A DNA stretch of 64,000 nucleotides from Thermoproteota archaeon (GTDB lineage Archaea > Thermoproteota > Thermoprotei_A > Sulfolobales > Ignisphaeraceae). Position 1 is the stretch's first letter. Every line of letters begins with the position of its first letter. A model generated the notes under the pieces. That model made no database searches. It worked only from the letters and a program-made list of their open reading frames with translations, and was not told the origin of the DNA. Of the stretch, positions 1 through 64,000 are shown piece after piece. The position numbers and the translations under genes are program-made. The stretch covers positions 64,001 to 128,000 of the forward strand of contig JAUQPB010000004.1 in assembly GCA_030550585.1 (NCBI GenBank). The letters are read 5' to 3'.

Positions 1-10
1 TGTCAAGAAT

Positions 11-697
11 TTGAGGGGTGTTGTTCTAGCCGATATTGATGAGGATGGTGTTTGGAGTAGTGTTATGTGGCTTGTTAACCGGTTTAGGTATCGCGATCTT
101 GGGATTGTCCCAAGTGTTGTTAAGAGGTATAGGAGTTTGTTGGAGAGGTACTTGAATGGGAATCCATTTAGAGAGCTTGTTTCTCCGACAGACTCTATCC
201 AGATTTTTATAGAGAGGCTGGGGAGGGCATCTGGTCTTCCGCTAGAGGTTGTAGAGCTTTTGGCTCTATCATCAGCATATATATCGCCTGCTATTGTCAT
301 AGGCAACAAATATTCTGGGTATTTGAAAGAGATTTCGACAGATGTTGTCAATGTGTGCAAAGATATGGATACAAATTCTTGGAAGCTCCATCTGAGAATA
401 GCTGACTATACTATTCTAGACCTCTATGAGGCTAGTGTTGAAGAGGTCTTAAACGCCATTGAGAAGGGGGTGTCGAGACAGCTTCTAGAGAAGATTTCGG
501 ATGGTAGAAGAAGTGTTATAGAGGCTGATAAGAAGAGGTATTGGAGGATAGCATGCGATAGTGGAAAGCCATTTCTATACTACATAGACATGGTAAACAT
601 TGTGCTTAGATACGATGTGTACAAAGATCTTGTTGCAGACCATGCTGCATGCCTATCGATAGTACCTGTAGTTATGATCCCGCCAAACATGAAATAG
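11..697 (+). CDS. Hypothetical protein
   Basis: 228-aa ORF, no recognised motif; start uncertain (near window edge). Confidence 0.6.
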   Translation: MRGVVLADIDEDGVWSSVMWLVNRFRYRDLGIVPSVVKRYRSLLERYLNGNPFRELVSPTDSIQIFIERLGRASGLPLEVVELLALSSAYISPAIVIGNKYSGYLKEISTDVVNVCKDMDTNSWKLHLRIADYTILDLYEASVEEVLNAIEKGVSRQLLEKISDGRRSVIEADKKRYWRIACDSGKPFLYYIDMVNIVLRYDVYKDLVADHAACLSIVPVVMIPPNMK

Positions 698-714
698 CTG
701 TAGGGCTGTATGAA

Positions 715-1248
715 ATGGGTGTAGAGGTTTTCTACACAACCGAAGACATAGATGTTAGGAAATGCGTTGAAGCTGCAATTGTAGAGATACTCAATCTAAA
801 GATAGTTGATGAACGCGATATAGCCCTGCCAGACTGGCTATTCGATCAACGCAGAAAACAGTATAGAGCTGAGGAGGTTCTAGACTACATAGCTACACTA
901 AGAAAATATGAGAAAACATATGTGTTTGGAGTCATAGATGCCGATGGCTATGTAAAAGGGCTCAACTTTGTCTTTGGAGTGGCATATCCACATATGGGAG
1001 CTGTGGTGTTTCTACAGAGACTGAAGACACAATCAAAAGAATTGTTTTTGTTGAGAACAAGAAAAGAGGTTCTACATGAGCTAGGCCACGTACTTGGATT
1101 AGAACATTGCAAACAATTTGGGTGTGTAATGAACTTCAGCAACTCGGTCTTCGAGGTAGATATGAAGAGAGATGCTTTTTGCAAAAAATGTGCCTCAAAG
1201 CTTAGCGAATTCGGTGTAGTGGTAAATCCTAGACATGTTCTAATCTAA
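715..1248 (+). CDS. amzA: Archaemetzincin family Zn-dependent metalloprotease
   Basis: HELGHVLGLEHC zinc motif, CxxxxCVMNFSNS, FCxxC, GLNFVFG; ATG 715 preferred over 649. Confidence 0.9.
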   Translation: MGVEVFYTTEDIDVRKCVEAAIVEILNLKIVDERDIALPDWLFDQRRKQYRAEEVLDYIATLRKYEKTYVFGVIDADGYVKGLNFVFGVAYPHMGAVVFLQRLKTQSKELFLLRTRKEVLHELGHVLGLEHCKQFGCVMNFSNSVFEVDMKRDAFCKKCASKLSEFGVVVNPRHVLI

Positions 1249-1315
1249 ACATATTGCAATAGCTGTTTAGACGAGCTTGACTTTTCATGACTGTGAAACA
1301 TAATCTGTATCTACA

Positions 1316-1331
1316 AAAACATTTATATATA
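1316..1331 (+). promoter_or_regulatory. BRE/TATA promoter of the ferredoxin-OFOR operon
   Basis: AAAAC-ATTTATATATA about 45 bp upstream of the ferredoxin ATG; GGTG SD-like motif before the start. Confidence 0.55.
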
Positions 1332-1373
1332 AGATCCAATGATTTTATTTGGTGAACACGAGGTGTGGTATCC

Positions 1374-1619
1374 ATGGCTAGATATAGGGTTGTAGTTGAT
1401 AGAGTTACATGTATTGCATGTGGTGCTGCTCCAGCTACATGCCCTGAGATATTTGAGCTTGGGTCTGACAATGGGAAGAACAGGGTTGTTGAAAAGTATA
1501 GTGTTAAAACAGATGATAGTGTTTCCATAGGGGAGATACCCGAGGAGCTGTACAGTTGCGCCAAGGCAGGAGCTGATGTGTGTCCCGTTAACGCTATAAA
1601 GATCGAGAGAATTGAGTAG
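1374..1619 (+). CDS. Monocluster ferredoxin, probably [3Fe-4S] type
   Basis: CIACGAAPATCP ... ADVCPVNAI; one canonical Cys replaced. Confidence 0.9.
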   Translation: MARYRVVVDRVTCIACGAAPATCPEIFELGSDNGKNRVVEKYSVKTDDSVSIGEIPEELYSCAKAGADVCPVNAIKIERIE

Positions 1620-1629
1620 GGGCTAGCCA

Positions 1630-1941
1630 ATGTCTGATAAAGATGTTTGTTCTAGATGCATATTTTTTAAACCAAATATCTATTATCCTTATATAGGCTA
1701 TTGCATCATCAAAAAAGAGACAAGGTTCTATGAAGAGCCTGCTGTTTGCGAGTCTTTCAGACCTTCTTCTATTGATGAGCTTAAAAAAGCTCTAGAAGCG
1801 CAGGGGTGGCTATATTGTGTGAATTGCAGGAAGGTTATCCACGATGTTGAGGAGCTGGAGAAGCATGTTAGAGAACACCTTGTTTCTACTGGGATAGTTA
1901 TAGATGAGGCTGTGGCCGAGGAGGCTCACTCTGTTGACTGA
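1630..1941 (+). CDS. Small Cys/His-rich putative metal-binding protein
   Basis: CxxC-x14-C..C and CxxC-x12-HxxxH (C2H2-like) motifs. Confidence 0.7.
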   Translation: MSDKDVCSRCIFFKPNIYYPYIGYCIIKKETRFYEEPAVCESFRPSSIDELKKALEAQGWLYCVNCRKVIHDVEELEKHVREHLVSTGIVIDEAVAEEAHSVD

Positions 1942-1946
1942 TAACA

Positions 1947-4812
<2,866 letters not shown>

Positions 4813-4956
4813 AATCTTGGCTATGAGAATATGCCTACCTTTTCAACACCCCAATCCCACTAAATACGCTAAAATTCCCTAGATATGCTGGCTTTAGATG
4901 AGCTAAAGAGCCTCTAACATTGACAGTATTCTTAAATAACTATAAAGGGTTGCAAC

Positions 4957-5724
4957 ATGTGTGTACACATATTGTTGCCAATAGCTTCAGCTCTATTTTT
5001 ATTAGAGTCTATTGTAGTGTTAGCTCATAACTTTCCTTGGATTGTGAGGCTGTGGAGGCTTAGAGTACATCATTTGAGGCTTTTCAGAGACGATCTGCCC
5101 ATTCTAATAGTATCTGATATCCATCTAGGCAATAGAGATAGTTTGGGCAAGGATGTTCTTAGAATTGCTTCGAAGCGTGGTTTTCATACACTTGTCATAG
5201 CTGGAGATTTGCTTGACAAGAGAACTCTATTCAGCGACAAGATCTTCGATCTTCTCGAAAAATTTCTTGTGGGGAACATTAGAAATGTTCTCTATGTACC
5301 CTCATCGTCTAGCCACGATATCAAGCCCCTGCCCACTGGCCCAATATCGAGGCAACTCAATGGCAAGAGAGTTGTGGTGGTTCCCGAGGTGCTGGCTTTA
5401 TCTGTAGACGGATGTGTTGGAAGTTTGTATATAACGCATGGCGACTATTCGTCGAGGAATGGTATATTCGCTCACATAATTGATGCAATAACTTTGAAAG
5501 TTTTTTCTAAGCCTTTCACAGGAACCATTCTCAGAAAGATTCTTGAGACCGGCGACGTCGACTGGGTTATTCATGGCCATAGCCACTTAGCAGTACATTC
5601 ACAAAAACTTAGGATTGTCGATACCGGGTGCTGGGTAAAGAGACCACATGAATCTGTGCAGAGAGCGTTTGCTGTTGCTACATGTAGAAATGGTGTTGTG
5701 GAGGTTGATTTGATCAGGATATGA
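4957..5724 (+). CDS. Metallophosphoesterase (calcineurin-like) with N-terminal hydrophobic segment
   Basis: SDIHLG, AGDLLD, THGD, GHSH motifs; GNHD degenerated to SSHD. Confidence 0.8.
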   Translation: MCVHILLPIASALFLLESIVVLAHNFPWIVRLWRLRVHHLRLFRDDLPILIVSDIHLGNRDSLGKDVLRIASKRGFHTLVIAGDLLDKRTLFSDKIFDLLEKFLVGNIRNVLYVPSSSSHDIKPLPTGPISRQLNGKRVVVVPEVLALSVDGCVGSLYITHGDYSSRNGIFAHIIDAITLKVFSKPFTGTILRKILETGDVDWVIHGHSHLAVHSQKLRIVDTGCWVKRPHESVQRAFAVATCRNGVVEVDLIRI

Positions 5725-5775
5725 AACTTGAGATGTGTCTGTGGATACCTAGGAATAATTGGGTTGGAAAAAAGA

Positions 5776-7380
5776 TTATTTGGAGAGTATCGCCTCGAAC
5801 ACATCTTTGTCTACTTCATCTACTGTTGGTATCCCCAACACCCTAGCAGCCCTTTCTGTTAGTGCTGCTACATCCGATCTGTCTAACAGCCACAGCTTAT
5901 ACTTTCTCTGCCCAGCCATCAAAATCTTTATTCCTACTGCAATTTTTGTGAAGTATGTGTATAGACCTATTGCACCCGATTTCAGCAGCTTCTCATAGTT
6001 TGATGCTCCATATCTTGCCACAATCTCTGGGGCTGCCACGAAGAACTGCTCTGGCTTTGTGCCATACCTTTTAGCGAAGTCTGGTGGTAACGCACCTTTT
6101 TGGGCAAGCTCTAGGAAGTACTTTGACTTCATGACAGCTGTTATTGGTGCTCGGGCCACTGCAACTGCTTTAACGTATGGCCCTTCCCCAAAGTTGCTGA
6201 GGGCAATGGCCTTGACTATTTGGTGCTCGTTCGAGAAGCCGCCAGCCATTGCAATGTCTGGTATGTGCATACCCCTCTTCTTCATTATGTTGCATGCTTT
6301 TAGAACCCAGGCCTCCATGTATAGTGTTGGAACGCCGCTTTCATTCATCATTGGTATTGGTGACATTCCTGTTCCTCCGCCAGCACCATCAAATGTCACA
6401 CCATCTGCTTTAGCCTCTGAGGCTAGCTTTAAAACAAATGCTATTTCTGCTGGTCTATATGTGCCAGTCTTTATCCATATCCTCTTAACACCCATTGATC
6501 TGAGCTTGTCTATCCTCTCTAGGAAGTGCTGCGGGTCTGGCTTAGCTATTCTGCTATGCCTTTCAAACGTCTTTATAGCACCAAGCTTGTATGCCTCTTG
6601 AACGTTTTTGTCTTCTGGGTCTGGAATAACGATGTAGCCTCTTCTCTTAAGCTCTATAGCCCTATTAATATCGCTTACCCTTACCTCACCACCTATAGAT
6701 TTTGCTCCCTGGCCAAACTTCTTCTCAATTGTGTTCACCTCTAGCTTAGATGCAGCATATATGTCAACCCCCATCATCTCGTCTTCAACATTTGTCTGAA
6801 CGGCTATGTCTCCATGTCTACCATCCCAAAACTCTCTATATGTCCTAACCCTGTACTCCATATCCTTAGAGCTGACAACCTGGCCATTTGAAAACACAGC
6901 CTCTTTGTCCATGCCACACACATTTTCTCCAACAACCATTGCTGTACCAGATATCGCAGCTCCATATGCAAGTCCATCCCAATTCCTCTTGGCCACATCA
7001 GTAGAGCCAAGCGCAGCTATAAACACTGGTATTCTTAAATCGACACCACCATACCTTGTGGAGACATCGACATTTTCAAATATCATCTTATCTGGTATGG
7101 GCTCAACACCAAACACTTGGGATAGTCTCGGCATCAACTGTACATCTGACCAGTCTAGGCCAAAGTCCTTGTTGGCTGCTGCTGTACTCGCACCGAACTC
7201 TTCTGGCTCTGGATACAGCACCTCCCTGCCTCTGAAAGCGGCTTTGCCAATATCACATAGTATAGGGCAGCTGTATATACATAGTGAGCAAATTCCGCTT
7301 AGAGGCGTTATATCGGGGCTTCTAGTTCTTGTGCCAGCCAGTAGACTGCTATTCTCTGTTGGAAGCTTTTTCTCAGGCAT
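5776..7380 (-). CDS. FMN-binding glutamate synthase family protein (stand-alone GltB domain 2-like)
   Basis: N-terminal CxxCxxxC, KFGQGAK, DGAGGGTGMSP, IAMAGG. Confidence 0.85.
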   Translation of the reverse strand: MPEKKLPTENSSLLAGTRTRSPDITPLSGICSLCIYSCPILCDIGKAAFRGREVLYPEPEEFGASTAAANKDFGLDWSDVQLMPRLSQVFGVEPIPDKMIFENVDVSTRYGGVDLRIPVFIAALGSTDVAKRNWDGLAYGAAISGTAMVVGENVCGMDKEAVFSNGQVVSSKDMEYRVRTYREFWDGRHGDIAVQTNVEDEMMGVDIYAASKLEVNTIEKKFGQGAKSIGGEVRVSDINRAIELKRRGYIVIPDPEDKNVQEAYKLGAIKTFERHSRIAKPDPQHFLERIDKLRSMGVKRIWIKTGTYRPAEIAFVLKLASEAKADGVTFDGAGGGTGMSPIPMMNESGVPTLYMEAWVLKACNIMKKRGMHIPDIAMAGGFSNEHQIVKAIALSNFGEGPYVKAVAVARAPITAVMKSKYFLELAQKGALPPDFAKRYGTKPEQFFVAAPEIVARYGASNYEKLLKSGAIGLYTYFTKIAVGIKILMAGQRKYKLWLLDRSDVAALTERAARVLGIPTVDEVDKDVFEAILSK

Positions 7381-7579
7381 GTCTATCCGCCGATTTTGAA
7401 CCAAGATCTTGATCTACAATTATAAAAACTTTGCTATTGATTAGATTTTTATTTCTATTAAAATATGCTTATATGTGTTTATACCATATTAAACACTGGT
7501 TTTAACCTCCGCAACATACTACCTAAATTTGATAACACTAAAATATTGGTAGCCAAGACATATACAAGAATGTGAAACC

Positions 7580-9475
7580 ATGGGAACAAAACTCGCCTTG
7601 TACATTGCCCTCCCCTCTGTAGATGCGCTACTACGTGATTTGAGAAAGTTTGACGCTTTGGTTTCACTATTGAAGCGCTTGGGTTTTGAGAAGGTTTATC
7701 TTGAGAACTATAGAGATGGCAAGCTGCTGAGCGAGAATGAGATGGCTAGGATTAGGGACATGTTTGAGAAGGAGTTTAGTGTTGCTGGTGGTGTTGCTAT
7801 AGGTACTTGGGGGCCTGGCATGGGTAGAAACGCCGATTTTTGGAGTGTCTGTGCTTGTATAGATGATGAGAGGAATGTTGGCTTATTTGAAAAGGCTGTT
7901 GTTCAGCAGGCTAAGATTTTTGACGAGGTTCTAATCGATGATTTCTGGGCCAACTGGTGCTATTCCAACGAAGGGGTTGAATATCTCAACAAATCATTTG
8001 GTGTTTCACTAACACTACCCAGTTTGAGAAGGCTTTTGATGGTTGATGACGAGGTTAGGAGGCTGTGGTCAGAATACTCAAAAACTCTTCTAGCCAATGC
8101 ATCGAGGAGGATATACGATAGTGCCAAGGCTGTTAACAACAATGTTAGAGTTGTTTTGAAGGTTGCTGAGTGGCGCGAGCATTTTCTGCATAGAGGTCTT
8201 GACCTGCCACTCATGGCAAAGATATTCGATGGTATATATGTTGGTACAGAGTCTAGAGAGGGAACAAAGAGATTTGGATCTCTTTTCATAATAGACTATG
8301 TAAGAGCATTTGTGGGAGAGAAGCTAAGGGGTGTGTGGTTCGATTCTTACAACGGGCTTGGAATATCCACTACAATGTCTCCAGAGACATTTGAGGAGCA
8401 GCTGTGGTATAGCTTCTTAGGCAAGGTAGATGAGATAACATTTTTCCAGGGAGTAGAATACATAGATTTTGTTGTTGAGGAGCATAAGCATGATATGAGG
8501 AGCCTCTTCATAATGGATGAGAGCAGAAGAGAGCATATAGCACATGTTGAGAGGAGCCTACCTCTTCTAAGATCTGTTGAAAACCTGTTGACTGAGGAGA
8601 AGATCGGTGTTGTCTCCCCAGCTATCCAACCGCTTTGGAGCGATCCATACGATGGATACATAGAGGATGTTCTCGGGTCTATGGGAATACCATTAACAGC
8701 CAAGCCCATTGACAAGCTGAGGCAAGGAGATGTTGTTTTGGTGAAAAGACATATTCTTAAATATGTGGATCTATTCGATCTGCTGAGAAAGGGGGTTAAC
8801 ATTGTCTTAACAGCTGCAGCAACGGAGAGCATTGCCAGAGGTGCTCTAGGTTATGATGCTATTAGTGTTGTGGGTGCTGATATAGATGAGCCTATTCTTC
8901 ATAGCGTTGTCGAGGCCGTGGCCTTCACCGATGGGAAAACCTATGCTGATAGAAGTCATAGAAGACCTTATGTATACGCCTTTGGCCCTGTCTTAAAAAT
9001 GGATAGAAGTGCTAGCATCAAGGTGCTTCTATATGGTGTTGATGAGAGGGGCTGGAAATACCCAGCGATTTACGTGGTTGACCATGGAAATGCGAAAGTG
9101 GTTGTCGCTACCATAACCAGAAACTCTCTGGCATACCTACACCAGTTCCCAGAGATAGCTAGGCAGGCACTAAGAGACGCTTTATACAGTTTCATTGGCG
9201 TTAAGATAGAGTCTAGAGCTCGTGACCCCAATTCCAGTGAAACTTCGGATATAGCTGTAGTTGTGTACAAGTCTAGGAGCATCGCCTTAGTGAACAACAA
9301 TCTTTATAACAACTACCTTGGTCTTGTAGTCAATAAGAAGATGTTTGGGGTCTCTAACTTTGCTGGCTCTGAGCTTGGCGCGGCAAAGGCGGTCAATGTT
9401 GAGGATATTGGTGAGGAAATCAGGGTGGATGTAAAAATTGCTAGACACTCCTTCGATCTAATGAGGTTTGGATAG
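7580..9475 (+). CDS. Hypothetical protein, possible glycoside hydrolase-like TIM barrel
   Basis: 631 aa; acidic strand-end motifs (FDEVLIDDF, YVGTESR); next to a GH20 gene; function is inference. Confidence 0.5.
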   Translation: MGTKLALYIALPSVDALLRDLRKFDALVSLLKRLGFEKVYLENYRDGKLLSENEMARIRDMFEKEFSVAGGVAIGTWGPGMGRNADFWSVCACIDDERNVGLFEKAVVQQAKIFDEVLIDDFWANWCYSNEGVEYLNKSFGVSLTLPSLRRLLMVDDEVRRLWSEYSKTLLANASRRIYDSAKAVNNNVRVVLKVAEWREHFLHRGLDLPLMAKIFDGIYVGTESREGTKRFGSLFIIDYVRAFVGEKLRGVWFDSYNGLGISTTMSPETFEEQLWYSFLGKVDEITFFQGVEYIDFVVEEHKHDMRSLFIMDESRREHIAHVERSLPLLRSVENLLTEEKIGVVSPAIQPLWSDPYDGYIEDVLGSMGIPLTAKPIDKLRQGDVVLVKRHILKYVDLFDLLRKGVNIVLTAAATESIARGALGYDAISVVGADIDEPILHSVVEAVAFTDGKTYADRSHRRPYVYAFGPVLKMDRSASIKVLLYGVDERGWKYPAIYVVDHGNAKVVVATITRNSLAYLHQFPEIARQALRDALYSFIGVKIESRARDPNSSETSDIAVVVYKSRSIALVNNNLYNNYLGLVVNKKMFGVSNFAGSELGAAKAVNVEDIGEEIRVDVKIARHSFDLMRFG

Positions 9476-11179
9476 AAGAGATCTTTCCATTTCTGTTACT
9501 CCGGCTGCCCTCCAGAATTTCCCAACAACTGTTTCCAGTCCCTGCGGCTTTCTCTCGCTTAGCCACAGCTCTATATACATTTTTGCAAGTGCTATATAGT
9601 CAGAAGCTGTTTCTCTGCCATCCAAAACCTTTAGAACAAGCTTGTAGAACTCCTTCACAAATTCTAGCTCCTTTGGCAAATTGATTAACTCAGCCATTTT
9701 CACAACCTCCTCAATCTCCCTCCTCATACTATCCACAACACTCTTATCCAAATACATTTTAGCAATCTTCATATCTTCTGTCTTCAATGCTATGTGCTTT
9801 GGCAGCCAGAAGCCCCATCTAGTCCAATACTCGTCCTTGGCACTGAAGATCTTGCCAAACCATTTTCTAATCTCTAGAACTTCTCTACTTTCACCTGTTA
9901 ATGCAAGCCACTTCTCCTCCCATTTACCCACACCCTCAGCAATCTCCATAGCAGCTAATATGAGTGGGTACAGATATTGGAATAGACACTCACTTCCATC
10001 ATCACCCCAAGCAGTTATAAGAAACCCCTCAACACTTGAATCGTTTTTGGCAGCCTCGAAGAAGTTCCTTAGATTCTCTAGTGCCGTTAGGAAATCTGGG
10101 TAGAATCTACTCCAATTCCACAGACCAGGTGCAATAATCTGCTTCAACCCTCTATCCCCAATAACCCTTATAGAATGCTTAAAGTGTTCTACAGGACTTG
10201 GTGTATAGTCCCAATTGACAATTATGGCCTCTCTCCATATTTTGCTCTCCAAAATCTTTCTCCAAATCTCTTTCTCACTTTCTTTCAAATAACTAGCCGT
10301 TATCATATCCCCCCACAACATAGGTTTTTTGCCATAACTCTTAACAACATCTATCAACATCTTCATGTGTTTTTCATAGATTTCAGGGCCTCTGAATGTG
10401 TTTGTCTTATCAAGGCTTCTCCCTCTTCCGAGAGCCCATGTCTCATCCCCTCCAATGTGGATGTACTGTGATGGGAAGAACTCTACAACTTCTTGTAGAA
10501 GCTCTTTAGCAAAGTTCCTAGCCTCTTCGTCAGATGCATCCAAAACCCCTTCTCTTGGATTGTGCCACTCACTATATTTTCTGTATGGGGGTAGAACAAG
10601 GATGTTTTCCATGTGGCCTAGGAGCTCAAGTGATGGTATAACCTCTACACCAAGTTTCTTACCATATTCTATAACCTCTTTGAGTTCATCTCTGCTATAC
10701 CTACCCCGAACAACTCCAATATCTCTGTACTTCTCCCATGGAAACAAATCCTCTAGGTAAAGGGCTAGGTAATTATATTTCAAGAGGTAAAGCCATTTCA
10801 AAAGCTTTTTAAGAGCATCAACTGTTGGTACACCACCTCTAGCAACATCTAGATGAAAACCTCTAAAAGCATATCTAAACTCTTCAACAACCCTAACACT
10901 AGGCAGTTTATCTCTTCCTTGGAGAACAAGCTGAAGGATTGTGGCATACGCGATCCTCTCATCACCCCAGATCCTGACAACACCTTTCTCAATCCTAAGG
11001 CCGGTTCCCATACCACTGCTTTTCTCAATAATCCAGCTACCCTTGGCAACACTAAACTCCTTGGCTAAGAACTCTGGAAAGTTTTGGAAACCATCAAAAT
11101 CGTACCAAGTGCCATCAAATTCTAGATGCTTTGGCTCAGGAACAATATAAAAATTTTTCATATCCTTCACACAATGCAT
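9458..11179 (-). CDS. Beta-N-acetylhexosaminidase (GH20)
   Basis: RGFHLDVARG, GHM, HIGGDE catalytic motif, MLWGDM, TAWGD. Confidence 0.9.
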   Translation of the reverse strand: MHCVKDMKNFYIVPEPKHLEFDGTWYDFDGFQNFPEFLAKEFSVAKGSWIIEKSSGMGTGLRIEKGVVRIWGDERIAYATILQLVLQGRDKLPSVRVVEEFRYAFRGFHLDVARGGVPTVDALKKLLKWLYLLKYNYLALYLEDLFPWEKYRDIGVVRGRYSRDELKEVIEYGKKLGVEVIPSLELLGHMENILVLPPYRKYSEWHNPREGVLDASDEEARNFAKELLQEVVEFFPSQYIHIGGDETWALGRGRSLDKTNTFRGPEIYEKHMKMLIDVVKSYGKKPMLWGDMITASYLKESEKEIWRKILESKIWREAIIVNWDYTPSPVEHFKHSIRVIGDRGLKQIIAPGLWNWSRFYPDFLTALENLRNFFEAAKNDSSVEGFLITAWGDDGSECLFQYLYPLILAAMEIAEGVGKWEEKWLALTGESREVLEIRKWFGKIFSAKDEYWTRWGFWLPKHIALKTEDMKIAKMYLDKSVVDSMRREIEEVVKMAELINLPKELEFVKEFYKLVLKVLDGRETASDYIALAKMYIELWLSERKPQGLETVVGKFWRAAGVTEMERSLLSKPH

Positions 11180-11268
11180 TAAATTTAGACTGAGAGATGG
11201 CTAAACTTTAATATTTATTACGTTTTAATTTTGTGCAGTATACACGTAATAGAGGAGGCTGTGAATCT

Positions 11269-12678
11269 ATGTCTGCGGATATATCGATTGATTTTGGGAA
11301 GGAGGTTTTGGATAGGGTGCTGAGGAGGGGTGTTGAGGAGGGTTTGGTTAGGCTTCAGGAGAGGAGCTATGAGCTGATAGTGTTTGATAATGGTGTTCTT
11401 AGAAGCTATGGCATATCCAAGGTTGTTGGCATTGGCATACAAGTCTTTGTGAATGGTTTTACAGGCTATAGCTACACATCCTCACTGTCTTTGGACAGCA
11501 TTGAAAACACTGTTGATAGGGCCATCAAAAACGCTAAGGCGTTGGCAAATGTTGCAAAGCCGCGGAGGTTTGCCGAGGTCTCTGGTGTGAAGGGCTTCTA
11601 TAGAACGAGCTATGCTGAAGACCCCTTTGCTGTTGATCCTTCCGACAAGATTTCGCTTGTTAGAGACCTTAACGTTGGGAGCATGAAGTTCTCCAACATC
11701 GTTTCTGCTGTCACTAGATTTGCTTGTGAAAGGGATAGGAGGGTTGTTGTTTCTAGCAGAGGTGTAGAGGTTTTTAACGAGGTTACAGCAGTTGGCTTAA
11801 GCCACATGGCTGTTGCCAGATCTGGCGAAGTTATGGAGAGAGTCTACGACCAGAAAACATTTGTTGGCGGTTACGAGCATGTTAAAAGATTTGATTGGCA
11901 TGGCTTCGTGGATGAGGTGAACGATCTTGCTGTGAAGGCTTCTCAGGCCAGGGCCCCAAAGGCCGGTGTTTATAGAGCTGTTATCGACAATGAGTTGATA
12001 GGACTTATGCTCCACGAGGCCTTTGGACACGCATCTGAGGGTGACCTTGTTCTCTATAACGCATCTGTTTTGAGGGGTAGAATAGGTGAGAAGGTTGCTA
12101 GCGAGCTTGTGACCATAGTTGACGATGGTCGTGTCGATGGTGGCTACCCCGTATACTACGATGATGAAGGTGTTGAGAAGAGGCAGACTGTTGTTGTTGA
12201 AAGAGGTGTTTTGAGAAGGCACTTGAGTAGCAGGTATGTTGCTGGGGAGCTGGGAATCGAGCTAACTGGAAATGCACGTGCACAGGACATAACATTCAAT
12301 GCTATTGTGAGGCAGACAAACTTTTATATGCTTCCAGGTGATGCAAAGGTTGAGGAGCTTTTCGAAGGGGTTTCCGAGGGGATATACCTGAGGGGCAGAG
12401 GGGCTATGGGGGGACAGGTAGACCCTTCGATGGGGACATTCACATTTAGTGTAGGGCCCTCATACACAATTAAAAATGGTGAGGTTGACAAGCTTGTCAG
12501 AGGTGTTACGGTATCTGGCAACATACTAGATGTTCTGAAGAGCGTTGAGATTGTTGCAAACGATCTGAAGGTTTCTACAAGTGTTTTTGGTGGCTGTGGA
12601 AAATCATCTCAGCTTGCAAGAGTTGGTGATGGAGGGCCACATGTAAGAGTGGCCAAGATTGTTGTGGGTGGTGAGTAG
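11269..12678 (+). CDS. tldD: TldD metalloprotease
   Basis: HEAFGH, YDDEG, TGNAR, RQTN, GCGK motifs. Confidence 0.92.
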   Translation: MSADISIDFGKEVLDRVLRRGVEEGLVRLQERSYELIVFDNGVLRSYGISKVVGIGIQVFVNGFTGYSYTSSLSLDSIENTVDRAIKNAKALANVAKPRRFAEVSGVKGFYRTSYAEDPFAVDPSDKISLVRDLNVGSMKFSNIVSAVTRFACERDRRVVVSSRGVEVFNEVTAVGLSHMAVARSGEVMERVYDQKTFVGGYEHVKRFDWHGFVDEVNDLAVKASQARAPKAGVYRAVIDNELIGLMLHEAFGHASEGDLVLYNASVLRGRIGEKVASELVTIVDDGRVDGGYPVYYDDEGVEKRQTVVVERGVLRRHLSSRYVAGELGIELTGNARAQDITFNAIVRQTNFYMLPGDAKVEELFEGVSEGIYLRGRGAMGGQVDPSMGTFTFSVGPSYTIKNGEVDKLVRGVTVSGNILDVLKSVEIVANDLKVSTSVFGGCGKSSQLARVGDGGPHVRVAKIVVGGE

Positions 12679-12680
12679 AC

Positions 12681-14042
12681 ATGGACTTGATTGACATGGT
12701 TGTAAAGGGTGTTAGGAAAGCGGAGCAGCTGGGGGCATCGGAGGCTGAGGTGTACATCGTTAGAGAGTATTCAACGTCTATAACCGGGGATAGCAGGGGT
12801 GTGGAGTCTATATTAAGCGGAGAATCTATAAGCGCGTTTGTGAGGGTTGTTATTGGGAAGAGGCTGTCTGTGCAAGGAGCAATGATGTCAAAGCCAAGTG
12901 ACATTGAAACGCTTGTCGAAAACGCTGTTAAGATTGCTAGGGCATCTCCCGAGGACCCCAACTGGGTTTCGCTTCCAAAGAGAATCTCCTCATCGCAGAT
13001 AATGGACATTGTCGATGAGAGGGTCAAAAGCCCTGACATAGAGTTCTATACACAGATTGTTAAGGAGGCTCTTGGAAAGCCTAGCGAGATAAGCAGAAAT
13101 GTCTTAGTTAATCAGGCAGGGGTCTCGCTGTCGTTTAGCGAGAGGGCTATTGGGAATAGCTACAGCTCCCCCATATCCTATGAGAAAACAGATTTTGTGT
13201 TTGGCATAGAGGTTAAAGCTGTTGGAGAGGGCTCTGAGTCTAGCTTCCACAGCTACTACAACGCGCCAACCCTAAAAGAGTTTAAGATGGATAAAGTTGT
13301 TGAAGAGGCTACAAAGATCGCTTTGTCAACCCTTAAGGCGAAGCCCGTTGAAACAGGTGTCTACAAAGTTGTGTTCACCCCAAGGGTTTTCGCATCAATT
13401 CTACAAGCACTTATAGTACCTGCTGTCAGAGCTGATATGGTTCAGAAGAAGAGGTCTCCACTAGCAAACAAGCTATTCTCTGAAGTGCTATCACAACAGC
13501 TAACAGTTATAGACGATGGGGCAGCTCCAAACATGCCTGGGTCGGGGCCGTTCGACGATGAGGGTGTGGCAACGAAGAGGAAAACAGTTTTTGATAGAGG
13601 TGTTCTGAGAACATATCTATACGATACATATACAGCTAACATCGATGGCAGGGAGAGCACCGGAAATGCTAGGAGATCGGGTTCATCGAATACATTTCCA
13701 GACGCCACAAACATTATTGTGCTCCCAGGGACAGAGCCCCTGGATTCCATTATAAGAGATGTTAGAAGAGGTATAATAGTCTATGGAACCATAGGAGAGT
13801 GGCTATCGAATGCTGTTAGCGGTTTTCTCAACGCAACTGTAACACACGGTCTACTGATAGAGGGTGGCGAGATCAAACAGGCTGTTAAAGGCGTTGTCAT
13901 ATCTGGTGATATATACAAGATACTCAAAGACAATTTGATCGGCATTTCAAAAGAATTCGACGCAGTTTCAAACTATTTGGTGCCTGCCATAGCTGTTGAC
14001 GGGGTAACCGTTGCTGGTGAGGGTAGTGGACAGCGTTTTTAG
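12681..14042 (+). CDS. pmbA: PmbA/TldE
   Basis: FDDEG, STGNA, lacks HExxxH; directly follows tldD. Confidence 0.9.
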   Translation: MDLIDMVVKGVRKAEQLGASEAEVYIVREYSTSITGDSRGVESILSGESISAFVRVVIGKRLSVQGAMMSKPSDIETLVENAVKIARASPEDPNWVSLPKRISSSQIMDIVDERVKSPDIEFYTQIVKEALGKPSEISRNVLVNQAGVSLSFSERAIGNSYSSPISYEKTDFVFGIEVKAVGEGSESSFHSYYNAPTLKEFKMDKVVEEATKIALSTLKAKPVETGVYKVVFTPRVFASILQALIVPAVRADMVQKKRSPLANKLFSEVLSQQLTVIDDGAAPNMPGSGPFDDEGVATKRKTVFDRGVLRTYLYDTYTANIDGRESTGNARRSGSSNTFPDATNIIVLPGTEPLDSIIRDVRRGIIVYGTIGEWLSNAVSGFLNATVTHGLLIEGGEIKQAVKGVVISGDIYKILKDNLIGISKEFDAVSNYLVPAIAVDGVTVAGEGSGQRF

Positions 14043-14769
14043 GAATGAGCTTAGAAACAGGATATGGAGAATCATGGAGGAGAGGAACATAGCTAGGTTC
14101 CCCAGACCAGTGTTCGGCAGAATACCAAATTTTGTTGGTGCGGAAGATGCTGCGCAAAGACTTGTCCAATCCGATCTATTTAAGAGGGCGATGGTAGTCA
14201 AGGTGAATCCCGATGCTCCGCAGAAACCCGTTAGAGAAGCTGTTTTGAAAAGCAACAAAGTTTTGGTCATGCCAACACCCAGAATCTCCAGGGGTTTCCT
14301 ACTTCTAGACCCCAAGAAGATAAGCCCAAACCTCTATACAGTTGCATCAACAATCCAAGGCGCTTTCAAATATGGAACATTTGTAGACCCCCAAGACCTT
14401 CCAGAGATAGATCTGATTGTTGCCGGCTCTGTTGCTGTCAGCATCTATGGCGAGAGACTTGGAAAAGGGGAGGGGTACTCAGAACTCGAATACTCAATAC
14501 TAAGAGAATTTGATAAAGCCTCTGAAGAAACCCCCATAGTAACAACTGTACACGATGTGCAGGTTGTTGAGCACCACATACCCCTAGCACCATGGGACTT
14601 CACAGTAGACTACATATTCACACCAACAAAAGCAATGAAATGCCTAGGCGAAAAGCGAAGACCACCTGGAATAATGTGGGAGCATCTACCAAAAGAAAAG
14701 ATAGAGTCTATACCAATACTCAAAAAACTAGCGCAGCAAAGAGATGCTGCGGCAAACCCGTGGGTCTAG
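14011..14769 (+). CDS. 5-formyltetrahydrofolate cyclo-ligase family protein
   Basis: [40 protein letters not shown]. Confidence 0.9.
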
Positions 14770-15011
14770 CCCCTATCAACCTTCTTAATCTCATAATCAT
14801 TAAAGAACTTTCCAATGAGTCCAATAATGGAGTCTAAAACCTTTACACTATCCAAAGTGTTTTCAACTATTATCAAGAGCCTGTCATGAGATGTTATAAC
14901 GGCTTTGACGCTCTTTCTAATCCACGGATCTCTATCCATAAGCTCCTTCAACTCTTTTCTAAGTAGATGGGCAACAATGCCAGGGTTTCTACGCTCAATC
15001 TCTACGAACAT
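14766..15011 (-). CDS. Small hypothetical protein
   Basis: 81-aa ORF convergent with 5-FCL, protein-like composition. Confidence 0.65.
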   Translation of the reverse strand: MFVEIERRNPGIVAHLLRKELKELMDRDPWIRKSVKAVITSHDRLLIIVENTLDSVKVLDSIIGLIGKFFNDYEIKKVDRG

Positions 15012-15205
15012 CTCTATTCAGTAAAGAGCATACTTTAGAGAGGCTAATATTACACAGCTAAAATTGGTCGCAGATCTCAGTGTCTGTTAAGCAGGTAATA
15101 TAGAAGTTAATGTTCTATTTATACCAGATCCACTGATATTCTACAGGCAGATAACCAGAAAGTCTTTTATAGTTCTACAAAAGAACCTCTATTCGATGAA
15201 CATCC

Positions 15206-15388
15206 ATGGAATTGGGTATAAAAGATTTTTTATGGGATTTTGCTATTGCGATACCTCTATTCATATACGTCATGCTTATAGTGTCTATAGTGACAAAACG
15301 TTTATACGACTATATGGTTGGGAGGGGGGTTAAGAGAAACGTTGCTGTTTACTACAATAGAAAGATTATACATGTTTCAACAGGTGGG
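15206..15388 (+). pseudogene. Dolichol kinase / cytidylyltransferase-family membrane protein, 5' part (interrupted)
   Basis: YYNRKIIHVSTGG family motif ends at the insertion; frame continues at 19185. Confidence 0.85.
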
Positions 15389-15464
15389 CGTGGACAATCT
15401 GCGTGGCTATGGCTAGTGCCACAAGTGCAAATACTATCACAAACGCTATTCGCTTCAGCAACAT
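15389..15464 (-). pseudogene. Truncated 5' end (signal peptide) of a secreted-protein gene at the insertion's left edge
   Basis: ATG 15464 gives MLLKRIAFVIVFALVALAIATQIVH(A), cut at the junction. Confidence 0.6.
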
Positions 15465-15553
15465 GGGGCACCCGTTACCATTAGATGCGTAGAAGAAATT
15501 AAACACCCCGGTCACCACAACAACTAGCAGTGTATATAAACATCTTGTAGCTA

Positions 15554-16138
15554 GTGCATCTACTGGTAGAGAGCATGGGCATGCAGGCGGCAAAGGCCTT
15601 GAATGCCCTGAGGCAGATCCAGAGCAAGAAGATATTCGGGCTCGAGGTCACGGAGCTGGGCAGGCGCTTCACCTCGAGGCCCGCGCTGGAGGACGCCCAG
15701 GTCGTTGGAGACACAATTGTGCTCCCAACGATGGACAGGCTGTGGAGGGGGTTCATACCCGTCTATCCCCACCTCTTCATAGCCAACTACCCCGCAAAAG
15801 ACGTCGACTATGTGGGCGACCACGCATACGACATCCTGAAGCTGCACCCGCTCTACAAATCTGTTGAGGAGGTCGACGGAAGGGTGTGGGAGTGCACAGT
15901 CGAGCGCGTAGACGGTGTGAGGTTCAGGTCTGTGGACACCTTCGAGACAGCAATTCTCCTGAACCTCGAGGTGAACCCGGGGATAACATATGGCGGGTTG
16001 CTCAGCATACTCTATGATCTGGTTCCAGACGACATGCCCGAGAAGAAGGATGCTGGGAGGTGGAAGATACTCGAAATTGCATTGGCCCAGCTCATAGGGA
16101 TGCTGGCCTACGAGGCCAGCCTCATAGAAATCATCTGA
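15554..16138 (+). CDS. GC-rich hypothetical protein (possibly a fragment), passenger DNA
   Basis: 194-aa ORF; two hand-counted 60-mers are 58% and 65% GC versus 37% in a line of the host gene. Confidence 0.55.
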   Translation: MHLLVESMGMQAAKALNALRQIQSKKIFGLEVTELGRRFTSRPALEDAQVVGDTIVLPTMDRLWRGFIPVYPHLFIANYPAKDVDYVGDHAYDILKLHPLYKSVEEVDGRVWECTVERVDGVRFRSVDTFETAILLNLEVNPGITYGGLLSILYDLVPDDMPEKKDAGRWKILEIALAQLIGMLAYEASLIEII

Positions 16139-16351
16139 TTTTCTTCTCCACATACACACTTAGCATGTAATTTCATTGGTATAGTAAACGGCTATTATTC
16201 TACATGCGCTTTAATTCTACCATCTAACCTCTACATAAGTGCTAGTTTAGGTGAGGATGATATGGCTTGCCGGGATTCTAGATTTATCTAATTTATTAAC
16301 TAGATTTATTAAGTAGAGAATAGTTACAGGTTAGTTAAGCTCTGATGGATT

Positions 16352-17206
16352 GTGGTGGTGCATGTGAGTGGGGAGAGGACAAGGTGTAGAAATACTACTC
16401 TCGTGCTTGGGGTGATCATTGCTATTCTCATAGGGGCTCTCGCCGGAACACTATACTACAGCAACATGCTCTTGAGTAGCAAGGACTCCTACATCGAGGA
16501 TCTGCAAAACCAAAACAGAGAGCTACAGAACCAAATCAGTGTTCTGAGAAATTGGCTAATTGGAAACAAAACATATTGTGAAAAAGAGATTGCGGATTTG
16601 CAAAACCAAAGCAAAGAGTTGAATGAGCAGATCAATATCTTGGCTAGCTGGCTAGCTGGGAATAGAAGTAGCTACGAAGAGAAAATTAAGAGTTTGCAAA
16701 AGCAGATCACAGACCTGCAAAACCAGGTCACATCCCTAGAGACACTAAATATGCAACTCCAAACTTGGTTAGAAGGAAACAAAACACTGCTTAGAGGACT
16801 TAGCGAGAATATGACAGCTTGTGTGAGAACGGTTAAGGAGTTGCAAAGCCAAATAGACAAACTTCAGAAACAGGTAAGCATGTTGACGTCGATTGTAAAC
16901 CAAGAAGAGACGGCCACACTTGAGAAGGATAAAACAATAAATCTGCGTCCAAGATCCTATCTAGGGTTCTCATATTACACACCTTATGCTGGCTACATCA
17001 CAATTACCTTTACAGCTACGGGGGCTGTGAAGCTTTGGGTTGGAAGCAGTTCAACAACACCCACATACTACTTTAGCTATTCCCCCAGTGAAACCTATGC
17101 AACAATCACAATACCTGTTACAAGAGGCACAACATACATCGTCTTTGAAAACCCAAGTTACTTCTCTGGAGTAACCATTACATATACCATTACATACACA
17201 TACTAA
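16352..17206 (+). CDS. Membrane-anchored coiled-coil surface protein
   Basis: N-terminal TM helix, heptad repeats with three WLxGN(K/R)(T/S) motifs, C-terminal beta-rich domain. Confidence 0.8.
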   Translation: MVVHVSGERTRCRNTTLVLGVIIAILIGALAGTLYYSNMLLSSKDSYIEDLQNQNRELQNQISVLRNWLIGNKTYCEKEIADLQNQSKELNEQINILASWLAGNRSSYEEKIKSLQKQITDLQNQVTSLETLNMQLQTWLEGNKTLLRGLSENMTACVRTVKELQSQIDKLQKQVSMLTSIVNQEETATLEKDKTINLRPRSYLGFSYYTPYAGYITITFTATGAVKLWVGSSSTTPTYYFSYSPSETYATITIPVTRGTTYIVFENPSYFSGVTITYTITYTY

Positions 17207-17539
17207 ACCCCAAGCCAGTAGACAGCCCTCGACACAAAGCAAAATTGGAATCGACTTAACCACAGGTTTAGGCAGTGCAGAGAACCGTGACTCACAGAGC
17301 TAGCAAAATGGTTGTGGGAATTGAAGACATAGTATTTGTCTACTTAACTACTCCAGACATTGAAAAAGCCTGAGATAATATCATGGGGGTGCTGTGCACC
17401 CATCGAAGAAAGCAGCCAAGACAAATCCCCACTACAATTTTTTCTTACAACCCTGTATTTGCAGTTGCCTAAACAATTTTCTGGGGGCAGAAAAGTTTAT
17501 TAGGGTTGCTTAGGGAATTTTATAGTCGGTTGGGGACAT

Positions 17540-17884
17540 GTGTCAGAGAAGTTGTTGAAGCCTAGAGAGTTCTGCAATATTGTTGGTATTAGCTATAGGA
17601 CTTTCAAGCGCTGGGTAGCAGAAGGTAGGATACGCGTTGTGAGGACGCCTACTGGTAGAATAAGAGTGCCGTATTCTGAAGTCGAGCAAATTCTTGGAGG
17701 AAGACCAGGGCTGGAAGTTAAAGTAGAGCAAAATGTGACTTCGAGAAGGCAGTTATTGGTTGAAGTCTTCCTAATAGTAGCCGAGCTCTTTGCAGAAAAG
17801 TTCTATGGTTTAGAAAGCCGTAAGAAAGAGAAGTTTCTCGAAGGACTCAGAAAACTACTAGAGGAGGTTGAGAAGGGTGGCTAG
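17540..17884 (+). CDS. tnpA: IS607 TnpA derivative lacking the serine-recombinase catalytic core
   Basis: MerR/excisionase-like HTH (LLKPREFCNIVGISYRTFKRW...TPTGR) joined to a C-terminal LVE..FA.KFYG helix; no YARVS motif. Confidence 0.75.
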   Translation: MSEKLLKPREFCNIVGISYRTFKRWVAEGRIRVVRTPTGRIRVPYSEVEQILGGRPGLEVKVEQNVTSRRQLLVEVFLIVAELFAEKFYGLESRKKEKFLEGLRKLLEEVEKGG

Positions 17885-19175
17885 GGTAGCGAGGACTGTT
17901 GTTGTTAGAAGCACACCTTTGCCGAAGAAGGTATTCAGGGTTTTCACAGAGCTTGAGGGAATGTACCGCAACATAGTTGAGCAGCTAGCCATGTATGCTG
18001 TGAGAAGCAATCTGAAGAGCTTCACAAAGCTGAAGGCTTTGAAGTACCGCGAAATGCGAAACCTATATCCACAGCTACCATCACACTACGCCTACACAGC
18101 ATGCCAGGATGCCTCTATGAGGGTTAAGAGCTTCCTGAAGCTGAAGAAGCTTGGCTTAGCTGAGAAGGAGTATCCAGAAGTCAAGAACATCTCTATTTGG
18201 CTTGACGACCACTTGTGGAAGCCCAATGGCCTAACCTCTATCAAGATAGCTACTCACAAGGGTTGGGTAGAAATCGAGTTAGAACCTCACAAGCAGTACT
18301 GGAAGTATATCAACAGAGGCTGGAAGCTTTCTTCAGAAGCCAAGGTAAAGCTCGATAAGAAGAGCAGGCAACTACTAGTCTACTTAACCTTCGTCAAGGA
18401 TGTCGAAGAGTATGAGCCTAGAGGGTTTCTGCCCGTTGATGTTAACGAGAACAATGTTACGGTTCTAGTTGATGGTGTAGCCTACTTGTTCGAGACGAAT
18501 TTAGAGAAGGTTGTTCTGGGATACTACTATCGTAGGAAGAGGGTTCAGGAGAAGTATGATAAGCTCTATGGTGTTGACTCAAGGATTAAGAGAAAGGCTA
18601 TGAGGAAGCTCAAGGAGCGTGAGAAGAAGAGCGATTTAAGGTGGAAGGTTGCTAACATAGTTGTCAAAGTTGCATGCAAGAAGCAGTATGCTATTGTCCT
18701 TGAGAAGCTCGGTAAGAAGCCTGCTAGCAGTATGATTAAGAGAATCAAGGATAAACAGCTTCGCCATAGAATATTCCAGGCATCTTTCAGAGGTGTTCAG
18801 AGAGCTATTGAGGAGAAGGCTAGGGAGCGTGGTGTTCCAGTAATCTACGTGAACCCGAGAAATACTTCTAAGCTATGTCCAGTTCACAACACCGAGATAA
18901 TCTATAGCAATAGCTCCAGGATTGGGAGGTGTAGTAAAAGCGGAGAGTCCTGGCACCGTGACGTAGTAGCTGTGTGGAACCTTCTTCTAAGAGCCCGCCT
19001 AGGCGATGGGGGCAGTGCTCCAAGCCTAGGTGGGTCTATCCTAGATGTGACCCGCGTGCCGTTCGGGTCGAACGCCACCCATGAACCCGCAGGAATACCA
19101 AAATCCCTGTGGGCGAGGTGGAAGTCCCTAGAGGCAACCTCAAGTGTCCCTAAACTATGTAAAACAACCCTCTAG
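17868..19175 (+). CDS. tnpB: RNA-guided endonuclease TnpB
   Basis: RuvC D (PVDVN), E (IVLEKL), D (HRDVVA); NTSKLCPVH zinc-ribbon region; overlaps the tnpA end. Confidence 0.93.
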   Translation: MRRVARVARTVVVRSTPLPKKVFRVFTELEGMYRNIVEQLAMYAVRSNLKSFTKLKALKYREMRNLYPQLPSHYAYTACQDASMRVKSFLKLKKLGLAEKEYPEVKNISIWLDDHLWKPNGLTSIKIATHKGWVEIELEPHKQYWKYINRGWKLSSEAKVKLDKKSRQLLVYLTFVKDVEEYEPRGFLPVDVNENNVTVLVDGVAYLFETNLEKVVLGYYYRRKRVQEKYDKLYGVDSRIKRKAMRKLKEREKKSDLRWKVANIVVKVACKKQYAIVLEKLGKKPASSMIKRIKDKQLRHRIFQASFRGVQRAIEEKARERGVPVIYVNPRNTSKLCPVHNTEIIYSNSSRIGRCSKSGESWHRDVVAVWNLLLRARLGDGGSAPSLGGSILDVTRVPFGSNATHEPAGIPKSLWARWKSLEATSSVPKLCKTTL

Positions 19176-19200
19176 GGACAAACGGTTATAGCGCTTCTAG
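18995..19200 (+). ncRNA. Predicted TnpB omega/reRNA (right-end scaffold plus flanking guide)
   Basis: Hairpins GACCCG/CGGGTC (19049-19069), CCCGCAGG/CCTGTGGG (19086-19113), TGTCCCTA/TAGGGACA (19145-19180); position typical of TnpB RNAs; ends approximate. Confidence 0.6.
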
Positions 19201-19676
19201 TTCCAATGATATTCAGAGAGCCTTTCACACCATTTGTCTTCGCTCTCATACTAGCGGTAATAACTCTGTATCCGCATTTGAAGGGAAGTGAATTAAGCTG
19301 GTTTCAAACAAAGGACAATGCATATGAGGTGAATTTCTGTATTGCTTGGGGATCCTCTATCCTTGTCCTGTGGCTCTACCTCAACAATGCGTGGATATCT
19401 ATTTTGCCGGCTCTCTTCATATCGATAGGCGATGCTGTTACAGGTGTTGTGAGAAACGCTATATTTGGTAAAAGGACCAAGCACTGGGTTGGAAACCTAG
19501 CAATGGCTGTAACCACGATACCGATAGGCTATAGCCTAGCGGGAATCCCAGGCGCAATAGCAGGTGCCCTTGCAACAATAGCAGAGAGGTTTGAGTTTGG
19601 CTACATAGACGACAACATACTGATAACAATAGTCTCTATAGCAACTCTAATAGCTTTAAAAAGCTGGCTACCCTAA
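19185..19676 (+). pseudogene. Dolichol kinase-family gene, 3' part
   Basis: VIALLVPMIFREP..., SIGDAVTG, KRTKHWVG, AERFE..IDDN motifs. Confidence 0.85.
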
Positions 19677-19682
19677 ACAGTT

Positions 19683-19733
19683 AGAGATGACTGCGATCTC
19701 CGATTCTGAATTGTGATGAGGCCCCGCAGTGAG
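19683..19733 (+). ncRNA. Candidate C/D-box sRNA
   Basis: GAGATGA - 15 nt - CTGA - GTGATGA - 9 nt - GTGA; C and D boxes imperfect. Confidence 0.4.
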
Positions 19734-19961
19734 GAGAATATCCACATGTTTACTAGGTAGCTATAAACACCTTGGACATTAGCCAGCATTTACAGTGATG
19801 ATAAATAGTGTTGCTGACAATATCTCCGAGTACCAAGAAGAGGATAGTGGTAGTAGTCTGGGAGGCTTGCAGAGTCAAACCTGGTGAGAGCTGGTAATGG
19901 TGTACTCATCCTTCAGGACGAGGAGGCTAGAGAATAGACTAGAGAATAGAACTGTTCATTG

Positions 19962-20324
19962 CTACGGTTTTAGATATTTTTCTATTAGTTTCAAAAACTC
20001 ATCATCTCTACCTGTTTTTACTAGATACAACATTTCATCAACATCAACACTCTTTATGTGTCTGGCTATGGGATTGAGAAACAGCGTCTTGAACATTGTG
20101 TCTGCTGTAAATGTGTTTTTGTAAAATGATAAAACTATTTGGTAGAGTCTGCTGGGAGATGTGAAGAGAAGCGACATGGCATCTAATCCTGTAGCTGATT
20201 TGCAAAGCACATTTAGGATGTGCATAGCCCCGGGAACAGCCTTAGAAGCATAGCTGTATACATGGTCTCTGAGGCTCTGAACCTCACGGCTTTGAAACAA
20301 CCCCCAGTTATCCCTCCCATCCAT
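19962..20324 (-). CDS. Hypothetical protein
   Basis: Helical ~120-aa ORF; ATG 20324 preferred. Confidence 0.6.
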   Translation of the reverse strand: MDGRDNWGLFQSREVQSLRDHVYSYASKAVPGAMHILNVLCKSATGLDAMSLLFTSPSRLYQIVLSFYKNTFTADTMFKTLFLNPIARHIKSVDVDEMLYLVKTGRDDEFLKLIEKYLKP

Positions 20325-20524
20325 TAACGAGGGCACACAGCTCCCCAAACAAATTAATAGGATTGCAAAATATTTAAGCTTTTGAGATCCAAAGCCTTTT
20401 CTTTTCCCAAAACTACTCTTACACCATGGATTTGAAGAACACTTTTCGTAGCGGATTAGATGTTGCTTTACCACGGATTAGACTTATATTCTGTAGCTTT
20501 GCAAGAAATTTGATGTGATGTGTT

Positions 20525-21838
20525 TTGGAGTCTAGCTGGTTTTTGAAGTCTCTTGAGCTTCACCAGCTGTATAGGGGAAAGATCGAGATTGTTCCAAAGG
20601 TTCCCATAACAGGTTTAGACGATTTCTCTATTTGGTATACACCTGGTGTTGCCGAGCCTAGCAAGAGGATTTATCAAGAAGGTGATGACCTCTCGTTTGA
20701 GTATACCTGGAGGTGGAACACCGCTGTTGTTGTAAGCGATGGTACAAGGGTTCTTGGCTTGGGTGGCATTGGCCCTGCAGCTGCTTTGCCTGTTATGGAG
20801 GGCAAGGCCCTTTTGTTTAAGTATCTCGGTGGTGTTGATGCCATCCCACTTGTTGTTGGTGAGAGGGATCCAGATAAATTCATCTATATTGTCAAGGCTC
20901 TTGAGCCGAGTTTTGGAGCTGTTAATCTAGAGGATATAGAGTCGCCGAAGTGCTTCTACATCCTCGAGAGGCTTCAGGAGATTCTAGACATACCTGTTTG
21001 GCACGACGATCAGCAGGGAACGGCCCTAGTAACCATAGCGGGTCTGCTAAACGCTTTGAAGATTGTCGGTAAAAAGATTGGAGATGCTAGAATCGTTTTG
21101 TTTGGCGCTGGAGCTGCAAATATATGCACATACAAGTATCTCAAGGCTGTTGGCGCGAAACCTGGTAACATAGTTGTTGTCGATAGCAAGGGGCCTTTGC
21201 ATAGGGGTAGAGCTGATTTGGAGGAGATGAAGAGGGGCAACCCATGGAAGTATAGAATTGCTGTTGAGAGCAACGCTGAAGAGGTTAGAGATGTTGCAAA
21301 GGCTTTTGAGGGAGCAGATGTCGTTATAGCAGCTTCATCTCCCGGCCCAGGCGTTATTAAGAAGGATTGGATAAGGTCTATGAACAAAGACGCCATTGTT
21401 TTTGCAGAGGCAAACCCAGTTCCAGAGATATGGCCTTGGGAGGCCAAGGAGGCTGGCGCAAGAATAGTTGCTACAGGTAGAAGTGATTTTCCGAACCAGA
21501 TAAACAACAGCCTTGGGTTCCCAGCCGTCTTCAGGGGTGTTCTAACTGTTAGAGCTAGGAAGATGACAGATGAAATGTTTTTGGCAGCTGCACACGCAAT
21601 AGCTAGGTACACAGAGGAGACTGGTCTGCACGAGGATAGGATAGTGCCGGCAATGCAGGAGACAGAGATGTATGTGAGAGAGGCTATAGCAGTGGCGGAG
21701 AAGGCTATGGAGCTAGGATATGCAAGAAGAAAGATGTCCAGAAGCGAATTGGAGAAGGAGATTAGAGAGGCTATCGAAAGACCGAGAAGGTTTATGGAGA
21801 TGGCACTGAGGGAGAATCTGGTTAAGAGATGGAGATAG
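20525..21838 (+). CDS. NAD(P)-dependent malic enzyme
   Basis: [53 protein letters not shown]. Confidence 0.95.
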
Positions 21839-21864
21839 GTCGCAAGGGTTTACCTGAGAGCATT

Positions 21865-22614
21865 TCAAGGAGCAGCAAACATTGTATATATCCCAATAGC
21901 TCCGATAGCCAAAACCACTAGAACCTCAGTGCGTCTAGGCCTATTGATTTTGACTCTGGGTATCTGTGGAAGGCCATACCAATAGACTGCTTGTGCAACA
22001 TCTCTTGAAAACAGTATGGAGTGTATTATCAGTGGTTTCAAAGCTTTGTATGCATATCTCTTACCGTATTTTAGAAGCGTGGCTGTATAGGCCTCTGAGT
22101 AGAGGTTTAGCACAGCGGGTATGAGGGTGAGCACAACAGTTGTTAGACTTGCTATCGATCCTAGACCAGCTTTGCTGAGAACCCATCTAAGCTCTCTTAG
22201 GCTAATCCACTGAAAACCTAGGGCGATAATGAGGAAGAGAGCTGTGATTTTTGCTGTTGAGAGTATCAGTGTTTTGGGGGATGGGGCTGCATACCCCATA
22301 GCCACTGAAAAAAGCATTGTTGCAAAACCTATTAAAACGAATATTAGCGGCAGTTTCAAGGCGTTTAAAACCCTCTTAAACCCGCCGACCCAAAACGTTA
22401 GTGCAAACAGCAATGCAATCGAATATACCGTGAATATTATGTTAGACTCTTTGAAGAGTGTTATAGATATTGTAACCTCTACTAGAAGCACAGCCAGCAA
22501 AAGCATTTTTGTGTACAGCGAGAAGCTTGCACCCCCTCTTCTCGATATAAACAAATTTGAGAAGTCTCTAACCAGACTCATCAACCATCCCCAACACATA
22601 TCTGCGCCTAGCAT
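21865..22614 (-). CDS. ecfT: ECF transporter T component
   Basis: Multi-TM protein downstream of the ECF ATPase. Confidence 0.65.
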   Translation of the reverse strand: MLGADMCWGWLMSLVRDFSNLFISRRGGASFSLYTKMLLLAVLLVEVTISITLFKESNIIFTVYSIALLFALTFWVGGFKRVLNALKLPLIFVLIGFATMLFSVAMGYAAPSPKTLILSTAKITALFLIIALGFQWISLRELRWVLSKAGLGSIASLTTVVLTLIPAVLNLYSEAYTATLLKYGKRYAYKALKPLIIHSILFSRDVAQAVYWYGLPQIPRVKINRPRRTEVLVVLAIGAIGIYTMFAAP

Positions 22615-24054
22615 CTACTCATATCCGTATATCCTCTTCGCCAAATCTACAAGGTTCTGTATACCGTTCTCGCTATAGCTAAACGGTTTCAGCACCCCAT
22701 CCTCGATCTTATATATCTTGCCACCTCTAATCAGAGGTATATAGTCTTTAGAGCTTAGTGTCACAATCTTTGCAGAGCTCTCCAGCTTCTGCAGAGCCTC
22801 TATAATCTGATGTGCCTCGAAATATGTAGAGCCTGTAAAGGGCTCGTCGAGTAGTATAACACCATTTTTCGAAGCTATATAGGCTAGAACTGTCGACAAC
22901 CTCGTTACCTGGCCCCACGACAAATTTAGTGGGGTTGCGCCAAGGTCTGCATAGCCAAAGCTCTTTACAATGTTAGTTCCATACTCGATGCAGTTGCCGC
23001 CAATCTTTTTGTGCCTACAGATAGAGTTGATCTCCTCTGCAATACTGTCCTCGGTGATGAATAGATGGGGTATCTGCGGGACGTACACAACATCAGCATA
23101 TCTTTTAACAACACCTTTTACAGGCTTTACAACCCCTGCCAATATTCTTAGAAGAGTTGATTTGCCAGATCCATTAGCGCCGTAAACAACTATGGTATCC
23201 CCTCTGCAAATCTCCATGCTGACCCCTCTCAAAACCCATTTCGAATCGTCATACCTGTGCCAAACATCTCTCAACTCCAAAACAACATCACATCTACTCG
23301 CTGGGCTACTGCCACCATATCTATACTCGCTATGTGTAGGCTGTGCTGATCCATCTGTATTCAAATCTCTGAAGAGTTCTTTGCCAAGCTTTTCCAGCGA
23401 GTCTCGCCGCATTATATAAATCTCGTCGGCTAGATCCAGCAGATGTTTGAATCTGTGCTCAAAGACTATAACCGTTTTTCCAGCGCTTCTAGCAGCTCTA
23501 ATGGTATTCAAAACAACTTCGGTTCCATCAACATCGTCAAGCCACATAAGAGGTTCGTCGAGTATCAAAACACTTGGATTTGTTATAAGGGCTTTTGCTA
23601 TAGACAACCTCTTTAGCTGTCCCCCCGAGAGGCTTGTTATTGGCCTCTCCAGAAGGTCTTTAACTCCAACTGCTTGTGCAACTCTATAAACATGCTCTAA
23701 CGCGCTTTCTCCATAGACCGTCTCCGCATAGCTGACCAGGTCGTCTATTGGTATGGGCTCTAAAAAATGTGTGTATGGGTCTTGGTTAACCATCTGGACA
23801 CAGCTTTGGATCTCCCTCAAACCCATCTCCTCTAATCTTTTTCCACACAGCCATATCTCCCCCTTGACCTCAGCACCAAAAATGCTTTGGGCCACACCTG
23901 TCAATGCTCTTGCAAAAGATGTTTTTCCACACCCACTCCTACCAATGATGAGCACAGTCTTTTCAGTATCTACAGAAAAGCTTATGTTTTTCAGAACCCA
24001 GTCCCCATCCCCATATCTAAGCCAAAGATTCTTGACATCCACTACCCTGTTCAT
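22615..24054 (-). CDS. ECF transporter tandem ATPase
   Basis: Two Walker A motifs (GRSGCGKT, GANGSGKS), LSGGQ and degenerate LSWGQ, two LDEP. Confidence 0.9.
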   Translation of the reverse strand: MNRVVDVKNLWLRYGDGDWVLKNISFSVDTEKTVLIIGRSGCGKTSFARALTGVAQSIFGAEVKGEIWLCGKRLEEMGLREIQSCVQMVNQDPYTHFLEPIPIDDLVSYAETVYGESALEHVYRVAQAVGVKDLLERPITSLSGGQLKRLSIAKALITNPSVLILDEPLMWLDDVDGTEVVLNTIRAARSAGKTVIVFEHRFKHLLDLADEIYIMRRDSLEKLGKELFRDLNTDGSAQPTHSEYRYGGSSPASRCDVVLELRDVWHRYDDSKWVLRGVSMEICRGDTIVVYGANGSGKSTLLRILAGVVKPVKGVVKRYADVVYVPQIPHLFITEDSIAEEINSICRHKKIGGNCIEYGTNIVKSFGYADLGATPLNLSWGQVTRLSTVLAYIASKNGVILLDEPFTGSTYFEAHQIIEALQKLESSAKIVTLSSKDYIPLIRGGKIYKIEDGVLKPFSYSENGIQNLVDLAKRIYGYE

Positions 24055-24085
24055 CGATAGCCTCCTTCAATAATAAAACAGAGTA

Positions 24086-24715
24086 TTAGATAATTCGAAG
24101 CCTTTTAAGCGATGCCCATATGGAAACCGATAGCGGGGCTACATAGCAAACAACAATCGCGTTGAACAATGCAATAAATGGTAGATAGGCAACTGTGAAG
24201 CTATATCCAGCCTCCAGCGACTTTACCCACCCAGCCCACACAAGCCAGTATGGAGTCACCAAATAGTTTAGCAGAGACATTAGGCCGACTCTGCATATCA
24301 AAGCAGAGGCAAATGCTATAACAGATGATGTTTTAATGCCTGCACCCCTCCTAGAGAGTACATGCATTGTTGCTACAAGTGGCAGAGCAGTTGCAAGCTC
24401 TGCTACAATCTTCATTGTCGGCCCCACAACCTTTGTCGGATCAGATGTTAGCAACACGCTGCCGAGCCAGAAAATTGGTGCGGAAACCAATGTGTATCTC
24501 ATATCGATTAGCGCTATAATGGCTATTGGCACTCCAGCCAAATCAAATTTCAGAAACGGTGCTAGGGGAAATGGCCACTGGTATATGTGTAGCACTATTG
24601 CAAGAGCAGTCAAAACAAGTATCAAAACCAGCTCGACTATGTTGGTCACCGTTTTCATTACCTTAAAACTTGGGCTCGCCGTTGCGGAACTGCCCATGGT
24701 TTGCCCACCTAGCAT
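24086..24715 (-). CDS. ECF transporter S component
   Basis: PFPLAPFLKFDL.GVP motif, about 6 TM, LNY..TP. Confidence 0.85.
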   Translation of the reverse strand: MLGGQTMGSSATASPSFKVMKTVTNIVELVLILVLTALAIVLHIYQWPFPLAPFLKFDLAGVPIAIIALIDMRYTLVSAPIFWLGSVLLTSDPTKVVGPTMKIVAELATALPLVATMHVLSRRGAGIKTSSVIAFASALICRVGLMSLLNYLVTPYWLVWAGWVKSLEAGYSFTVAYLPFIALFNAIVVCYVAPLSVSIWASLKRLRII

Positions 24716-24819
24716 GTGTGTATGGATCGGGCTGAACTGTTTTGCTATATAAGGTTGGCTCTCTAAGAGCTATCTAGTTAAAACTTTTTAAACTAATTTA
24801 AACACTGAAATGCTATTGG

Positions 24820-25854
24820 GTGTTGCTATTGAGGAAAATCTATAGGTTGCAGGGTATTGGAGGCTCTATATATGTTGCATTGCCTAAGGAGTGGCTCAGA
24901 AGATTCAACTTGGATAAGGGCTCTGCTGTCGAGGTCTCTCTGGAGTCTGATGGAAGTCTTAGGATAGCCCCTATTAGAGAAGGTGGTGAGGGGGCTGGCG
25001 AGGAGAAGAAGCATTTGAGTGAGATAGAGATTTTTGTTGAGAGGCCTGGCGATGTCTACACATCGCTTTTAACAGCATATCTAAGGGGTTTCGACATGAT
25101 AACACTTAGATTCTCTACAAGTGCTATTGAAAGAGAGGTTAAGAGTGTTATAGACTCTGCCAAGGATCTTCTCCTAGGCCTGGAGGCGGTGGAGATTGAG
25201 AGTAGCTACATAGTTTTGAGGGTTCTTGCATCAGAAGACATGGAGATGGACTCGATGGTCAGAAACATGCACAAAACAGTTAGGTCCATGTATCTAGACG
25301 CCCTAAACTCCCTCAAACAAAACGATGTTGAGCTGGCAAAAGCTGTTGTTCTGAGAGACAGGGATGTAAACAAACTCTACTTCTACCTAACAAGAACTAT
25401 AAGAAGAAAGATACAGACAGTCTCCCTAGACCCAAAAACACTTCTAAAGCTAGTCGATATGAGAATGCTCATAAAATTCATAGAGGAGATAGGAGACGAA
25501 GCCAAAAACGCTGCCTCTGCATTGATAGAAGCCTTCTCAAAAAATCTCAAAATAGATGAAAACTACGCCACCCAAATAGAAGACGCCGTCAACAGAGTAG
25601 ACGAGATCTACAAAAACGTCGTTATGAAAGCACATGAAAAATCCATCGAAATATCAGAGCTAAGACAACACATGAAAACATGCTTGAATGTTAGAGACTC
25701 TATGAGGAGCTTGAGAATAAAGCTGGCTGAAGAGGGAAGAGACTACTACTGGTTCCTAGAGTTCATAAAATCATTTGAAAGCATAGCTATGAGCGTCTAC
25801 GACATTCTAAGCCTAATGCCATTCGAAATAATATCCACAATGATCTACGAATAG
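24820..25854 (+). CDS. AbrB-PhoU phosphate uptake regulator
   Basis: RLQGIGGSIYVALPKEW AbrB domain; AYLRGFD; RDRDVNKLY, EEIGD. Confidence 0.88.
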   Translation: MLLLRKIYRLQGIGGSIYVALPKEWLRRFNLDKGSAVEVSLESDGSLRIAPIREGGEGAGEEKKHLSEIEIFVERPGDVYTSLLTAYLRGFDMITLRFSTSAIEREVKSVIDSAKDLLLGLEAVEIESSYIVLRVLASEDMEMDSMVRNMHKTVRSMYLDALNSLKQNDVELAKAVVLRDRDVNKLYFYLTRTIRRKIQTVSLDPKTLLKLVDMRMLIKFIEEIGDEAKNAASALIEAFSKNLKIDENYATQIEDAVNRVDEIYKNVVMKAHEKSIEISELRQHMKTCLNVRDSMRSLRIKLAEEGRDYYWFLEFIKSFESIAMSVYDILSLMPFEIISTMIYE

Positions 25855-25901
25855 AGCTTCGCTCTATGCTATTAAAAAGTAAAAAAGTGTTTTAGTGTAT
25901 G

Positions 25902-26885
25902 CTAATGCCTCAACAGCTCTCTTATCAGTTTTTGGGCTTCTATTGGGTTGTTGGAGTCTATGACTTTTCTTATTCTCTCCCATCCGATGCTCTCTAGAGC
26001 TCTGTATATGGCTCTTACGTTCTCTATGCTTTGTCTGACCATCTCGGCTGCGTCTAGGTATCTTGGGAATAGGTCTAGGCCGAACCAGCCGCTGTAGTTT
26101 GTTTCTTTTAGCCAGTATAGGAGCTCTGCAAACTCTAGTAGGTGGACGCTTGCTGGGAATAGGTCTAGGTCTACCTCTGTGAATATGTCGTTTAGGTGTA
26201 GGTGGTACAATGCGTTGTATCTGGATATGAGGACTATTGCCTCTGGCACATACTCTTTAGCTAGTTTTGCATGGGCAAACTCTACGTTTATACCAACATT
26301 CTTTATGCCCTGCATCCTAAGCTCTAGTATTGTTGTCAGGGCTCTTGCTGCTGAGCCGTGTAGGAGGTAGCTCGATGGATCCTCTATCTTGTACTCCAAC
26401 GCAACCTTTATCTCTGGCCCATACTCAGCTACCTCCTTGATCGAGGATACGTAGTTGTTCCAGAGCTTCCTATAGTCTGTTGTGAATGGAAAGTCAAACC
26501 CCTCTCTACCAGGCCATATAATCAGTATCTCTGCCCCCAACTCCCTAGCTATATCAATTGCCTTCTTACATCTCTCAACAGCTCTTCTCCTAGTGCTCTC
26601 ATCAAGTGCAGCTAGTGCCCCCCTAGCCCACTGAGCCTCTTGAGAAAGCACAGGGGCTATAGCCACAGCCCTTAGATTAGCACTTGAAAGAGCATCCCTA
26701 ACCTGCTTAACATTCTCCTCATTAACCTCTGTCGGATAGTGGAATTCTAGGCCCTGAAGACCCTCTATACTGCCAGCCACTCTAACCAGCTCAACAATTG
26801 GTTTAGCAGACTTATACCCAGTTGGTGCAAACCTTTCTATACCAGCACCGAAAACCCATATACCAGTTGAAAACCTTATCTCCAT
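25902..26885 (-). CDS. Xylose-isomerase-like sugar isomerase (copy 1)
   Basis: WPGREG, EYK, EFAH, HLND, DLD, LDLFP metal-binding motifs. Confidence 0.85.
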   Translation of the reverse strand: MEIRFSTGIWVFGAGIERFAPTGYKSAKPIVELVRVAGSIEGLQGLEFHYPTEVNEENVKQVRDALSSANLRAVAIAPVLSQEAQWARGALAALDESTRRRAVERCKKAIDIARELGAEILIIWPGREGFDFPFTTDYRKLWNNYVSSIKEVAEYGPEIKVALEYKIEDPSSYLLHGSAARALTTILELRMQGIKNVGINVEFAHAKLAKEYVPEAIVLISRYNALYHLHLNDIFTEVDLDLFPASVHLLEFAELLYWLKETNYSGWFGLDLFPRYLDAAEMVRQSIENVRAIYRALESIGWERIRKVIDSNNPIEAQKLIRELLRH

Positions 26886-27076
26886 TTCCTGTTCACCACA
26901 ATCTAATAAACGGGTAAGAAAACATTAAAAAGTTTACTGCTTTGACCCCAGCCATAACTAAACTATCTAACCCCTTTTGAACAGCCCTAGCCACATCCCT
27001 TTTAACCAGTTTTTCATATGTTAAAAACCTATAGCGGCTCCATATAAAGATTGGTGTAGTTAGTGAAGGTGATGCC

Positions 27077-27475
27077 ATGTACCAAGACATTGATTTTTCA
27101 TCGATTCCCATAGGCATTAAATGTGTAGAAAGCTATAGGGTTGGGGATGGAGATATAGCAAAACATGTAGGCTCATTGTCAACACCATCAATGATACTGT
27201 TTATGGAGATGACTGCAATGCGTTGTGTTGAAAAATATCTTCCACTTGGCTATACAACCGTTGGCTACTCAGTTAATGTGAGACATGTTAGCCCTGCTCC
27301 ACCTGGGGCAACGGTTTGGGTTGAGGCAGTGCTTATCTCTAGAGACAATAGAAAACTTGTTTTTAGTGTTAAGGCATTCGTGGGGGAGAGGCTTATTGGC
27401 GAGGGTCTTCACGAGCGGTATATCGTATCTGTTGAGAGGTTCTTAGACAAGATAAGGAGATCCTTATCTAGCTGA
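27077..27475 (+). CDS. Fluoroacetyl-CoA-type hotdog thioesterase (copy 1)
   Basis: LSTPSMILFME, TTVG..VNVRH..PAPPG, GEG.HER. Confidence 0.88.
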   Translation: MYQDIDFSSIPIGIKCVESYRVGDGDIAKHVGSLSTPSMILFMEMTAMRCVEKYLPLGYTTVGYSVNVRHVSPAPPGATVWVEAVLISRDNRKLVFSVKAFVGERLIGEGLHERYIVSVERFLDKIRRSLSS

Positions 27476-27546
27476 ATTTTCTTTACATACAAAAATGGTG
27501 TATTACCTTGGATAGCAAAGCCAAATGGCTGGTGCCAGGTTTGTGA

Positions 27547-28404
27547 TTGTGGGGAGGAGAGTTGATTGTTGTCAATAGTAGAAGAGTTAATGATTTAGCC
27601 GATATGGTTAGGGCTATTGGCCATAAGAGGATAGAGTTTTTCGAGGATATAGACCCCCAGTTTACAGCTATAAAGGATTTGGCAAACGTGTGCGGCTCTA
27701 CAAGCTATCTACTAACTATCCTCAATGCAGCTATAAGCTATAGGCTTTCTCAGCCAGGTGAAGTCTACTGGAGCCTTTTCTCAGAGTATGCGAGAAGCAG
27801 ATGCATATCTGTTTATGGGTTGAGACAGATTGGTGAGCTGGTCAAAGAGTTTGCATATATGTACAACAGGGTTGCGCTTGACCAAAAGCTTAGAAGACTT
27901 GAGAAAATGATTCGCTGCAGAAACCTCGAAGGAATTGCTGCAACAGTGGATCTAGAGGCTTTGAGAAGAGAAATTGCTTTGTGTCTAAACGTAGATTTAG
28001 ATTCGAAGACAGTTATATTCTCAGTGAAAATGGCTTACTATGTGCATAGAGCACTAGGCAAAAAGCTGGTTATACCAATGACTATTCCGATACCTGTAGA
28101 CATAAGAGTTGCTACAATAACTTATCTCTCGGGTGCGGTGGATATAGTTGGCGAGGTCATTAGCAATAAATACTCTTTGCTTAGATATAGCAAAACAATT
28201 AGAGGCATCTGGAGTGATATAGGAAGAAAATCGTTGGTGCCGCCTCTGAACCTAGATGCGCTCATATGGTACTTCGGGAAATACTCCAATGCTAAAAGCA
28301 TTGACCAGGTATATCTCTATGTATACAAAGAGCTCTACCCAATCCTTAAACAAGATGAGATAAGCCTGATAGTGAGAAATCTATTCTACAGATTAGCCAC
28401 ATGA
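27547..28404 (+). CDS. Archaeal 8-oxoguanine N-glycosylase/DNA lyase AGOG (copy 1)
   Basis: DPQF, ISYRLSQPGEVYW, KTVIFSVK, IPVDIR, PPLNLDALIW. Confidence 0.9.
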   Translation: MWGGELIVVNSRRVNDLADMVRAIGHKRIEFFEDIDPQFTAIKDLANVCGSTSYLLTILNAAISYRLSQPGEVYWSLFSEYARSRCISVYGLRQIGELVKEFAYMYNRVALDQKLRRLEKMIRCRNLEGIAATVDLEALRREIALCLNVDLDSKTVIFSVKMAYYVHRALGKKLVIPMTIPIPVDIRVATITYLSGAVDIVGEVISNKYSLLRYSKTIRGIWSDIGRKSLVPPLNLDALIWYFGKYSNAKSIDQVYLYVYKELYPILKQDEISLIVRNLFYRLAT

Positions 28405-28486
28405 AGTCTTTGGACAGCACTATTTCGAAGGAATTGTCTAAGTCGCATACAAAACGAGACAAAATAATGTTTATTAGTTCTGATAG

Positions 28487-28520
28487 CTACAGAGGTGTGT
28501 AGTAACTACAGAGGTGTGTA
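28487..28520. promoter_or_regulatory. Tandem quasi-palindromic operator-like repeat
   Basis: CTACAGAGGTGTGTAG at 28487 and again at 28506 (last base differs), 19-bp period, just downstream of TTTATTA. Confidence 0.7.
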
Positions 28521-29615
28521 TCCATACCCTTTTTCGACAGACCTATTGAAAAACCTGAAGAGTTATTCGATAGAGAGAAAGAGCTTGAACATCTGAGAAA
28601 GGCTGTGGCCTCCCACGCCATAACAGTTGTTGTTGGTGTTAGAAGAGTTGGGAAAACATCGCTTGTCAAAGCCTCTACCCATGATTTGCCAAGGATATAT
28701 CTGGATGTTAGGAAGTTTGAGGAGTCTCGGTATATAACATATGGAATGTTTTTAGAGGAGCTTAGAAAAGCTTTGAACGTTTTTGCTTCAATGGATAGAA
28801 AGATTGTTGAGCATCTCAAAGCTGTCAAGGGCTTGAAGATACTTGGGGTCGAAGTCGAGTTTTCTTTGGATAGATCGAGACCTCTTCTAACATCTATTCT
28901 AGAGTCTCTTGATAGGTGGGCTGGGGACAGGGGAGAGAAACTCGTTATTGTTATTGATGAAGCACAAGAGCTTATCAGGATGAGGGGATATAGTATATTG
29001 CCAGCCATAGCATATGCCTACGACAATCTCAGAAACATATCATTCATCTTTGCAGGATCCAAAATTGGTTTGCTATACAGGTTTCTCCGAGTAGAAGACC
29101 CTTCATCCCCTCTGTATGGAAGATATATGGAGAGGGTAGAGCTTAAGCCACTCGATAAAGAAAAGTCTATGGAGTTTCTCCGAAAGGGCTTTGAGGAGCA
29201 TGGCATAAGAGTTGAAGAGACTTTTATAGAAGAAGCTGTTGAGAAACTCGATGGGGTTATAGGATGGCTCTCCTACCTAGGGCTAAAAGTTGTTAGCAGA
29301 GGTGTGAGCAGAACAATCATAGACGATGTTGTTGAAGAAGCATCGAAAATCGTTGCCAACGAGTTCTGCAAATTTGTTGATGCCATGGGTAGCAAGCGCT
29401 ATGTAGAGATAATTAGGGCTATAAACAGAGAGGGGGCTACATGGTCAGAGATAAGAAGATATCTAGAGATAAGGCTTGGCACAAAGATCTACGACTCTGA
29501 GCTAGCAAGACTACTCAGAAACCTCATCGACAATGGCTTCATAGAGAAGAGAGATGATTTATACATAATACCAGATCCAATACTGAGGCAAGCCTCTAGA
29601 AACATACTGTGCTAG
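28516..29615 (+). CDS. Archaeal AAA ATPase with C-terminal wHTH; 5' end frameshifted or non-canonical start
   Basis: FDRE, GVRRVGKTS Walker A, IDEAQ, GS, PLYGR, DGVIGWL, DP; the conserved N-terminus lies upstream of the called start 28605. Confidence 0.85.
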
Positions 29616-29691
29616 TATAGATAGGGGGGTCCTAGGCTATGCCAATATTTGACATTACTTTATATACTGTTTTTGCGCAGAAAAATCTTGG

Positions 29692-30603
29692 TTGTGCTGT
29701 GTGGTGAGAAGATACAAACTGTTTAGAGATCCTCTACTGCTTATAGCACTAGCCTTGATGGTTGCCTCCCTAGCTTATATTGTCTACAGCTTTCTTCCTC
29801 ATGTATCTAGCACGAACCCCTCTAACATACTAGAGGAGTATGTGAAAGCAATTCAAAGCCTTAACAAATCTTCTACTGCTCTTGAAAAAAGAGTTGCAGG
29901 TTTCTACACGGTTGCGCCAAACATTAGTGATGTGGCTATTGCTAGGGATAGGATTAGAGGCTATCTTCGCAATTTGTCTATGATGTATGGCTTCAACAAC
30001 AGTAACTTTCTTGTTAACACCGCTAAGAACTATCTCTATATAGCTGAGGCAGCCACAAACACAACCAAAGGCTATCTATATATTAACAACTCTATTGATA
30101 TCCTCAGAGAGTCTCTAGAGCTTTTGTCTATTTGCAGAGTTAGAGATGCTCTAACTAGATATAATCGCATCGAAGATTATGTTCTAAGCTCTCTTAGTAG
30201 CATTGCAAAGGCTGTCTCCATGCTCAATAAGGTTAATAAGAGCTGTGTTGCTGAAAACCATGTTCCAGTAATCGAGGCATCTCTAGAGAGATTAGAGAAG
30301 GTGTATACATCTATTAAAAGCGCTGACGATCTCATGAGAATAGCAAAGAGATATGAGGACTATATAGAGGCTTTGTGCAGCAACCAAACAATCAATGATG
30401 CCGCAGCTTTGAATAGCATTCAAAACGAATTAAACCAGATAACGGTTTCTGGGCCACTATCACCAGAGGTGTCAAATGCCCAGAACACCCTTATAGCTCT
30501 CATCCAATCCTATCTATATGGCCAGTCAATGAATCAGCAAAACCAGTCGGGCAATTATGTTGGTGGCGGAGCTGGATATGTACCGCCAGAGTCAAGCGAC
30601 TAG
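29692..30603 (+). CDS. Membrane-anchored helical protein upstream of a VWA gene
   Basis: N-terminal TM, N-glycosylation sequons, Q/N/G-rich tail. Confidence 0.7.
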   Translation: MCCVVRRYKLFRDPLLLIALALMVASLAYIVYSFLPHVSSTNPSNILEEYVKAIQSLNKSSTALEKRVAGFYTVAPNISDVAIARDRIRGYLRNLSMMYGFNNSNFLVNTAKNYLYIAEAATNTTKGYLYINNSIDILRESLELLSICRVRDALTRYNRIEDYVLSSLSSIAKAVSMLNKVNKSCVAENHVPVIEASLERLEKVYTSIKSADDLMRIAKRYEDYIEALCSNQTINDAAALNSIQNELNQITVSGPLSPEVSNAQNTLIALIQSYLYGQSMNQQNQSGNYVGGGAGYVPPESSD

Positions 30604-30937
30604 CATAGGGTTTGACAATCCTTACATGCTTCTATTTGCCCCAATCTCGATAGCGATTCTATTTCTGTTGTATATGAGGAGTAGGAAGAGGGTATATGAG
30701 CTCTCCGCAAAACTCGGCAAAGCAGGCGATGCAAGAGTGGCTAAGCTAGTGGCTATAGCGAAATTTGCTGTGCCCATACTACTATCCTTGGCGGCTGCAC
30801 AGCCATACACTGTAACTGTTAGCCACATGGCTATAACCATGGATAATGTCCTCGATGTTAATACAGCCAACATAAGAATTATTGTGATGCTCGACACCTC
30901 TAAGAGTATGGGCTACGGCGATGTGCCTCCATCTAGA
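30578..30937 (+). pseudogene. VWA-domain membrane protein, truncated
   Basis: BatA-like F.NP.. N-terminus, LAAAQP, MIDAS LDTSKSM..DVPPSR, then breaks off. Confidence 0.8.
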
Positions 30938-32234
30938 GAGGCTTGGTGCAGCAGTTGGATGCAGAATTAGATTGCTACTGCGAAGCAACATTGTATTCGA
31001 AGGTATTCTAATGCCTCATCACGAATTTAGCGAAGCTGATATAATTGTTATTAAACTTGACAATGGTTACAACATAGGCATATCGATTAGAAGAGTCTCC
31101 AAGATAGACGTTGTTGAGTGTAGAGAAAGAGTGGAGGCGAAGCCACAGGAGGTTAGCCAAATCCAAAAGCCTGTTGTCAAAATCCTTGGATGTGGAGGGA
31201 CAATAGCTAGCAGAGTTGAGTATGAGACTGGCGCTGTAAAACCTGCTATGAGCCCAGCAGAGCTTATGGAGATAATACCTGAGCTAAAGAATCTTGCAGG
31301 CTATGATGTTGAGGTATTATTCAACATTCTCAGCGAGGATATGACACCATCTCATTGGAGGTCTATTGCAGAATCCGTCTACAAATCAATTGTAAGCGGC
31401 GTTGACGGTGTTGTTGTTGCCCATGGCACTGACACCATGAGCTATACAGCAGCTGCACTAGCTTTCTCTATCCAAGGCTTGCCAATGCCAGTTGCTCTCG
31501 TAGGTGCTCAGAGAAGTAGCGATAGGCCAAGTACCGATGCCGCTCTCAACCTCTTGGCAGCTGTTCTAACAACTCTTAGAGCACCTTTTGGAGAGGTTGC
31601 TGTTGTTATGCATGCAACACCATCAGATACAGAGACATTTGCGCATAGAGGTGTTAAGGTGAGGAAGATGCATAGTAGTAGAAGAGATGCTTTTCAGAGC
31701 ATCAACGACCTCCCACTTGCGAGAATAGATCTAGCAAAAATGGAGATAAATACCATCAATAGCAGGTTTATTCCAAGAGCTAAAAGCGCTGATGAAACAA
31801 GATTTTTTGCATCATTCGATGACAGAGTTGCTCTGGTTAAGGCCTATCCAGGTTTCCAGAGCGAGATAATAGATTTTCTAGTTGATAGAAAGTTCCACGG
31901 CATAGTCATTGAAGGCACGGGGCTGGGGCACATAGGAAGCTATGCTATAGAATCTATTAAGAGAGCCGTTGAAGAGGGTATAGCAGTTGTTATGACAACA
32001 CAGACACTATTTGGCAGAGTTAATATGAATGTGTATACAACTGGTAGGAAACTTCTAGAGGCAGGTGTTATACCAGGGGAGGACATGCTGCCAGAGACAG
32101 CCTATGTAAAGCTATCATGGGTATTGGCCCAAACAAGAGACTTGAAAGAAGTTAGAAAAATGATGCTAACAAACTATGTCAATGAGATAAATCCTGTGCA
32201 TACACATCAGCTATACCCAATTTGGGTACACTAA
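30921..32234 (+). CDS. gatD: Glu-tRNA(Gln) amidotransferase subunit D, probably N-terminally chimeric
   Basis: EGILMP, KLDNGYNIG, GGTIAS, HGTDT, AQRSSDRPS, RKMHSSRRDAF, PETAYVKL. Confidence 0.93.
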   Translation: MCLHLERLGAAVGCRIRLLLRSNIVFEGILMPHHEFSEADIIVIKLDNGYNIGISIRRVSKIDVVECRERVEAKPQEVSQIQKPVVKILGCGGTIASRVEYETGAVKPAMSPAELMEIIPELKNLAGYDVEVLFNILSEDMTPSHWRSIAESVYKSIVSGVDGVVVAHGTDTMSYTAAALAFSIQGLPMPVALVGAQRSSDRPSTDAALNLLAAVLTTLRAPFGEVAVVMHATPSDTETFAHRGVKVRKMHSSRRDAFQSINDLPLARIDLAKMEINTINSRFIPRAKSADETRFFASFDDRVALVKAYPGFQSEIIDFLVDRKFHGIVIEGTGLGHIGSYAIESIKRAVEEGIAVVMTTQTLFGRVNMNVYTTGRKLLEAGVIPGEDMLPETAYVKLSWVLAQTRDLKEVRKMMLTNYVNEINPVHTHQLYPIWVH

Positions 32235-32305
32235 AAACCTTTTTATTTTCCTGCACATCTGTTGCAATAGACTTATTTTTGTGTTAGCTCTTTTAGATTC
32301 CCAAG

Positions 32306-33349
32306 GTGCATCAATTGAATAAAACTCTGCTAATAATAATAGCTGTTATAGCTGTAGCAGGAGCTGCAATAGGCATACTATATGCTATGGGTCTAATTTG
32401 GAAATCCACTACATGTCGCATAGACAGGGATGGCACATTCTTTGTGGTATACTACACTGTTCCACCAAATGAAACCGTCTTTAGGCATCTGCTAAGCAGT
32501 ATACAAAGCTATATAGCTTCAAACACCAGCGGCTCTCTAAACATAACACTCTCTCTATGCATAAAGAGGTTCTCTGAATTGGATAGCAATACAAAAAGTA
32601 TCTTCAGCTCATACAAAGTATTTCCAATAATGGGCATCTACACATCAAAGGATTTATCAGCTGCAAAAGCATCTTCACAGCTCTTCGATGTCAGTGGAAA
32701 ATACTATATTATTAAGGAGAATGTTACTCTAGGTATCTACAGCTACTTAGATTACTATGGAGTCCCTATACTCAAAGAGCCCAAGGTCTTTATAGAGACT
32801 TTAAGAGAGCCAGAAGTTAATGTGAATGAAACACCTGTTATAGGTTCTCTAAACGCCAAATACTATCTGATTATCTATGAGGATGCCTGGTGCCCATACT
32901 GCGCAAAATTCTATAGCGATTCTATGCCAATGATAGAAAGTCTTGTAAACAACAACACATTTGCCATAGTCTTGAAGAGCTTGATTATCCACCCGGGTGT
33001 AGAGAATATACATAGAAACATAACTGCTTTGTATATAGCCACCAAAAACTCTACAGCTGTTTTTAGCATAATGAAAAAGATTTACAGCTACGTGAATGCT
33101 GGGCTAGAACCCTCGCCAGAAAATGTTACCCTATTAATAAAGAATTTAACAGGCTTAGACAGCTTCAATATTAGTTTAAGTGTTGTAGACAAGGTTATTA
33201 CTAGCGATATCCAGGAGTCTCAAAGGTTTGGAATATTTGGTACACCAGGGTTTGTCATATGGAATAGAGAGAGTGGCAGAGGATTGGTAGTTGTTGGCTA
33301 TGCATCGGCTAGCGATATTCTAGATATTGTTAGAACATATCTAGGATAA
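32306..33349 (+). CDS. Membrane-anchored DsbA/thioredoxin-fold protein
   Basis: N-terminal TM, WCPYC, GTPGF. Confidence 0.88.
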   Translation: MHQLNKTLLIIIAVIAVAGAAIGILYAMGLIWKSTTCRIDRDGTFFVVYYTVPPNETVFRHLLSSIQSYIASNTSGSLNITLSLCIKRFSELDSNTKSIFSSYKVFPIMGIYTSKDLSAAKASSQLFDVSGKYYIIKENVTLGIYSYLDYYGVPILKEPKVFIETLREPEVNVNETPVIGSLNAKYYLIIYEDAWCPYCAKFYSDSMPMIESLVNNNTFAIVLKSLIIHPGVENIHRNITALYIATKNSTAVFSIMKKIYSYVNAGLEPSPENVTLLIKNLTGLDSFNISLSVVDKVITSDIQESQRFGIFGTPGFVIWNRESGRGLVVVGYASASDILDIVRTYLG

Positions 33350-33372
33350 TCCATGATATTTTTCAATTTTTA

Positions 33373-34134
33373 CTACGTCAGATCACCACAGCTACATGTA
33401 AATTCGTGTACAATTCTATGGAGCTCCTCAAGCCCCTGCATATTCTTTGCAGATACTCTTGGAACTCTAGTTGCTTTTGCATAGAGCCATAGAATATCCA
33501 TTATCTTTGCCAGCATCTCCCCGTATAACCCACTGCTCCTAAGCTTCTCTGCAACAATATCTACATCGCTTATTACATCCCCCATTAGCTCTAGATCAGA
33601 TGCAACATCGTATTTGTTTATAACTGGAACTACATCTACCCCAAGTCTAGCCTGGAGAGCAACAGACATTATGGATATGAATGCATAGTCTTCGAATCTC
33701 CTAATAACCTCTCCATCAAGAACAAACAATACTAAAACATCCTTCGAAACCCTTTTTACAGCCTCGAAAAGCTTTGGCGCAACATCCCTAAATATGAACA
33801 CCTCCATCTGTCCAGGGGTATCAATTAAAACAAAATCAGCTTCAGCACCACTAATAGCATTCTCAACTATTCCCACATTCTCTGCCAGCATATCCATAGA
33901 CTTCACAAGAGCTCCGTTGGGCCCGAGGCCAAGCTCCTTAGCAATTCTATGCGCATCTATATAGATCCTCACATCGAAGTCTGGTTCATACGGGATATAC
34001 TCAGCAGCTGTATCCAAATTAACCTTGTACACCTTTGCATCAATCTCTTTAGCAAGCCAGCTAGAATAGGCATAGACAAGAGTAGACTTGCCAGAGCCTG
34101 CGGGGCCAACAAAAGCAACGACAGCCTTGCCCAA
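33373..34134 (-). CDS. GPN-loop GTPase
   Basis: GPAGSGKS, LGPNGAL, DTPGQME, NKYD, SA. Confidence 0.92.
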   Translation of the reverse strand: MGKAVVAFVGPAGSGKSTLVYAYSSWLAKEIDAKVYKVNLDTAAEYIPYEPDFDVRIYIDAHRIAKELGLGPNGALVKSMDMLAENVGIVENAISGAEADFVLIDTPGQMEVFIFRDVAPKLFEAVKRVSKDVLVLFVLDGEVIRRFEDYAFISIMSVALQARLGVDVVPVINKYDVASDLELMGDVISDVDIVAEKLRSSGLYGEMLAKIMDILWLYAKATRVPRVSAKNMQGLEELHRIVHEFTCSCGDLT

Positions 34135-34230
34135 TGCCGACCACCATAAAGAAAAACACTTATATTTCTTCTAACGCAATTATATTTATAAATTAAATTC
34201 TTTAGGAAAGACCTTTGAGGATGGTAAGAC

Positions 34231-35034
34231 ATGAAGATTTCGAGAAAATATTATATAATAGTGACAATAACATTACTATTGTTATTTGTTAATATAGTTA
34301 TACCCATGGAGGCTATTGTAATGGGAACCTCTCCTAATGCAACAAGACAGAAGTATAGACCTCTAATAGGGGGAATACAAATTGGGGTGGTGAAATGGTC
34401 TTGGTTTATTCCTATATATAAAGGGTATTGTACTATAGGTTATTCTGCTATGGATAGAAATGGACTGCTGGGAGTTGTTACAGCTGGTCATTGTAGTAAT
34501 TGGGATCTACCAGTAAGCGTGTATCAACCTGATTTGTGGGAACATATAGGCGGATTCAGTTATGTGAACAAAACATGTGACTTAGGCTTCATACCTTATT
34601 CAAATTCGGCAGCAAAAATCTTGTACATAGATATTTATAACAATTCTCATATATTTGATGTAAATAATATAATAAGTTGGGAGTATATTGACGTGTGGAA
34701 AAATGAGATATATAATAAAACTGGTCGTAGCACTGGCACTACAGATGGGTACCTAGTGGCTGCATCTAGTGATCCAGGTTATGATATTATATGTGATTCT
34801 CTTGGCTTAAAGTATTGTCTATTCTTAACATATTACAGCGAGCCAGGCGATAGTGGAGCACCTGTATACGAATTGTATCCTTTACCAGCTAAAATGGAGA
34901 TAAGAAAATTGTTGCTAGGACATCACTGGGGACGAGTAACAATTGATTATGGAAGCTATTGCATAGATCTTGCGGTAGCAATAAGTGTTAAAGGTGCTAT
35001 AGAAGCAGGGTTTATACCCTTAGTAACAGGGTGA
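34231..35034 (+). CDS. Secreted S1 (chymotrypsin-like) serine protease
   Basis: Signal peptide, TAGHC, D, KTGRSTG, GDSGAP. Confidence 0.88.
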   Translation: MKISRKYYIIVTITLLLLFVNIVIPMEAIVMGTSPNATRQKYRPLIGGIQIGVVKWSWFIPIYKGYCTIGYSAMDRNGLLGVVTAGHCSNWDLPVSVYQPDLWEHIGGFSYVNKTCDLGFIPYSNSAAKILYIDIYNNSHIFDVNNIISWEYIDVWKNEIYNKTGRSTGTTDGYLVAASSDPGYDIICDSLGLKYCLFLTYYSEPGDSGAPVYELYPLPAKMEIRKLLLGHHWGRVTIDYGSYCIDLAVAISVKGAIEAGFIPLVTG

Positions 35035-36164
35035 GGGGCATGGACAATATAAACAGATACAAAGTTAAAATTATTGTCATAGGTATTTTTCTATTACTAT
35101 TGGTATCGATATCTTTTCAGAAACCAATTATAGCTATGGCTAACACTACTATTGATAAATCAATAATATATATGCATGGTTTAGGAGCGAGTAAAGGGAC
35201 AATCGAAGAAGCTAAGAAATATCTTAGCATAATATTGGATAAGTTTGGCAATAGCACTATTGCTTGTGGCTACTATAGGGCCACAATCATTCGGCTAAAC
35301 AATAGTGCAAGCAGTAAATACATTATCGTTATCGAATTTGCAAACAACACAATGCTTAGGTATAAAAATATTTATGTATGTACCTTTAAACCACCTTGCT
35401 TCCTATTTGAACTTGGACTTGGCCAAGTTATGTCCCATATTCGCATTATTAAAATACTTAAAAACTTAAGTAGAGATTTACTCGATGCTTACATAGCAAA
35501 CGAGAGTTTTAGGTCAATAATCCAGGGAGCTCCAGATGTAGAGAAGTCGTTGACAAATGCCGATAAACTAGTGGGTATGGCTAGATTGTTAATAGCCAAT
35601 GAGACTCCTGTTAATATTCATGAGATTAGAGAGAGGTTTGGGAATGCTCAAGAGGATATAATCATTATTTATGATAGAAAGCTTATCGAGTTTGGGAAGC
35701 ATGTATCTAAGGGGTACCACGAATATCTCAGAGCATTCTCCAAATGCGATAATGAATGTATAAAGGATATTAGGAACATTCTCAAAAGATATTACGATGA
35801 TACCGGCATAGACCTTAAGCTAAGCAGTTTCGACATGGATCACCCCAATACTGTGGTTAATCAGTCATGGCCTAGAATAGCCTTCGCATTTGTGCCCAAG
35901 ATTCTCAATGCTGGAGATTATGAAAGACTTGGATATGTTGTGCAAGAGCTTGCAGACTATCTAAACAATAAACTAGGTTTAAACATACCGACGTTCATTT
36001 TCATTTGGGAGGGGATAAAGATAACATATCGTGAAGATGTGCTTAGGATACCATGGTACATAACGGCATTAAATGTTGCAAGAACTATATGGCCTCTTCT
36101 AGTCTTCTCAGCTATTATTGCAATACTGTATGTTTTAGTACTTAAAAAACGAGTTCTTAAATAA
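35031..36164 (+). CDS. Secreted, C-terminally anchored hypothetical protein
   Basis: N-terminal signal/TM and C-terminal TM with basic tail; overlaps the protease stop. Confidence 0.7.
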   Translation: MRGMDNINRYKVKIIVIGIFLLLLVSISFQKPIIAMANTTIDKSIIYMHGLGASKGTIEEAKKYLSIILDKFGNSTIACGYYRATIIRLNNSASSKYIIVIEFANNTMLRYKNIYVCTFKPPCFLFELGLGQVMSHIRIIKILKNLSRDLLDAYIANESFRSIIQGAPDVEKSLTNADKLVGMARLLIANETPVNIHEIRERFGNAQEDIIIIYDRKLIEFGKHVSKGYHEYLRAFSKCDNECIKDIRNILKRYYDDTGIDLKLSSFDMDHPNTVVNQSWPRIAFAFVPKILNAGDYERLGYVVQELADYLNNKLGLNIPTFIFIWEGIKITYREDVLRIPWYITALNVARTIWPLLVFSAIIAILYVLVLKKRVLK

Positions 36165-36239
36165 GAATTGTTTTTATTTTTATTGCCGCGCTGGCTTTAT
36201 TGAAGCTGTGCTAGTAATTGCTTTGAAATATGGCTTTGT

Positions 36240-37226
36240 CTACCTGTATCCCATGGCTATAATTAGGGCTGCTGATATTAGTGATGATAGCATGAATATT
36301 GTGTAAAGTGCTGCTACAAGCTCTTTTTCGCTTAGCCCGTTTCTTGCGAATCCTGTTACAAGTCTTACTAGTGTTATTGGCGCTGATGGGTCTTTTGATG
36401 CGTGTATACAGCCTTTTTCATCTACATATGTTGGCCTCTTTACGCTTTCTTTTTGTAGGAATCCTCTTACAGATGCTATGTAGTAGAAGCCGTTTATGAA
36501 CATTGGGACCGAGGCCATTATGTAGTATAGCTCTAGTCTGTACTTCACTAGCATTAGGGGTATTGTTGCGCCTAGTATAAATGCCCCTGTGTTTCCATTG
36601 AATATCTTGGCTGGGTACACATTGAATAAGCTGTATACCAACACCGTTACTATCACTGTTAATAGGGGGAGGCAAGAAGCTATATCTGAGCCCGTCAGTA
36701 GCTTTGTTGCAAATGCGAATAGGTGTGTCGATAAAACGAATATGGGTAGGGTTCCATTATGCGTATCTATCATGTTTGCACCATTCTGATAAACCGTGAA
36801 GGCAGCTAGTAGAAGAAGTGGATAGAGAGTGGATATCCTGATGAAACCCGCCATTGGTATCCAAGGCCTCGGCTCATAGACGTGCAGCAACAGTATTGGG
36901 ATGGCTGGGAGAATCCCAAGGACTATTTTCCACCTAGACTTAAGGTCTATCACATCGTCTGCTAAGCCAATTGCAAATGATATTAGAATTGATGATAGAA
37001 AAGCCTCTAGGTATGTTAAATCAATATAGCCGTTGATGAGGAGAAGAGGAAACCCTGTTAATATGCCTGCTAGAACCCCGAAGCCACCTATGCATGGTAT
37101 CTTCGGTCTGCTAATCTTGTGAACATCTGTGCATAGAATCCCAAGCTTCTTCTCAGCAACTATGGAGGCAATGGTTGCTAAAGCTGTTGCTAAACCTGTT
37201 GCAGCTAGCACATATAGCCACTCCAT
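36240..37226 (-). CDS. UDP-GlcNAc:polyprenyl-phosphate GlcNAc-1-P transferase (GT4/MraY family, AglH-like)
   Basis: DVHK..P.IP..GG, GLADD, N..NMID..NG, FNVYPAKIFNGNTG. Confidence 0.85.
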   Translation of the reverse strand: MEWLYVLAATGLATALATIASIVAEKKLGILCTDVHKISRPKIPCIGGFGVLAGILTGFPLLLINGYIDLTYLEAFLSSILISFAIGLADDVIDLKSRWKIVLGILPAIPILLLHVYEPRPWIPMAGFIRISTLYPLLLLAAFTVYQNGANMIDTHNGTLPIFVLSTHLFAFATKLLTGSDIASCLPLLTVIVTVLVYSLFNVYPAKIFNGNTGAFILGATIPLMLVKYRLELYYIMASVPMFINGFYYIASVRGFLQKESVKRPTYVDEKGCIHASKDPSAPITLVRLVTGFARNGLSEKELVAALYTIFMLSSLISAALIIAMGYR

Positions 37227-37274
37227 ACTAATCAGCCATAATATGGATATGCACCCCTGAAATAAAAGCTGCTA

Positions 37275-37853
37275 CTATGTTGAGTGTATTGTAATAGTCT
37301 CTCCCCTTGTGGTAATCCTGCCTCTTTCAAGCTCATACAAAACTATTTTTGCTATCCAGTTTCTGTATAGCTCCACCTCAATGAATGAGGGGGTAAAAGA
37401 GCCTCCTCCACCACCCCACACACCTGTGATGGAACCAGGGTTTATGTGTATAACACCAGATTCTACAGTTATAAATGGTGAGTGGGTATGACCTGAAACA
37501 AGTATTGATACACCCATGCTCTTGGCAATCATTGTCAAAGCACCTATATTGCCTCTAGGCCTAACCTGGTCACCATGGATAACACCAATCTTTGTACCAA
37601 AAACATCTATAACCTCCTCCTCTGGAAGATCAAGGTAATCCATGTTGCCTTGAACAACATATGCCTTCCTCCCCAACCCCCTTACATAGTCTAGAACATC
37701 CTCGTCAACAACATCACCTGCATGAACAACAATGTCATATCTTCTATTCTTAAACAATTCTGTGAATTCTTTTGGAAACCAATCTGCTCTCTCATGGATA
37801 TGGCTATCAGACATCACCAATATCAAAACCTTCTCCATTTCCATTGCCACCAC
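37275..37853 (-). CDS. YfcE/MJ0936-family phosphodiesterase
   Basis: SDSH, HAGD, GNMD, HG, SGHTH, NPGS. Confidence 0.92.
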   Translation of the reverse strand: MVAMEMEKVLILVMSDSHIHERADWFPKEFTELFKNRRYDIVVHAGDVVDEDVLDYVRGLGRKAYVVQGNMDYLDLPEEEVIDVFGTKIGVIHGDQVRPRGNIGALTMIAKSMGVSILVSGHTHSPFITVESGVIHINPGSITGVWGGGGGSFTPSFIEVELYRNWIAKIVLYELERGRITTRGETITIHST

Positions 37854-37958
37854 CTCATCACAACAAGTATCTCTGATAATCTGAATCCAATATAATTGTT
37901 TTAAATGTTTAATTCGTAATTCAATGTCCTTTCAAAGCAGAAGGACTTTTAAACTCTC

Positions 37959-37982
37959 CAGATATATCTGCAGATATATCTA
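37959..37982. promoter_or_regulatory. Probable PadR operator
   Basis: Perfect 22-bp palindrome AGATATATCTGCAGATATATCT (37960-37981) between the TTTTAAA box and the padR start. Confidence 0.75.
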
Positions 37983-38474
37983 GTGATATCCATGTTCAAG
38001 CCATCTCATAGAGAATTCGAGTTCAACACAGCTCTCATAATACTCTATACCCTTTCTAAGGGGCCTGCCCATGGCTATGAAATTATGAGGAGGATTAGAG
38101 AGGAGTTCTATATTCATAAGAGCCCTGGTATTCTTTACCCATCGCTTAGAAGGCTTGTTTCTATGGGGTATATAGAGGTTGTTGGACAGAGTACAAGGGG
38201 TAGGAAGCTCTTTAGGGTGTATAGACTTACTGAGGAGGGTAAGAGGCTTCTCTCTAGCAACATGGACAGAGTTGAGCATATAAAGAGGTTTTCAAGGGGG
38301 ATGAAAATCTTCGATGATTGTGGAGGGCATATGCTTAGAGAATCTATCTTTAGACTTGTAGAGGCTCTTCCCAATGCTACTAACGATGATTTGGAGCTGC
38401 TAAGCAATATGATAAGTGCTTTTGTTAGGAACCTGGATGAGCTGAGAAACAGGATTCTTTCAAGAGGTGCATAG
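37983..38474 (+). CDS. PadR family transcriptional regulator
   Basis: GPAHGYEIM, SPGILYPSL, YRLTEEG. Confidence 0.92.
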   Translation: MISMFKPSHREFEFNTALIILYTLSKGPAHGYEIMRRIREEFYIHKSPGILYPSLRRLVSMGYIEVVGQSTRGRKLFRVYRLTEEGKRLLSSNMDRVEHIKRFSRGMKIFDDCGGHMLRESIFRLVEALPNATNDDLELLSNMISAFVRNLDELRNRILSRGA

Positions 38475-38476
38475 AT

Positions 38477-39469
38477 ATGGAGTTCGACATAGTTGTTGAA
38501 AACCTTGTTAAGAGGTATGGGCCTGTAGAGGCTGTTAGAGGCATAAGCTTTCAGGTTAGAAGAGGAGAGATATTCGGGTTTCTAGGACCTAACGGAGCTG
38601 GGAAAACAACAACTATACATATTCTAGCAACTTTGCTAAAACCAACATCTGGGAAAGCGCTTGTAGCTGGCTATGATGTTGTTTCAGAGCCTGACAGAGT
38701 TAGAAAGAGCATTGGCATAGTTTTCCAGGATCCATCTCTAGACGATAATCTAACTGGCTATGAGAATCTGTATATACATGGGAGGCTCTACGGCCTAAAT
38801 GGACAGAGTCTAAGGGAGAGGATCGAGGAGGCTCTAAAATTTGTTGAGCTATGGGATTTCAGAGACAGGTTAGTTAGAAGCTATTCTGGTGGCATGAGGA
38901 GGAGACTGGAGATTGCTAGAGCAATGCTACACACACCCAGGATACTATTCCTAGACGAGCCAACAATAGGCCTTGATCCACAGACAAGGGCTCATATATG
39001 GGACTATATAAAGAGGTTGAACAGGGAGTATGGCACAACAGTTTTTCTAACGACACACTACATGGATGAGGCTGAAATGCTGTGTGATAGAATAGCTATT
39101 ATAGACCATGGGAAGATAATTGCCATGGGAACAGCAGAGGAGCTGAAATCAATGGTGGGGTCAGATGTGGTGTATATCAAGCTTGGTAAACCAGATGCAG
39201 ATATATGCTCAAAGCTATCGATAGCAAATGTGGAGAACTGCAAGATTGTTGAGGGTGGCACAGTTGCTCTACAGGTTAGGAAGGCGACAGAGGCTATACC
39301 AGCAATTCTGCTCCATCTAGATAGGCTAGAGGTGAAGGTTACAGAGGTTAGCTATAGAAGACCATCGCTAAACGATGTATTTATCCACCTAACTGGCAGA
39401 GAGATGAGGGATTCTGAAGGTAGTTTTGTTGAAGTTGCTAGAATGATGCATAGAGCTAGGATGAGGTGA
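38477..39469 (+). CDS. DrrA-type ABC exporter ATPase
   Basis: GPNGAGKTT, YSGGMRRR, LDEPT, TTHYMDEA, SLNDVF. Confidence 0.95.
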   Translation: MEFDIVVENLVKRYGPVEAVRGISFQVRRGEIFGFLGPNGAGKTTTIHILATLLKPTSGKALVAGYDVVSEPDRVRKSIGIVFQDPSLDDNLTGYENLYIHGRLYGLNGQSLRERIEEALKFVELWDFRDRLVRSYSGGMRRRLEIARAMLHTPRILFLDEPTIGLDPQTRAHIWDYIKRLNREYGTTVFLTTHYMDEAEMLCDRIAIIDHGKIIAMGTAEELKSMVGSDVVYIKLGKPDADICSKLSIANVENCKIVEGGTVALQVRKATEAIPAILLHLDRLEVKVTEVSYRRPSLNDVFIHLTGREMRDSEGSFVEVARMMHRARMR

Positions 39470-40263
39470 TGGACATGATGGAATCTATATATATAATGGT
39501 CTATAGACAGATAAAGAGGTTTGTTAGAGCAAGGTCTAGAATAGCAGGCACAATAATAAACAATGTCCTGTGGCTACTGTTCTTCGGCCTTGGCTGGGCA
39601 TACACGCTAAGAGGACAGCAATTCCAAGTGCTATTCAAAGGCCTTGACTATCTAGCATTCTTGCTACCAGCAACATTTGCGACATCGATATTCCAGGCAA
39701 GTTTCATGGGAGGGATTTCGGTGATCTGGGACAAACAATTTGGTTTCCTAAAGGAGGTTCTCGTGGCGCCAGCCCCAAGATCTCTTACAATACTTGGGAG
39801 GGCATTGGGAGACTCTGTTGTCTCGCTATTGAATGGATTGATAATGCTTGCAATGGGCTTTGCACTAACATCTAAGCTAAATCCATTGGGGCTTCCAACA
39901 GCTCTTGCAATAGGGTTTGTAATGGCAGTTGGATTCACATCGATGGGGATAGCAATAGCCTCTTCAATGAGGAGTCCAGAGGGTTTCCAGCTAATTGTTG
40001 CAACAATTACCATGCCCATGACTCTGCTAAGCGGATCTATGTTCCCATTGAATATGACTCCACAGTGGATGCAGATACTGGCGCTAATTTCTCCACTAAC
40101 ATATGCTGTTGATCTATGCAGATACTACTTAACTGGGGTGTCATTTCTAGACATGGTCTATCCTTGGCTAACCCAAGAAGTTGAGATACTATTGTTAGTG
40201 ACAACATCTATAATCTTGATGATCATAGCCATGAGGATGTTTGAAAAGACAACAATTGAGTAA
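39466..40263 (+). CDS. ABC-2 permease
   Basis: DKQFGFLKEVLVAP, LSG.MFP, PLTYAVD. Confidence 0.93.
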   Translation: MMDMMESIYIMVYRQIKRFVRARSRIAGTIINNVLWLLFFGLGWAYTLRGQQFQVLFKGLDYLAFLLPATFATSIFQASFMGGISVIWDKQFGFLKEVLVAPAPRSLTILGRALGDSVVSLLNGLIMLAMGFALTSKLNPLGLPTALAIGFVMAVGFTSMGIAIASSMRSPEGFQLIVATITMPMTLLSGSMFPLNMTPQWMQILALISPLTYAVDLCRYYLTGVSFLDMVYPWLTQEVEILLLVTTSIILMIIAMRMFEKTTIE

Positions 40264-40284
40264 ACCAAAGATCTAGAACGTTTT

Positions 40285-40884
40285 TCAGCTAAGCGACTTT
40301 ATGTATTCGCTCACCCCCGACATAATCATTTCAACAGCGAATGAAGCTATGATTATCGACATGAATCTTCCTAGGCCATGTATAAACGTTGTTCCAGCTA
40401 GCTTTGCTATCTCCTTAGATACTCTGAGAACTATATATGTTGCTACAAATGCTATGTATGAAGCTATCAATGTGTTTAGAATTCCATAGAGCTTTGCAGA
40501 TGTTATTAGAAGAGTCATTGTCCCTGGCCCAACAATGAGAGGCGTTGCTATTGGCACTATAATGTATGTTCCAACATCTATCTTCTCTGGCTTGTGCCCA
40601 GTTAGAAGAGTGTCTATAGCTGTTGCCATCAATACCACCCCTGCAGCCATTTTAAATGCTGGTATGCTTATACCGAAAAGCGAGAGTATGTATCCTCCAA
40701 CCACAGCGAAAATGTTTAGCAGAATAAATATTGCTAGAGCGGCTTTGTCTATAAGCCTCTTGCTCTCCTCAGGCGATACAGTTGATATAACATCTAGAAG
40801 TGTTGGGATGGCTGCTAGAGGATCCATTATAGCGAATAGCTGAACAGATAACAAAGCTATTGTAGATGGCTCTATGGGGGGCAT
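40285..40884 (-). CDS. MarC family membrane protein
   Basis: IMDP, FGIS, VPIATPLIVGPG. Confidence 0.92.
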   Translation of the reverse strand: MPPIEPSTIALLSVQLFAIMDPLAAIPTLLDVISTVSPEESKRLIDKAALAIFILLNIFAVVGGYILSLFGISIPAFKMAAGVVLMATAIDTLLTGHKPEKIDVGTYIIVPIATPLIVGPGTMTLLITSAKLYGILNTLIASYIAFVATYIVLRVSKEIAKLAGTTFIHGLGRFMSIIIASFAVEMIMSGVSEYIKSLS

Positions 40885-40934
40885 TGCAAAAGCCTTTATA
40901 TGGAGATCTTAGATAGAAAATCTAAAAAAGTTTC

Positions 40935-41105
40935 ATGGGTTTGCACATGGATAGAGCAATTCATTTGATTCTCTTTGCAGTTGCCTCTATAAGCATAGGG
41001 TCGGCATCTATATTCGTTAGAATCTCAAATGCTTCGCCAATTGCATGTGCCTTCTGGAGGCTTTCAATAGCATCTATCATACTTGCTCTTCTACCAACAG
41101 GCAAA
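40935..41105 (+). pseudogene. EamA/DMT transporter 5' fragment
   Basis: SIGSASIFVRIS...AFWRL motif then sense is lost near 41105. Confidence 0.75.
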
Positions 41106-42370
41106 GAAAGATATTGGCAGGACTGGCCAACGATATTGCGTATGTGGAGGAGAGGATTCAAAGTGACACCCGTTTCAAGAACCTCCGACCACACCTATCT
41201 GACATACTCAATGCAATTCGCCAAGCCTCACAACAAAAAGTCTTGCAACAAACAATGCATAAACCTGTTGTAAAACCAGCTATACAGGTGGAGACTCCGT
41301 CAAATCGTCTAATACCCTATCCTATAGAAAAATGTATTTCTACGTTTGTCGATGGTGCTAAGGACTGTCGCTCTATCGACTGCGTCTTGACAAAGCTTTC
41401 AACAGCTTTTCTATCTATAAGAGATTTCGTTGAAGCGTCCTTAGAGCCTGTAAGAGAGGATGAACTTGTAAAAATGTTTCTCTCCCACCCGGATGTCATG
41501 AGGGTTTTGTCTGGTCTAGGTGAAAACCTAGAATATGTGGAGGCGAAGATTAGCGTTGACATGAGATTTGATAATCTTAGACTGTACCGGAACGAAATTC
41601 TAGATGCAATAAAAACGGCATACCAAATTTACGTGCCAACACAGAGATATGAAACATATGAAAGGCCTCCGACATGGCAGGTAGAGCGCATGGAGTATGC
41701 ACTTACAAGCCAACCGCCTCCACCTAGGGATACCTCAGAGGATTACAGACCTAGCAGAGTCAGACACATACCAATTGCCAGAAAATATGAGGAGCGGAAA
41801 GAGCCAGATACAAGCCATATCAACAAGGGCTATGGAGAACCAGTGAAAACAGGCACAAAGCGAAGAATCTCTCTACCTAAGGTGGGTTTGTCAAAACTCT
41901 CCTATGTCCTTTGTGTGTTGCTCCTGCTGGCGCTTGGTTACATATTCATGAAAGTCCCTTGGATAATTTTCTACGGCGAACGGTACTACATAGGTAGTAT
42001 AAAAACTACATCAGTACAGATAGCTGCATCTGGCTGGGACATGACATGGCTCTTCATAGAGTATTGGCGTACATTTAATATGCGCCCGCCTATGTTTATT
42101 GTGTACTTCATTGGCCTGCTCCTAGCGGTTATAGCATTTGTTGCAAAATCGACTGTCCTTTCAACGATATCAGGCTTGGCAATGCTTATTGGGTGGTACG
42201 ACTTCTACACGCACGCAACTGCGTACTATAGATTCTATGTCCAGTTAGTGGCGCTTCTTGGGCTAATCAATATTAAGGATGCAGCGCTTACAACGGGAAC
42301 ATACCTCGCCGGAATCCTATCATTCCTATATTTAGTGCTTGGAACATATTTAATACATAAAATGCGCTGA
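41106..42370 (+). CDS. 5'-truncated membrane protein with 1.5 copies of an unrecognised Cx4C domain and a 4-TM C-terminus
   Basis: Internal repeat (..D.RF.NLR...I..AI..A.Q), Pro/charged linker, four hydrophobic helices. Confidence 0.7.
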
Positions 42371-42413
42371 CAGAGTGGAATAGTGTGTGTATAGTGAGGT
42401 TTTAGTTAAGGGA

Positions 42414-43043
42414 TTAGTGCAGTAATGCTAGAGCTAGTGCTATGAGCGCCGCTATCATTGCTCCTATAGCTACCGGCTTTAGTAGCTTCCTGATTATTGA
42501 CTTCTTTTCGACTCTCAGCTCTACCTCTACATTTCTATTAGCTATGACCACCTCTTCGGTGTGCCCGTCTACTGATAATCTTAGTATAGAGAACTTGGGC
42601 ACCGGCATCGTTGCTGTGCCTTGCTCATCTGCTGTAAGCATTATCGTCTGTTTTCTCACTTTTTCTTCGCTTGGATATATTATTGTGGCCTCTACCCTCG
42701 CATTTTTGTATGGTTTACCGTTTTTCAGCACCTTGATTGATGCTCTCACTGTTTCACTTGGTTTGGCTCCGAAAACTACTGACAAGTTTTTCAGCATTTC
42801 TGCTAGCTCTTCTTCGCTAATGCCACGCTCTTTCACACTGGATTTTACCCTTAACTCAATGTTGCACCCTAGTATACTAAGGAGGTCACTTATGTCTTTG
42901 AACATCTCCGGCTTTTGATGTGCTACCACCGCTGATAAGTGTGCTAAGTAGTTCCTGAGAGTGTTTAAGTCTATTTTGTGTTCCACATAGTAATCTCTGA
43001 GGTTATAGAGCCACTCCACCATTAGTTCTTCAAAGACCTCCAC
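42414..43043 (-). CDS. Tail-anchored protein with prealbumin/Ig-like beta domain
   Basis: NGKP..NA.V...TADEQG.A motif; single C-terminal TM; no signal peptide. Confidence 0.65.
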   Translation of the reverse strand: MEVFEELMVEWLYNLRDYYVEHKIDLNTLRNYLAHLSAVVAHQKPEMFKDISDLLSILGCNIELRVKSSVKERGISEEELAEMLKNLSVVFGAKPSETVRASIKVLKNGKPYKNARVEATIIYPSEEKVRKQTIMLTADEQGTATMPVPKFSILRLSVDGHTEEVVIANRNVEVELRVEKKSIIRKLLKPVAIGAMIAALIALALALLH

Positions 43044-43255
43044 ATATTTTCGTATACCACCAGAATATGTGCATTATCGTATTCGTTTATCCATGTAACT
43101 ACCCTTCTAGACAACCCAGCCCTTGGTGCTATAGAAACATACTTCCTGCTTATTTCTGTTAGCTTAGGGTTAAACCTATAGGCTAGAATATAGTGCATGT
43201 CTGTGTTAGCATCCATGTCTCTGCAAATTAGTTTAGGCTCTACTAGTATTTGCAA
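43022..43255 (-). CDS. Small hypothetical protein
   Basis: 77-aa ORF tightly packed between co-oriented neighbours. Confidence 0.55.
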   Translation of the reverse strand: MQILVEPKLICRDMDANTDMHYILAYRFNPKLTEISRKYVSIAPRAGLSRRVVTWINEYDNAHILVVYENMWRSLKN

Positions 43256-43261
43256 CCACCT

Positions 43262-44257
43262 CTACGAAGATTTCTTCTTTGGCTTGACCAACTCTATTCC
43301 GAGCACCAAGAATATTAGTGCACCAAGGAGCCATCCTACAAGGAACAGCACGCCCTCTGCAATATTTCCGTATGTCCAGAAGTTTGTGAAGAGCCTGACT
43401 ATACCTGAAATGATTAGGAATATTGAAAGCGCTATCAGTATTGCTCCGCCAGCTCTTCGAAGAGTGCTTGGTTTAGCTTGTTTAGATTTGGTTGTGTAAC
43501 TTTCTGTATAATAGCTTTCATTGGTATGACTCTCTGTGTAGTAGTTTTTAACAGGAGGTATTGAACTTATTAGACGTTGTACCTCGTTGGCAAGCATCGG
43601 CTCGCTTAGCAACCTCCTTTCGAATTCATTTACATCTACCGGTATCCCAAACTCTCGAATCGCATTTCTTATATCGTGTATGAATGAGTTGATTACACCT
43701 TGGGCACACTCTCGGAAGAGGCACCTCTCTCGAATTGTGGTAGCCAGTCTACTGGCAAACATCTTTACACAGTTATCGAAACGCTCGGTTAGACACTCCT
43801 TTAGCCAAGTATCAAGTTCTACCGTTCCTCGCAACTCCTTTAATCCCATGACCTCCGCAACCTTGTCGGGCTCAAAGAAAGCCGGTGTTGTTTGTTGTGC
43901 GTCTCCGAGGAAGCTCCGCTTTGCAACAGATATAGCGTTGAATACCTCATTTCCTATAACGGGCAGAACCTCACTTTTAACAGCGTTTTCACCGCGAGAC
44001 TCAATTGCATAAATCCTAGACTCCGGGTTCCCGCTTCCTATGAACACATATCTATGCATATCGAGAATCTGCAAATCCTCGGTAAGCTCACGCTCTATAC
44101 AATCCTCTTTATAGAGCTCGAAGAACGTATCTAGGTTGGGGACAGAACGCTGAACATGCAGAACTAGGTCTCCCAATCTCTTAAACCCCTTCACAGCCCT
44201 CCCATCATATGCTGCAAGAACAGCCAACAAAAACATACGACGTGGGAGTCTACTCAC
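43262..44257 (-). CDS. Winged-helix-like N-terminus, divergent Cx4C domain and C-terminal TM hairpin
   Basis: G..RL..LV...Q...EL.EDL..L...Y.I..RG pattern; ungapped match to the island domain at aa 179-220. Confidence 0.65.
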   Translation of the reverse strand: MSRLPRRMFLLAVLAAYDGRAVKGFKRLGDLVLHVQRSVPNLDTFFELYKEDCIERELTEDLQILDMHRYVFIGSGNPESRIYAIESRGENAVKSEVLPVIGNEVFNAISVAKRSFLGDAQQTTPAFFEPDKVAEVMGLKELRGTVELDTWLKECLTERFDNCVKMFASRLATTIRERCLFRECAQGVINSFIHDIRNAIREFGIPVDVNEFERRLLSEPMLANEVQRLISSIPPVKNYYTESHTNESYYTESYTTKSKQAKPSTLRRAGGAILIALSIFLIISGIVRLFTNFWTYGNIAEGVLFLVGWLLGALIFLVLGIELVKPKKKSS

Positions 44258-44510
44258 ATCGCAGCACCTATATATTCGCTCTAATTACTACCCTACCTGC
44301 GGAAATATATAAATTTTTAGTTTTCTAACCAGTTCCGATAAAACAGTTAAAGAGATACAATACAAAAATCTATAGATGCATCTTAACCAAAAACCACAAG
44401 ATAATGCTAAAGTTTAAGACGGTTCGTTTAGTTATGGTATCAAAATATGGCACTCTGATAGAATAAGATTTATAATTTCTTTCATTCTATTTTTACTATA
44501 GGCAGAGTCT

Positions 44511-46292
44511 ATGGAAGGCCTAGGCGATGTTGTTCGCAGATTTCTAGATGGTGTAGAAGGTTGCGAATCTGTGGACTGTATATTGGTTAGGCTGTCGACA
44601 GCTTTCTTCTCTATGAATGACCTCGCTAGAAGGTTTTCGCTTAGCATAGAAGAGCTTGTGAACAGGTTTCTCTCTCATCCAGACGTCATGAAGGTTTTGG
44701 CCGGCCTAGATATACAGCTCGTGGTGAAGAAAATTTGCTGTGACGCTAGGTTTTCGAATCTTAGACAACACCAAAGCAAAATCATAGATGCGATTAAGAG
44801 GGCATCCCAAATCTATCCGCCACACCAGACACACAGAGGAAGGGGTGTTATCATGGCCTATGCCAATAAACATATGTATGAGGGGAAAGAACCCCGCACT
44901 TGGGAATATGCAGGGGCCAAAGGCAAATGGAAGAGGCTGATACGCATGTTGCCTAGAATCAGTTTTGATTTTGCCAGAAGCGACATAGTTGTATTGGTAG
45001 TGCTTATAGTTGTTTTCTTTGTGATACCGACTACATTAGCTATTATGAGGATGCTTTCGCCACACAGCTCTCCGCAAATTGCAGAAAACAGCTCTAGCTG
45101 GACAACAACAACAACAAGTGAAATGAGCTGGGTTAGAAGCGCAACACTCTATACCGTAACAGGTATTGAAGGTGTGTCAAAATCACAACAGCATGTTAAG
45201 GCCACCTCAGTCAGCACCACGACAATCGCTGAAAGCATGGTAGAAGCTACAAGCACTTTTGCTATATCTAAAACCACGATAACTACATACACAATACCAT
45301 TGTCGTTTACATATACTACAGAAACAGAAACTGAGACGCTAGCGAGGTTATATCCCAAACCAGTACTAGAGATAGGGAAAACGCGGCTTGCTGTTGAAGA
45401 CGGCTATCTGGTTGTGGAGTACCATGGTAGGTGGATACCATATCTATGGATTGACATAGGAAACAGAACTATACATTTAACACCACATGTACCTGACAAT
45501 CAGAGTACTGCTGTTGGCGCAGACTATATATACATATCCTCTAACCACACCGTAGCGAAGTACAAATTAGATGAAATAGCAAAGCTGCTAGAAGCATACC
45601 GCGCAACAAATGTAAAAATAACGTTAAAACCTGAATCAGTAGTGTGCAACGCAATCCTTACTGAGAATAGGACTTTGCTGTTCTCTGAATGTAGACGTGT
45701 AATACTCCTCGTAATTCCTTCGTTGAGCGGGAGGTCAATTTTGGAGACTGTATGTTATGAAGTAAATATAACGGCAGTAGATTATCTACACAACCATCTA
45801 TTTAATGAGACATTCTTTAATAATCCGCTAGAGCTTTCGAGGTTTATATTGGATTGGCTGGACAGAAACGCTGAATATAACTACTTTAAGGCAGCTTTTT
45901 CGCTGTTTAGTGATGTGATGGGCCCTGTCGAGTTCTTTGAACAGAGGACAGGTGTCTGTGCTGATTATGCTGTGTTCACAGCTACAGCTCTCTTGGCTGG
46001 TGGCAGCGACGAGGCGTATATACTGATATTCAACACCACAAGAGGGTGGCATGCTACCGCCGGGATAGTAGTGAACGGAACACTATATATTTTAGACCAG
46101 CACCCACCCCTCTACGAGTGGAGCGAGTACACCGTCCATGTTTTCAAGCCTGTGGGCAACAAAATGCAGATTATGAGAATAAAGCTGGATAACAATGGGT
46201 TATCAACTATCGAGATATGGACACTGAGCTCCGATGAAGTTGAAAGCTGGCTACACAAAGTGGCGGGGTTGCAAGCAAGCCAAAGTAGTTGA
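44511..46292 (+). CDS. Membrane protein with N-terminal Cx4C domain, Thr/Ser stalk and transglutaminase-like catalytic domain
   Basis: GVCADYA (Cys), WHA (His), YILD (Asp) triad; single TM. Confidence 0.85.
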   Translation: MEGLGDVVRRFLDGVEGCESVDCILVRLSTAFFSMNDLARRFSLSIEELVNRFLSHPDVMKVLAGLDIQLVVKKICCDARFSNLRQHQSKIIDAIKRASQIYPPHQTHRGRGVIMAYANKHMYEGKEPRTWEYAGAKGKWKRLIRMLPRISFDFARSDIVVLVVLIVVFFVIPTTLAIMRMLSPHSSPQIAENSSSWTTTTTSEMSWVRSATLYTVTGIEGVSKSQQHVKATSVSTTTIAESMVEATSTFAISKTTITTYTIPLSFTYTTETETETLARLYPKPVLEIGKTRLAVEDGYLVVEYHGRWIPYLWIDIGNRTIHLTPHVPDNQSTAVGADYIYISSNHTVAKYKLDEIAKLLEAYRATNVKITLKPESVVCNAILTENRTLLFSECRRVILLVIPSLSGRSILETVCYEVNITAVDYLHNHLFNETFFNNPLELSRFILDWLDRNAEYNYFKAAFSLFSDVMGPVEFFEQRTGVCADYAVFTATALLAGGSDEAYILIFNTTRGWHATAGIVVNGTLYILDQHPPLYEWSEYTVHVFKPVGNKMQIMRIKLDNNGLSTIEIWTLSSDEVESWLHKVAGLQASQSS

Positions 46293-46371
46293 CAAACAAA
46301 GTCTACCTTAAGTGACTGAGATACTCAATAAAAAGAGATAGGTGGTGGTCGTTATCCCAAAGCGTTTATGA

Positions 46372-46596
46372 TTATTGTTTCTTCGGCTTGGACTTGACGA
46401 GCAGTATGCCGGGTATCAGAAATACTAGCGCCCCTAAGATACGTCCCACAGAGCGTAATATGGTTTCTTCGATGGCGCTGGATGACATAATGTCGTTGAT
46501 CAAGCCTCCGCCGAGGAGGAATACTGCGAGTGCTATTAACATAGCTCCGAAACTTTTCTCGCTACGTCTGCCATTGCAAACCACCTGCTTTGTCAA
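46372..46596 (-). CDS. Small 2-TM protein or fragment, paralogous to the C-terminus of 43262-44257
   Basis: GA.LIAL..FL...G...VG..LGAL.FL..GI.LVK..K shared. Confidence 0.55.
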   Translation of the reverse strand: MTKQVVCNGRRSEKSFGAMLIALAVFLLGGGLINDIMSSSAIEETILRSVGRILGALVFLIPGILLVKSKPKKQ

Positions 46597-46729
46597 AACA
46601 AAGCTTTGCTTGAACGAAAAATATAATTTTCTATTAGGCGATAGCTGTGGTTGATTGAATCAAATTAAGAAACTGCCAATGCAACTATCTTTGCTTGCCA
46701 AACCCTTTGAAATTACTTAGATATCTAGG

Positions 46730-47254
46730 TTAAACAACATGGAACAACATGGAAACGAGAGACCAAACTCCTATGGCGTAGAATAGGTCAATCCATATTA
46801 TCTTGGCTAGCGAGAGAACGTAGACTATTGCGGCAATAGGGAAGCCCAATATCGCTTTTTTCTCTACACGCCAGTTCTCCTTGCAGTACCTGTATAGTGA
46901 CTTGGCATCCTCTGTGCTCGGTATTGCATGCATGCCGAACGAGATTGCCAGCCACACCAAAAACCACCCGAGCGGACTTCGTGTGTACGGATCTAGAAAT
47001 GCCAGCACTATAGAAACTATTACCTCGGCTAATGTATTAACCACTAGCGGAAACATGGATATGGCTAGGGCCTGCCCAAACGTGTGAGGGGGCTCGTGGA
47101 GGACATAGCCAGCAGGGTTCCCCAAGCGGAAATACTTTACCTCGTATACCATTAAACCGGACTTCTCACATGCAATTTTATGGGCATATTCATGAAGAAT
47201 CACACCAGGAAATGTAACCAGAGCAATCAGCCAACCAGGAATAAATACAACCAT
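46730..47254 (-). CDS. Membrane zincin-type metalloprotease family protein
   Basis: PGVILHEYAH (HExxH), GYVLH, SFGMHAIPSTEDA; start at MVVFIPG preferred. Confidence 0.82.
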   Translation of the reverse strand: MVVFIPGWLIALVTFPGVILHEYAHKIACEKSGLMVYEVKYFRLGNPAGYVLHEPPHTFGQALAISMFPLVVNTLAEVIVSIVLAFLDPYTRSPLGWFLVWLAISFGMHAIPSTEDAKSLYRYCKENWRVEKKAILGFPIAAIVYVLSLAKIIWIDLFYAIGVWSLVSMLFHVV

Positions 47255-47657
47255 ACTGACCTCCTTCTGTATATTATATATTGAGATATATTTAAAAATG
47301 ATATAGACTATCCCTACTTCGTGGACATGCATTTAAATGTTTCTGATTATTTATCTCATAGAACTATGTTTAAATTAAACCAATGCACAGCCATTGAGAT
47401 CTCCACAACATCTGTGAAGAGGTATTTCTGCTTCTTTTAAGCAATACATGTCTTCATTGCTTAGTGTTTAACTTAGGAATAACCAAAGAAAAGATTGTGT
47501 ATGCATGCCAAGGCAAAAACAATTGGGGTGTAGCTACACGCATAAATCTATTCATTGAATATTTGGAATGGGGATGATTTTTTATTTGGATTCGGTGGTG
47601 GGGTGGATGGTTAGTGAAAAATGGTATGGGCTTGCAGAAATCCATGTTATATTTTTA

Positions 47658-48638
47658 CTATCTCAACAGCTCTCTTATCAGTTTTTGGGCTTCTATTGGG
47701 TTGTTGGAGTCTATGACTTTTCTTATTCTCTCCCATCCGATGCTCTCTAGAGCTCTGTATATGGCTCTTACGTTCTCTATGCTTTGTCTGACCATCTCGG
47801 CTGCGTCTAGGTATCTTGGGAATAGGTCTAGGCCGAACCAGCCGCTGTAGTTTGTTTCTTTTAGCCAGTATAGGAGCTCTGCAAACTCTAGTAGGTGGAC
47901 GCTTGCTGGGAATAGGTCTAGGTCTACCTCTGTGAATATGTCGTTTAGGTGTAGGTGGTACAATGCGTTGTATCTGGATATGAGGACTATTGCCTCTGGC
48001 ACATACTCTTTAGCTAGTTTTGCATGGGCAAACTCTACGTTTATACCAACATTCTTTATGCCCTGCATCCTAAGCTCTAGTATTGTTGTCAGGGCTCTTG
48101 CTGCTGAGCCGTGTAGGAGGTAGCTCGATGGATCCTCTATCTTGTACTCCAACGCAACCTTTATCTCTGGCCCATACTCAGCTACCTCCTTGATCGAGGA
48201 TACGTAGTTGTTCCAGAGCTTTCTATAGTCTGTTGTGAATGGAAAGTCAAACCCCTCTCTACCAGGCCATATAATCAGTATCTCTGCCCCGAGCTCCCTA
48301 GCAATATCTATTGCCTTCTTACATCTTTCAACAGCCCTCCTCCTAGTACTCTCATCGAGTGCCGATAGCGCTCCCCTAGCCCACTGAGCCTCCTGGGAAA
48401 GCACAGGGGCTATGGCAACAGCCTTTAGATTTGCAGTTGATAGAGCGTCTTTAACCTGCTTAACGTTCTCCTCATTGACTTCTGTTGGATAGTGGAACTC
48501 CAGGCCCTGGAGACCCTCAACCCTGCCGGCCTCTTTTATCAGCTCAACAATTGGCCTAGCAGGTTTGTAGCCCGTTGGAGCAAACCTCTCTACACCAGCT
48601 CCGAAGACCCATATACCAGTTGAAAACCTTATCTCCAT
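47658..48638 (-). CDS. Xylose-isomerase-like sugar isomerase (copy 2)
   Basis: Near-identical protein to 25902-26885. Confidence 0.85.
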   Translation of the reverse strand: MEIRFSTGIWVFGAGVERFAPTGYKPARPIVELIKEAGRVEGLQGLEFHYPTEVNEENVKQVKDALSTANLKAVAIAPVLSQEAQWARGALSALDESTRRRAVERCKKAIDIARELGAEILIIWPGREGFDFPFTTDYRKLWNNYVSSIKEVAEYGPEIKVALEYKIEDPSSYLLHGSAARALTTILELRMQGIKNVGINVEFAHAKLAKEYVPEAIVLISRYNALYHLHLNDIFTEVDLDLFPASVHLLEFAELLYWLKETNYSGWFGLDLFPRYLDAAEMVRQSIENVRAIYRALESIGWERIRKVIDSNNPIEAQKLIRELLR

Positions 48639-48804
48639 TTTCATGCACCACAATCTAATAAAAGAGTTGGAAAACATTAAAAAGTTTACTGTGTTAACCT
48701 CATCCAATAGCCTAGTCTATGCGGAAACGTTTATTCACATGGAAAAACCATATAAGAATTTCCCTGCAAATTCTTATGTCCAAACATATAGTTGGGGTTG
48801 TGCC

Positions 48805-49200
48805 ATGCACCAAGACCTTAACGATGTGGTTATACCTGTGGGCATTAGATGCACAGAGTTTTATAGGGTTGGGGATGCACATGTTGCGAATCATGTCGGT
48901 GCTCTGTCAACACCCTCTATGATACTTTTTATGGAGTTGACTGCAATGCGATGTGTTGAAAAGTATATTCCCATTGGCTACACAACCGTCGGCTTTTCTG
49001 TTAATGTGAGGCATGTCAGTCCAGCCCCTCCAAACGCTGTTGTTAGAGTTGAGGCAGAGCTTGTCTCTAGGGAGGGTAGAAAGCTTGTTTTCAGTGTTAG
49101 GACGTTCCTTGGTGAGAGGGTTGTTGGTGAGGGTGTTCACGAGCGGTATATTGTCTCTGTCGAGAGGTTTTTAGACAAGGTGAGAAGGTCTTGGCCATAA
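48805..49200 (+). CDS. Hotdog thioesterase (copy 2)
   Basis: Paralog of 27077-27475. Confidence 0.88.
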   Translation: MHQDLNDVVIPVGIRCTEFYRVGDAHVANHVGALSTPSMILFMELTAMRCVEKYIPIGYTTVGFSVNVRHVSPAPPNAVVRVEAELVSREGRKLVFSVRTFLGERVVGEGVHERYIVSVERFLDKVRRSWP

Positions 49201-49289
49201 GACCCATATTCTCTAAAGCCGTTGTTGTGACTGGAAATAGTTAATAGGTGTTCCCGCTAGACCAATAGCCTGGCTGTGGATCCTGTCAA

Positions 49290-50156
49290 TTGGTTCTTAT
49301 ATGGGGGAGGGGGTTGCTAGTTGTAAACAGTAGAAGAGTCGATGAGCTGGCTGAGATGGTTAGAGCCATTGGACTGGAAAAGATAGTGGTTTTTGAGGAT
49401 ATTGACCCCCAGTTCGAGGCTATAAAGAACCTGTCTAGGGTCTGCGGCTCTACAGCCTATCTCCTAGCTGTTCTCAATAGCGTTATCAGCTATAGGCTTT
49501 CCCAGCCTGGAGAGGTTTACTGGAGTCTCTTCTCAGACTATGCAAAAAGCAGGTGTAGGTCGATCGATGGACTGGAAAAAGCTGTTGGGCTTGTCAAAGA
49601 GTTTGCGAGAATGTATAACAGGGTTTCAGTTGATCAGAAGCTTAGAAGACTTGAGAAGATTGCTAAGTGTAGCCAGCTAGAGCAGGCTGTTTTGTCGACG
49701 GATCTGGAGGCTGTGAGGAGGGAGATAGCTCTGTGTCTAGATGTGGAACCAGACTCCAAGACCGTTGTTTTCTCAGCTAAAATGGTTTACTATGTGCACA
49801 AGGCACTCAGCAAAAAGGTGTCTATACCGATGACAATCCCAATACCTGTAGACACTAGGGTTGCCGCAATAACCTATCTATCAGGAGCTATAGACGTAGT
49901 TGGCGAGGCTATTAGCGAGGGCTATCCCCTACTCAAATACAGCAAAGCAATTAGAGGCGTGTGGATGGAGATAGGCAGGAAATCCTCTACACCACCACTA
50001 AACATAGACGCACTCATATGGTACTTCGGAAAATACCACAACGCAAAGAGCATAGACCACATATACTCCTCGGAATACAACAAACTCAGGCAGTTTCTAA
50101 CACCAGATGAGATAATGCTTATAATAAGAAACCTCTTCTACAGATTAGTCAGATGA
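49290..50156 (+). CDS. AGOG N-glycosylase/DNA lyase (copy 2)
   Basis: Catalytic KTVVFSAK and IPVDTR motifs retained. Confidence 0.9.
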   Translation: MVLIWGRGLLVVNSRRVDELAEMVRAIGLEKIVVFEDIDPQFEAIKNLSRVCGSTAYLLAVLNSVISYRLSQPGEVYWSLFSDYAKSRCRSIDGLEKAVGLVKEFARMYNRVSVDQKLRRLEKIAKCSQLEQAVLSTDLEAVRREIALCLDVEPDSKTVVFSAKMVYYVHKALSKKVSIPMTIPIPVDTRVAAITYLSGAIDVVGEAISEGYPLLKYSKAIRGVWMEIGRKSSTPPLNIDALIWYFGKYHNAKSIDHIYSSEYNKLRQFLTPDEIMLIIRNLFYRLVR

Positions 50157-50285
50157 TTCTAAATAGTATTGAATATGGCTATATAGAGTTGCATTTTCAA
50201 GACTGTGCCTAGATGCTCACCATATAAAACAATAAATAAGTTTATAAAGCTCTATACACAAAATGATATATGGTATTTGTTTTCT

Positions 50286-51155
50286 ATGAAAAATGTGGAG
50301 CTTATAGCATATGTCATATCCTTTATCATCACACTAGCCATAGCTGTTCACATCTTCAACATAATTTATGGTGCTTTCCCGTGGAAAACATTTGATATTA
50401 AGGATGAGACTGTGGAGGAAGGCAGAGCCGATGTTGTGGAAGATGGTGAGGTTGGAGAAGTTCGTATTGTCGGCAATGTGGTGTATCTTCCTCTTCCTAG
50501 GAGGGTCTCTAATGTCTCTGTTGAGGAGGCCATCCTCTTGAGGAGGAGTATCAGGGAGTATCTACCCAATCCGATAACCATTGATCAGCTTTCAATGCTT
50601 TTGTGGGCAGCCTACGGAGTTACAGATACAAGGTATGGTTTTAGATCATCTCCAAGCGCTGGAGCGACATACCCACTAGAAATATATGTTGTGGTTGGGG
50701 AGAAAGGTGTTAGGATAGGTGATGAGAAGTATCTGAGGTCAGGGGTATACAAATATGATGTCTATACACATAGTCTAAGGCTTGTTAGAGAAGGTGATTT
50801 TAGAGATGAGCTTGCTAAAGCTGCTTTGGATCAGCCTTGGGTTAGGGAGGCACCTATAAACATTGTTATTACAGCTGTTTTCGAGAGAACGACGAGGATC
50901 TATGGTGAGAGGGGTAGGGTTAGGTATGTGCCTATGGAGGTTGGGCATGTAGGGCAAAACATATATCTGATGGCAACTGCTTTGAGGCTTGGAACAGTTG
51001 TTATAGGTGCTTTCTACGATGATTGGATAGCCCAAATAATTTCAGCATCTGAAAATGAGACTCCTATGTATATAGTGCCTGTTGGTGTTCCCAAAGAGTT
51101 TAGGGAAACAACTTTTGAGGATATTCAAAGGTTTATAGAGAGTAGAAGGGGATAG
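50286..51155 (+). CDS. SagB/ThcOx-family nitroreductase with N-terminal TM
   Basis: RRSIREY, LSMLLWAA, PSAGATYPLE, EVGHVGQNIYL. Confidence 0.9.
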   Translation: MKNVELIAYVISFIITLAIAVHIFNIIYGAFPWKTFDIKDETVEEGRADVVEDGEVGEVRIVGNVVYLPLPRRVSNVSVEEAILLRRSIREYLPNPITIDQLSMLLWAAYGVTDTRYGFRSSPSAGATYPLEIYVVVGEKGVRIGDEKYLRSGVYKYDVYTHSLRLVREGDFRDELAKAALDQPWVREAPINIVITAVFERTTRIYGERGRVRYVPMEVGHVGQNIYLMATALRLGTVVIGAFYDDWIAQIISASENETPMYIVPVGVPKEFRETTFEDIQRFIESRRG

Positions 51156-51156
51156 C

Positions 51157-51492
51157 ATGTCAAAGTCACTGCGAATTGCTTTGGCGATTGTTGAAGTAAC
51201 TTCAATACCACTACTTGTGCTTACAGCAATATACATACTCTCGGGATATCAAATGCTCTACCCACAGATACGCTTGATCCCAGCTGCAAGAACATTACAT
51301 ACAGACAAGTTTTTGAGAATCCTATTTGTCGTCCTAGTATACCTACATGGACTTACAGGCACAATCATATTATGTGAAAGAAGGATAAGAAATGCATTAA
51401 TTAGAAACATAATCGAGTATATCGCAATAATAGGACTCTCAATTCTTCTTGCAATACCACTCACCCTAGAATTTACCATAGGGCAAAGCTAA
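51157..51492 (+). CDS. Small 3-TM protein, possible heme-b binding
   Basis: LSGY helix, His in TLHTD and YLHG. Confidence 0.65.
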   Translation: MSKSLRIALAIVEVTSIPLLVLTAIYILSGYQMLYPQIRLIPAARTLHTDKFLRILFVVLVYLHGLTGTIILCERRIRNALIRNIIEYIAIIGLSILLAIPLTLEFTIGQS

Positions 51493-51668
51493 CGCCTCGG
51501 CCATTCGGTTACATTGAATAGACGATTTATCATTTCTATCACCAACTAGACACCAAAACATTTTCTAACCCTCTGACGCATTGTCAAGTTCCTTAACATT
51601 GAAGTATCTCTGTAGATGCCCCAAGCACTATAATCGTTAGTGTCTACAATGATTGAATTAATCAAGGG

Positions 51669-52685
51669 TTATATCTCTACAACAACCTTTAGCTGATGTC
51701 TCTCAAGAGATTTTTTCAGTGCTTCGACTGCATTGTCGATCCCCTTTACAACTTCTGTTATCTTTGGTTTTACAACACCTCTTTTCAGCAAATCTATGGC
51801 TTTTTCGAATTCTTTGAATGTTCCACATCTCGTTCCAATAATCCTAATCTCTTTGACAACAGCTACTGTTGTGTTCACGGTTGCTAATGCTCCCGGTGTC
51901 GACTTCAAGTGTATTACTCCCCTAGGTCTCGTAAGCTGTATCGCTATATCTAGTCCCTGTGGGTCTCCAGTGGCCTCAAATACCATGTCGAATCCGAGGC
52001 CCTCCGGCGTTTTCTCGGATACATAGCTTAGAGCTGTTTTGGTGTCTAGAACCCTGATGCCCAGCTCTACAAAGTATCTAGTCTTTGGAGAATCCGGTCT
52101 TGCTATAACAACTGGTTCGAGACCCATATGAAGCAAAACCTGTGTTGCTAGGTAAGCTAGGTTGCCCGTGCCAAGAACAGCAATATTATCGCTTGGCCTT
52201 GGCGGGTACTGAGAAAATGCATTCAGAACAGCTGCTAGCGGCTCAACCTCTGTTGCTGTGATAGAGTCTAGGCCATTCACTATATGCAAAGCTGTTTGAG
52301 GTGCTGCAAAATATTCTGCAAAACCCCCGTCAAAATCTATCCCAAGTGTTTTCTTGTATGGACAATGTGTATAGAGACCACTTCTACAGTAGTAGCATGA
52401 ACCGCAAGAGAAGTTTATTTCACTAACAACAAGCCTTCCCCTAAGGGGAGAGTCGCTAACAACTACCCCCACAACTTCGTGTCCTGGTATAAGAGGAGAT
52501 TTGAAGAGTTTATATGTCCCTTTATAAAAAGCTTTGTCAGTTCCACAAACACCAACAGCAACACTTTTAACCAAAACCCAGTTTCCCTGTGGAGTGGGGA
52601 TCGGGACATCCCCAATTTTCGCAATGCCAGGGCCGTATAGCACAAGTGCCTTCAATTTCAACACCATAAAACGTTCTATCATCAA
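51669..52685 (-). CDS. Zn-dependent alcohol dehydrogenase (MDR family)
   Basis: GVCGTD, PGHE, CxxCxxC-x7-C, EPLA. Confidence 0.92.
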   Translation of the reverse strand: MMIERFMVLKLKALVLYGPGIAKIGDVPIPTPQGNWVLVKSVAVGVCGTDKAFYKGTYKLFKSPLIPGHEVVGVVVSDSPLRGRLVVSEINFSCGSCYYCRSGLYTHCPYKKTLGIDFDGGFAEYFAAPQTALHIVNGLDSITATEVEPLAAVLNAFSQYPPRPSDNIAVLGTGNLAYLATQVLLHMGLEPVVIARPDSPKTRYFVELGIRVLDTKTALSYVSEKTPEGLGFDMVFEATGDPQGLDIAIQLTRPRGVIHLKSTPGALATVNTTVAVVKEIRIIGTRCGTFKEFEKAIDLLKRGVVKPKITEVVKGIDNAVEALKKSLERHQLKVVVEI

Positions 52686-52889
52686 AGTTTTAGATCTTAT
52701 GATACAATATCAATATAAAATAATAATTAGCATATTTGCTTAAATGCGATGACCAGTAACTTAAGTTTTGTGGCTCTTCTCATAGCTATCTATATCCAAC
52801 AAATAGAGTTGAAGTTTGTTAAAAAGGGTCTAATTAGGCTAAAGCTTTTTAGAAAGGGGCTTCTCCAATGATATGTTATAATCAGTGAA

Positions 52890-54218
52890 ATGTTTGGTGG
52901 TTGTATTTGGATTTTGTATTTGACATATCATAGCTTGGGCAGTGTTTGGAGACCTTTCATAGGCTTTGTTGTAGTTGCTATGATTACTATCTTTCTGGTT
53001 TTTAGAAGTAGATATGCTAGGATACCTATTTGGAGTGTAATGGCATTTACATCTTTTCTTGTTGTTTTCTTTAGACTTGTATCTGTTGATGAAATGGGCT
53101 CTCTAATTGACTTAGATGTGATCTTGTTTCTAATTGGGATGTCCACATTGGTTGGCATTGCCGAGAGCTCTGATATTTTAAATGCTCTAGCTTTGTGGCT
53201 TATAGGCAAGTTCAGATCTGTTAAAATGCTTGTTATAGCATCTTCGCTTGTCTTTAGATTGCTAGCAGCATTTGCGATGAATGATACCGTAGCTCTTATG
53301 GGCCCCCAATAGCCTATTTAATTCCGAGGATTATTGGTGTAGACCCTGTCTTTATGTTTCTTCTATTAGCGTATTCTCTCACTATAGAATCTGTTATGCC
53401 ACCTATAGGCAATCCACAAAATGTTTTAGTTGCTGAAAGCTCTGGAATAGAGGCTCCTTTCATAACCTTTGTATACAAACTCTCCATACCAACTATAATA
53501 AACCTTGTTATAACGCCTTTAATACTAATGCATTTAATGATTGGCAAAGCTACTCAAAAAAGAAAAATCGCTGTGCCTATTGCTGAAGAGGCTATAAAAG
53601 ATCGGAGAGAGGCTATAATAGCTGCAATAGGCTTGACAACAACTATAGGTATGCTAATAGTAAATGATGTTCTTCAGCTTATGGGATATCCACATATACA
53701 GAGAAGAGGTTTGATACCATTCACAATAGCTGCTGGTATATACATCTTCACTAAAGAGCCTGGGAAAACACTTTCGAAAGTTGATTGGGGGGACAATAAT
53801 ATTCTTCATATCGATGTTTATAACTATGGAGGGGGTTTGGAGAAGTGGTGTTCTAAACCCGCTTCTAAACATGTTTATGAGTAGAAGATATGGCGACTTC
53901 AGAGACATACTATCAATAGCAATATCATCTATAGCATTAAGTCAGCTAATAAGCAACGCACCCTTCACAAAGCTCTTCATAAATTATATGCATTCCATGG
54001 GATTCACAGAAAAAGATGTTAATGCATGGCTGTCACTAGCAACATTTAGTACAATAGCAGGTAATCTAACATTTTTAGGAGCGGCATCAAATATAATAAT
54101 TTTGAAGGTGCTGGAATCGAGATACTCAAGAACAATATCATTTAAAGACTTTGTCAGAGCTGGAGGCATAGTAATAGCAATAAACACATTAGTGTACATA
54201 CCATTTCTTTTGTATTAA
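52890..54218 (+). pseudogene. ArsB/NhaD (citrate/anion) transporter, frameshifted
   Basis: MNDT, PIGNPQN, VDWG, SQLISN.P, AGNLT..GAASN spread over three frames. Confidence 0.85.
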
Positions 54219-54295
54219 AAACGCAATTCTTTATCACAAAACACCAAGACATTCGCAGCCAAAAGCTTTTTAATGCGGGGAGAAGGCCAAGTTGA

Positions 54296-54670
54296 TTACA
54301 GTTTATGTGATGTGTTAATTACGAATTTCCGCCTCTTTATCTGCATCAAATACTGCAATACCTTTTTCAACGCTCTAATGTAGAACTGGTTACCTGATCT
54401 AATCGCCTCCTTCAGCTCTTTTTCACTTACAATAGTTATCTCTACATCAACATCTTTTACTCTATGGATAGCAAATCTATCTTTCACTACATCCACATCC
54501 CTAACTACGACCATCACATCTATATCGCTTAAGCCCTTCACAAACTTTCCCTCTGCTATAGAACCCGTTAACAATATCTTCAAGGCTTATACCTCCTTAC
54601 CAATTCCTTTATCAACAGCTCAAGATTTTCTACAAGGTCTTTAACATTGTCTTTATCGAGAATCTTCCTC
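54296..54670 (-). pseudogene. Minimal nucleotidyltransferase (MNT), degraded
   Basis: TGSIAEG...SDIDVMVV motif; 5' part interrupted; upper coordinate approximate. Confidence 0.75.
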
Positions 54671-55058
54671 AAGAAGCTTTCTGACATGGTTCAGCACCTT
54701 CCTAGCTATGTTTATGGCCTCTTCTGCATTCTCTCTAGAGTAGTGCTTGTGGGGAGGTAGCAAGAGCCATGCACCAGGATATCTAGTGGGTATATAATAT
54801 CTATCTAGCTTCTCAGCAGAACTGGCTAAATCCTTTGGAAAGTACACTCTAGTTGCAACCTCATTTAAGAGCATATTCACACTATGTGTCTGTCTATAGA
54901 CGCCAAGTCTCTTCATCAATAAAGCCTTTAAGCCTTTTCACAGCTTGATGAGAAAAGAAACAAACTTTGCTCCATTTCCCAGCTTCAAATAAGATTGAGG
55001 CTAATTCTAAATCGTCAACAGCTTCATCAAATCAATTCACATATCTGTCATAACTCAT
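54653..55058 (-). pseudogene. HEPN domain protein, disrupted
   Basis: THS, LDRYYIPTRYP; in-frame TGA near the start and indels in the QAVEKALKA segment. Confidence 0.8.
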
Positions 55059-55292
55059 TAAGAACACTGCCAATGCTAAACACCTATGATTAAATCGTAG
55101 ATTAAAGTTTTAATTTTCTAAAAATAACTAAGTTTTAATAAAATGAGAATAAAACTAGAACAGCTCGTTTTATACACGTCAATTAATTGTAGCTTGATCT
55201 TCATAACTATGTATGTTGCATAGATAGGATTCATTAAATAGTTTAGAGATGCATCTTTTTGACTCAATCTTTATTAGCGCTATTACTAAGAT

Positions 55293-56310
55293 TTAAACTT
55301 CTATTCCTTTGCTTTTTGCTATATCTAATATGCTATTCCAAATATCTTCATCTAGTGGTATACCGTGTGCAATTCTTTGCTCATATACTCTATCCTCTGG
55401 CTCTCCTGGTAACAAGACCTCAGAAAAGCCTTTGGCTGGTGGACAGGACTTCACTTCTTTAACTAGCTCATCAACTAATGTTAGATACTCATTCATGTCT
55501 ATGAATTTTGCTGAGTCAAGTACAAGAGATAGAAAGCCTCCCTGAGTTGAACCATGGTGTAGAATCTTTGTGCTTAATGTTTTTCCAGCTAAAATCCCCG
55601 CTATAATCTCTATCATGAGAGATAGTGCATACCCCCTTATAGCCTCCGAATGGAAGTAGAGCATATACTTTACTAGGATCTCTAGTTATTCTTCCTTCAC
55701 TATCTATTGCCACACCCTCTGGTATGCTCTCCACCCTCATAGCCGCTAATCTTATTTTATATGATGCCATAGCACTTGTGGCCATGTCTATGACTATAGG
55801 TTTAGACTTTGTTGGAAAGGCAATAGTAAATGGGTTTGTGCCAAACAAAGGTTTTGAACCTCCAAAAGGAACTGCAAGAGCAGATCCATTAGCACATGCA
55901 AATCCAATAAGTTTTTCATTAGCTGCCATAATTGAGTAGTAAGCAAGCATTCCAACATGGCCAAGACTCCTAACAGCAGCAATACCCATACCAAATCTCT
56001 TTGCCCTTTCTATTGCTATACGCATAGCTTTAGCAGCTACGGGAATACCTAAACAGTTATTGCCATCAGCAACAATAACATTGTTTTCATCTCTAACAAT
56101 AGATAAAATTCCACAAGGCTTTACATAGCCTTTTTCAATACCTTCGACATAAACCCTAACTCTGATCACGCCATGGCTATCAACCCCCTAAGATTAGCTA
56201 AAACTAGGTGATCTGCAATAATCTCAGCATCTTCAACAGAAAAGCCATAGGAAAAGAATATTCTTTTAACCAAATTCCTTAAAACATTATTACTAACAAC
56301 TACGACACAC
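55293..56310 (-). pseudogene. Ldh_2-family oxidoreductase, frameshifted
   Basis: RGVDSHG, GHVG, GTNP, DMATS, GGYKG, LPGEPE across frames. Confidence 0.85.
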
Positions 56311-56379
56311 ATATAACATCACAAACAATTAAATGGAAAACAAGCTTACTTAAGTATTTATAAAACAAATTGCTTAACG

Positions 56380-56500
56380 ATCTTAGTCTTTAGATTCATC
56401 AATGCCTCTTCAAACCTTCTCACAAGTTATTTTAGTTTCTAGAAGACAAATTAAACCATCGTACCCCAGTCTTCTAGAAGCAGATGAGCATATATGAGAC
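56380..56500 (-). pseudogene. Remnant of a sugar isomerase/epimerase C-terminus
   Basis: RRLGYDGLICLLE reading on the minus strand; heavily decayed. Confidence 0.35.
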
Positions 56501-56863
56501 ACATCTAATCAATATCTATTTACAGTACTCTTTGTCTCATGGATTTGATTATCGGAAAACTCAATGATATGTCTATTCCAAAGAGCTCTAAGCTTAGTGT
56601 ATTCAAACTTCAAGTTCATTAACAACCTTTGGGGTATGTTCAAAGTCTTATGATATATCATCAGATATTATTGAGAATTTTATGTGAAGTTATATCTGAT
56701 ATCAAGAATTTATCCAAGTGTCATAGCCTCAACTAAAACGTCTTATGTTAGTTGTTCTAATTTGGAGTATTTTTATGTGTTGAATGTTGAGGAAAGCATA
56801 AAAGATATATAAAATCAAATTTTGTGTTATGTATAAATGCAATGCTTGCTGAGGTGATATTCT

Positions 56864-56970
56864 ATGGCTAAAAGAATTGGTGTAGGTGTTGTTGGGCTTG
56901 GGGCTATAGGCAAGGTTCATGTGGAGGCTATTAAAGATCTTGAAAAGTCTACGGATTATATAAAGCTTGT
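56864..56970 (+). pseudogene. Gfo/Idh/MocA oxidoreductase 5' fragment
   Basis: IGVGVVGLGAIGKVH Rossmann start, then lost. Confidence 0.7.
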
Positions 56971-57322
56971 GAGTGAGTTGATCGGGGGAGGAAGCATAAA
57001 GCTTAGGGCAGGCTCTGCAACAGGTCTCAAGGTAGAGGATATTTGTAGAGGATGCGCAACACTAATATTTCTCATAACACCCGATATATGCAGTAAGACA
57101 TAGACATAAAAACGCTTTTGACGAACAAACAAAGGCAACAGTATTTCGCTGCAGAAACCCGGTAACCGCTATTGCATCGCCTATTCAATTACTGGTCGTG
57201 ATTGTTGAGTTCCATTCTGCATCTTTATTGGCATGTGACACGCAAAAGTCATGGAGTATAAAGAAATACAAAGGATGTAGCAGTTTATATAGCCACCTAC
57301 ATAGAAATAAGATGCAGGTTTT

Positions 57323-57376
57323 TGGATGACGCTACTGCCGAGAGCTGAAAATGTGATGATAGGAGGGGGTACCTGA
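57323..57376 (+). ncRNA. C/D-box methylation guide sRNA
   Basis: TGGATGA (57323), 15-nt guide, CTGA (57345), GTGATGA (57353), 13-nt guide, CTGA (57373); intergenic. Confidence 0.75.
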
Positions 57377-57485
57377 CAACAAATTTTGAAATGCTATAGG
57401 GTATCGCTAAGCATTATCAATGTGTTTAATATGTTTTGGTAATGTTTAAATATCCTTTAAAATATTACTATTTTGTGTGGTTTGA

Positions 57486-58139
57486 ATGAGTTTATCTGCT
57501 GAGTATATTGTTAAGCTTTTTGAGGAGGATGCCAGGGCTAGGAAGAGGCTTGCTGAGTTACTTGTTTCTGAGCCTGACATAAGGTTGGCTGTGGTAAATG
57601 CTGTTTTGAGGGATGTCGCAACGAAGAGTGATTTGGAGAGAGTTGAGAGTAGTTTGAGGAATGAGATTAGGTCTACTGAGAAGGGTCTTGGAGAAGCTGT
57701 AGATGGTTTGAGAAGGGAGTTTATGGAGTATAGAAAAGAGTTTATGGGCCACATAGAAAACATTAACAAGTCTATCGAGAACCTGAGATCAGAGGTGTTC
57801 AACTCTATAAATAATCTTAGATCAGAGGTGTTCAACCACATAAATGAGTTGAGAAAAGATATTTCAGAGCTGAGGGACAGGGTGTCAAGGTTAGAAGGCG
57901 CATACAACGAGTTAACAAAGAGAATAGACGACTTAGACAAGAGGATAGATGGCTTAGATAAAAGGATTGACTCATTAGATAGAAGAATAGATGCATTGGA
58001 TAAGAGAATAGACGCATTAGACAAGAGGATAGATGCGTTAGACAAGAGAATGGACTACATAACCAAAATATCATGGCTATTAACAGGCTCAGTAATAGCA
58101 ACACTAATAGCAAACATAGTGATAAGAATGCTACCATAG
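57486..58139 (+). CDS. Coiled-coil repeat protein with C-terminal TM
   Basis: RDVATK.D motif, 11-aa and 7-aa (KRID.LD) repeats. Confidence 0.85.
   Translation: MSLSAEYIVKLFEEDARARKRLAELLVSEPDIRLAVVNAVLRDVATKSDLERVESSLRNEIRSTEKGLGEAVDGLRREFMEYRKEFMGHIENINKSIENLRSEVFNSINNLRSEVFNHINELRKDISELRDRVSRLEGAYNELTKRIDDLDKRIDGLDKRIDSLDRRIDALDKRIDALDKRIDALDKRMDYITKISWLLTGSVIATLIANIVIRMLP
57918..58055 (+). repeat. Coding 21-bp degenerate tandem repeat (6 units plus a partial)
   Basis: AAGAGAATAGACG..TTAGAC-like units encoding heptads. Confidence 0.9.
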
Positions 58140-58634
58140 ACTAGACCTGTCACCCTCTAAAAACCCTTATAGTGTTTGCAATAGCCTTAGCGATGGTCTA
58201 TGTATCATATAAGGAGTTGGCAATACCTTTTTAAATGCGTATTTAGGTGTCCTAGCAACATGAAAGTGCCTATTTGATGTTCATTAATGACACATTGGAA
58301 TGTACTTAAACTATGCCATATAATCACATCCTTTGTCAATCATGTACCTAAAATTCTCTTGGTTTAATATTGTAAAGGTATTGTATAGAAATTGAGGTTG
58401 GTTTTGATATCCTATTATATTAGGTCGTGGAGCAGGGGTTACAAATAAGATAGTCTAATTATAGTTCTTCATAGCGTTTTAGAGAATAAGACAAATTTAG
58501 AGGTTATTTTAACATTAGCTATCGATAAGCATAGCTAAGCTGGTATGTCATAGAAATGTGGTAAATGTGATAAGAATTGAAGAAAATGAAAAATTGTTTT
58601 ATTTTCTTAGTGGCCTTGGGTTTTTTAGGCTTTA

Positions 58635-59127
58635 CTACAAGCCGTCTATAGGTTTGTTCTCCACATAGTTTATTATGGCCTCTACAACAGCTTCATCCAT
58701 GTTCCTAAGTGCTTCGTGTGTATATGCTGCTATGTGTGGTGTTATTATAATGTTTGGGTATTTTAATAGTCTGTGGTCTGCCCCTATAGGCTCTCCCTCA
58801 ACAACATCTGCTGCATATGCTGCTACAACACCCTTTTCGATGTATTCACATAGAGCTTCTTCATCTACAAGCTCTCCTCTAGCTGTATTAACTATTATTA
58901 CACCCCTCTTCATTTTACTTAAAATGTTTTTGTTTATCATATGGTATGTCTCATTTGTTAGCGGTGCGTGAAATGTTATTATATCGCTTTCTCTAGCCAG
59001 CTCCTCTAAACTTGTAGCGTAATTATATCCCATTGTCTCAACTCTTTCTTTGGGTATATACGGGTCGTAGACAATTATCTTAGCTCCAAAGCCTTTTGAA
59101 AGTATTTCAGTTACTCTAGATACTATA
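58635..59127 (-). pseudogene. D-2-hydroxyacid dehydrogenase, 3' half only
   Basis: YDPY, HAPLT, NTARG, ADV..EP, TPHIA; N-terminal half absent. Confidence 0.85.
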
Positions 59128-59364
59128 GAGGTTTATGAGAGGCTGGATGGTCTGTTGATAAGAATCCAATGACTATACCATGTCTTATACATATGAGTTA
59201 GAGGGATAGCGGATTTGATAGAGAAAGAGGGTTACGAGTCAAAGAGGAGAGAGCTCATCGACTATGCATGGAAATTTACATACCTTGTTATGGCGGTCTC
59301 AATAATTGCAGCAGTAATGAATATATTTAACTCTGGTTAGATTATTGCAGTGTCTGGGGTGTTT

Positions 59365-60034
59365 ATGTACTCTAGTTCTGCTCCTTGGTGGAAAGAGGTT
59401 TGGGGTTGAGATAGGGTTAAAGATGTTTTAAGGACTTTGCCTGGCAGGCTTGGTTTTGAGAGGAATAGGTATTTAAGGTTCTTTAGGCTTAGAGTTGATC
59501 TGGAGACGGGAGAGGTTTTTGATGAGGTTTTAGAGAGGTTTCTAAGTGAGAGGGAGAGATATGGGTTGTACTATGTGCTGTACAACTATGCGCAAACAGC
59601 TGTGGATATTGGGGGAAAGCGGAGAATACGCCACATTGACACAGATTTGCCCAGCTATTCACTGCCCAATGGTAAAGCAAAATATAGACGCATTCAAGGT
59701 GCTTGTAGACTCTGTCTTCTCGTCCAACCCAGACCTTCTATACAAAGCCGCTGAGCCATTTAACTACGAAAAAATTGGGTTTGGAGACGCAGCTGTGAAG
59801 GTGTATACACTGCCTAGAGTCCCAATAGTTGTTGCTATATGGTTTGGCGAGGAAGGAATACCGTCATCAGTATCACTACTATACGATAAAAACATTTCCA
59901 ACTACATCGAATGTGAAGCAGCCTCCATCATGGGCGGAATTCTGCTGGCAAGACTAATAATATCACTAAGCAGGTCAGCAGGTATAGACACAAGCAACAT
60001 TAAATATAGCTATAGATACCAGTGCCCAGAATAA
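59365..60034 (+). pseudogene. DUF3786-like protein, disrupted
   Basis: GDAAV...LPRVPI...W.GEE motif; in-frame TGA near 59408 and a frameshift at the G run 59611-59615. Confidence 0.7.
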
Positions 60035-60197
60035 TCATATCCCCTTCTCCCCACCTACAGGAGCTGCACCCCCCTCCGCAAACTAAAATCATCTCTACAC
60101 AAACATTTATAAAATTTTCTGAACCGACCTCCTCCCCACACTAAAGAACAAGGCCTTCAGATGTAATTGATGATCAATGAAAAACATGACCCAGACT

Positions 60198-60232
60198 CTA
60201 CAGAACTGCGTAGCAGCTACAGAGGTGTGTAG
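60198..60232. promoter_or_regulatory. Second copy of the ATPase-associated tandem motif
   Basis: CTACAGAACTGCGTAG (60198) plus CTACAGAGGTGTGTAG (60217), 19-bp period. Confidence 0.65.
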
Positions 60233-60265
60233 TGGCAAAAATAAGGAAAGCATCATTTTAAGCAG

Positions 60266-62404
60266 TTAGGAAGACACAGCTATCTTTATGGGGTAGTAGA
60301 CGCAGACCCCTCCACCTAGCTGTGTGCAATACTGTAAAAGCATGAACACAGTTCCAGACCGGCCAGCTGCTGTGAAGTACCCTGAGAAGCTGATGTTGCT
60401 TCTTGTGCTTGGGGCTATCACCACCCAATCAGTTGATGTTGTTGCTGGAGCCCCGCCAACAATTCTGATTGGCTGGCTTGTATAGGTCGAGTTGCGTATC
60501 GTGATGTTTGCTGTTAGATATGTACATTCGATACAGTCAGATAGCAGGAGCCTGGCATAGTATGGCTTGGAGTCGCTGTTGTATATGGATGAGACTATAA
60601 AGCCTGTTACACTTGCTGAAGAGCTCGATATTGCGGCTGAGACAGCTACGCTAGTGTAGTTTGCTCCCGGAGACCATGAGAGAGTGCCTGTTGTAAGGCT
60701 ATATGTGTCGCCACCGAGTATAGCATCTCCAGAGGTGTAGACGAGGCAGGGCACCCCATCGGGAAACCTCACCACAATCCTGCCATCAATACCCGTTCCC
60801 ACAACAGCATCGGTAACAACATTGAGTGCAATGTGACTGGTAGTAGCTGTAGCAGAAGCCACCAGATTCCCTAGATTATCCCACAGCCAAACACTATAGC
60901 CCACAGGAACATTCTGAACGGTTATAGTCCTGGGGTCTGATGTAGAAACTATGAAGTCGTCGAAGTAGACTGTGCTGGTTCCTATGATTCTATCGACTTC
61001 TACGCCTACATACGATGGTTGGAAGAACCTCGTGCCAGTGATTGTCGCTGATGCAGTGGCGACTCGGTTGCCTCTCACATCATATATGTATGCTGTGATG
61101 GATATGCTATTCCCAGTTACAATATATATAATAACAACTGTGTACCATGCATCTCTACTGTAACCAGATATAGTTGCACTAGCGTGTTGGTTCCAGCTAC
61201 CCACATAGCTCCAAATATACAAATAGCCGTTGTAGATAGATATCTCGTATAGTCTTTGAAGCGTAGAGTCTATGAGGACTATCCCCCTGTATGTCTCAGC
61301 ACCAGATGCAAGCCTCGTCTTAACTGATACCCAGAGAGAGCTGTAGCTTGAGACAGATGTTGCCCAGTAGTACTGCGATGCCCATCCTATACCCCCGTCG
61401 TTGTCCTGCCCTGAAAGAGTGTTTCCCTTGTATCCCGCTGCTGTAGAGCCCCATGAGCCTCCTCTACTTGTCCACCCAGGAACTGGATATGTCTCGAAGT
61501 CTGTGTATACTACTGCCCCCCTGCTAGCCCTCGTCAACGCTATGCAGTATGTTGTTTGCGGCTGTTGGAATGTTGTCGGCGGTGCTACAGGCGCTGTGGA
61601 TAGCTGCATTGGGCTGTAGGCAAACGTGCCTGCGGATGCAACTGCTAAAATCAGTATCAGAGCTACTGCTATTGGTGTCTGTGTTGTGAGCAGCTTCTTT
61701 GCACCTTTTATCTTAGTCCACACCCTTTTCTCTACTGCTATCGCCGGCTCAACATATTTTCCATACAGGTATATTGTCCAGACTATTGCGGCTAGCGACA
61801 GTGCTACGGCTACTGTTAGGGGTATTAACAGTGTGTATGGTGCTTCGAAGACCATTCTATACGCCACTGTTTTCAGCGTCTCTATCCCCGGATACTCTAT
61901 GATTCCAGCCGATGTTGCGAGCCTTATGGTGTTGCCGTTTCTGGCTATTGCGAGTATTGTTGATGCGTCTGCTGAGAATGCTTGTGTGAGATATCTTAGG
62001 ACGCCGGACACTATTTCGAGTGATAGGGAGACTCCGTAGGCTAGTGCAGATGCTGTCACATACCTCCTCTTGTATACCAGTGCTGTGGATGCTGTTGACA
62101 TTGCCAGAAGCACAAATGTGTATACAGCTGTTGCCAGGGAAACTGTTTTGACAGCATCTATATTAGGCATGTAGATGCCGTTCCCATTTATTGTATTGGT
62201 CATTGAGTAGCCTGTGAGCGATATGTAGCCCCTTACAAAGCCCTCGACAAATATCTGCGGGTAGAGAAGAGCCACCAGATACAGTATAGCTGTTAATGCG
62301 TTTGCAAGCCCAGCCAATGCTATGACTGCTCTCATCCTCTTGGAGATGAACCTCCCCAGAACAGCGTCCAGGTCTATCCATATCTCACTGCCAGCGTCTG
62401 CCAC
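60266..62404 (-). CDS. Multi-TM protein fused to an exported lectin-like and pilin-like region (putative minor pilin/adhesin)
   Basis: Internal signal-like segment, DFE..GW...WYTV...YFDDF (LamG/ConA-like), C-terminal segment resembling the adjacent pilin. Confidence 0.7.
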   Translation of the reverse strand: MADAGSEIWIDLDAVLGRFISKRMRAVIALAGLANALTAILYLVALLYPQIFVEGFVRGYISLTGYSMTNTINGNGIYMPNIDAVKTVSLATAVYTFVLLAMSTASTALVYKRRYVTASALAYGVSLSLEIVSGVLRYLTQAFSADASTILAIARNGNTIRLATSAGIIEYPGIETLKTVAYRMVFEAPYTLLIPLTVAVALSLAAIVWTIYLYGKYVEPAIAVEKRVWTKIKGAKKLLTTQTPIAVALILILAVASAGTFAYSPMQLSTAPVAPPTTFQQPQTTYCIALTRASRGAVVYTDFETYPVPGWTSRGGSWGSTAAGYKGNTLSGQDNDGGIGWASQYYWATSVSSYSSLWVSVKTRLASGAETYRGIVLIDSTLQRLYEISIYNGYLYIWSYVGSWNQHASATISGYSRDAWYTVVIIYIVTGNSISITAYIYDVRGNRVATASATITGTRFFQPSYVGVEVDRIIGTSTVYFDDFIVSTSDPRTITVQNVPVGYSVWLWDNLGNLVASATATTSHIALNVVTDAVVGTGIDGRIVVRFPDGVPCLVYTSGDAILGGDTYSLTTGTLSWSPGANYTSVAVSAAISSSSASVTGFIVSSIYNSDSKPYYARLLLSDCIECTYLTANITIRNSTYTSQPIRIVGGAPATTSTDWVVIAPSTRSNISFSGYFTAAGRSGTVFMLLQYCTQLGGGVCVYYPIKIAVSS

Positions 62405-63510
62405 CTCCTCTCACCCCACACAAGATACTCTACACGGGCATAGACAAACCTGCTGCCCTCTGGGGGCTCAATATAGAGTGTCTCAAAGCCGTTTACAACA
62501 GCAGATGTGTTTGCATATCTCCAGCTCTCGCCAACTCCATAGGCATACTGGAAGGATATGTTGAATCTCATCGGAAAGCAGTTTGGGTTGTATATTGCTA
62601 GAGAGCCGTTTACAGCTCTAAGAATTGGGCTGTCGCCGTATACCCTGACCCTGTAGCTTCCGTAGAGCCTGCCAACACTATTTAGCGTTGCTATAACAGA
62701 TACGTTCAGGTTGCCACTTTTCTCAAAAGCCTCTTCAACCATTTTTGGAGGTGGATAGCCTATCACATGGGTCGAGTTGTATGCTGTCTTCACCAAAACG
62801 CCGTCTACATACATAGACGCATCCGATACTGCAAAGTCTCCAGTGTACCTAATAGTTATAGTACAGCTCTTGGGGTCGGAGCCTGCGCTAGACAGGTAGA
62901 GGGCTGGCGGATAGAGCCTTGTGTAGCCTGGGGCTGGCTGTGCAAAGCCGTAGACAAGCATTATAAACAGTATTATCGTTGCGTAGGTCAGGGCAGAGCT
63001 GACCCCAACAACCCTTGTCCTAGCTATAGATGCTACTGCAAAGCCTGTTGAGAACAGGAACAGCGGCAGCCAGACAAGGCGTGGGATGGTGGCGACGACA
63101 ACGCCCCTAACCTGGTTGGGGGAGACAGGCGGGTCTGCAACATGGTTGGCATCGCCCTTGGTTATAACACACCTGCTCTCGGGGCAGAAGCCTATTACCC
63201 TGTGGACAACGCAGAAGCTTGGGTTGATGCAATAGACAACGACATCGCCTTTGGAGAAGCTTCCTCGGACAGAGACGACCAAGTCCCACCTGTGTATAGA
63301 GGGCTCCATACTGCTGGAATATACTATGAAGCCTCCAAACAGGTTCAGAATGTTTGCCCTAGACAAGAAGGCGAAGAGAAACAGGGCAAAGAAGATAACT
63401 ATAACAGCATTGGATATGTGGGAGAGGGTAGGGATAACCTTTCTATAAAAAAACCTTTTGTTTTCATAGGGTTCACATCGACCACCCGCTCTATGGCGGC
63501 ATCTCGCCAC
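62374..63510 (-). CDS. sipW: SipW-like signal peptidase I with C-terminal extension
   Basis: SSSMEP (Ser), VVHRV (His), TKGDAN...D; start uncertain. Confidence 0.85.
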   Translation of the reverse strand: MARCRHRAGGRCEPYENKRFFYRKVIPTLSHISNAVIVIFFALFLFAFLSRANILNLFGGFIVYSSSMEPSIHRWDLVVSVRGSFSKGDVVVYCINPSFCVVHRVIGFCPESRCVITKGDANHVADPPVSPNQVRGVVVATIPRLVWLPLFLFSTGFAVASIARTRVVGVSSALTYATIILFIMLVYGFAQPAPGYTRLYPPALYLSSAGSDPKSCTITIRYTGDFAVSDASMYVDGVLVKTAYNSTHVIGYPPPKMVEEAFEKSGNLNVSVIATLNSVGRLYGSYRVRVYGDSPILRAVNGSLAIYNPNCFPMRFNISFQYAYGVGESWRYANTSAVVNGFETLYIEPPEGSRFVYARVEYLVWGERRWQTLAVRYG

Positions 63511-64000
63511 CTGGTGTATACACTATGTGCATGCTGAAGGTAGCTGAAGCACCTCTTATGCTAGCGCCCTCCGGTATGTAGACCAAGAAGTCAATCTCCC
63601 AGGTGCCACCGTTACCGTTTAGTTGCCCAATCTGTATTGGGCTGTTGGTATTTTGAGCTGTCAGCTCAATAACCCTTATTACATTTCCTCCTTCTTGTGG
63701 CGTTCCAGGCTCTGGATACCCAGTTCCAAGGTCTCTTGAAGCACCTTTGTTGTAGACCACTAGATACACTTTAGAGCCTGAGGGCAGGGTATTTGCCACT
63801 TGGTCTAGAACAAGCCAAACGTTGTATGCCTTGTTATCGGTGTTCTTTATTATTGTGACGTTCTTGTAGTATGTTGTGTGGTATGTTGGGTGGATTGCTA
63901 TGGTGGCGCTTGTGCTGTTTTGTCCAACGCTAACAGAAATGGTGTTTCCTGATCCAAGGTCTAGCTGATTAGCATTGGTGCCGGCTGCAAAGGCTACTGG
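63491..64000 (-). CDS. Archaeal bundling pilin AbpA/TasA-like protein (partial, runs off window)
   Basis: Open frame from 64000: PVAFAAGTNANQLDLG...IHPTYHTTYYKNVTIIKNTDNKAY; adjacent to a SipW-like peptidase. Confidence 0.7.
   Translation of the reverse strand, partial: PVAFAAGTNANQLDLGSGNTISVSVGQNSTSATIAIHPTYHTTYYKNVTIIKNTDNKAYNVWLVLDQVANTLPSGSKVYLVVYNKGASRDLGTGYPEPGTPQEGGNVIRVIELTAQNTNSPIQIGQLNGNGGTWEIDFLVYIPEGASIRGASATFSMHIVYTPGGEMPP

Follow-up and report, generated by a model that had tools for sequence, protein, structure and literature searches.

An insert of 3796 bp (15389-19184, by direct reading of the sequence) interrupts a conserved membrane gene of 224 residues in a hot-spring archaeon, and only its right 1.7 kb, spanning from 17483 to 19185, corresponds to an IS607-family element, the remainder being a cargo that, judged by sequence searches, is foreign to both the IS family and the host genome. 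The insertion itself is exact and real. As to how it arose, it is considered here somewhat better than an even chance that cargo and IS came as one circle, mobilised in trans and integrated once; the single step, the circle, the supply of transposase in trans and the donor are inferences. All coordinates refer to the window, that is, the whole stretch of 64,000 nt that was analysed (GCA_030550585.1, contig JAUQPB010000004.1, 64,001-128,000), and the features are collected in Table 1.

Table 1. Features of the insert and of the interrupted gene, in window coordinates.
Feature	Position	Strand	Basis
Membrane gene, 5' part, 61 codons	15206..15388	+	ORF list; continuous with 19185-19676 in G007
Left junction: target T-GGG then C; dinucleotide GC (15388-15389)	15385..15389	+	sequence, G007 comparison, X2 contig
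Cargo, outside the IS family, 2094 bp	15389..17482		DNA searches, motif scan
Gene stub with signal-peptide-like N-terminus, 25 codons + 1 base	15389..15464	-	ORF translation
Cargo ORF, 194 aa, probable start ATG at 15581	15554..16138	+	ORF list, profile searches
Cargo ORF, 284 aa	16352..17206	+	ORF list; coiled-coil profile matches
Canonical left end: G-run, CAGAAAAG, TTTATTAGGG, repeated TTAGGG/TTGGGG	17483..17545	+	10/10 related copies begin here
tnpA remnant, 114 aa, MerR-type HTH + C-terminal tail	17540..17884	+	Pfam HTH_17; L014 alignment
tnpB, 435 aa, full length	17868..19175	+	Pfam Cas12f1-like_TNB, TIGR01766
Structured right-end region, omega-RNA-like scaffold (predicted), ends ..CTCTAGGGACAAAC-GG	18992..19185	+	right-end alignment, RNAalifold
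Right junction dinucleotide GG, then target TTATAGCG..	19184..19185	+	sequence, G007 comparison, X2 contig
Membrane gene, 3' part, 163 codons + stop	19185..19676	+	ORF list; relatives' intact gene

The Insertion and Its Empty Site

The left junction (15388|15389) reads ..ACAGGTGGG|CGTGGACAAT.. and the right one (19184|19185) reads ..GGGACAAACG|GTTATAGCG.., and the corresponding empty site was found in the sister species G007, where ACAGGTGGG|GTTATAGCG is continuous, the left flank aligning up to L025:1500 and the right flank from L025:1501, with 96-97% identity to the window flanks. Compared to this site, the window has exactly 3796 bp extra, with a 1-base ambiguity (G), and the insertion took place without target duplication. 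The two parts of the gene lie in one frame in the ORF list and together yield 224 residues, so that the clean insertion without loss or duplication proposed in an earlier note on this DNA is borne out by both the empty site and the restored frame.

A search for the gene gave matches in 22 of 25 genomes (G000 included), and in 20 of the other 21 it forms an uninterrupted frame of 219-249 residues, with G008 presenting one internal TAG. The expectation of an intact gene in relatives was thus correct, as the exact empty site of G007 also indicates. The same note had called the gene a kinase: the split of a conserved 224-residue gene stands, and the kinase identity derives only from the names that clusters were given automatically ("dolichol kinase family", score 0.97), with neither Pfam nor NCBIfam giving a match. 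By those names the interrupted frame may be described as a dolichol-kinase-like membrane gene.

The notion that 3.8 kb had been wrongly joined into the gene during assembly was rejected, its probability being practically nil, and nothing was found in its favour. One X2 contig spans 14838-19061, bridging the left junction and the boundary between cargo and IS, and a second one spans 19105-19631, bridging the right junction. The contigs that bridge these three joints were built independently, from two runs, and a third run, from another study, contains cargo and IS at 100% identity; these bridges also settle the check for misassembly that had been suggested earlier. Across four runs, the sole relevant alternative joint is one that skips all 3796 bp, and an empty allele is probably present in the same hot-spring population. 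Neither an IS-only nor a cargo-only allele was found among the joints listed for the four runs, and the same holds for the circle junction (19184 joined to 15389) that had been proposed as a check; low-abundance forms are lost in contigs, and the joints listed leave out 23 loose ends.

The IS607-Family Element

The limits of the IS were defined by its relatives. In 10 of 10 related copies, homology at the left end starts at query 2094-2108 (window ~17483) and reads N|GG(GG)CAG..TTTATTAGGG, and 11 of 11 aligned copies stop on the right at ..ACGG and then diverge. All matches of the insert in 40 relatives fall within query 2094-3796, with the exception of one (G031), and the elements for which both ends could be located by motif (4 of 80 loci) measure 2008, 2009, 2003 and 1697 bp, versus 3796 bp here. 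Motifs of the type YTAGGG/TTRGGG are found in the left end at 17500, 17510 and 17530, and in the right end CCCTAR occurs at 19126 and 19148 and YTAGGG at 19172, the background frequency of such motifs being ~0.5 per kb; these short motifs are therefore repeated in both ends, in the absence of terminal inverted repeats. The IS is single-copy in its own genome. In related left-end flanks, a T precedes the G-run in 9 of 16 cases, as read by eye. Several observations of the earlier note were confirmed at this point, namely a true left end inside the insert (at ~17483, from the ten related left ends), a second TGGGGG (17482-17487) and a TATA box (read as TTTATTA) ahead of tnpA, and the confinement of tnpA and tnpB to the right 1.7 kb (17540-19175). 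The check on relatives that it had advised returned IS copies that do not carry the left 2.1 kb as a normal left arm.

The tnpA product lacks the serine-recombinase catalytic domain (about 100 aa), as deduced from its alignment to the 216-aa L014 TnpA, which matches the NF033518 IS607 transposase profile with 247 bits (cut-off 110). The catalytic block with the IYARVSS motif, present in L014 and L005, is deleted in the window tnpA, and identity to the G008 copy (78%) is restricted to residues 1-55. Since tnpA is reduced to its HTH and the catalytic block is deleted, the window copy represents a non-autonomous IS607-family derivative. The resolvase domain PF00239 gave 0 matches in the whole genome, with 12 of 14 control genomes positive. 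From the gene content, it is concluded that this element cannot move itself and that the genome has no serine recombinase, and the earlier reading is corrected on this point.

TnpB, encoded downstream of tnpA, is collinear with the 432-aa G008 copy and matches PF07282 (52 bits, cut-off 26.3) and TIGR01766 (68.7 bits, cut-off 32), its NF040570 score (93 bits) falling below the cut-off of 100. For the right-end region, RNAalifold on 10 sequences predicted 48 pairs, 20 of them with changes on both sides, in a structure predicted from that same alignment, and Rfam gave no match.

The Cargo

The cargo is single-copy in its own genome and, at the DNA level, gave no match in 40 relatives except one 42-nt stretch in G031 (E 4.8e-4), corresponding to query 221-262 and hence inside the cargo. 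It was also absent, at both the protein and DNA level, from 80 of 80 related TnpB loci. The proposal that the left 2.1 kb does not belong to the IS is consequently upheld, as none of these copies has it. No end motifs (YTAGGG/CCCTAR) were detected in 15389-15600, and the left end of the cargo resembles neither IS end more closely than shuffles do.

The left junction cuts a minus-strand stub that starts with an ATG at 15464 and reads MLLKR followed by a hydrophobic run, and which, from its translation, would encode a signal peptide. It had been claimed that this gene was cut at the end of its signal peptide: the interruption after 25 codons is confirmed, the signal peptide being a reading of the sequence. 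The 194-aa ORF has 55-59% GC, versus 42-45% in its surroundings, and no known family was matched; among 5.8 billion proteins only its own cluster was found, and of 350 other genomes of the class, 5 have homologues, at no more than 42% identity. The 284-aa ORF comprises an N-terminal membrane helix, a coiled coil and a C-terminal beta-rich domain; its profile matches are to coiled coils only, most of them below cut-off, and its homologues are found in 3 of 40 relatives and as six metagenome proteins (47-73% identity). Profile searches revealed neither a recombinase nor a recognisable replication gene in the cargo. GG flanks it on both sides, and the arms of a 13-nt inverted repeat are set back 33 and 15 nt from its ends, with a score reached by only 2 of 2000 shuffles; the 2.2 kb contains 11 pairs of this kind, this one included. 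The repeat could hint at ends belonging to the cargo itself.

The donor locus predicted earlier, with the cargo adjoining the IS and the secreted gene intact, was not detected in this genome, in 40 relatives, in 80 TnpB loci or in 350 other genomes of the class, nor in viral, metagenome and genome collections, although absence from any of these is no proof; in all the collections searched, the cargo is known only from its present arrangement. A composite transposon, or a translocatable unit with an IS copy on either side, does not fit: the IS is single-copy, and at the cargo's other boundary similarity to an IS end does not exceed that of shuffles.

Junction Dinucleotides

The comparison with G007 defines the target as T-GGGG, a G-run of the type used by IS607 (PMC6188088), as had been stated. 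The "cryptic GG" postulated at the left junction was wrong: the dinucleotide there is GC, with a single G common to target and insert. IS607 inserts at GG, favouring (G)GG, without duplication (PMC6188088), and apart from the dinucleotide its transposases place few demands on the partner site (PMC4058570; PMC6188088). Relevant data come from a preprint on a Clostridium botulinum IS607-family transposase (PMC10690162), according to which a strict GG requirement applies to the target and TGGG sites were still chosen when the circular donor carried GC. In the products of that reaction, the left-end junction carried GC and the right-end junction GG, following the rule that the left junction retains the dinucleotide of the donor and the right one that of the target (PMC10690162). 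The pattern observed here, a T-GGGG target with GC left and GG right, matches these GC-circle products. The same source reports that excision was lost with mismatched end dinucleotides (GG and TT), from which it follows that excision pairing GC with GG would be inefficient.

Origin of the Composite Insert

In the favoured reading, a donor replicon would have carried the 2.1 kb (a pair of orphan genes and, of a third gene, the 5' stub) upstream of the non-autonomous IS. An IS607-family serine transposase supplied from elsewhere would have recombined the canonical right end (..ACAAAC-GG) with an upstream GC site that is not canonical, bypassing the true left end at 17483 and generating a circle of cargo plus IS. 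Recombination of this circle with the target GG in T-GGGG would then yield GC on the left, GG on the right and no duplication. Afterwards, TnpB, with a guide copied from the right flank (TTATAGCG..), could cut the empty allele, which has a G-rich motif directly upstream, and repair from the filled copy would copy cargo and IS together; this homing step could operate here by analogy with published homing. The left boundary, devoid of end motifs and cutting an ORF after 25 codons, speaks for one piece. The earlier idea of one insertion that took neighbouring DNA along thus retains its clean insert, inner left end and foreign cargo, with GC replacing GG, a defective tnpA and no donor found in the collections searched. 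That no circle junction appears among the joints listed, that the present genome holds no competent transposase and that an excision pairing GC with GG would be inefficient are, like the missing donor, points that count against a single circle.

A history of two canonical insertions at one site, of a mobile 2.1-kb unit and the 1.7-kb IS in either order, is improbable in our estimate, even though the arithmetic of the G-runs accommodates it: a first insertion into T-G-[GG] and a second into the T-G-[GG] regenerated at the right side of the first, or the reverse, gives GG at every junction, a TGGG-type motif (PMC10690162) at both steps and the same runs of 3 G and 5 G that are observed, with no mismatch. 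A nested insertion had been named earlier as one of the findings that would overturn the proposal, and on this point the canonical GG/GG route predicts the same sequence. The GG on either side of the cargo and the 13-nt inverted repeat near both its ends also fit two insertions. Against them, the cargo has no recombinase, no clusters of end motifs and no second copy anywhere searched, and no intermediate allele is seen among the joints listed. Because both halves are foreign and single-copy, in a genome without a resolvase-domain gene, two separate arrivals at one nucleotide are less likely than a single one, and a chance second hit there, among the thousands of TGGG sites in a 1.76-Mb genome, is by estimate unlikely.

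Circles play a different part in two further histories, both less probable than the two insertions. If the IS had entered canonically and a transposase had then captured a separate circular DNA at the left-end core, the contact of the cargo with the canonical left end to the base would be explained, and for these transposases a partner site needs few features apart from the dinucleotide (PMC4058570; PMC6188088). Moreover, closing the cargo through one G extends the cut minus-strand ORF by 45 codons; however, such an extension is ordinary (reached by 1453 of 20000 shuffles), and a search of 350 other genomes gave no homologue of it with E below 0.018. This capture also requires transposase on two occasions, although the genome encodes none, and no IS-only allele is found among the joints listed. 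The less probable of the two has the IS inserting at a GC site of a 2.1-kb circular replicon, and the fused 3.8-kb circle integrating through its right-end junction. All three cargo ORFs would be whole on such a replicon, and the final sequence would be identical if left and right junctions keep the donor and target dinucleotides, respectively (PMC10690162), but a non-GG target conflicts with the strict GG requirement in that preprint, the cargo has no recognisable replication gene, and neither shuffles nor the homologue search support the ORF extension.

Implications

If the one-step history with a single circle is true, this locus would represent natural gene transduction arising from the loose partner-site requirement of IS607, with a GC/GG junction signature known so far from engineered donors only (PMC10690162). 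A cargo transposon would thereby arise from a minimal IS that encodes an RNA-guided nuclease, TnpB homing spreading the picked-up DNA too, and a route would be provided to passenger-gene transposons in archaea, where they have been described as not detected (PMC6563490). Whether IS607-family transposases in nature join the right end to an arbitrary non-GG site upstream, packaging neighbours into a unit that TnpB and its guide RNA would defend and copy, is put forward tentatively, at a little under an even chance. If the two-step history is true, this is an ordinary nested insertion. The filled allele here and the exact empty site in the sister species constitute a natural presence/absence system, in which one could study excision and homing and ask what the loss of the dolichol-kinase-like gene costs in fitness.

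Comparison with Known Systems

Movement of adjacent DNA by pairing a true end with a surrogate one is known for ISEcp1, IS91/ISCR and L1 3' transduction, which rely on DDE chemistry, rolling-circle transposition or retrotransposition and in most cases can be recognised by duplications or by specific signatures at the ends. The chemistry here would instead be conservative serine recombination.

The element resembles the IS607 family (IS607, IS1535 and the archaeal ISC1904/ISC1926 type) in its order of HTH-tnpA followed by tnpB and, as the family is described in PMC6188088 and PMC4058570, in its lack of terminal inverted repeats and target duplication, its (G)GG target, its terminal G-runs and the short repeated motifs in both ends. 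It departs from that family in lacking the catalytic domain, in the length of the unit (3796 bp, compared with about 1.7-2.0 kb, because 2.1 kb of unrelated DNA lies beyond the canonical left end) and in the GC at the left junction. The earlier note knew of no description of such transduction for archaeal IS607 elements, and a bacterial case is in print: in Campylobacter coli, pairs of ISChh1, also of the IS607 family, bracket cfr(C) cassettes (PMC10770853). As in that case, an IS607-family element would be tied to circles of one IS copy plus neighbouring genes; unlike the ISChh1 units, which have two copies in the same orientation (PMC10770853), one copy is present here, with no IS sequence at the left boundary. 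Finally, the experiments with the C. botulinum IStron (PMC10690162) share the TGGG-like target, the GC left and GG right junctions and, as predicted here, a guide-RNA scaffold that ends in ..CGG and whose guide would derive from the right flank, and TnpB homing has been proposed to retain that element (PMC10690162). In that work the donor was engineered, retained both of its natural ends and was used in E. coli, whereas the present case is a natural archaeal event whose left partner is no IS end at all.

Insertion site and empty allele

In the window, an insert of 3796 bp splits a gene for a 224-aa membrane protein, as read from the sequence and the list of open reading frames; the left junction reads ..ACAGGTGGG/CGTGGACAAT.. 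and the right one ..GGGACAAACG/GTTATAGCG.. (the slash marks the joint). A sister species (genome G007) has an empty site, ACAGGTGGG/GTTATAGCG, in which both halves of the gene adjoin between positions 1500 and 1501 of the locus cut from that genome (L025), with flanks 96-97% identical, and comparison of the insert with this site reveals zero loss or duplication and an ambiguity of one G. The gene was matched in 22 of the 25 genomes searched, the insert-bearing genome included, and it is open, at 219-249 aa, in 20 of the 21 others, the remaining one (G008) having one internal TAG; relatives therefore do carry the uninterrupted gene that the earlier note had foreseen. The name of kinase that the same note gave to this gene fared less well: in a protein atlas, the orthologue of the sister species falls with archaeal clusters that bear the name 'dolichol kinase family' (score 0.97), and neither Pfam nor NCBIfam names the protein, so that the label serves as a lead and not as a test.

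Contigs from three public sequencing runs (X1, X2 and X3) were compared over window positions 14500-20000. One X2 contig, covering 14838-19061, runs across both the left junction and, at 17483, the boundary inside the insert, and a second one, covering 19105-19631, spans the right junction. The assembly is sound at the insert, and misassembly with unspanned junctions, contemplated earlier as a way in which the observation might fail, is set aside by these contigs. Run X3, from a separate study, yielded pieces of the cargo and of the IS that agree with the window at every base, although the piece across 17483 reaches only 28 letters into the cargo. In X1, a listed joint omits exactly 3796 bp and corresponds to the empty allele (its shorter side has 29 letters, under the 31-letter rule); its right flank differs from the window at 19226, 19380 and 19475, and all three differences are common to the filled X2 contig. 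The insert is thus likely to be a presence/absence polymorphism within one population. Among the joints listed, none omits the cargo alone or the IS alone, and none is the circle junction from 19184 to 15389 that had been predicted, which is not evidence of absence given that contigs drop rare forms and that 23 loose ends lie outside the listing.

The assembled genome is slightly different from the run contigs: position 15379, for instance, is A in the window and G in all the compared contigs of X1, X2 and X3, as well as in G007. At a G-run in tnpB, the filled-allele contigs of X1 and X2 are one G short of the window, and this could be a real variant, which would shift the last ~55 tnpB codons, or a homopolymer difference between assemblies.

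Features of the insert and its surroundings (window positions)
Feature	Position	Remarks
Interrupted membrane gene	15206-15388 and 19185-19676	two halves
Insert	15389-19184	cargo and IS
Cargo	15389-17482	left 2.1 kb
Gene stub, minus strand		25 codons, signal-peptide-like start; cut by left junction
194-aa ORF	15554-16138	no family found
284-aa membrane and coiled-coil protein	within cargo	few metagenome homologues
13-nt inverted repeat	15422-15434 and 17455-17467	12/13 complementary; 33 and 15 nt inside the cargo ends
IS proper, as delimited by comparison	17483-19185	~1.7 kb
YTAGGG and complement, clusters	17500-17530 and 19126-19172	
HTH-only tnpA	17540-17884	114 aa
G-run in tnpB	~19008	

Extent of the IS607-family element

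When the whole insert was compared at the DNA level with 40 relatives, all matches but one fell within positions 2094-3796 of the query, the lone cargo match being 42 nt in genome G031 (E 4.8e-4). Ten separate matches begin at query positions 2094-2108, that is, at about window 17483, which bears out the expectation that other copies would start near the inner left end. Aligned in register, the left ends start with N/GG(GG)CAG.AAA..TTTATTAGGG, and the DNA preceding the G-run is different in each copy. Similarly, all 11 aligned copies, that of the window included, end in ..ACGG (10 of them in ..ACAAACGG) and diverge at once thereafter. Near both of these ends lie clusters of the end motif YTAGGG and of its complement (see the table), neither of which occurs within 15389-15600. 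Strict motif searches recovered the left end in 9, the right end in 28 and both ends in 4 of 80 related TnpB loci, so the comparison of lengths (2008, 2009, 2003 and 1697 bp) rests on those four. Because of the shared left starts, the shared right stops, the motif clusters and the lengths of related elements, the IS proper is, on sequence comparison, the segment delimited in the table.

The TnpB protein matches PF07282 and TIGR01766, and a full-length TnpA of 216 aa in a related locus (L014) matches the NCBIfam IS607 transposase model with 247 bits. For the 195 nt that lead up to the right terminus, a conserved fold is predicted, with two-sided changes in 20 of its 48 pairs across 10 copies, the structure having been predicted on the same alignment; Rfam gave no match for this region. 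For the copy in G008, whose empty site was sought for a canonical two-base overlap, the unique flank had no counterpart in 16 genomes of the genus. Solitary copies of the right end, a guide-RNA-like region (query 3602-3796), are 130-190 nt long and devoid of tnpB; they are scattered by the dozen through related genomes (for example, G008:C1:112699-112880, G007:C1:404760-404954 and G013:C38:3713-3899), and none was found in the insert-bearing genome. In two related loci, L049 (G001:C16, ~36700) and L054 (G020:C97, ~4080), a right-end-like ..CTAGGGCTTACGT or ..GAGGGCTCGACCA adjoins a left end via a G-run, an arrangement resembling a circle junction, or a tandem, within a chromosome.

A shortened tnpA

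The tnpA of the window encodes an HTH and a C-terminal tail, and ~100 residues of the catalytic domain are absent. Its HTH is 78% identical to that of the G008 copy over residues 1-55. Since a diverged copy in genome G001, a 1697-bp element, is laid out in the same short way, this form has the appearance of a lineage mobilised in trans. The HTH-only tnpA is common to the window and L095:3621-4050, two copies that are only 77% identical and belong to two species. The comparison points to a non-autonomous lineage that has been propagating, and less to a deletion of recent date. No match to a resolvase domain was found in the insert-bearing genome, while 12 of 14 control genomes gave one, and neither a second copy of the IS nor one of its ends was detected there. 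The other tnpB genes of this genome are only ~30% identical to that of the insert; two such genes, open frames of 411 aa, lie at G000:C4:312121-313158 and G000:C3:251553-252590, in a genome without a serine recombinase. The gene content, the ends and the target place the IS in the IS607 family as a non-autonomous member that falls short on the transposase.

The cargo and the search for its source

The 194-aa ORF has a GC content of 55-59%, compared with 42-45% in the DNA next to it and 40-46% in the remaining cargo and the host, and the cargo itself looks mosaic. Among 5.8 billion clustered proteins, the 194-aa protein falls in its own cluster only, and, when 350 other genomes of the class were searched, 5 had a weak homologue; the 284-aa protein has six homologues among metagenome proteins, on short contigs, two of them (P0003 and P0004) at 72% and 59%. 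PHROGs and Pfam returned only coiled-coil noise for the cargo. Because no part of it turned up in the 80 related TnpB loci, the cargo is, by this comparison, not a regular arm of the IS, contrary to the possibility that all copies include it as a left arm.

A donor locus had also been predicted. No second context of the cargo was found by DNA in the insert-bearing genome or in 40 relatives, by the cargo proteins in these relatives and the 350 class genomes, in viral contigs (one weak match of 28%), among the 5.8 billion proteins, in the 80 TnpB loci, by exact matching of a 28-nt stretch to metagenome contigs or by scanning contigs of metagenomes and genomes for the proteins. A plasmid-borne cargo was considered and abandoned because the neighbours of a homologue in genome G034 have no family. 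The inverted repeat near the cargo ends reaches a score attained by only 2 of 2000 shuffles, but the 2.2 kb hold 11 inverted pairs in all, this one included.

Junction dinucleotides and history of the insert

IS607 transposases are described as exchanging strands over a GG common to the joined ends and the target, with a preference for (G)GG and no target duplication (PMC6188088, PMC4058570). Of the two junctions, the right one (..ACAAAC-GG-TTATAG, against T-GGGG-TTATAG at the empty site) is canonical. At the left one, where conservative exchange would demand GG too and where the earlier note had inferred a cryptic GG, the sequence is GG-GC-GTGGAC and, as one base differs, a single G overlaps with the empty site. 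In related copies, 9 of 16 flanks (read by eye) have a T just before the G-run, so that a TGGG-type target taste seems to be shared by the subfamily.

The history that we regard as most likely, with somewhat better than an even chance, is that a transposase acting in trans would have made a circle of cargo plus IS by joining the true right end to a GC site, non-canonical and located 2.1 kb upstream of the true left end, and that this circle would have integrated once into the membrane gene. Our confidence goes no further because neither donor nor circle was found, because end dinucleotides that do not match (GG and TT) were reported to abolish excision (PMC10690162) and because two separate insertions would also fit the G-runs. 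In that case, two canonical events, the cargo entering T-G-[GG] and the IS entering the T-G-[GG] regenerated at the right, or the reverse, would also produce the observed G-runs (3 G at the left, 5 G before CAG). Yet the cargo has neither a recombinase nor end motifs, and no further copy of it was found in the collections searched; the genome, which has no transposase, holds each half once and as foreign DNA, and no intermediate allele appears among the joints listed, so that we consider this course improbable. Still less probable, in our estimation, is that the IS was in place first and that the transposase captured a separate circle at its left end. Closing the cargo would complete the cut ORF by a further 45 open codons, but this extension is equalled by 7% of shuffles and has no homologue, and the closed-circle form of the cargo was rejected as its extension is not unusual.

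Comparison with known systems

A review on integrated elements in archaea states that no composite transposon bearing passenger genes had been detected in these organisms (PMC6563490). In Campylobacter, IS607-family elements are described as moving neighbouring genes located between two flanking copies (PMC10770853), whereas the insert studied here has a single copy. In the library of papers that was searched, we found no account of a lone IS607-family copy that takes flanking DNA with it. The insert represents a possible route to a TnpB-guarded cargo, and, from the mechanism described in the literature, it is plausible that homing by TnpB would retain such a cargo. A circular donor bearing GC, derived from a Clostridium IS607-family element, was reported in a preprint to integrate still at TGGG sites, the products having GC where the left end joins the target and GG where the right end does (PMC10690162). 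The junctions described here, GC at the left and GG at the right, show the same outcome as that GC-core experiment, and the insert is of interest mainly as a parallel from nature to this engineered result and as the possible route named above.

Follow-up and report, generated by a model that had tools for sequence, protein, structure and literature searches.

An unannotated helical domain joined to varied membrane and envelope modules in Thermoprotei

The gene island and its domain copies

The window, the whole stretch of 64,000 nucleotides of a Thermoproteota archaeon contig that was analyzed, contains between 40935 and 47254 a group of genes with a repeated all-helical domain of about 110 aa, which is unannotated so far and is named HD here. 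Full-length HD occurs twice, in P0001 (41321-41695) and in P0002 (44511-44825). These copies are identical at 51 of 102 positions (50%; P0001 residues 101-202 versus P0002 residues 11-108; BLASTP E 6e-27), and residues 94-217 of P0001 match the family HMM with an E value of 1e-39. A C-terminal half copy and a degenerate copy in P0003 are also present, so that all four copies claimed in the sequence-only reading were found at the coordinates given there. A search of the 1.76-Mb genome gave three HD matches in total, none of them elsewhere. The window contains a paralogue island of the HD family, in which intact P0001 and P0002 stand beside the truncated copy, the degenerate P0003 HD and a frameshifted gene.

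At the left end of the island, on the plus strand, the 5' remnant of a transporter gene (40935-41118, approximately 57-61 codons; EamA/DMT-like by sequence reading) was detected by tblastn. Its residues 5-57 are 74 to 77% identical to the start of a gene located beside MarC in G000:C3 and in G007, the nearest relative. The remnant forms the end of a 4.9-kb diverged duplicate (36235 to about 41109), whose counterpart in this genome lies on a different contig (36235-41105 versus G000:C3, 81.9% identical by blastn), and a relative's contig matches the window up to 41118 and then diverges. The half HD copy follows at 41120-41237 (plus strand). It comprises the C-terminal half only: residues 22-63 of the P0001 frame align with P0002 residues 61-100 (23 of 42 identical; BLASTP E 5e-9), and HMM positions 54-113 are matched (E 7e-16). 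This half copy is what a truncation has left at the junction of a rearrangement. It probably derives from the first domain of a two-domain protein with four transmembrane (TM) segments, as in the relatives P0008 and P0117.

The open frame of P0001 begins at 41045, and its probable functional part starts at M71 (41255-42370, plus strand); the orthologue in genome G276 (351 aa) begins directly at HD. In P0001, HD is followed by a linker motif (RPPTWQVE, from 41663) and a 4-TM module (approximately 41888-42367), which is 59.5% identical in the G276 orthologue. P0002 (44511-46292, plus strand) consists of the N-terminal HD, a basic stretch, a TM helix (44979-45056), a Thr-rich stalk, a conserved middle domain and a DUF553 domain (45828-46148). 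The latter (residues 440-546) scores 88.1 bits in Pfam against a cut-off of 20.5, and the genome search for DUF553 gave no match besides this one (91.2 bits). Its residues C483 (GVCADYA), H514 (GWHATAG) and D529 (ILDQH), with all three motifs kept in the corresponding G276 protein, form what we take, from the description of the superfamily, to be a transglutaminase-like catalytic triad. The P0002 ectodomain is a putative transglutaminase-like thiol enzyme.

On the minus strand, P0007 (43022-43255) and P0004 (42414-43043) are parts of one gene (42414-43255), which is frameshifted near 43035-43043. Together they span intact homologues of 274 to 291 aa in genomes G276, G205 and G211, and the gene carries no HD of its own. 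The encoded protein has an N-terminal domain with the motif LAYRFNP, a helical part, a beta-sandwich-like part and a C-terminal tail anchor. Profile scores of P0004 were below the cut-offs (DUF4198, 27.2 bits versus 34; DUF6795, 21.2 versus 27.4), and crude hydropathy places its TM segment from about residue 187 of 209, the position of a tail anchor. Of the tail-anchored Ig-like protein described previously, the C-terminal anchor stands, but its gene is the 3' part of a longer, frameshifted one.

P0003 (43262-44257, minus strand) contains an N-domain (residues 1 to about 155), HD (residues 160-233; 43780-43559), a linker rich in Tyr, Thr, Glu and Ser, and a TM hairpin (approximately residues 262-325). 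It is nearly an orphan (two matches among 5.8 billion clusters), and beyond the window only G276 has a strong match to its N-domain. Direct comparison of its HD with the full copies was not significant (BLASTP E 0.12 and 0.94), and neither the family HMM (2.7 bits) nor hhalign (probability 2.8%) detected it. The connection is provided by an 804-aa protein of G276 (L070:5304-7718, minus strand). P0003 residues 3-220 align with its residues 4-231 in a single block that spans Cx4C and the "L..P" motif (E 3e-18), and the same stretch matches the family HMM (E 3e-12) and P0002 residues 18-85 (E 3e-7). Since this intermediate matches both P0003 and the HD family, we conclude that the divergent copy is real but partial: it is a degenerate N-terminal two-thirds, lacking the last third with the D-P-R-F..L-R-P-Y motif. 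In line with this, the helices in a low-confidence AF2 model of P0003 (160-178, 182-203, 209-217 and 220-231; pLDDT 59.4) mirror those of HD (2-15, 21-42, 46-54 and 57-63).

The remaining two genes are also on the minus strand. P0006 (46372-46596) encodes a 74-aa TM-hairpin protein that is paralogous to the hairpin at the C terminus of P0003 (P0003 residues 262-329, 42% identity, E 1.4e-7). P0005, taken from M27 (46730-47254, 174 aa), encodes a DUF3267-like membrane protein with an HExxH motif (HEYAH, at residue 47 of the 200-aa ORF). The 174-aa form scores 24.6 bits against the Pfam DUF3267 cut-off of 27.1, and the 200-aa ORF gave no match.

The HD family, its topology and its partners

Searching 1,835,955,588 proteins recovered a small Thermoprotei family of varied architectures, with 150 representatives at E ≤ 1e-3 and 120 at E ≤ 1e-10. 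HD is confined to part of these heat-loving archaea: it was found in 82 of the 351 genomes of the class and was absent from 269, and its frequency differs between families (f10, 41/63; f3, 15/52; f1, 12/25; f8, 0/67; f13, 0/47). Both full window copies fall into one 13-member clade that mixes architectures, with weak support (0.62). The AF2 model of HD has seven helices (pLDDT 92.4). The conserved core comprises F..(S/T)xDxxLxKL in helix 2 and D-P-R-(F/H)-x-x-L-R-x-Y near helices 5-6, and the polar residues D22, K27, R80, R85 and Y87 are conserved throughout the family.

As the sequence-only reading had supposed, this domain is unrecognised, here by every library that was searched. Pfam gave no HD match at E ≤ 1 in P0001 and P0002 and none at E ≤ 0.001 in 66 long relatives; NCBIfam, PADLOC and PHROGs gave no match either, ESM Atlas no usable one, and the best E value of a profile search against PDB sequences was 0.39. 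Fold searches with Foldseek reached E values of 1.5 (PDB) and 0.73 (BFVD) at best. The best VIA-align Z score among 48,161 chains was 6.9, where values below about 13 are uninformative for helical models. All four named HD cluster members examined are labeled "hypothetical protein." HD is a so far unannotated protein domain family; this statement covers the domain family and not the island as a system.

HD is placed N-terminal to a basic stretch, which is followed by a TM helix. Over the 15 residues that precede the first TM helix, Lys and Arg together average 4.56, versus 0.76 after it, and the excess lies before it in 122 of 125 proteins. By the positive-inside rule, HD is thus cytoplasmic, in agreement with the earlier proposal. 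Crude hydropathy, which is not a trained predictor, divided 149 representatives into 60 tail-anchored proteins (one TM helix with at most 25 residues after it), 29 with one TM helix and an ectodomain, 36 with two or more TM helices and 24 without any. The commonest form is a tail-anchored protein of about 170 aa. No neighbor of this short form is conserved across families; the genes seen beside it encode an ABC ATPase, HycI, an amidohydrolase, a GT4 protein and an aminotransferase.

The claim that HD is joined to differing partners was borne out, with the 4-TM module (recognized by crude hydropathy only), DUF553 and the TM hairpin of P0003 as the window's examples. Beyond the membrane, the partners are a DUF553 domain on a Thr-rich stalk (26 of the 66 long forms), a CAP domain (8 of 66) or a P0001-type 4-TM module (7 proteins). 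On the cytoplasmic side they are a P0003-type N-domain, a P0007/P0004-type module or, in P0079, zf-AN1. Six representatives carry two HDs in tandem, as the ancestor of P0001 probably did, and several HD paralogues share one island in three genomes; both the pairs and the clustering of paralogues are indirect hints that HD may self-associate, the homotypic interaction supposed in the sequence-only reading.

Similar islands are present in two other families. In G276, a gene for HD with the 4-TM module, the gene for the 804-aa protein (P0003-type N-domain, HD, TM helix and DUF553) and an intact P0007+P0004 gene lie within approximately 6.5 kb. In G205, three HD genes and an intact P0007+P0004 gene lie within approximately 6.4 kb, and in G211 the P0007+P0004 gene adjoins an HD gene. 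Furthermore, the modules are fused: the metagenomic protein P0101 combines P0007+P0004, HD and the 4-TM module in a single chain, and P0041 combines the N-terminal part of P0007+P0004 with HD, a TM helix and CAP. The sequence-only reading could have been overturned by a match to a characterised family or by genes that never occur together elsewhere and domains that do not interact; no such match was found, and the genes do co-occur.

Possible role of HD and competing explanations

We propose that HD serves various envelope proteins as a common module for docking or assembly in the cytoplasm, a reading to which we assign a probability of about 0.5. Association of HDs with each other, or their binding to one common cytoplasmic partner, would gather envelope proteins with differing outer or membrane modules on one platform, among them those with the external thiol enzyme or the 4-TM module and the tail-anchored product of P0007/P0004. 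Assembly between different paralogues cannot be the general function, since most HD-bearing genomes have a single match, usually of the short form. Of the earlier interpretation as a whole, an unrecognised, cytoplasmic domain with varied, co-occurring partners has held; its Cx4C label has not, and its role in conflict found no support.

It is unlikely, given the recurrence described above, that the island is merely a decaying paralogue cluster without joint function, whose members became neighbors through local duplication and domain shuffling and are in several cases already pseudogenes. The truncated copy at the rearrangement junction, the frameshift in P0007/P0004 and the degenerate HD of P0003 all fit such decay, as do two nonsense codons in the P0002-like gene of G005, at positions where a near-identical metagenomic protein has R and E. 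Identity between the two full window copies (50%) also exceeds their identity to proteins of matching architecture from other genomes (43 to 44%). Moreover, the family search gave no HD match in G007, although its flanking genes are 94% identical at the protein level and its flanking DNA is 96% identical, indicating that the island is dispensable. However, HD-4TM, HD-DUF553 and P0007+P0004 recur together in two other families, and since P0101 and P0041 unite these modules in single proteins, local duplication alone is insufficient as an explanation. In addition, the ORFs of P0001 (from M71) and P0002 are long and uninterrupted, and P0002 has an intact Cys-His-Asp triad.

Similarly doubtful is that HD proteins are membrane-tethered regulators whose ectodomain senses or acts on the envelope and whose anchor is cut by a zincin (P0005/DUF3267-like), so that a freed head, in P0003 and the G276 protein an HD with a possible DNA-binding N-domain, alters gene expression, in the manner of ToxR/CadC regulators or of anti-sigma factors and a site-2 protease. 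The N-in, single-pass build, which puts the head in the cytoplasm and a further domain outside, would suit this, as would the extra N-terminal domain ahead of HD in P0003 and in the 804-aa protein. In the window, G005 (a 65% identical P0005 orthologue directly downstream of the P0002-like gene) and G018 (a DUF3267 gene, 33 bits), HD genes have a gene for an HExxH membrane protein nearby, and in P0121 a membrane part bearing HEFMH is fused to two HDs. Fusions with zf-AN1 occur for HD (P0079) as well as for relatives of P0005 (4 of the 120 matches listed; PF11667 is carried by 9 of the 120). Against this, the winged helix (wHTH) named in the sequence-only reading had no match in Pfam or NCBIfam at the P0003 N-terminus, where the alignment comprised three sequences, and the poor AF2 model of P0003 has helices only, with neither strand nor wing (best Foldseek E 0.37). 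The P0005 family is broad (at least 504 proteins in archaea and bacteria), and a zincin is absent near most HD genes. A P0005 subfamily HMM found only the G005 orthologue in 40 HD contexts and the 149 representatives, and it missed the C terminus of P0121. The HExxH membrane protease of the sequence-only reading thus persists as an encoded HEYAH membrane protein, but one of a widespread family that is loosely linked to HD.

Somewhat less probable still is a broader version, in which HD would form the cytoplasmic hub of a system for signalling or assembly across the Thermoprotei envelope that is so far undescribed, with a zincin releasing the head by a cut within the membrane. External enzymes (the transglutaminase-like thiol enzyme and CAP) would be coupled through one TM helix to HD, and HD would recruit the P0003-type N-domain, the P0007/P0004 module and zf-AN1. 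Such a system would give archaea their own counterpart of regulated intramembrane proteolysis, in which every part is unrelated.

Less probable again is a mobile-element, virus-derived or inter-genomic conflict island, serving for example surface variation against viruses or defence. Its spread is patchy (P0007+P0004 in 7 of 351 genomes, across five families; the P0003 N-domain in 5 of 351), and the 4-TM module, at 59.5% identity between families f1 and f3, exceeds two housekeeping-type proteins (41 to 46%). The island also lies inside a stretch (25909-47661) where collinearity with G007 is absent and whose flanks are diverged duplicates. But this stretch also contains the housekeeping gene GatD, no integrase was found among the part of the window ORFs that was scanned, and the window contains no tRNA gene. 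PADLOC and PHROG families gave no match for the island proteins beyond weak rows (a restriction-enzyme model for P0004, E 0.0023; phrogs of unknown function for P0002, E 6e-5, and P0003, E 0.0074), and a viral-contig scan with patterns of the Cys-bearing clade only revealed no relatives. The conflict role proposed earlier accordingly finds no footing in these searches.

Finally, "Cx4C domain" proved a misnomer: among 148 aligned copies, both cysteines are present in 50, neither in 97 and one in 1, the first position otherwise being mostly V, A, G, I or S and the second mostly G or W. Given its presence in only 50 of 148 copies, the pair is specific to a clade and outside the HD core; it may act as a staple (a disulfide or a metal half-site). 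That it forms the functional core, a metal-binding or redox-sensing site, is most improbable: the cysteines flank the loop before helix 2 in the AF2 model and are gained and lost together (a count that overstates the signal, since related sequences are not independent), but both are missing from two thirds of the family, a further conserved pair of Cys or His is absent, so that there are two ligands in place of the four of a zinc ribbon or knuckle, and the polar residues conserved family-wide do not include them.

With docking or assembly as the preferred role, HD would organise envelope proteins in a modular way through a domain that is unannotated, has no solved relative and has no recognisable fold. 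The fusions and recurring islands yield concrete partner pairs, for example HD and the P0007/P0004 module, HD-4TM and HD-DUF553, or HD and a membrane zincin. Such pairs are of value in Thermoprotei, a group whose cell-envelope biology is poorly known.

Relation to known systems

Syntaxin and SNARE-like proteins combine an N-terminal helical bundle with a tail anchor. The short HD form (60 of the 149 representatives) has an analogous order of helical bundle, linker and C-terminal TM helix; the likeness is one of layout alone. The best structural row for HD was a chain of the Dsl1-SNARE complex (VIA-align Z 6.9, rmsd 3.2, 94 residues), which lies in the noise range for helical models.

ToxR/CadC regulators and anti-sigma factors are single-pass membrane regulators with a cytoplasmic head, paired with a membrane metalloprotease. 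By analogy only, HD proteins share the N-in orientation, the cytoplasmic head, one TM helix, an external domain and a nearby HExxH protein. In contrast to this resemblance, no sequence or fold relation to them was found, and DUF3267 is not the M50 site-2 protease family. Homologues of P0005 carry PF11667 (DUF3267) and the names "putative zincin peptidase" or "metalloprotease family protein"; P0005 itself is below the cut-off, and this family occurs widely, for the most part away from HD. We know of no activity demonstrated for DUF3267 to date.

Also among the closest known systems is DUF553 (PF04473), to which the P0002 C-terminal domain belongs and which 26 of the 66 long HD proteins carry. 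These archaeal proteins are transglutaminase-like, with a papain fold. PMC10318531 places DUF553 in the transglutaminase-like group. Among the control genomes, DUF553 matches were obtained in Methanocaldococcus, Methanosarcina and Bacteroides. The DUF553 model covers the external enzyme domain only, and to this P0002 adds the cytoplasmic HD, a TM helix and the Thr-rich stalk.

A repeated helical domain in the island and its family

HD, a helical domain of the cytoplasm, is new and has a narrow distribution. The repeated domain proposed in the sequence-only reading is real: its full copies, residues 101-202 of P0001 (open frame of 441 aa, 41045-42370, plus strand) and residues 11-108 of P0002 (593 aa, 44511-46292, plus strand), share 50% identity across 102 residues (E 6e-27). 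In addition, a half copy at residues 22-63 of P0001 matches P0002 residues 61-100 (55%, E 5e-9). No further copy was found (3 matches) in the genome, a 99.9% complete assembly of 1.76 Mb in 7 contigs.

The divergent copy claimed in P0003 (331 aa, 43262-44257, minus strand) failed all direct tests: BLASTP gave E 0.12 and 0.94, the family HMM (148 domain instances) 2.7 bits, and hhalign a probability of 2.8%. Nevertheless, we accept it as homologous, because an 804-aa intermediate from G276, a genome of the same order but another family, aligns to both P0003 and HD. At its start, the intermediate has a P0003-like N-domain, followed by a genuine HD (residues 176-283; family HMM E 3e-12). A single block (E 3e-18) pairs residues 3-220 of P0003 with residues 4-231 of the G276 protein; it spans the Cx4C and "L..P" motifs cited originally, and the same G276 stretch matches P0002 residues 18-85 (E 3e-7). 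According to the three-way alignment, P0003 retains the first two thirds of HD only; the last third, with the best-conserved motif, is swapped for a Tyr/Thr/Glu/Ser-rich linker. In a low-confidence AF2 model, the P0003 helices match the HD model in length and order. A word-index search with P0003 returned 2 proteins. A search of 61 genomes, the window's own included, gave weak rows only, besides P0003 itself and its paralogue P0006 (74 aa, 46372-46596, minus strand), which resembles the P0003 TM hairpin (42%, E 1.4e-7). A fold search, started from a poor fold prediction of P0003, was empty, so that the wHTH of the sequence-only reading is a candidate only.

The fold predicted from 11 aligned HD copies (window plus relatives) has seven helices (pLDDT 92.4). 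Searched with the HD profile, 1.84 billion representative proteins yielded 150 at E<=1e-3, of which 120 reached E<=1e-10. In line with the description of the domain as unrecognized, no match was detected in Pfam, NCBIfam, PDB sequences, PADLOC or PHROGs, nor by Foldseek on PDB and BFVD, nor in the ESM Atlas; the best of 48,161 chains in VIA-align reached Z 6.9, within noise for helical models. In the literature, no description of HD was found among the papers listed, as judged by title and abstract. Close homologues appear to come from Ignisphaera and "Thermoprotei archaeon", and the names looked up were all "hypothetical protein". In the class, 82 of 351 genomes contain HD, with a strong family bias: 41/63 in f10, 15/52 in f3 and 12/25 in the window's family f1, but 0/67 in f8 and 0/47 in f13.

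Architectures and recurrence of the island genes

HD is combined modularly with tail anchors, ectoenzymes and membrane modules. It is placed in the cytoplasm, as first proposed, because the 15 residues before the first TM contain more K+R than the 15 residues after it in 122 of the 125 members with a TM following HD (means of 4.56 and 0.76). A crude hydropathy count divided 149 representatives into tail-anchored proteins of about 160-240 aa (60), proteins with one TM and a C-terminal ectodomain (29), proteins with two or more TMs (36), and fragments or soluble forms with no TM (24). Among 66 long forms, DUF553 was present in 26 and CAP in 8. Seven representatives have the P0001-type 4-TM module, six have a tandem HD pair, and P0121 combines a pair of HDs with a HEFMH-bearing membrane part. 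Across the family, HD is combined with different partners, as noticed originally in the window. The external part of P0002 is a true DUF553 member (88.1 bits; C483, H514 and D529 present) and the sole DUF553 match in the genome. A single representative, the tail-anchored P0079, has an N-terminal zf-AN1 before HD. Since zf-AN1 is also fused to the DUF3267-like membrane zincins P0168, P0172, P0189 and P0204, it is possibly a common upstream partner of both.

Island components recur and fuse elsewhere. Within the window's genus they are mostly not linked: in most Ignisphaera genomes with a match, a single short HD gene of the tail-anchored form sits in unrelated surroundings, and at 40 loci of this short form no neighbor was conserved across families. 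The combination is found in other families, as the idea of a co-occurring gene set would predict. G276 (family f3) carries four island-type genes within about 6.5 kb, encoding an HD-4TM protein (4-TM module 59.5% identical to that of P0001), a protein with the P0003 N-domain, HD, a TM and DUF553, a coiled-coil surface protein, and an intact 291-aa product covering P0007 plus P0004, two window frames described below. About 6.4 kb of G205 (family f10) contain three HD genes, the same type of coiled-coil protein and an intact P0007+P0004 gene. In G211, P0007+P0004 adjoins an HD gene. Two metagenomic proteins are fusions: P0101 consists of P0007+P0004 without the anchor, HD and 4TM, and P0041 of the P0007+P0004 N-part, HD, a TM and CAP. 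The P0007+P0004 family is rare (7/351 genomes, one match weak) and is located beside HD genes in three of the four other genomes with judgeable context; in the fourth, G299, HD genes are absent within 9 kb.

The coiled-coil protein (463-471 aa; L070:9086-10501, plus strand, in G276 and L058:11068-12459, minus strand, in G205) lies inside both islands. It opens with a hydrophobic segment at the N-terminus, continues with a beta-rich part and a long coiled coil, and ends in a TM at the C-terminus. It was rejected as a member of the window island: the sole match in the window genome, at 57777-58127 (ORF 57486-58139), is weak (E 3e-5) and confined to the coiled coil.

Gene decay and rearrangement around the island

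The flanks of the island are ordinary genes. Upstream are a PadR regulator, an ABC transporter and a MarC-like gene, the last two named by ORF reading without a Pfam match; downstream are a xylose-isomerase-like TIM barrel, a thioesterase, AGOG and a nitroreductase.

The tail-anchored Ig-like protein of the sequence-only reading, P0004 (209 aa, 42414-43043, minus strand), does not correspond to a separate gene. Judging from the intact homologues, it and P0007 (77 aa, 43022-43255, minus strand) are the two parts of a single gene, split by a frameshift near 43035-43043. The frameshift may be an assembly error, since contigs from other samples leave the site uncovered: those of runs X2 and X3 end at 43031 and begin at 43045, and only run X1, the probable source, spans it. 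In another genome, G005, the P0002-like gene is a pseudogene, because in-frame TGA and TAA codons (L007 1906-1908 and 2617-2619, G005:C28) stand where P0015, a near-identical 723-aa metagenomic protein, has R and E. Upstream of it, L075:2976-4652 (plus strand, G005:C28) encodes a 559-aa tail-anchored protein with several very weak HD-profile matches (best domain E 0.013), which may be a highly diverged multi-copy HD relative.

Next to P0001, an EamA-like gene is represented at 40935-~41118 by its first ~57 codons. This 5' end closes a 4.9-kb segment (36235-~41109; GT4, metallophosphoesterase, PadR, ABC ATPase and permease, MarC, EamA 5' end), which duplicates the C3 locus of the same genome at 82% nucleotide identity and also its syntenic counterpart in G007, the nearest relative. 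The C3 copy (L013, G000:C3:19000-38000) is the one syntenic with G007 (88.8%), and therefore the window copy is the diverged one. A strain mix in the assembly (contamination 1.95%) could also underlie the duplicate. A relative's contig tracks the window up to 41118 and then departs, and the half HD, a truncation remnant, begins exactly there in another frame. Because the half HD abuts this junction and two HDs precede the P0001-type 4-TM module in the relatives P0008 and P0117, P0001 was probably once a two-domain protein that has since lost its 5' end. M71 (41255) is a plausible present start, since the G276 orthologue begins directly at HD. The junction (41105-41118) is spanned entirely by X1, the probable source, alone; an X3 contig crosses it by only about 10 letters.

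On a larger scale, 21.8 kb around the island (25909-47661) are not collinear with G007. The trio of xylose-isomerase-like TIM barrel, thioesterase and AGOG genes is present twice, at 25909-28404 and 47662-50156 (79.6% identical), the latter copy being 96% and the former only about 74-80% identical to G007; the 19 kb between them are not collinear with G007. We rejected 25909-47661 as a foreign insertion relative to G007, because GatD and further ordinary genes lie in it. Although the flanks of G007 are 94% (genes, in protein) and 96% (DNA) identical, an HD match is absent from that genome; the island is therefore dispensable. In the window, 32000-38000 has a GC content of 0.36-0.41, compared to 0.42-0.47 in the surroundings, and includes two ORFs without a Pfam family (34231-35034 and 35031-36164). 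Adjacent ORFs of 140 and 176 aa at 52890-53884 each match a portion of the CitMHS family of citrate transporters, so this gene looks split.

HD as a proposed docking or assembly module

We propose, with a probability of about 0.5, that HD acts as a common docking or assembly module. Tandem copies, islands with more than one paralogue and fusions to cytoplasmic modules that are otherwise separate argue for this, as does conservation mainly of the hydrophobic core plus a few polar residues (F11, S/T20, D22, L25, K27, L28, L54, V59, L63, L66, D78, P79, R80, L84, R85 and Y87; P0002 numbering). D22, K27, R80, R85 and Y87 could form a binding face.

A signaling cassette with proteolytic release seems unlikely. 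It would draw on the HExxH protein P0005 (200 aa, 46730-47332, minus strand; 174 aa from M27 at 47254), proposed earlier as part of the island. HExxH proteins do accompany HD in a G005 orthologue (65%), a DUF3267 neighbor in the genome G018 and the P0121 fusion, but these are the only ties of DUF3267-like enzymes to HD; the family is widespread (at least 504 members across archaea and bacteria), and the link is weaker than that of other island genes. The P0005-subfamily HMM missed P0121, the G018 neighbor and all context ORFs except the G005 orthologue. We consider it similarly doubtful that the island is a decaying paralogue cluster without joint function: the truncated P0001, the G005 stops and the dispensability fit decay, and the recurrence in G276 and G205 argues against this reading. 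A mobile or conflict island is improbable; no tRNA gene was found in the window, no integrase among those of its ORFs that were scanned, and no viral contig with HD by patterns fitting the Cys-bearing clade only, which returned 4 Ignisphaera loci. Least probable is a Cys-centered metal or redox site: both cysteines occur in 50 of 148 copies, neither in 97 and one in 1 (related sequences, so that independence is overstated), which suggests a clade-specific feature that behaves as a pair, with mostly V, A, G, I or S at the first and G or W at the second position otherwise, and does not justify naming the domain after Cx4C.

Overall, the original observation was confirmed and extended, and its interpretation was supported in part. 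The island as a "system" is a hypothesis; compared with the known families, HD is new as a domain family.
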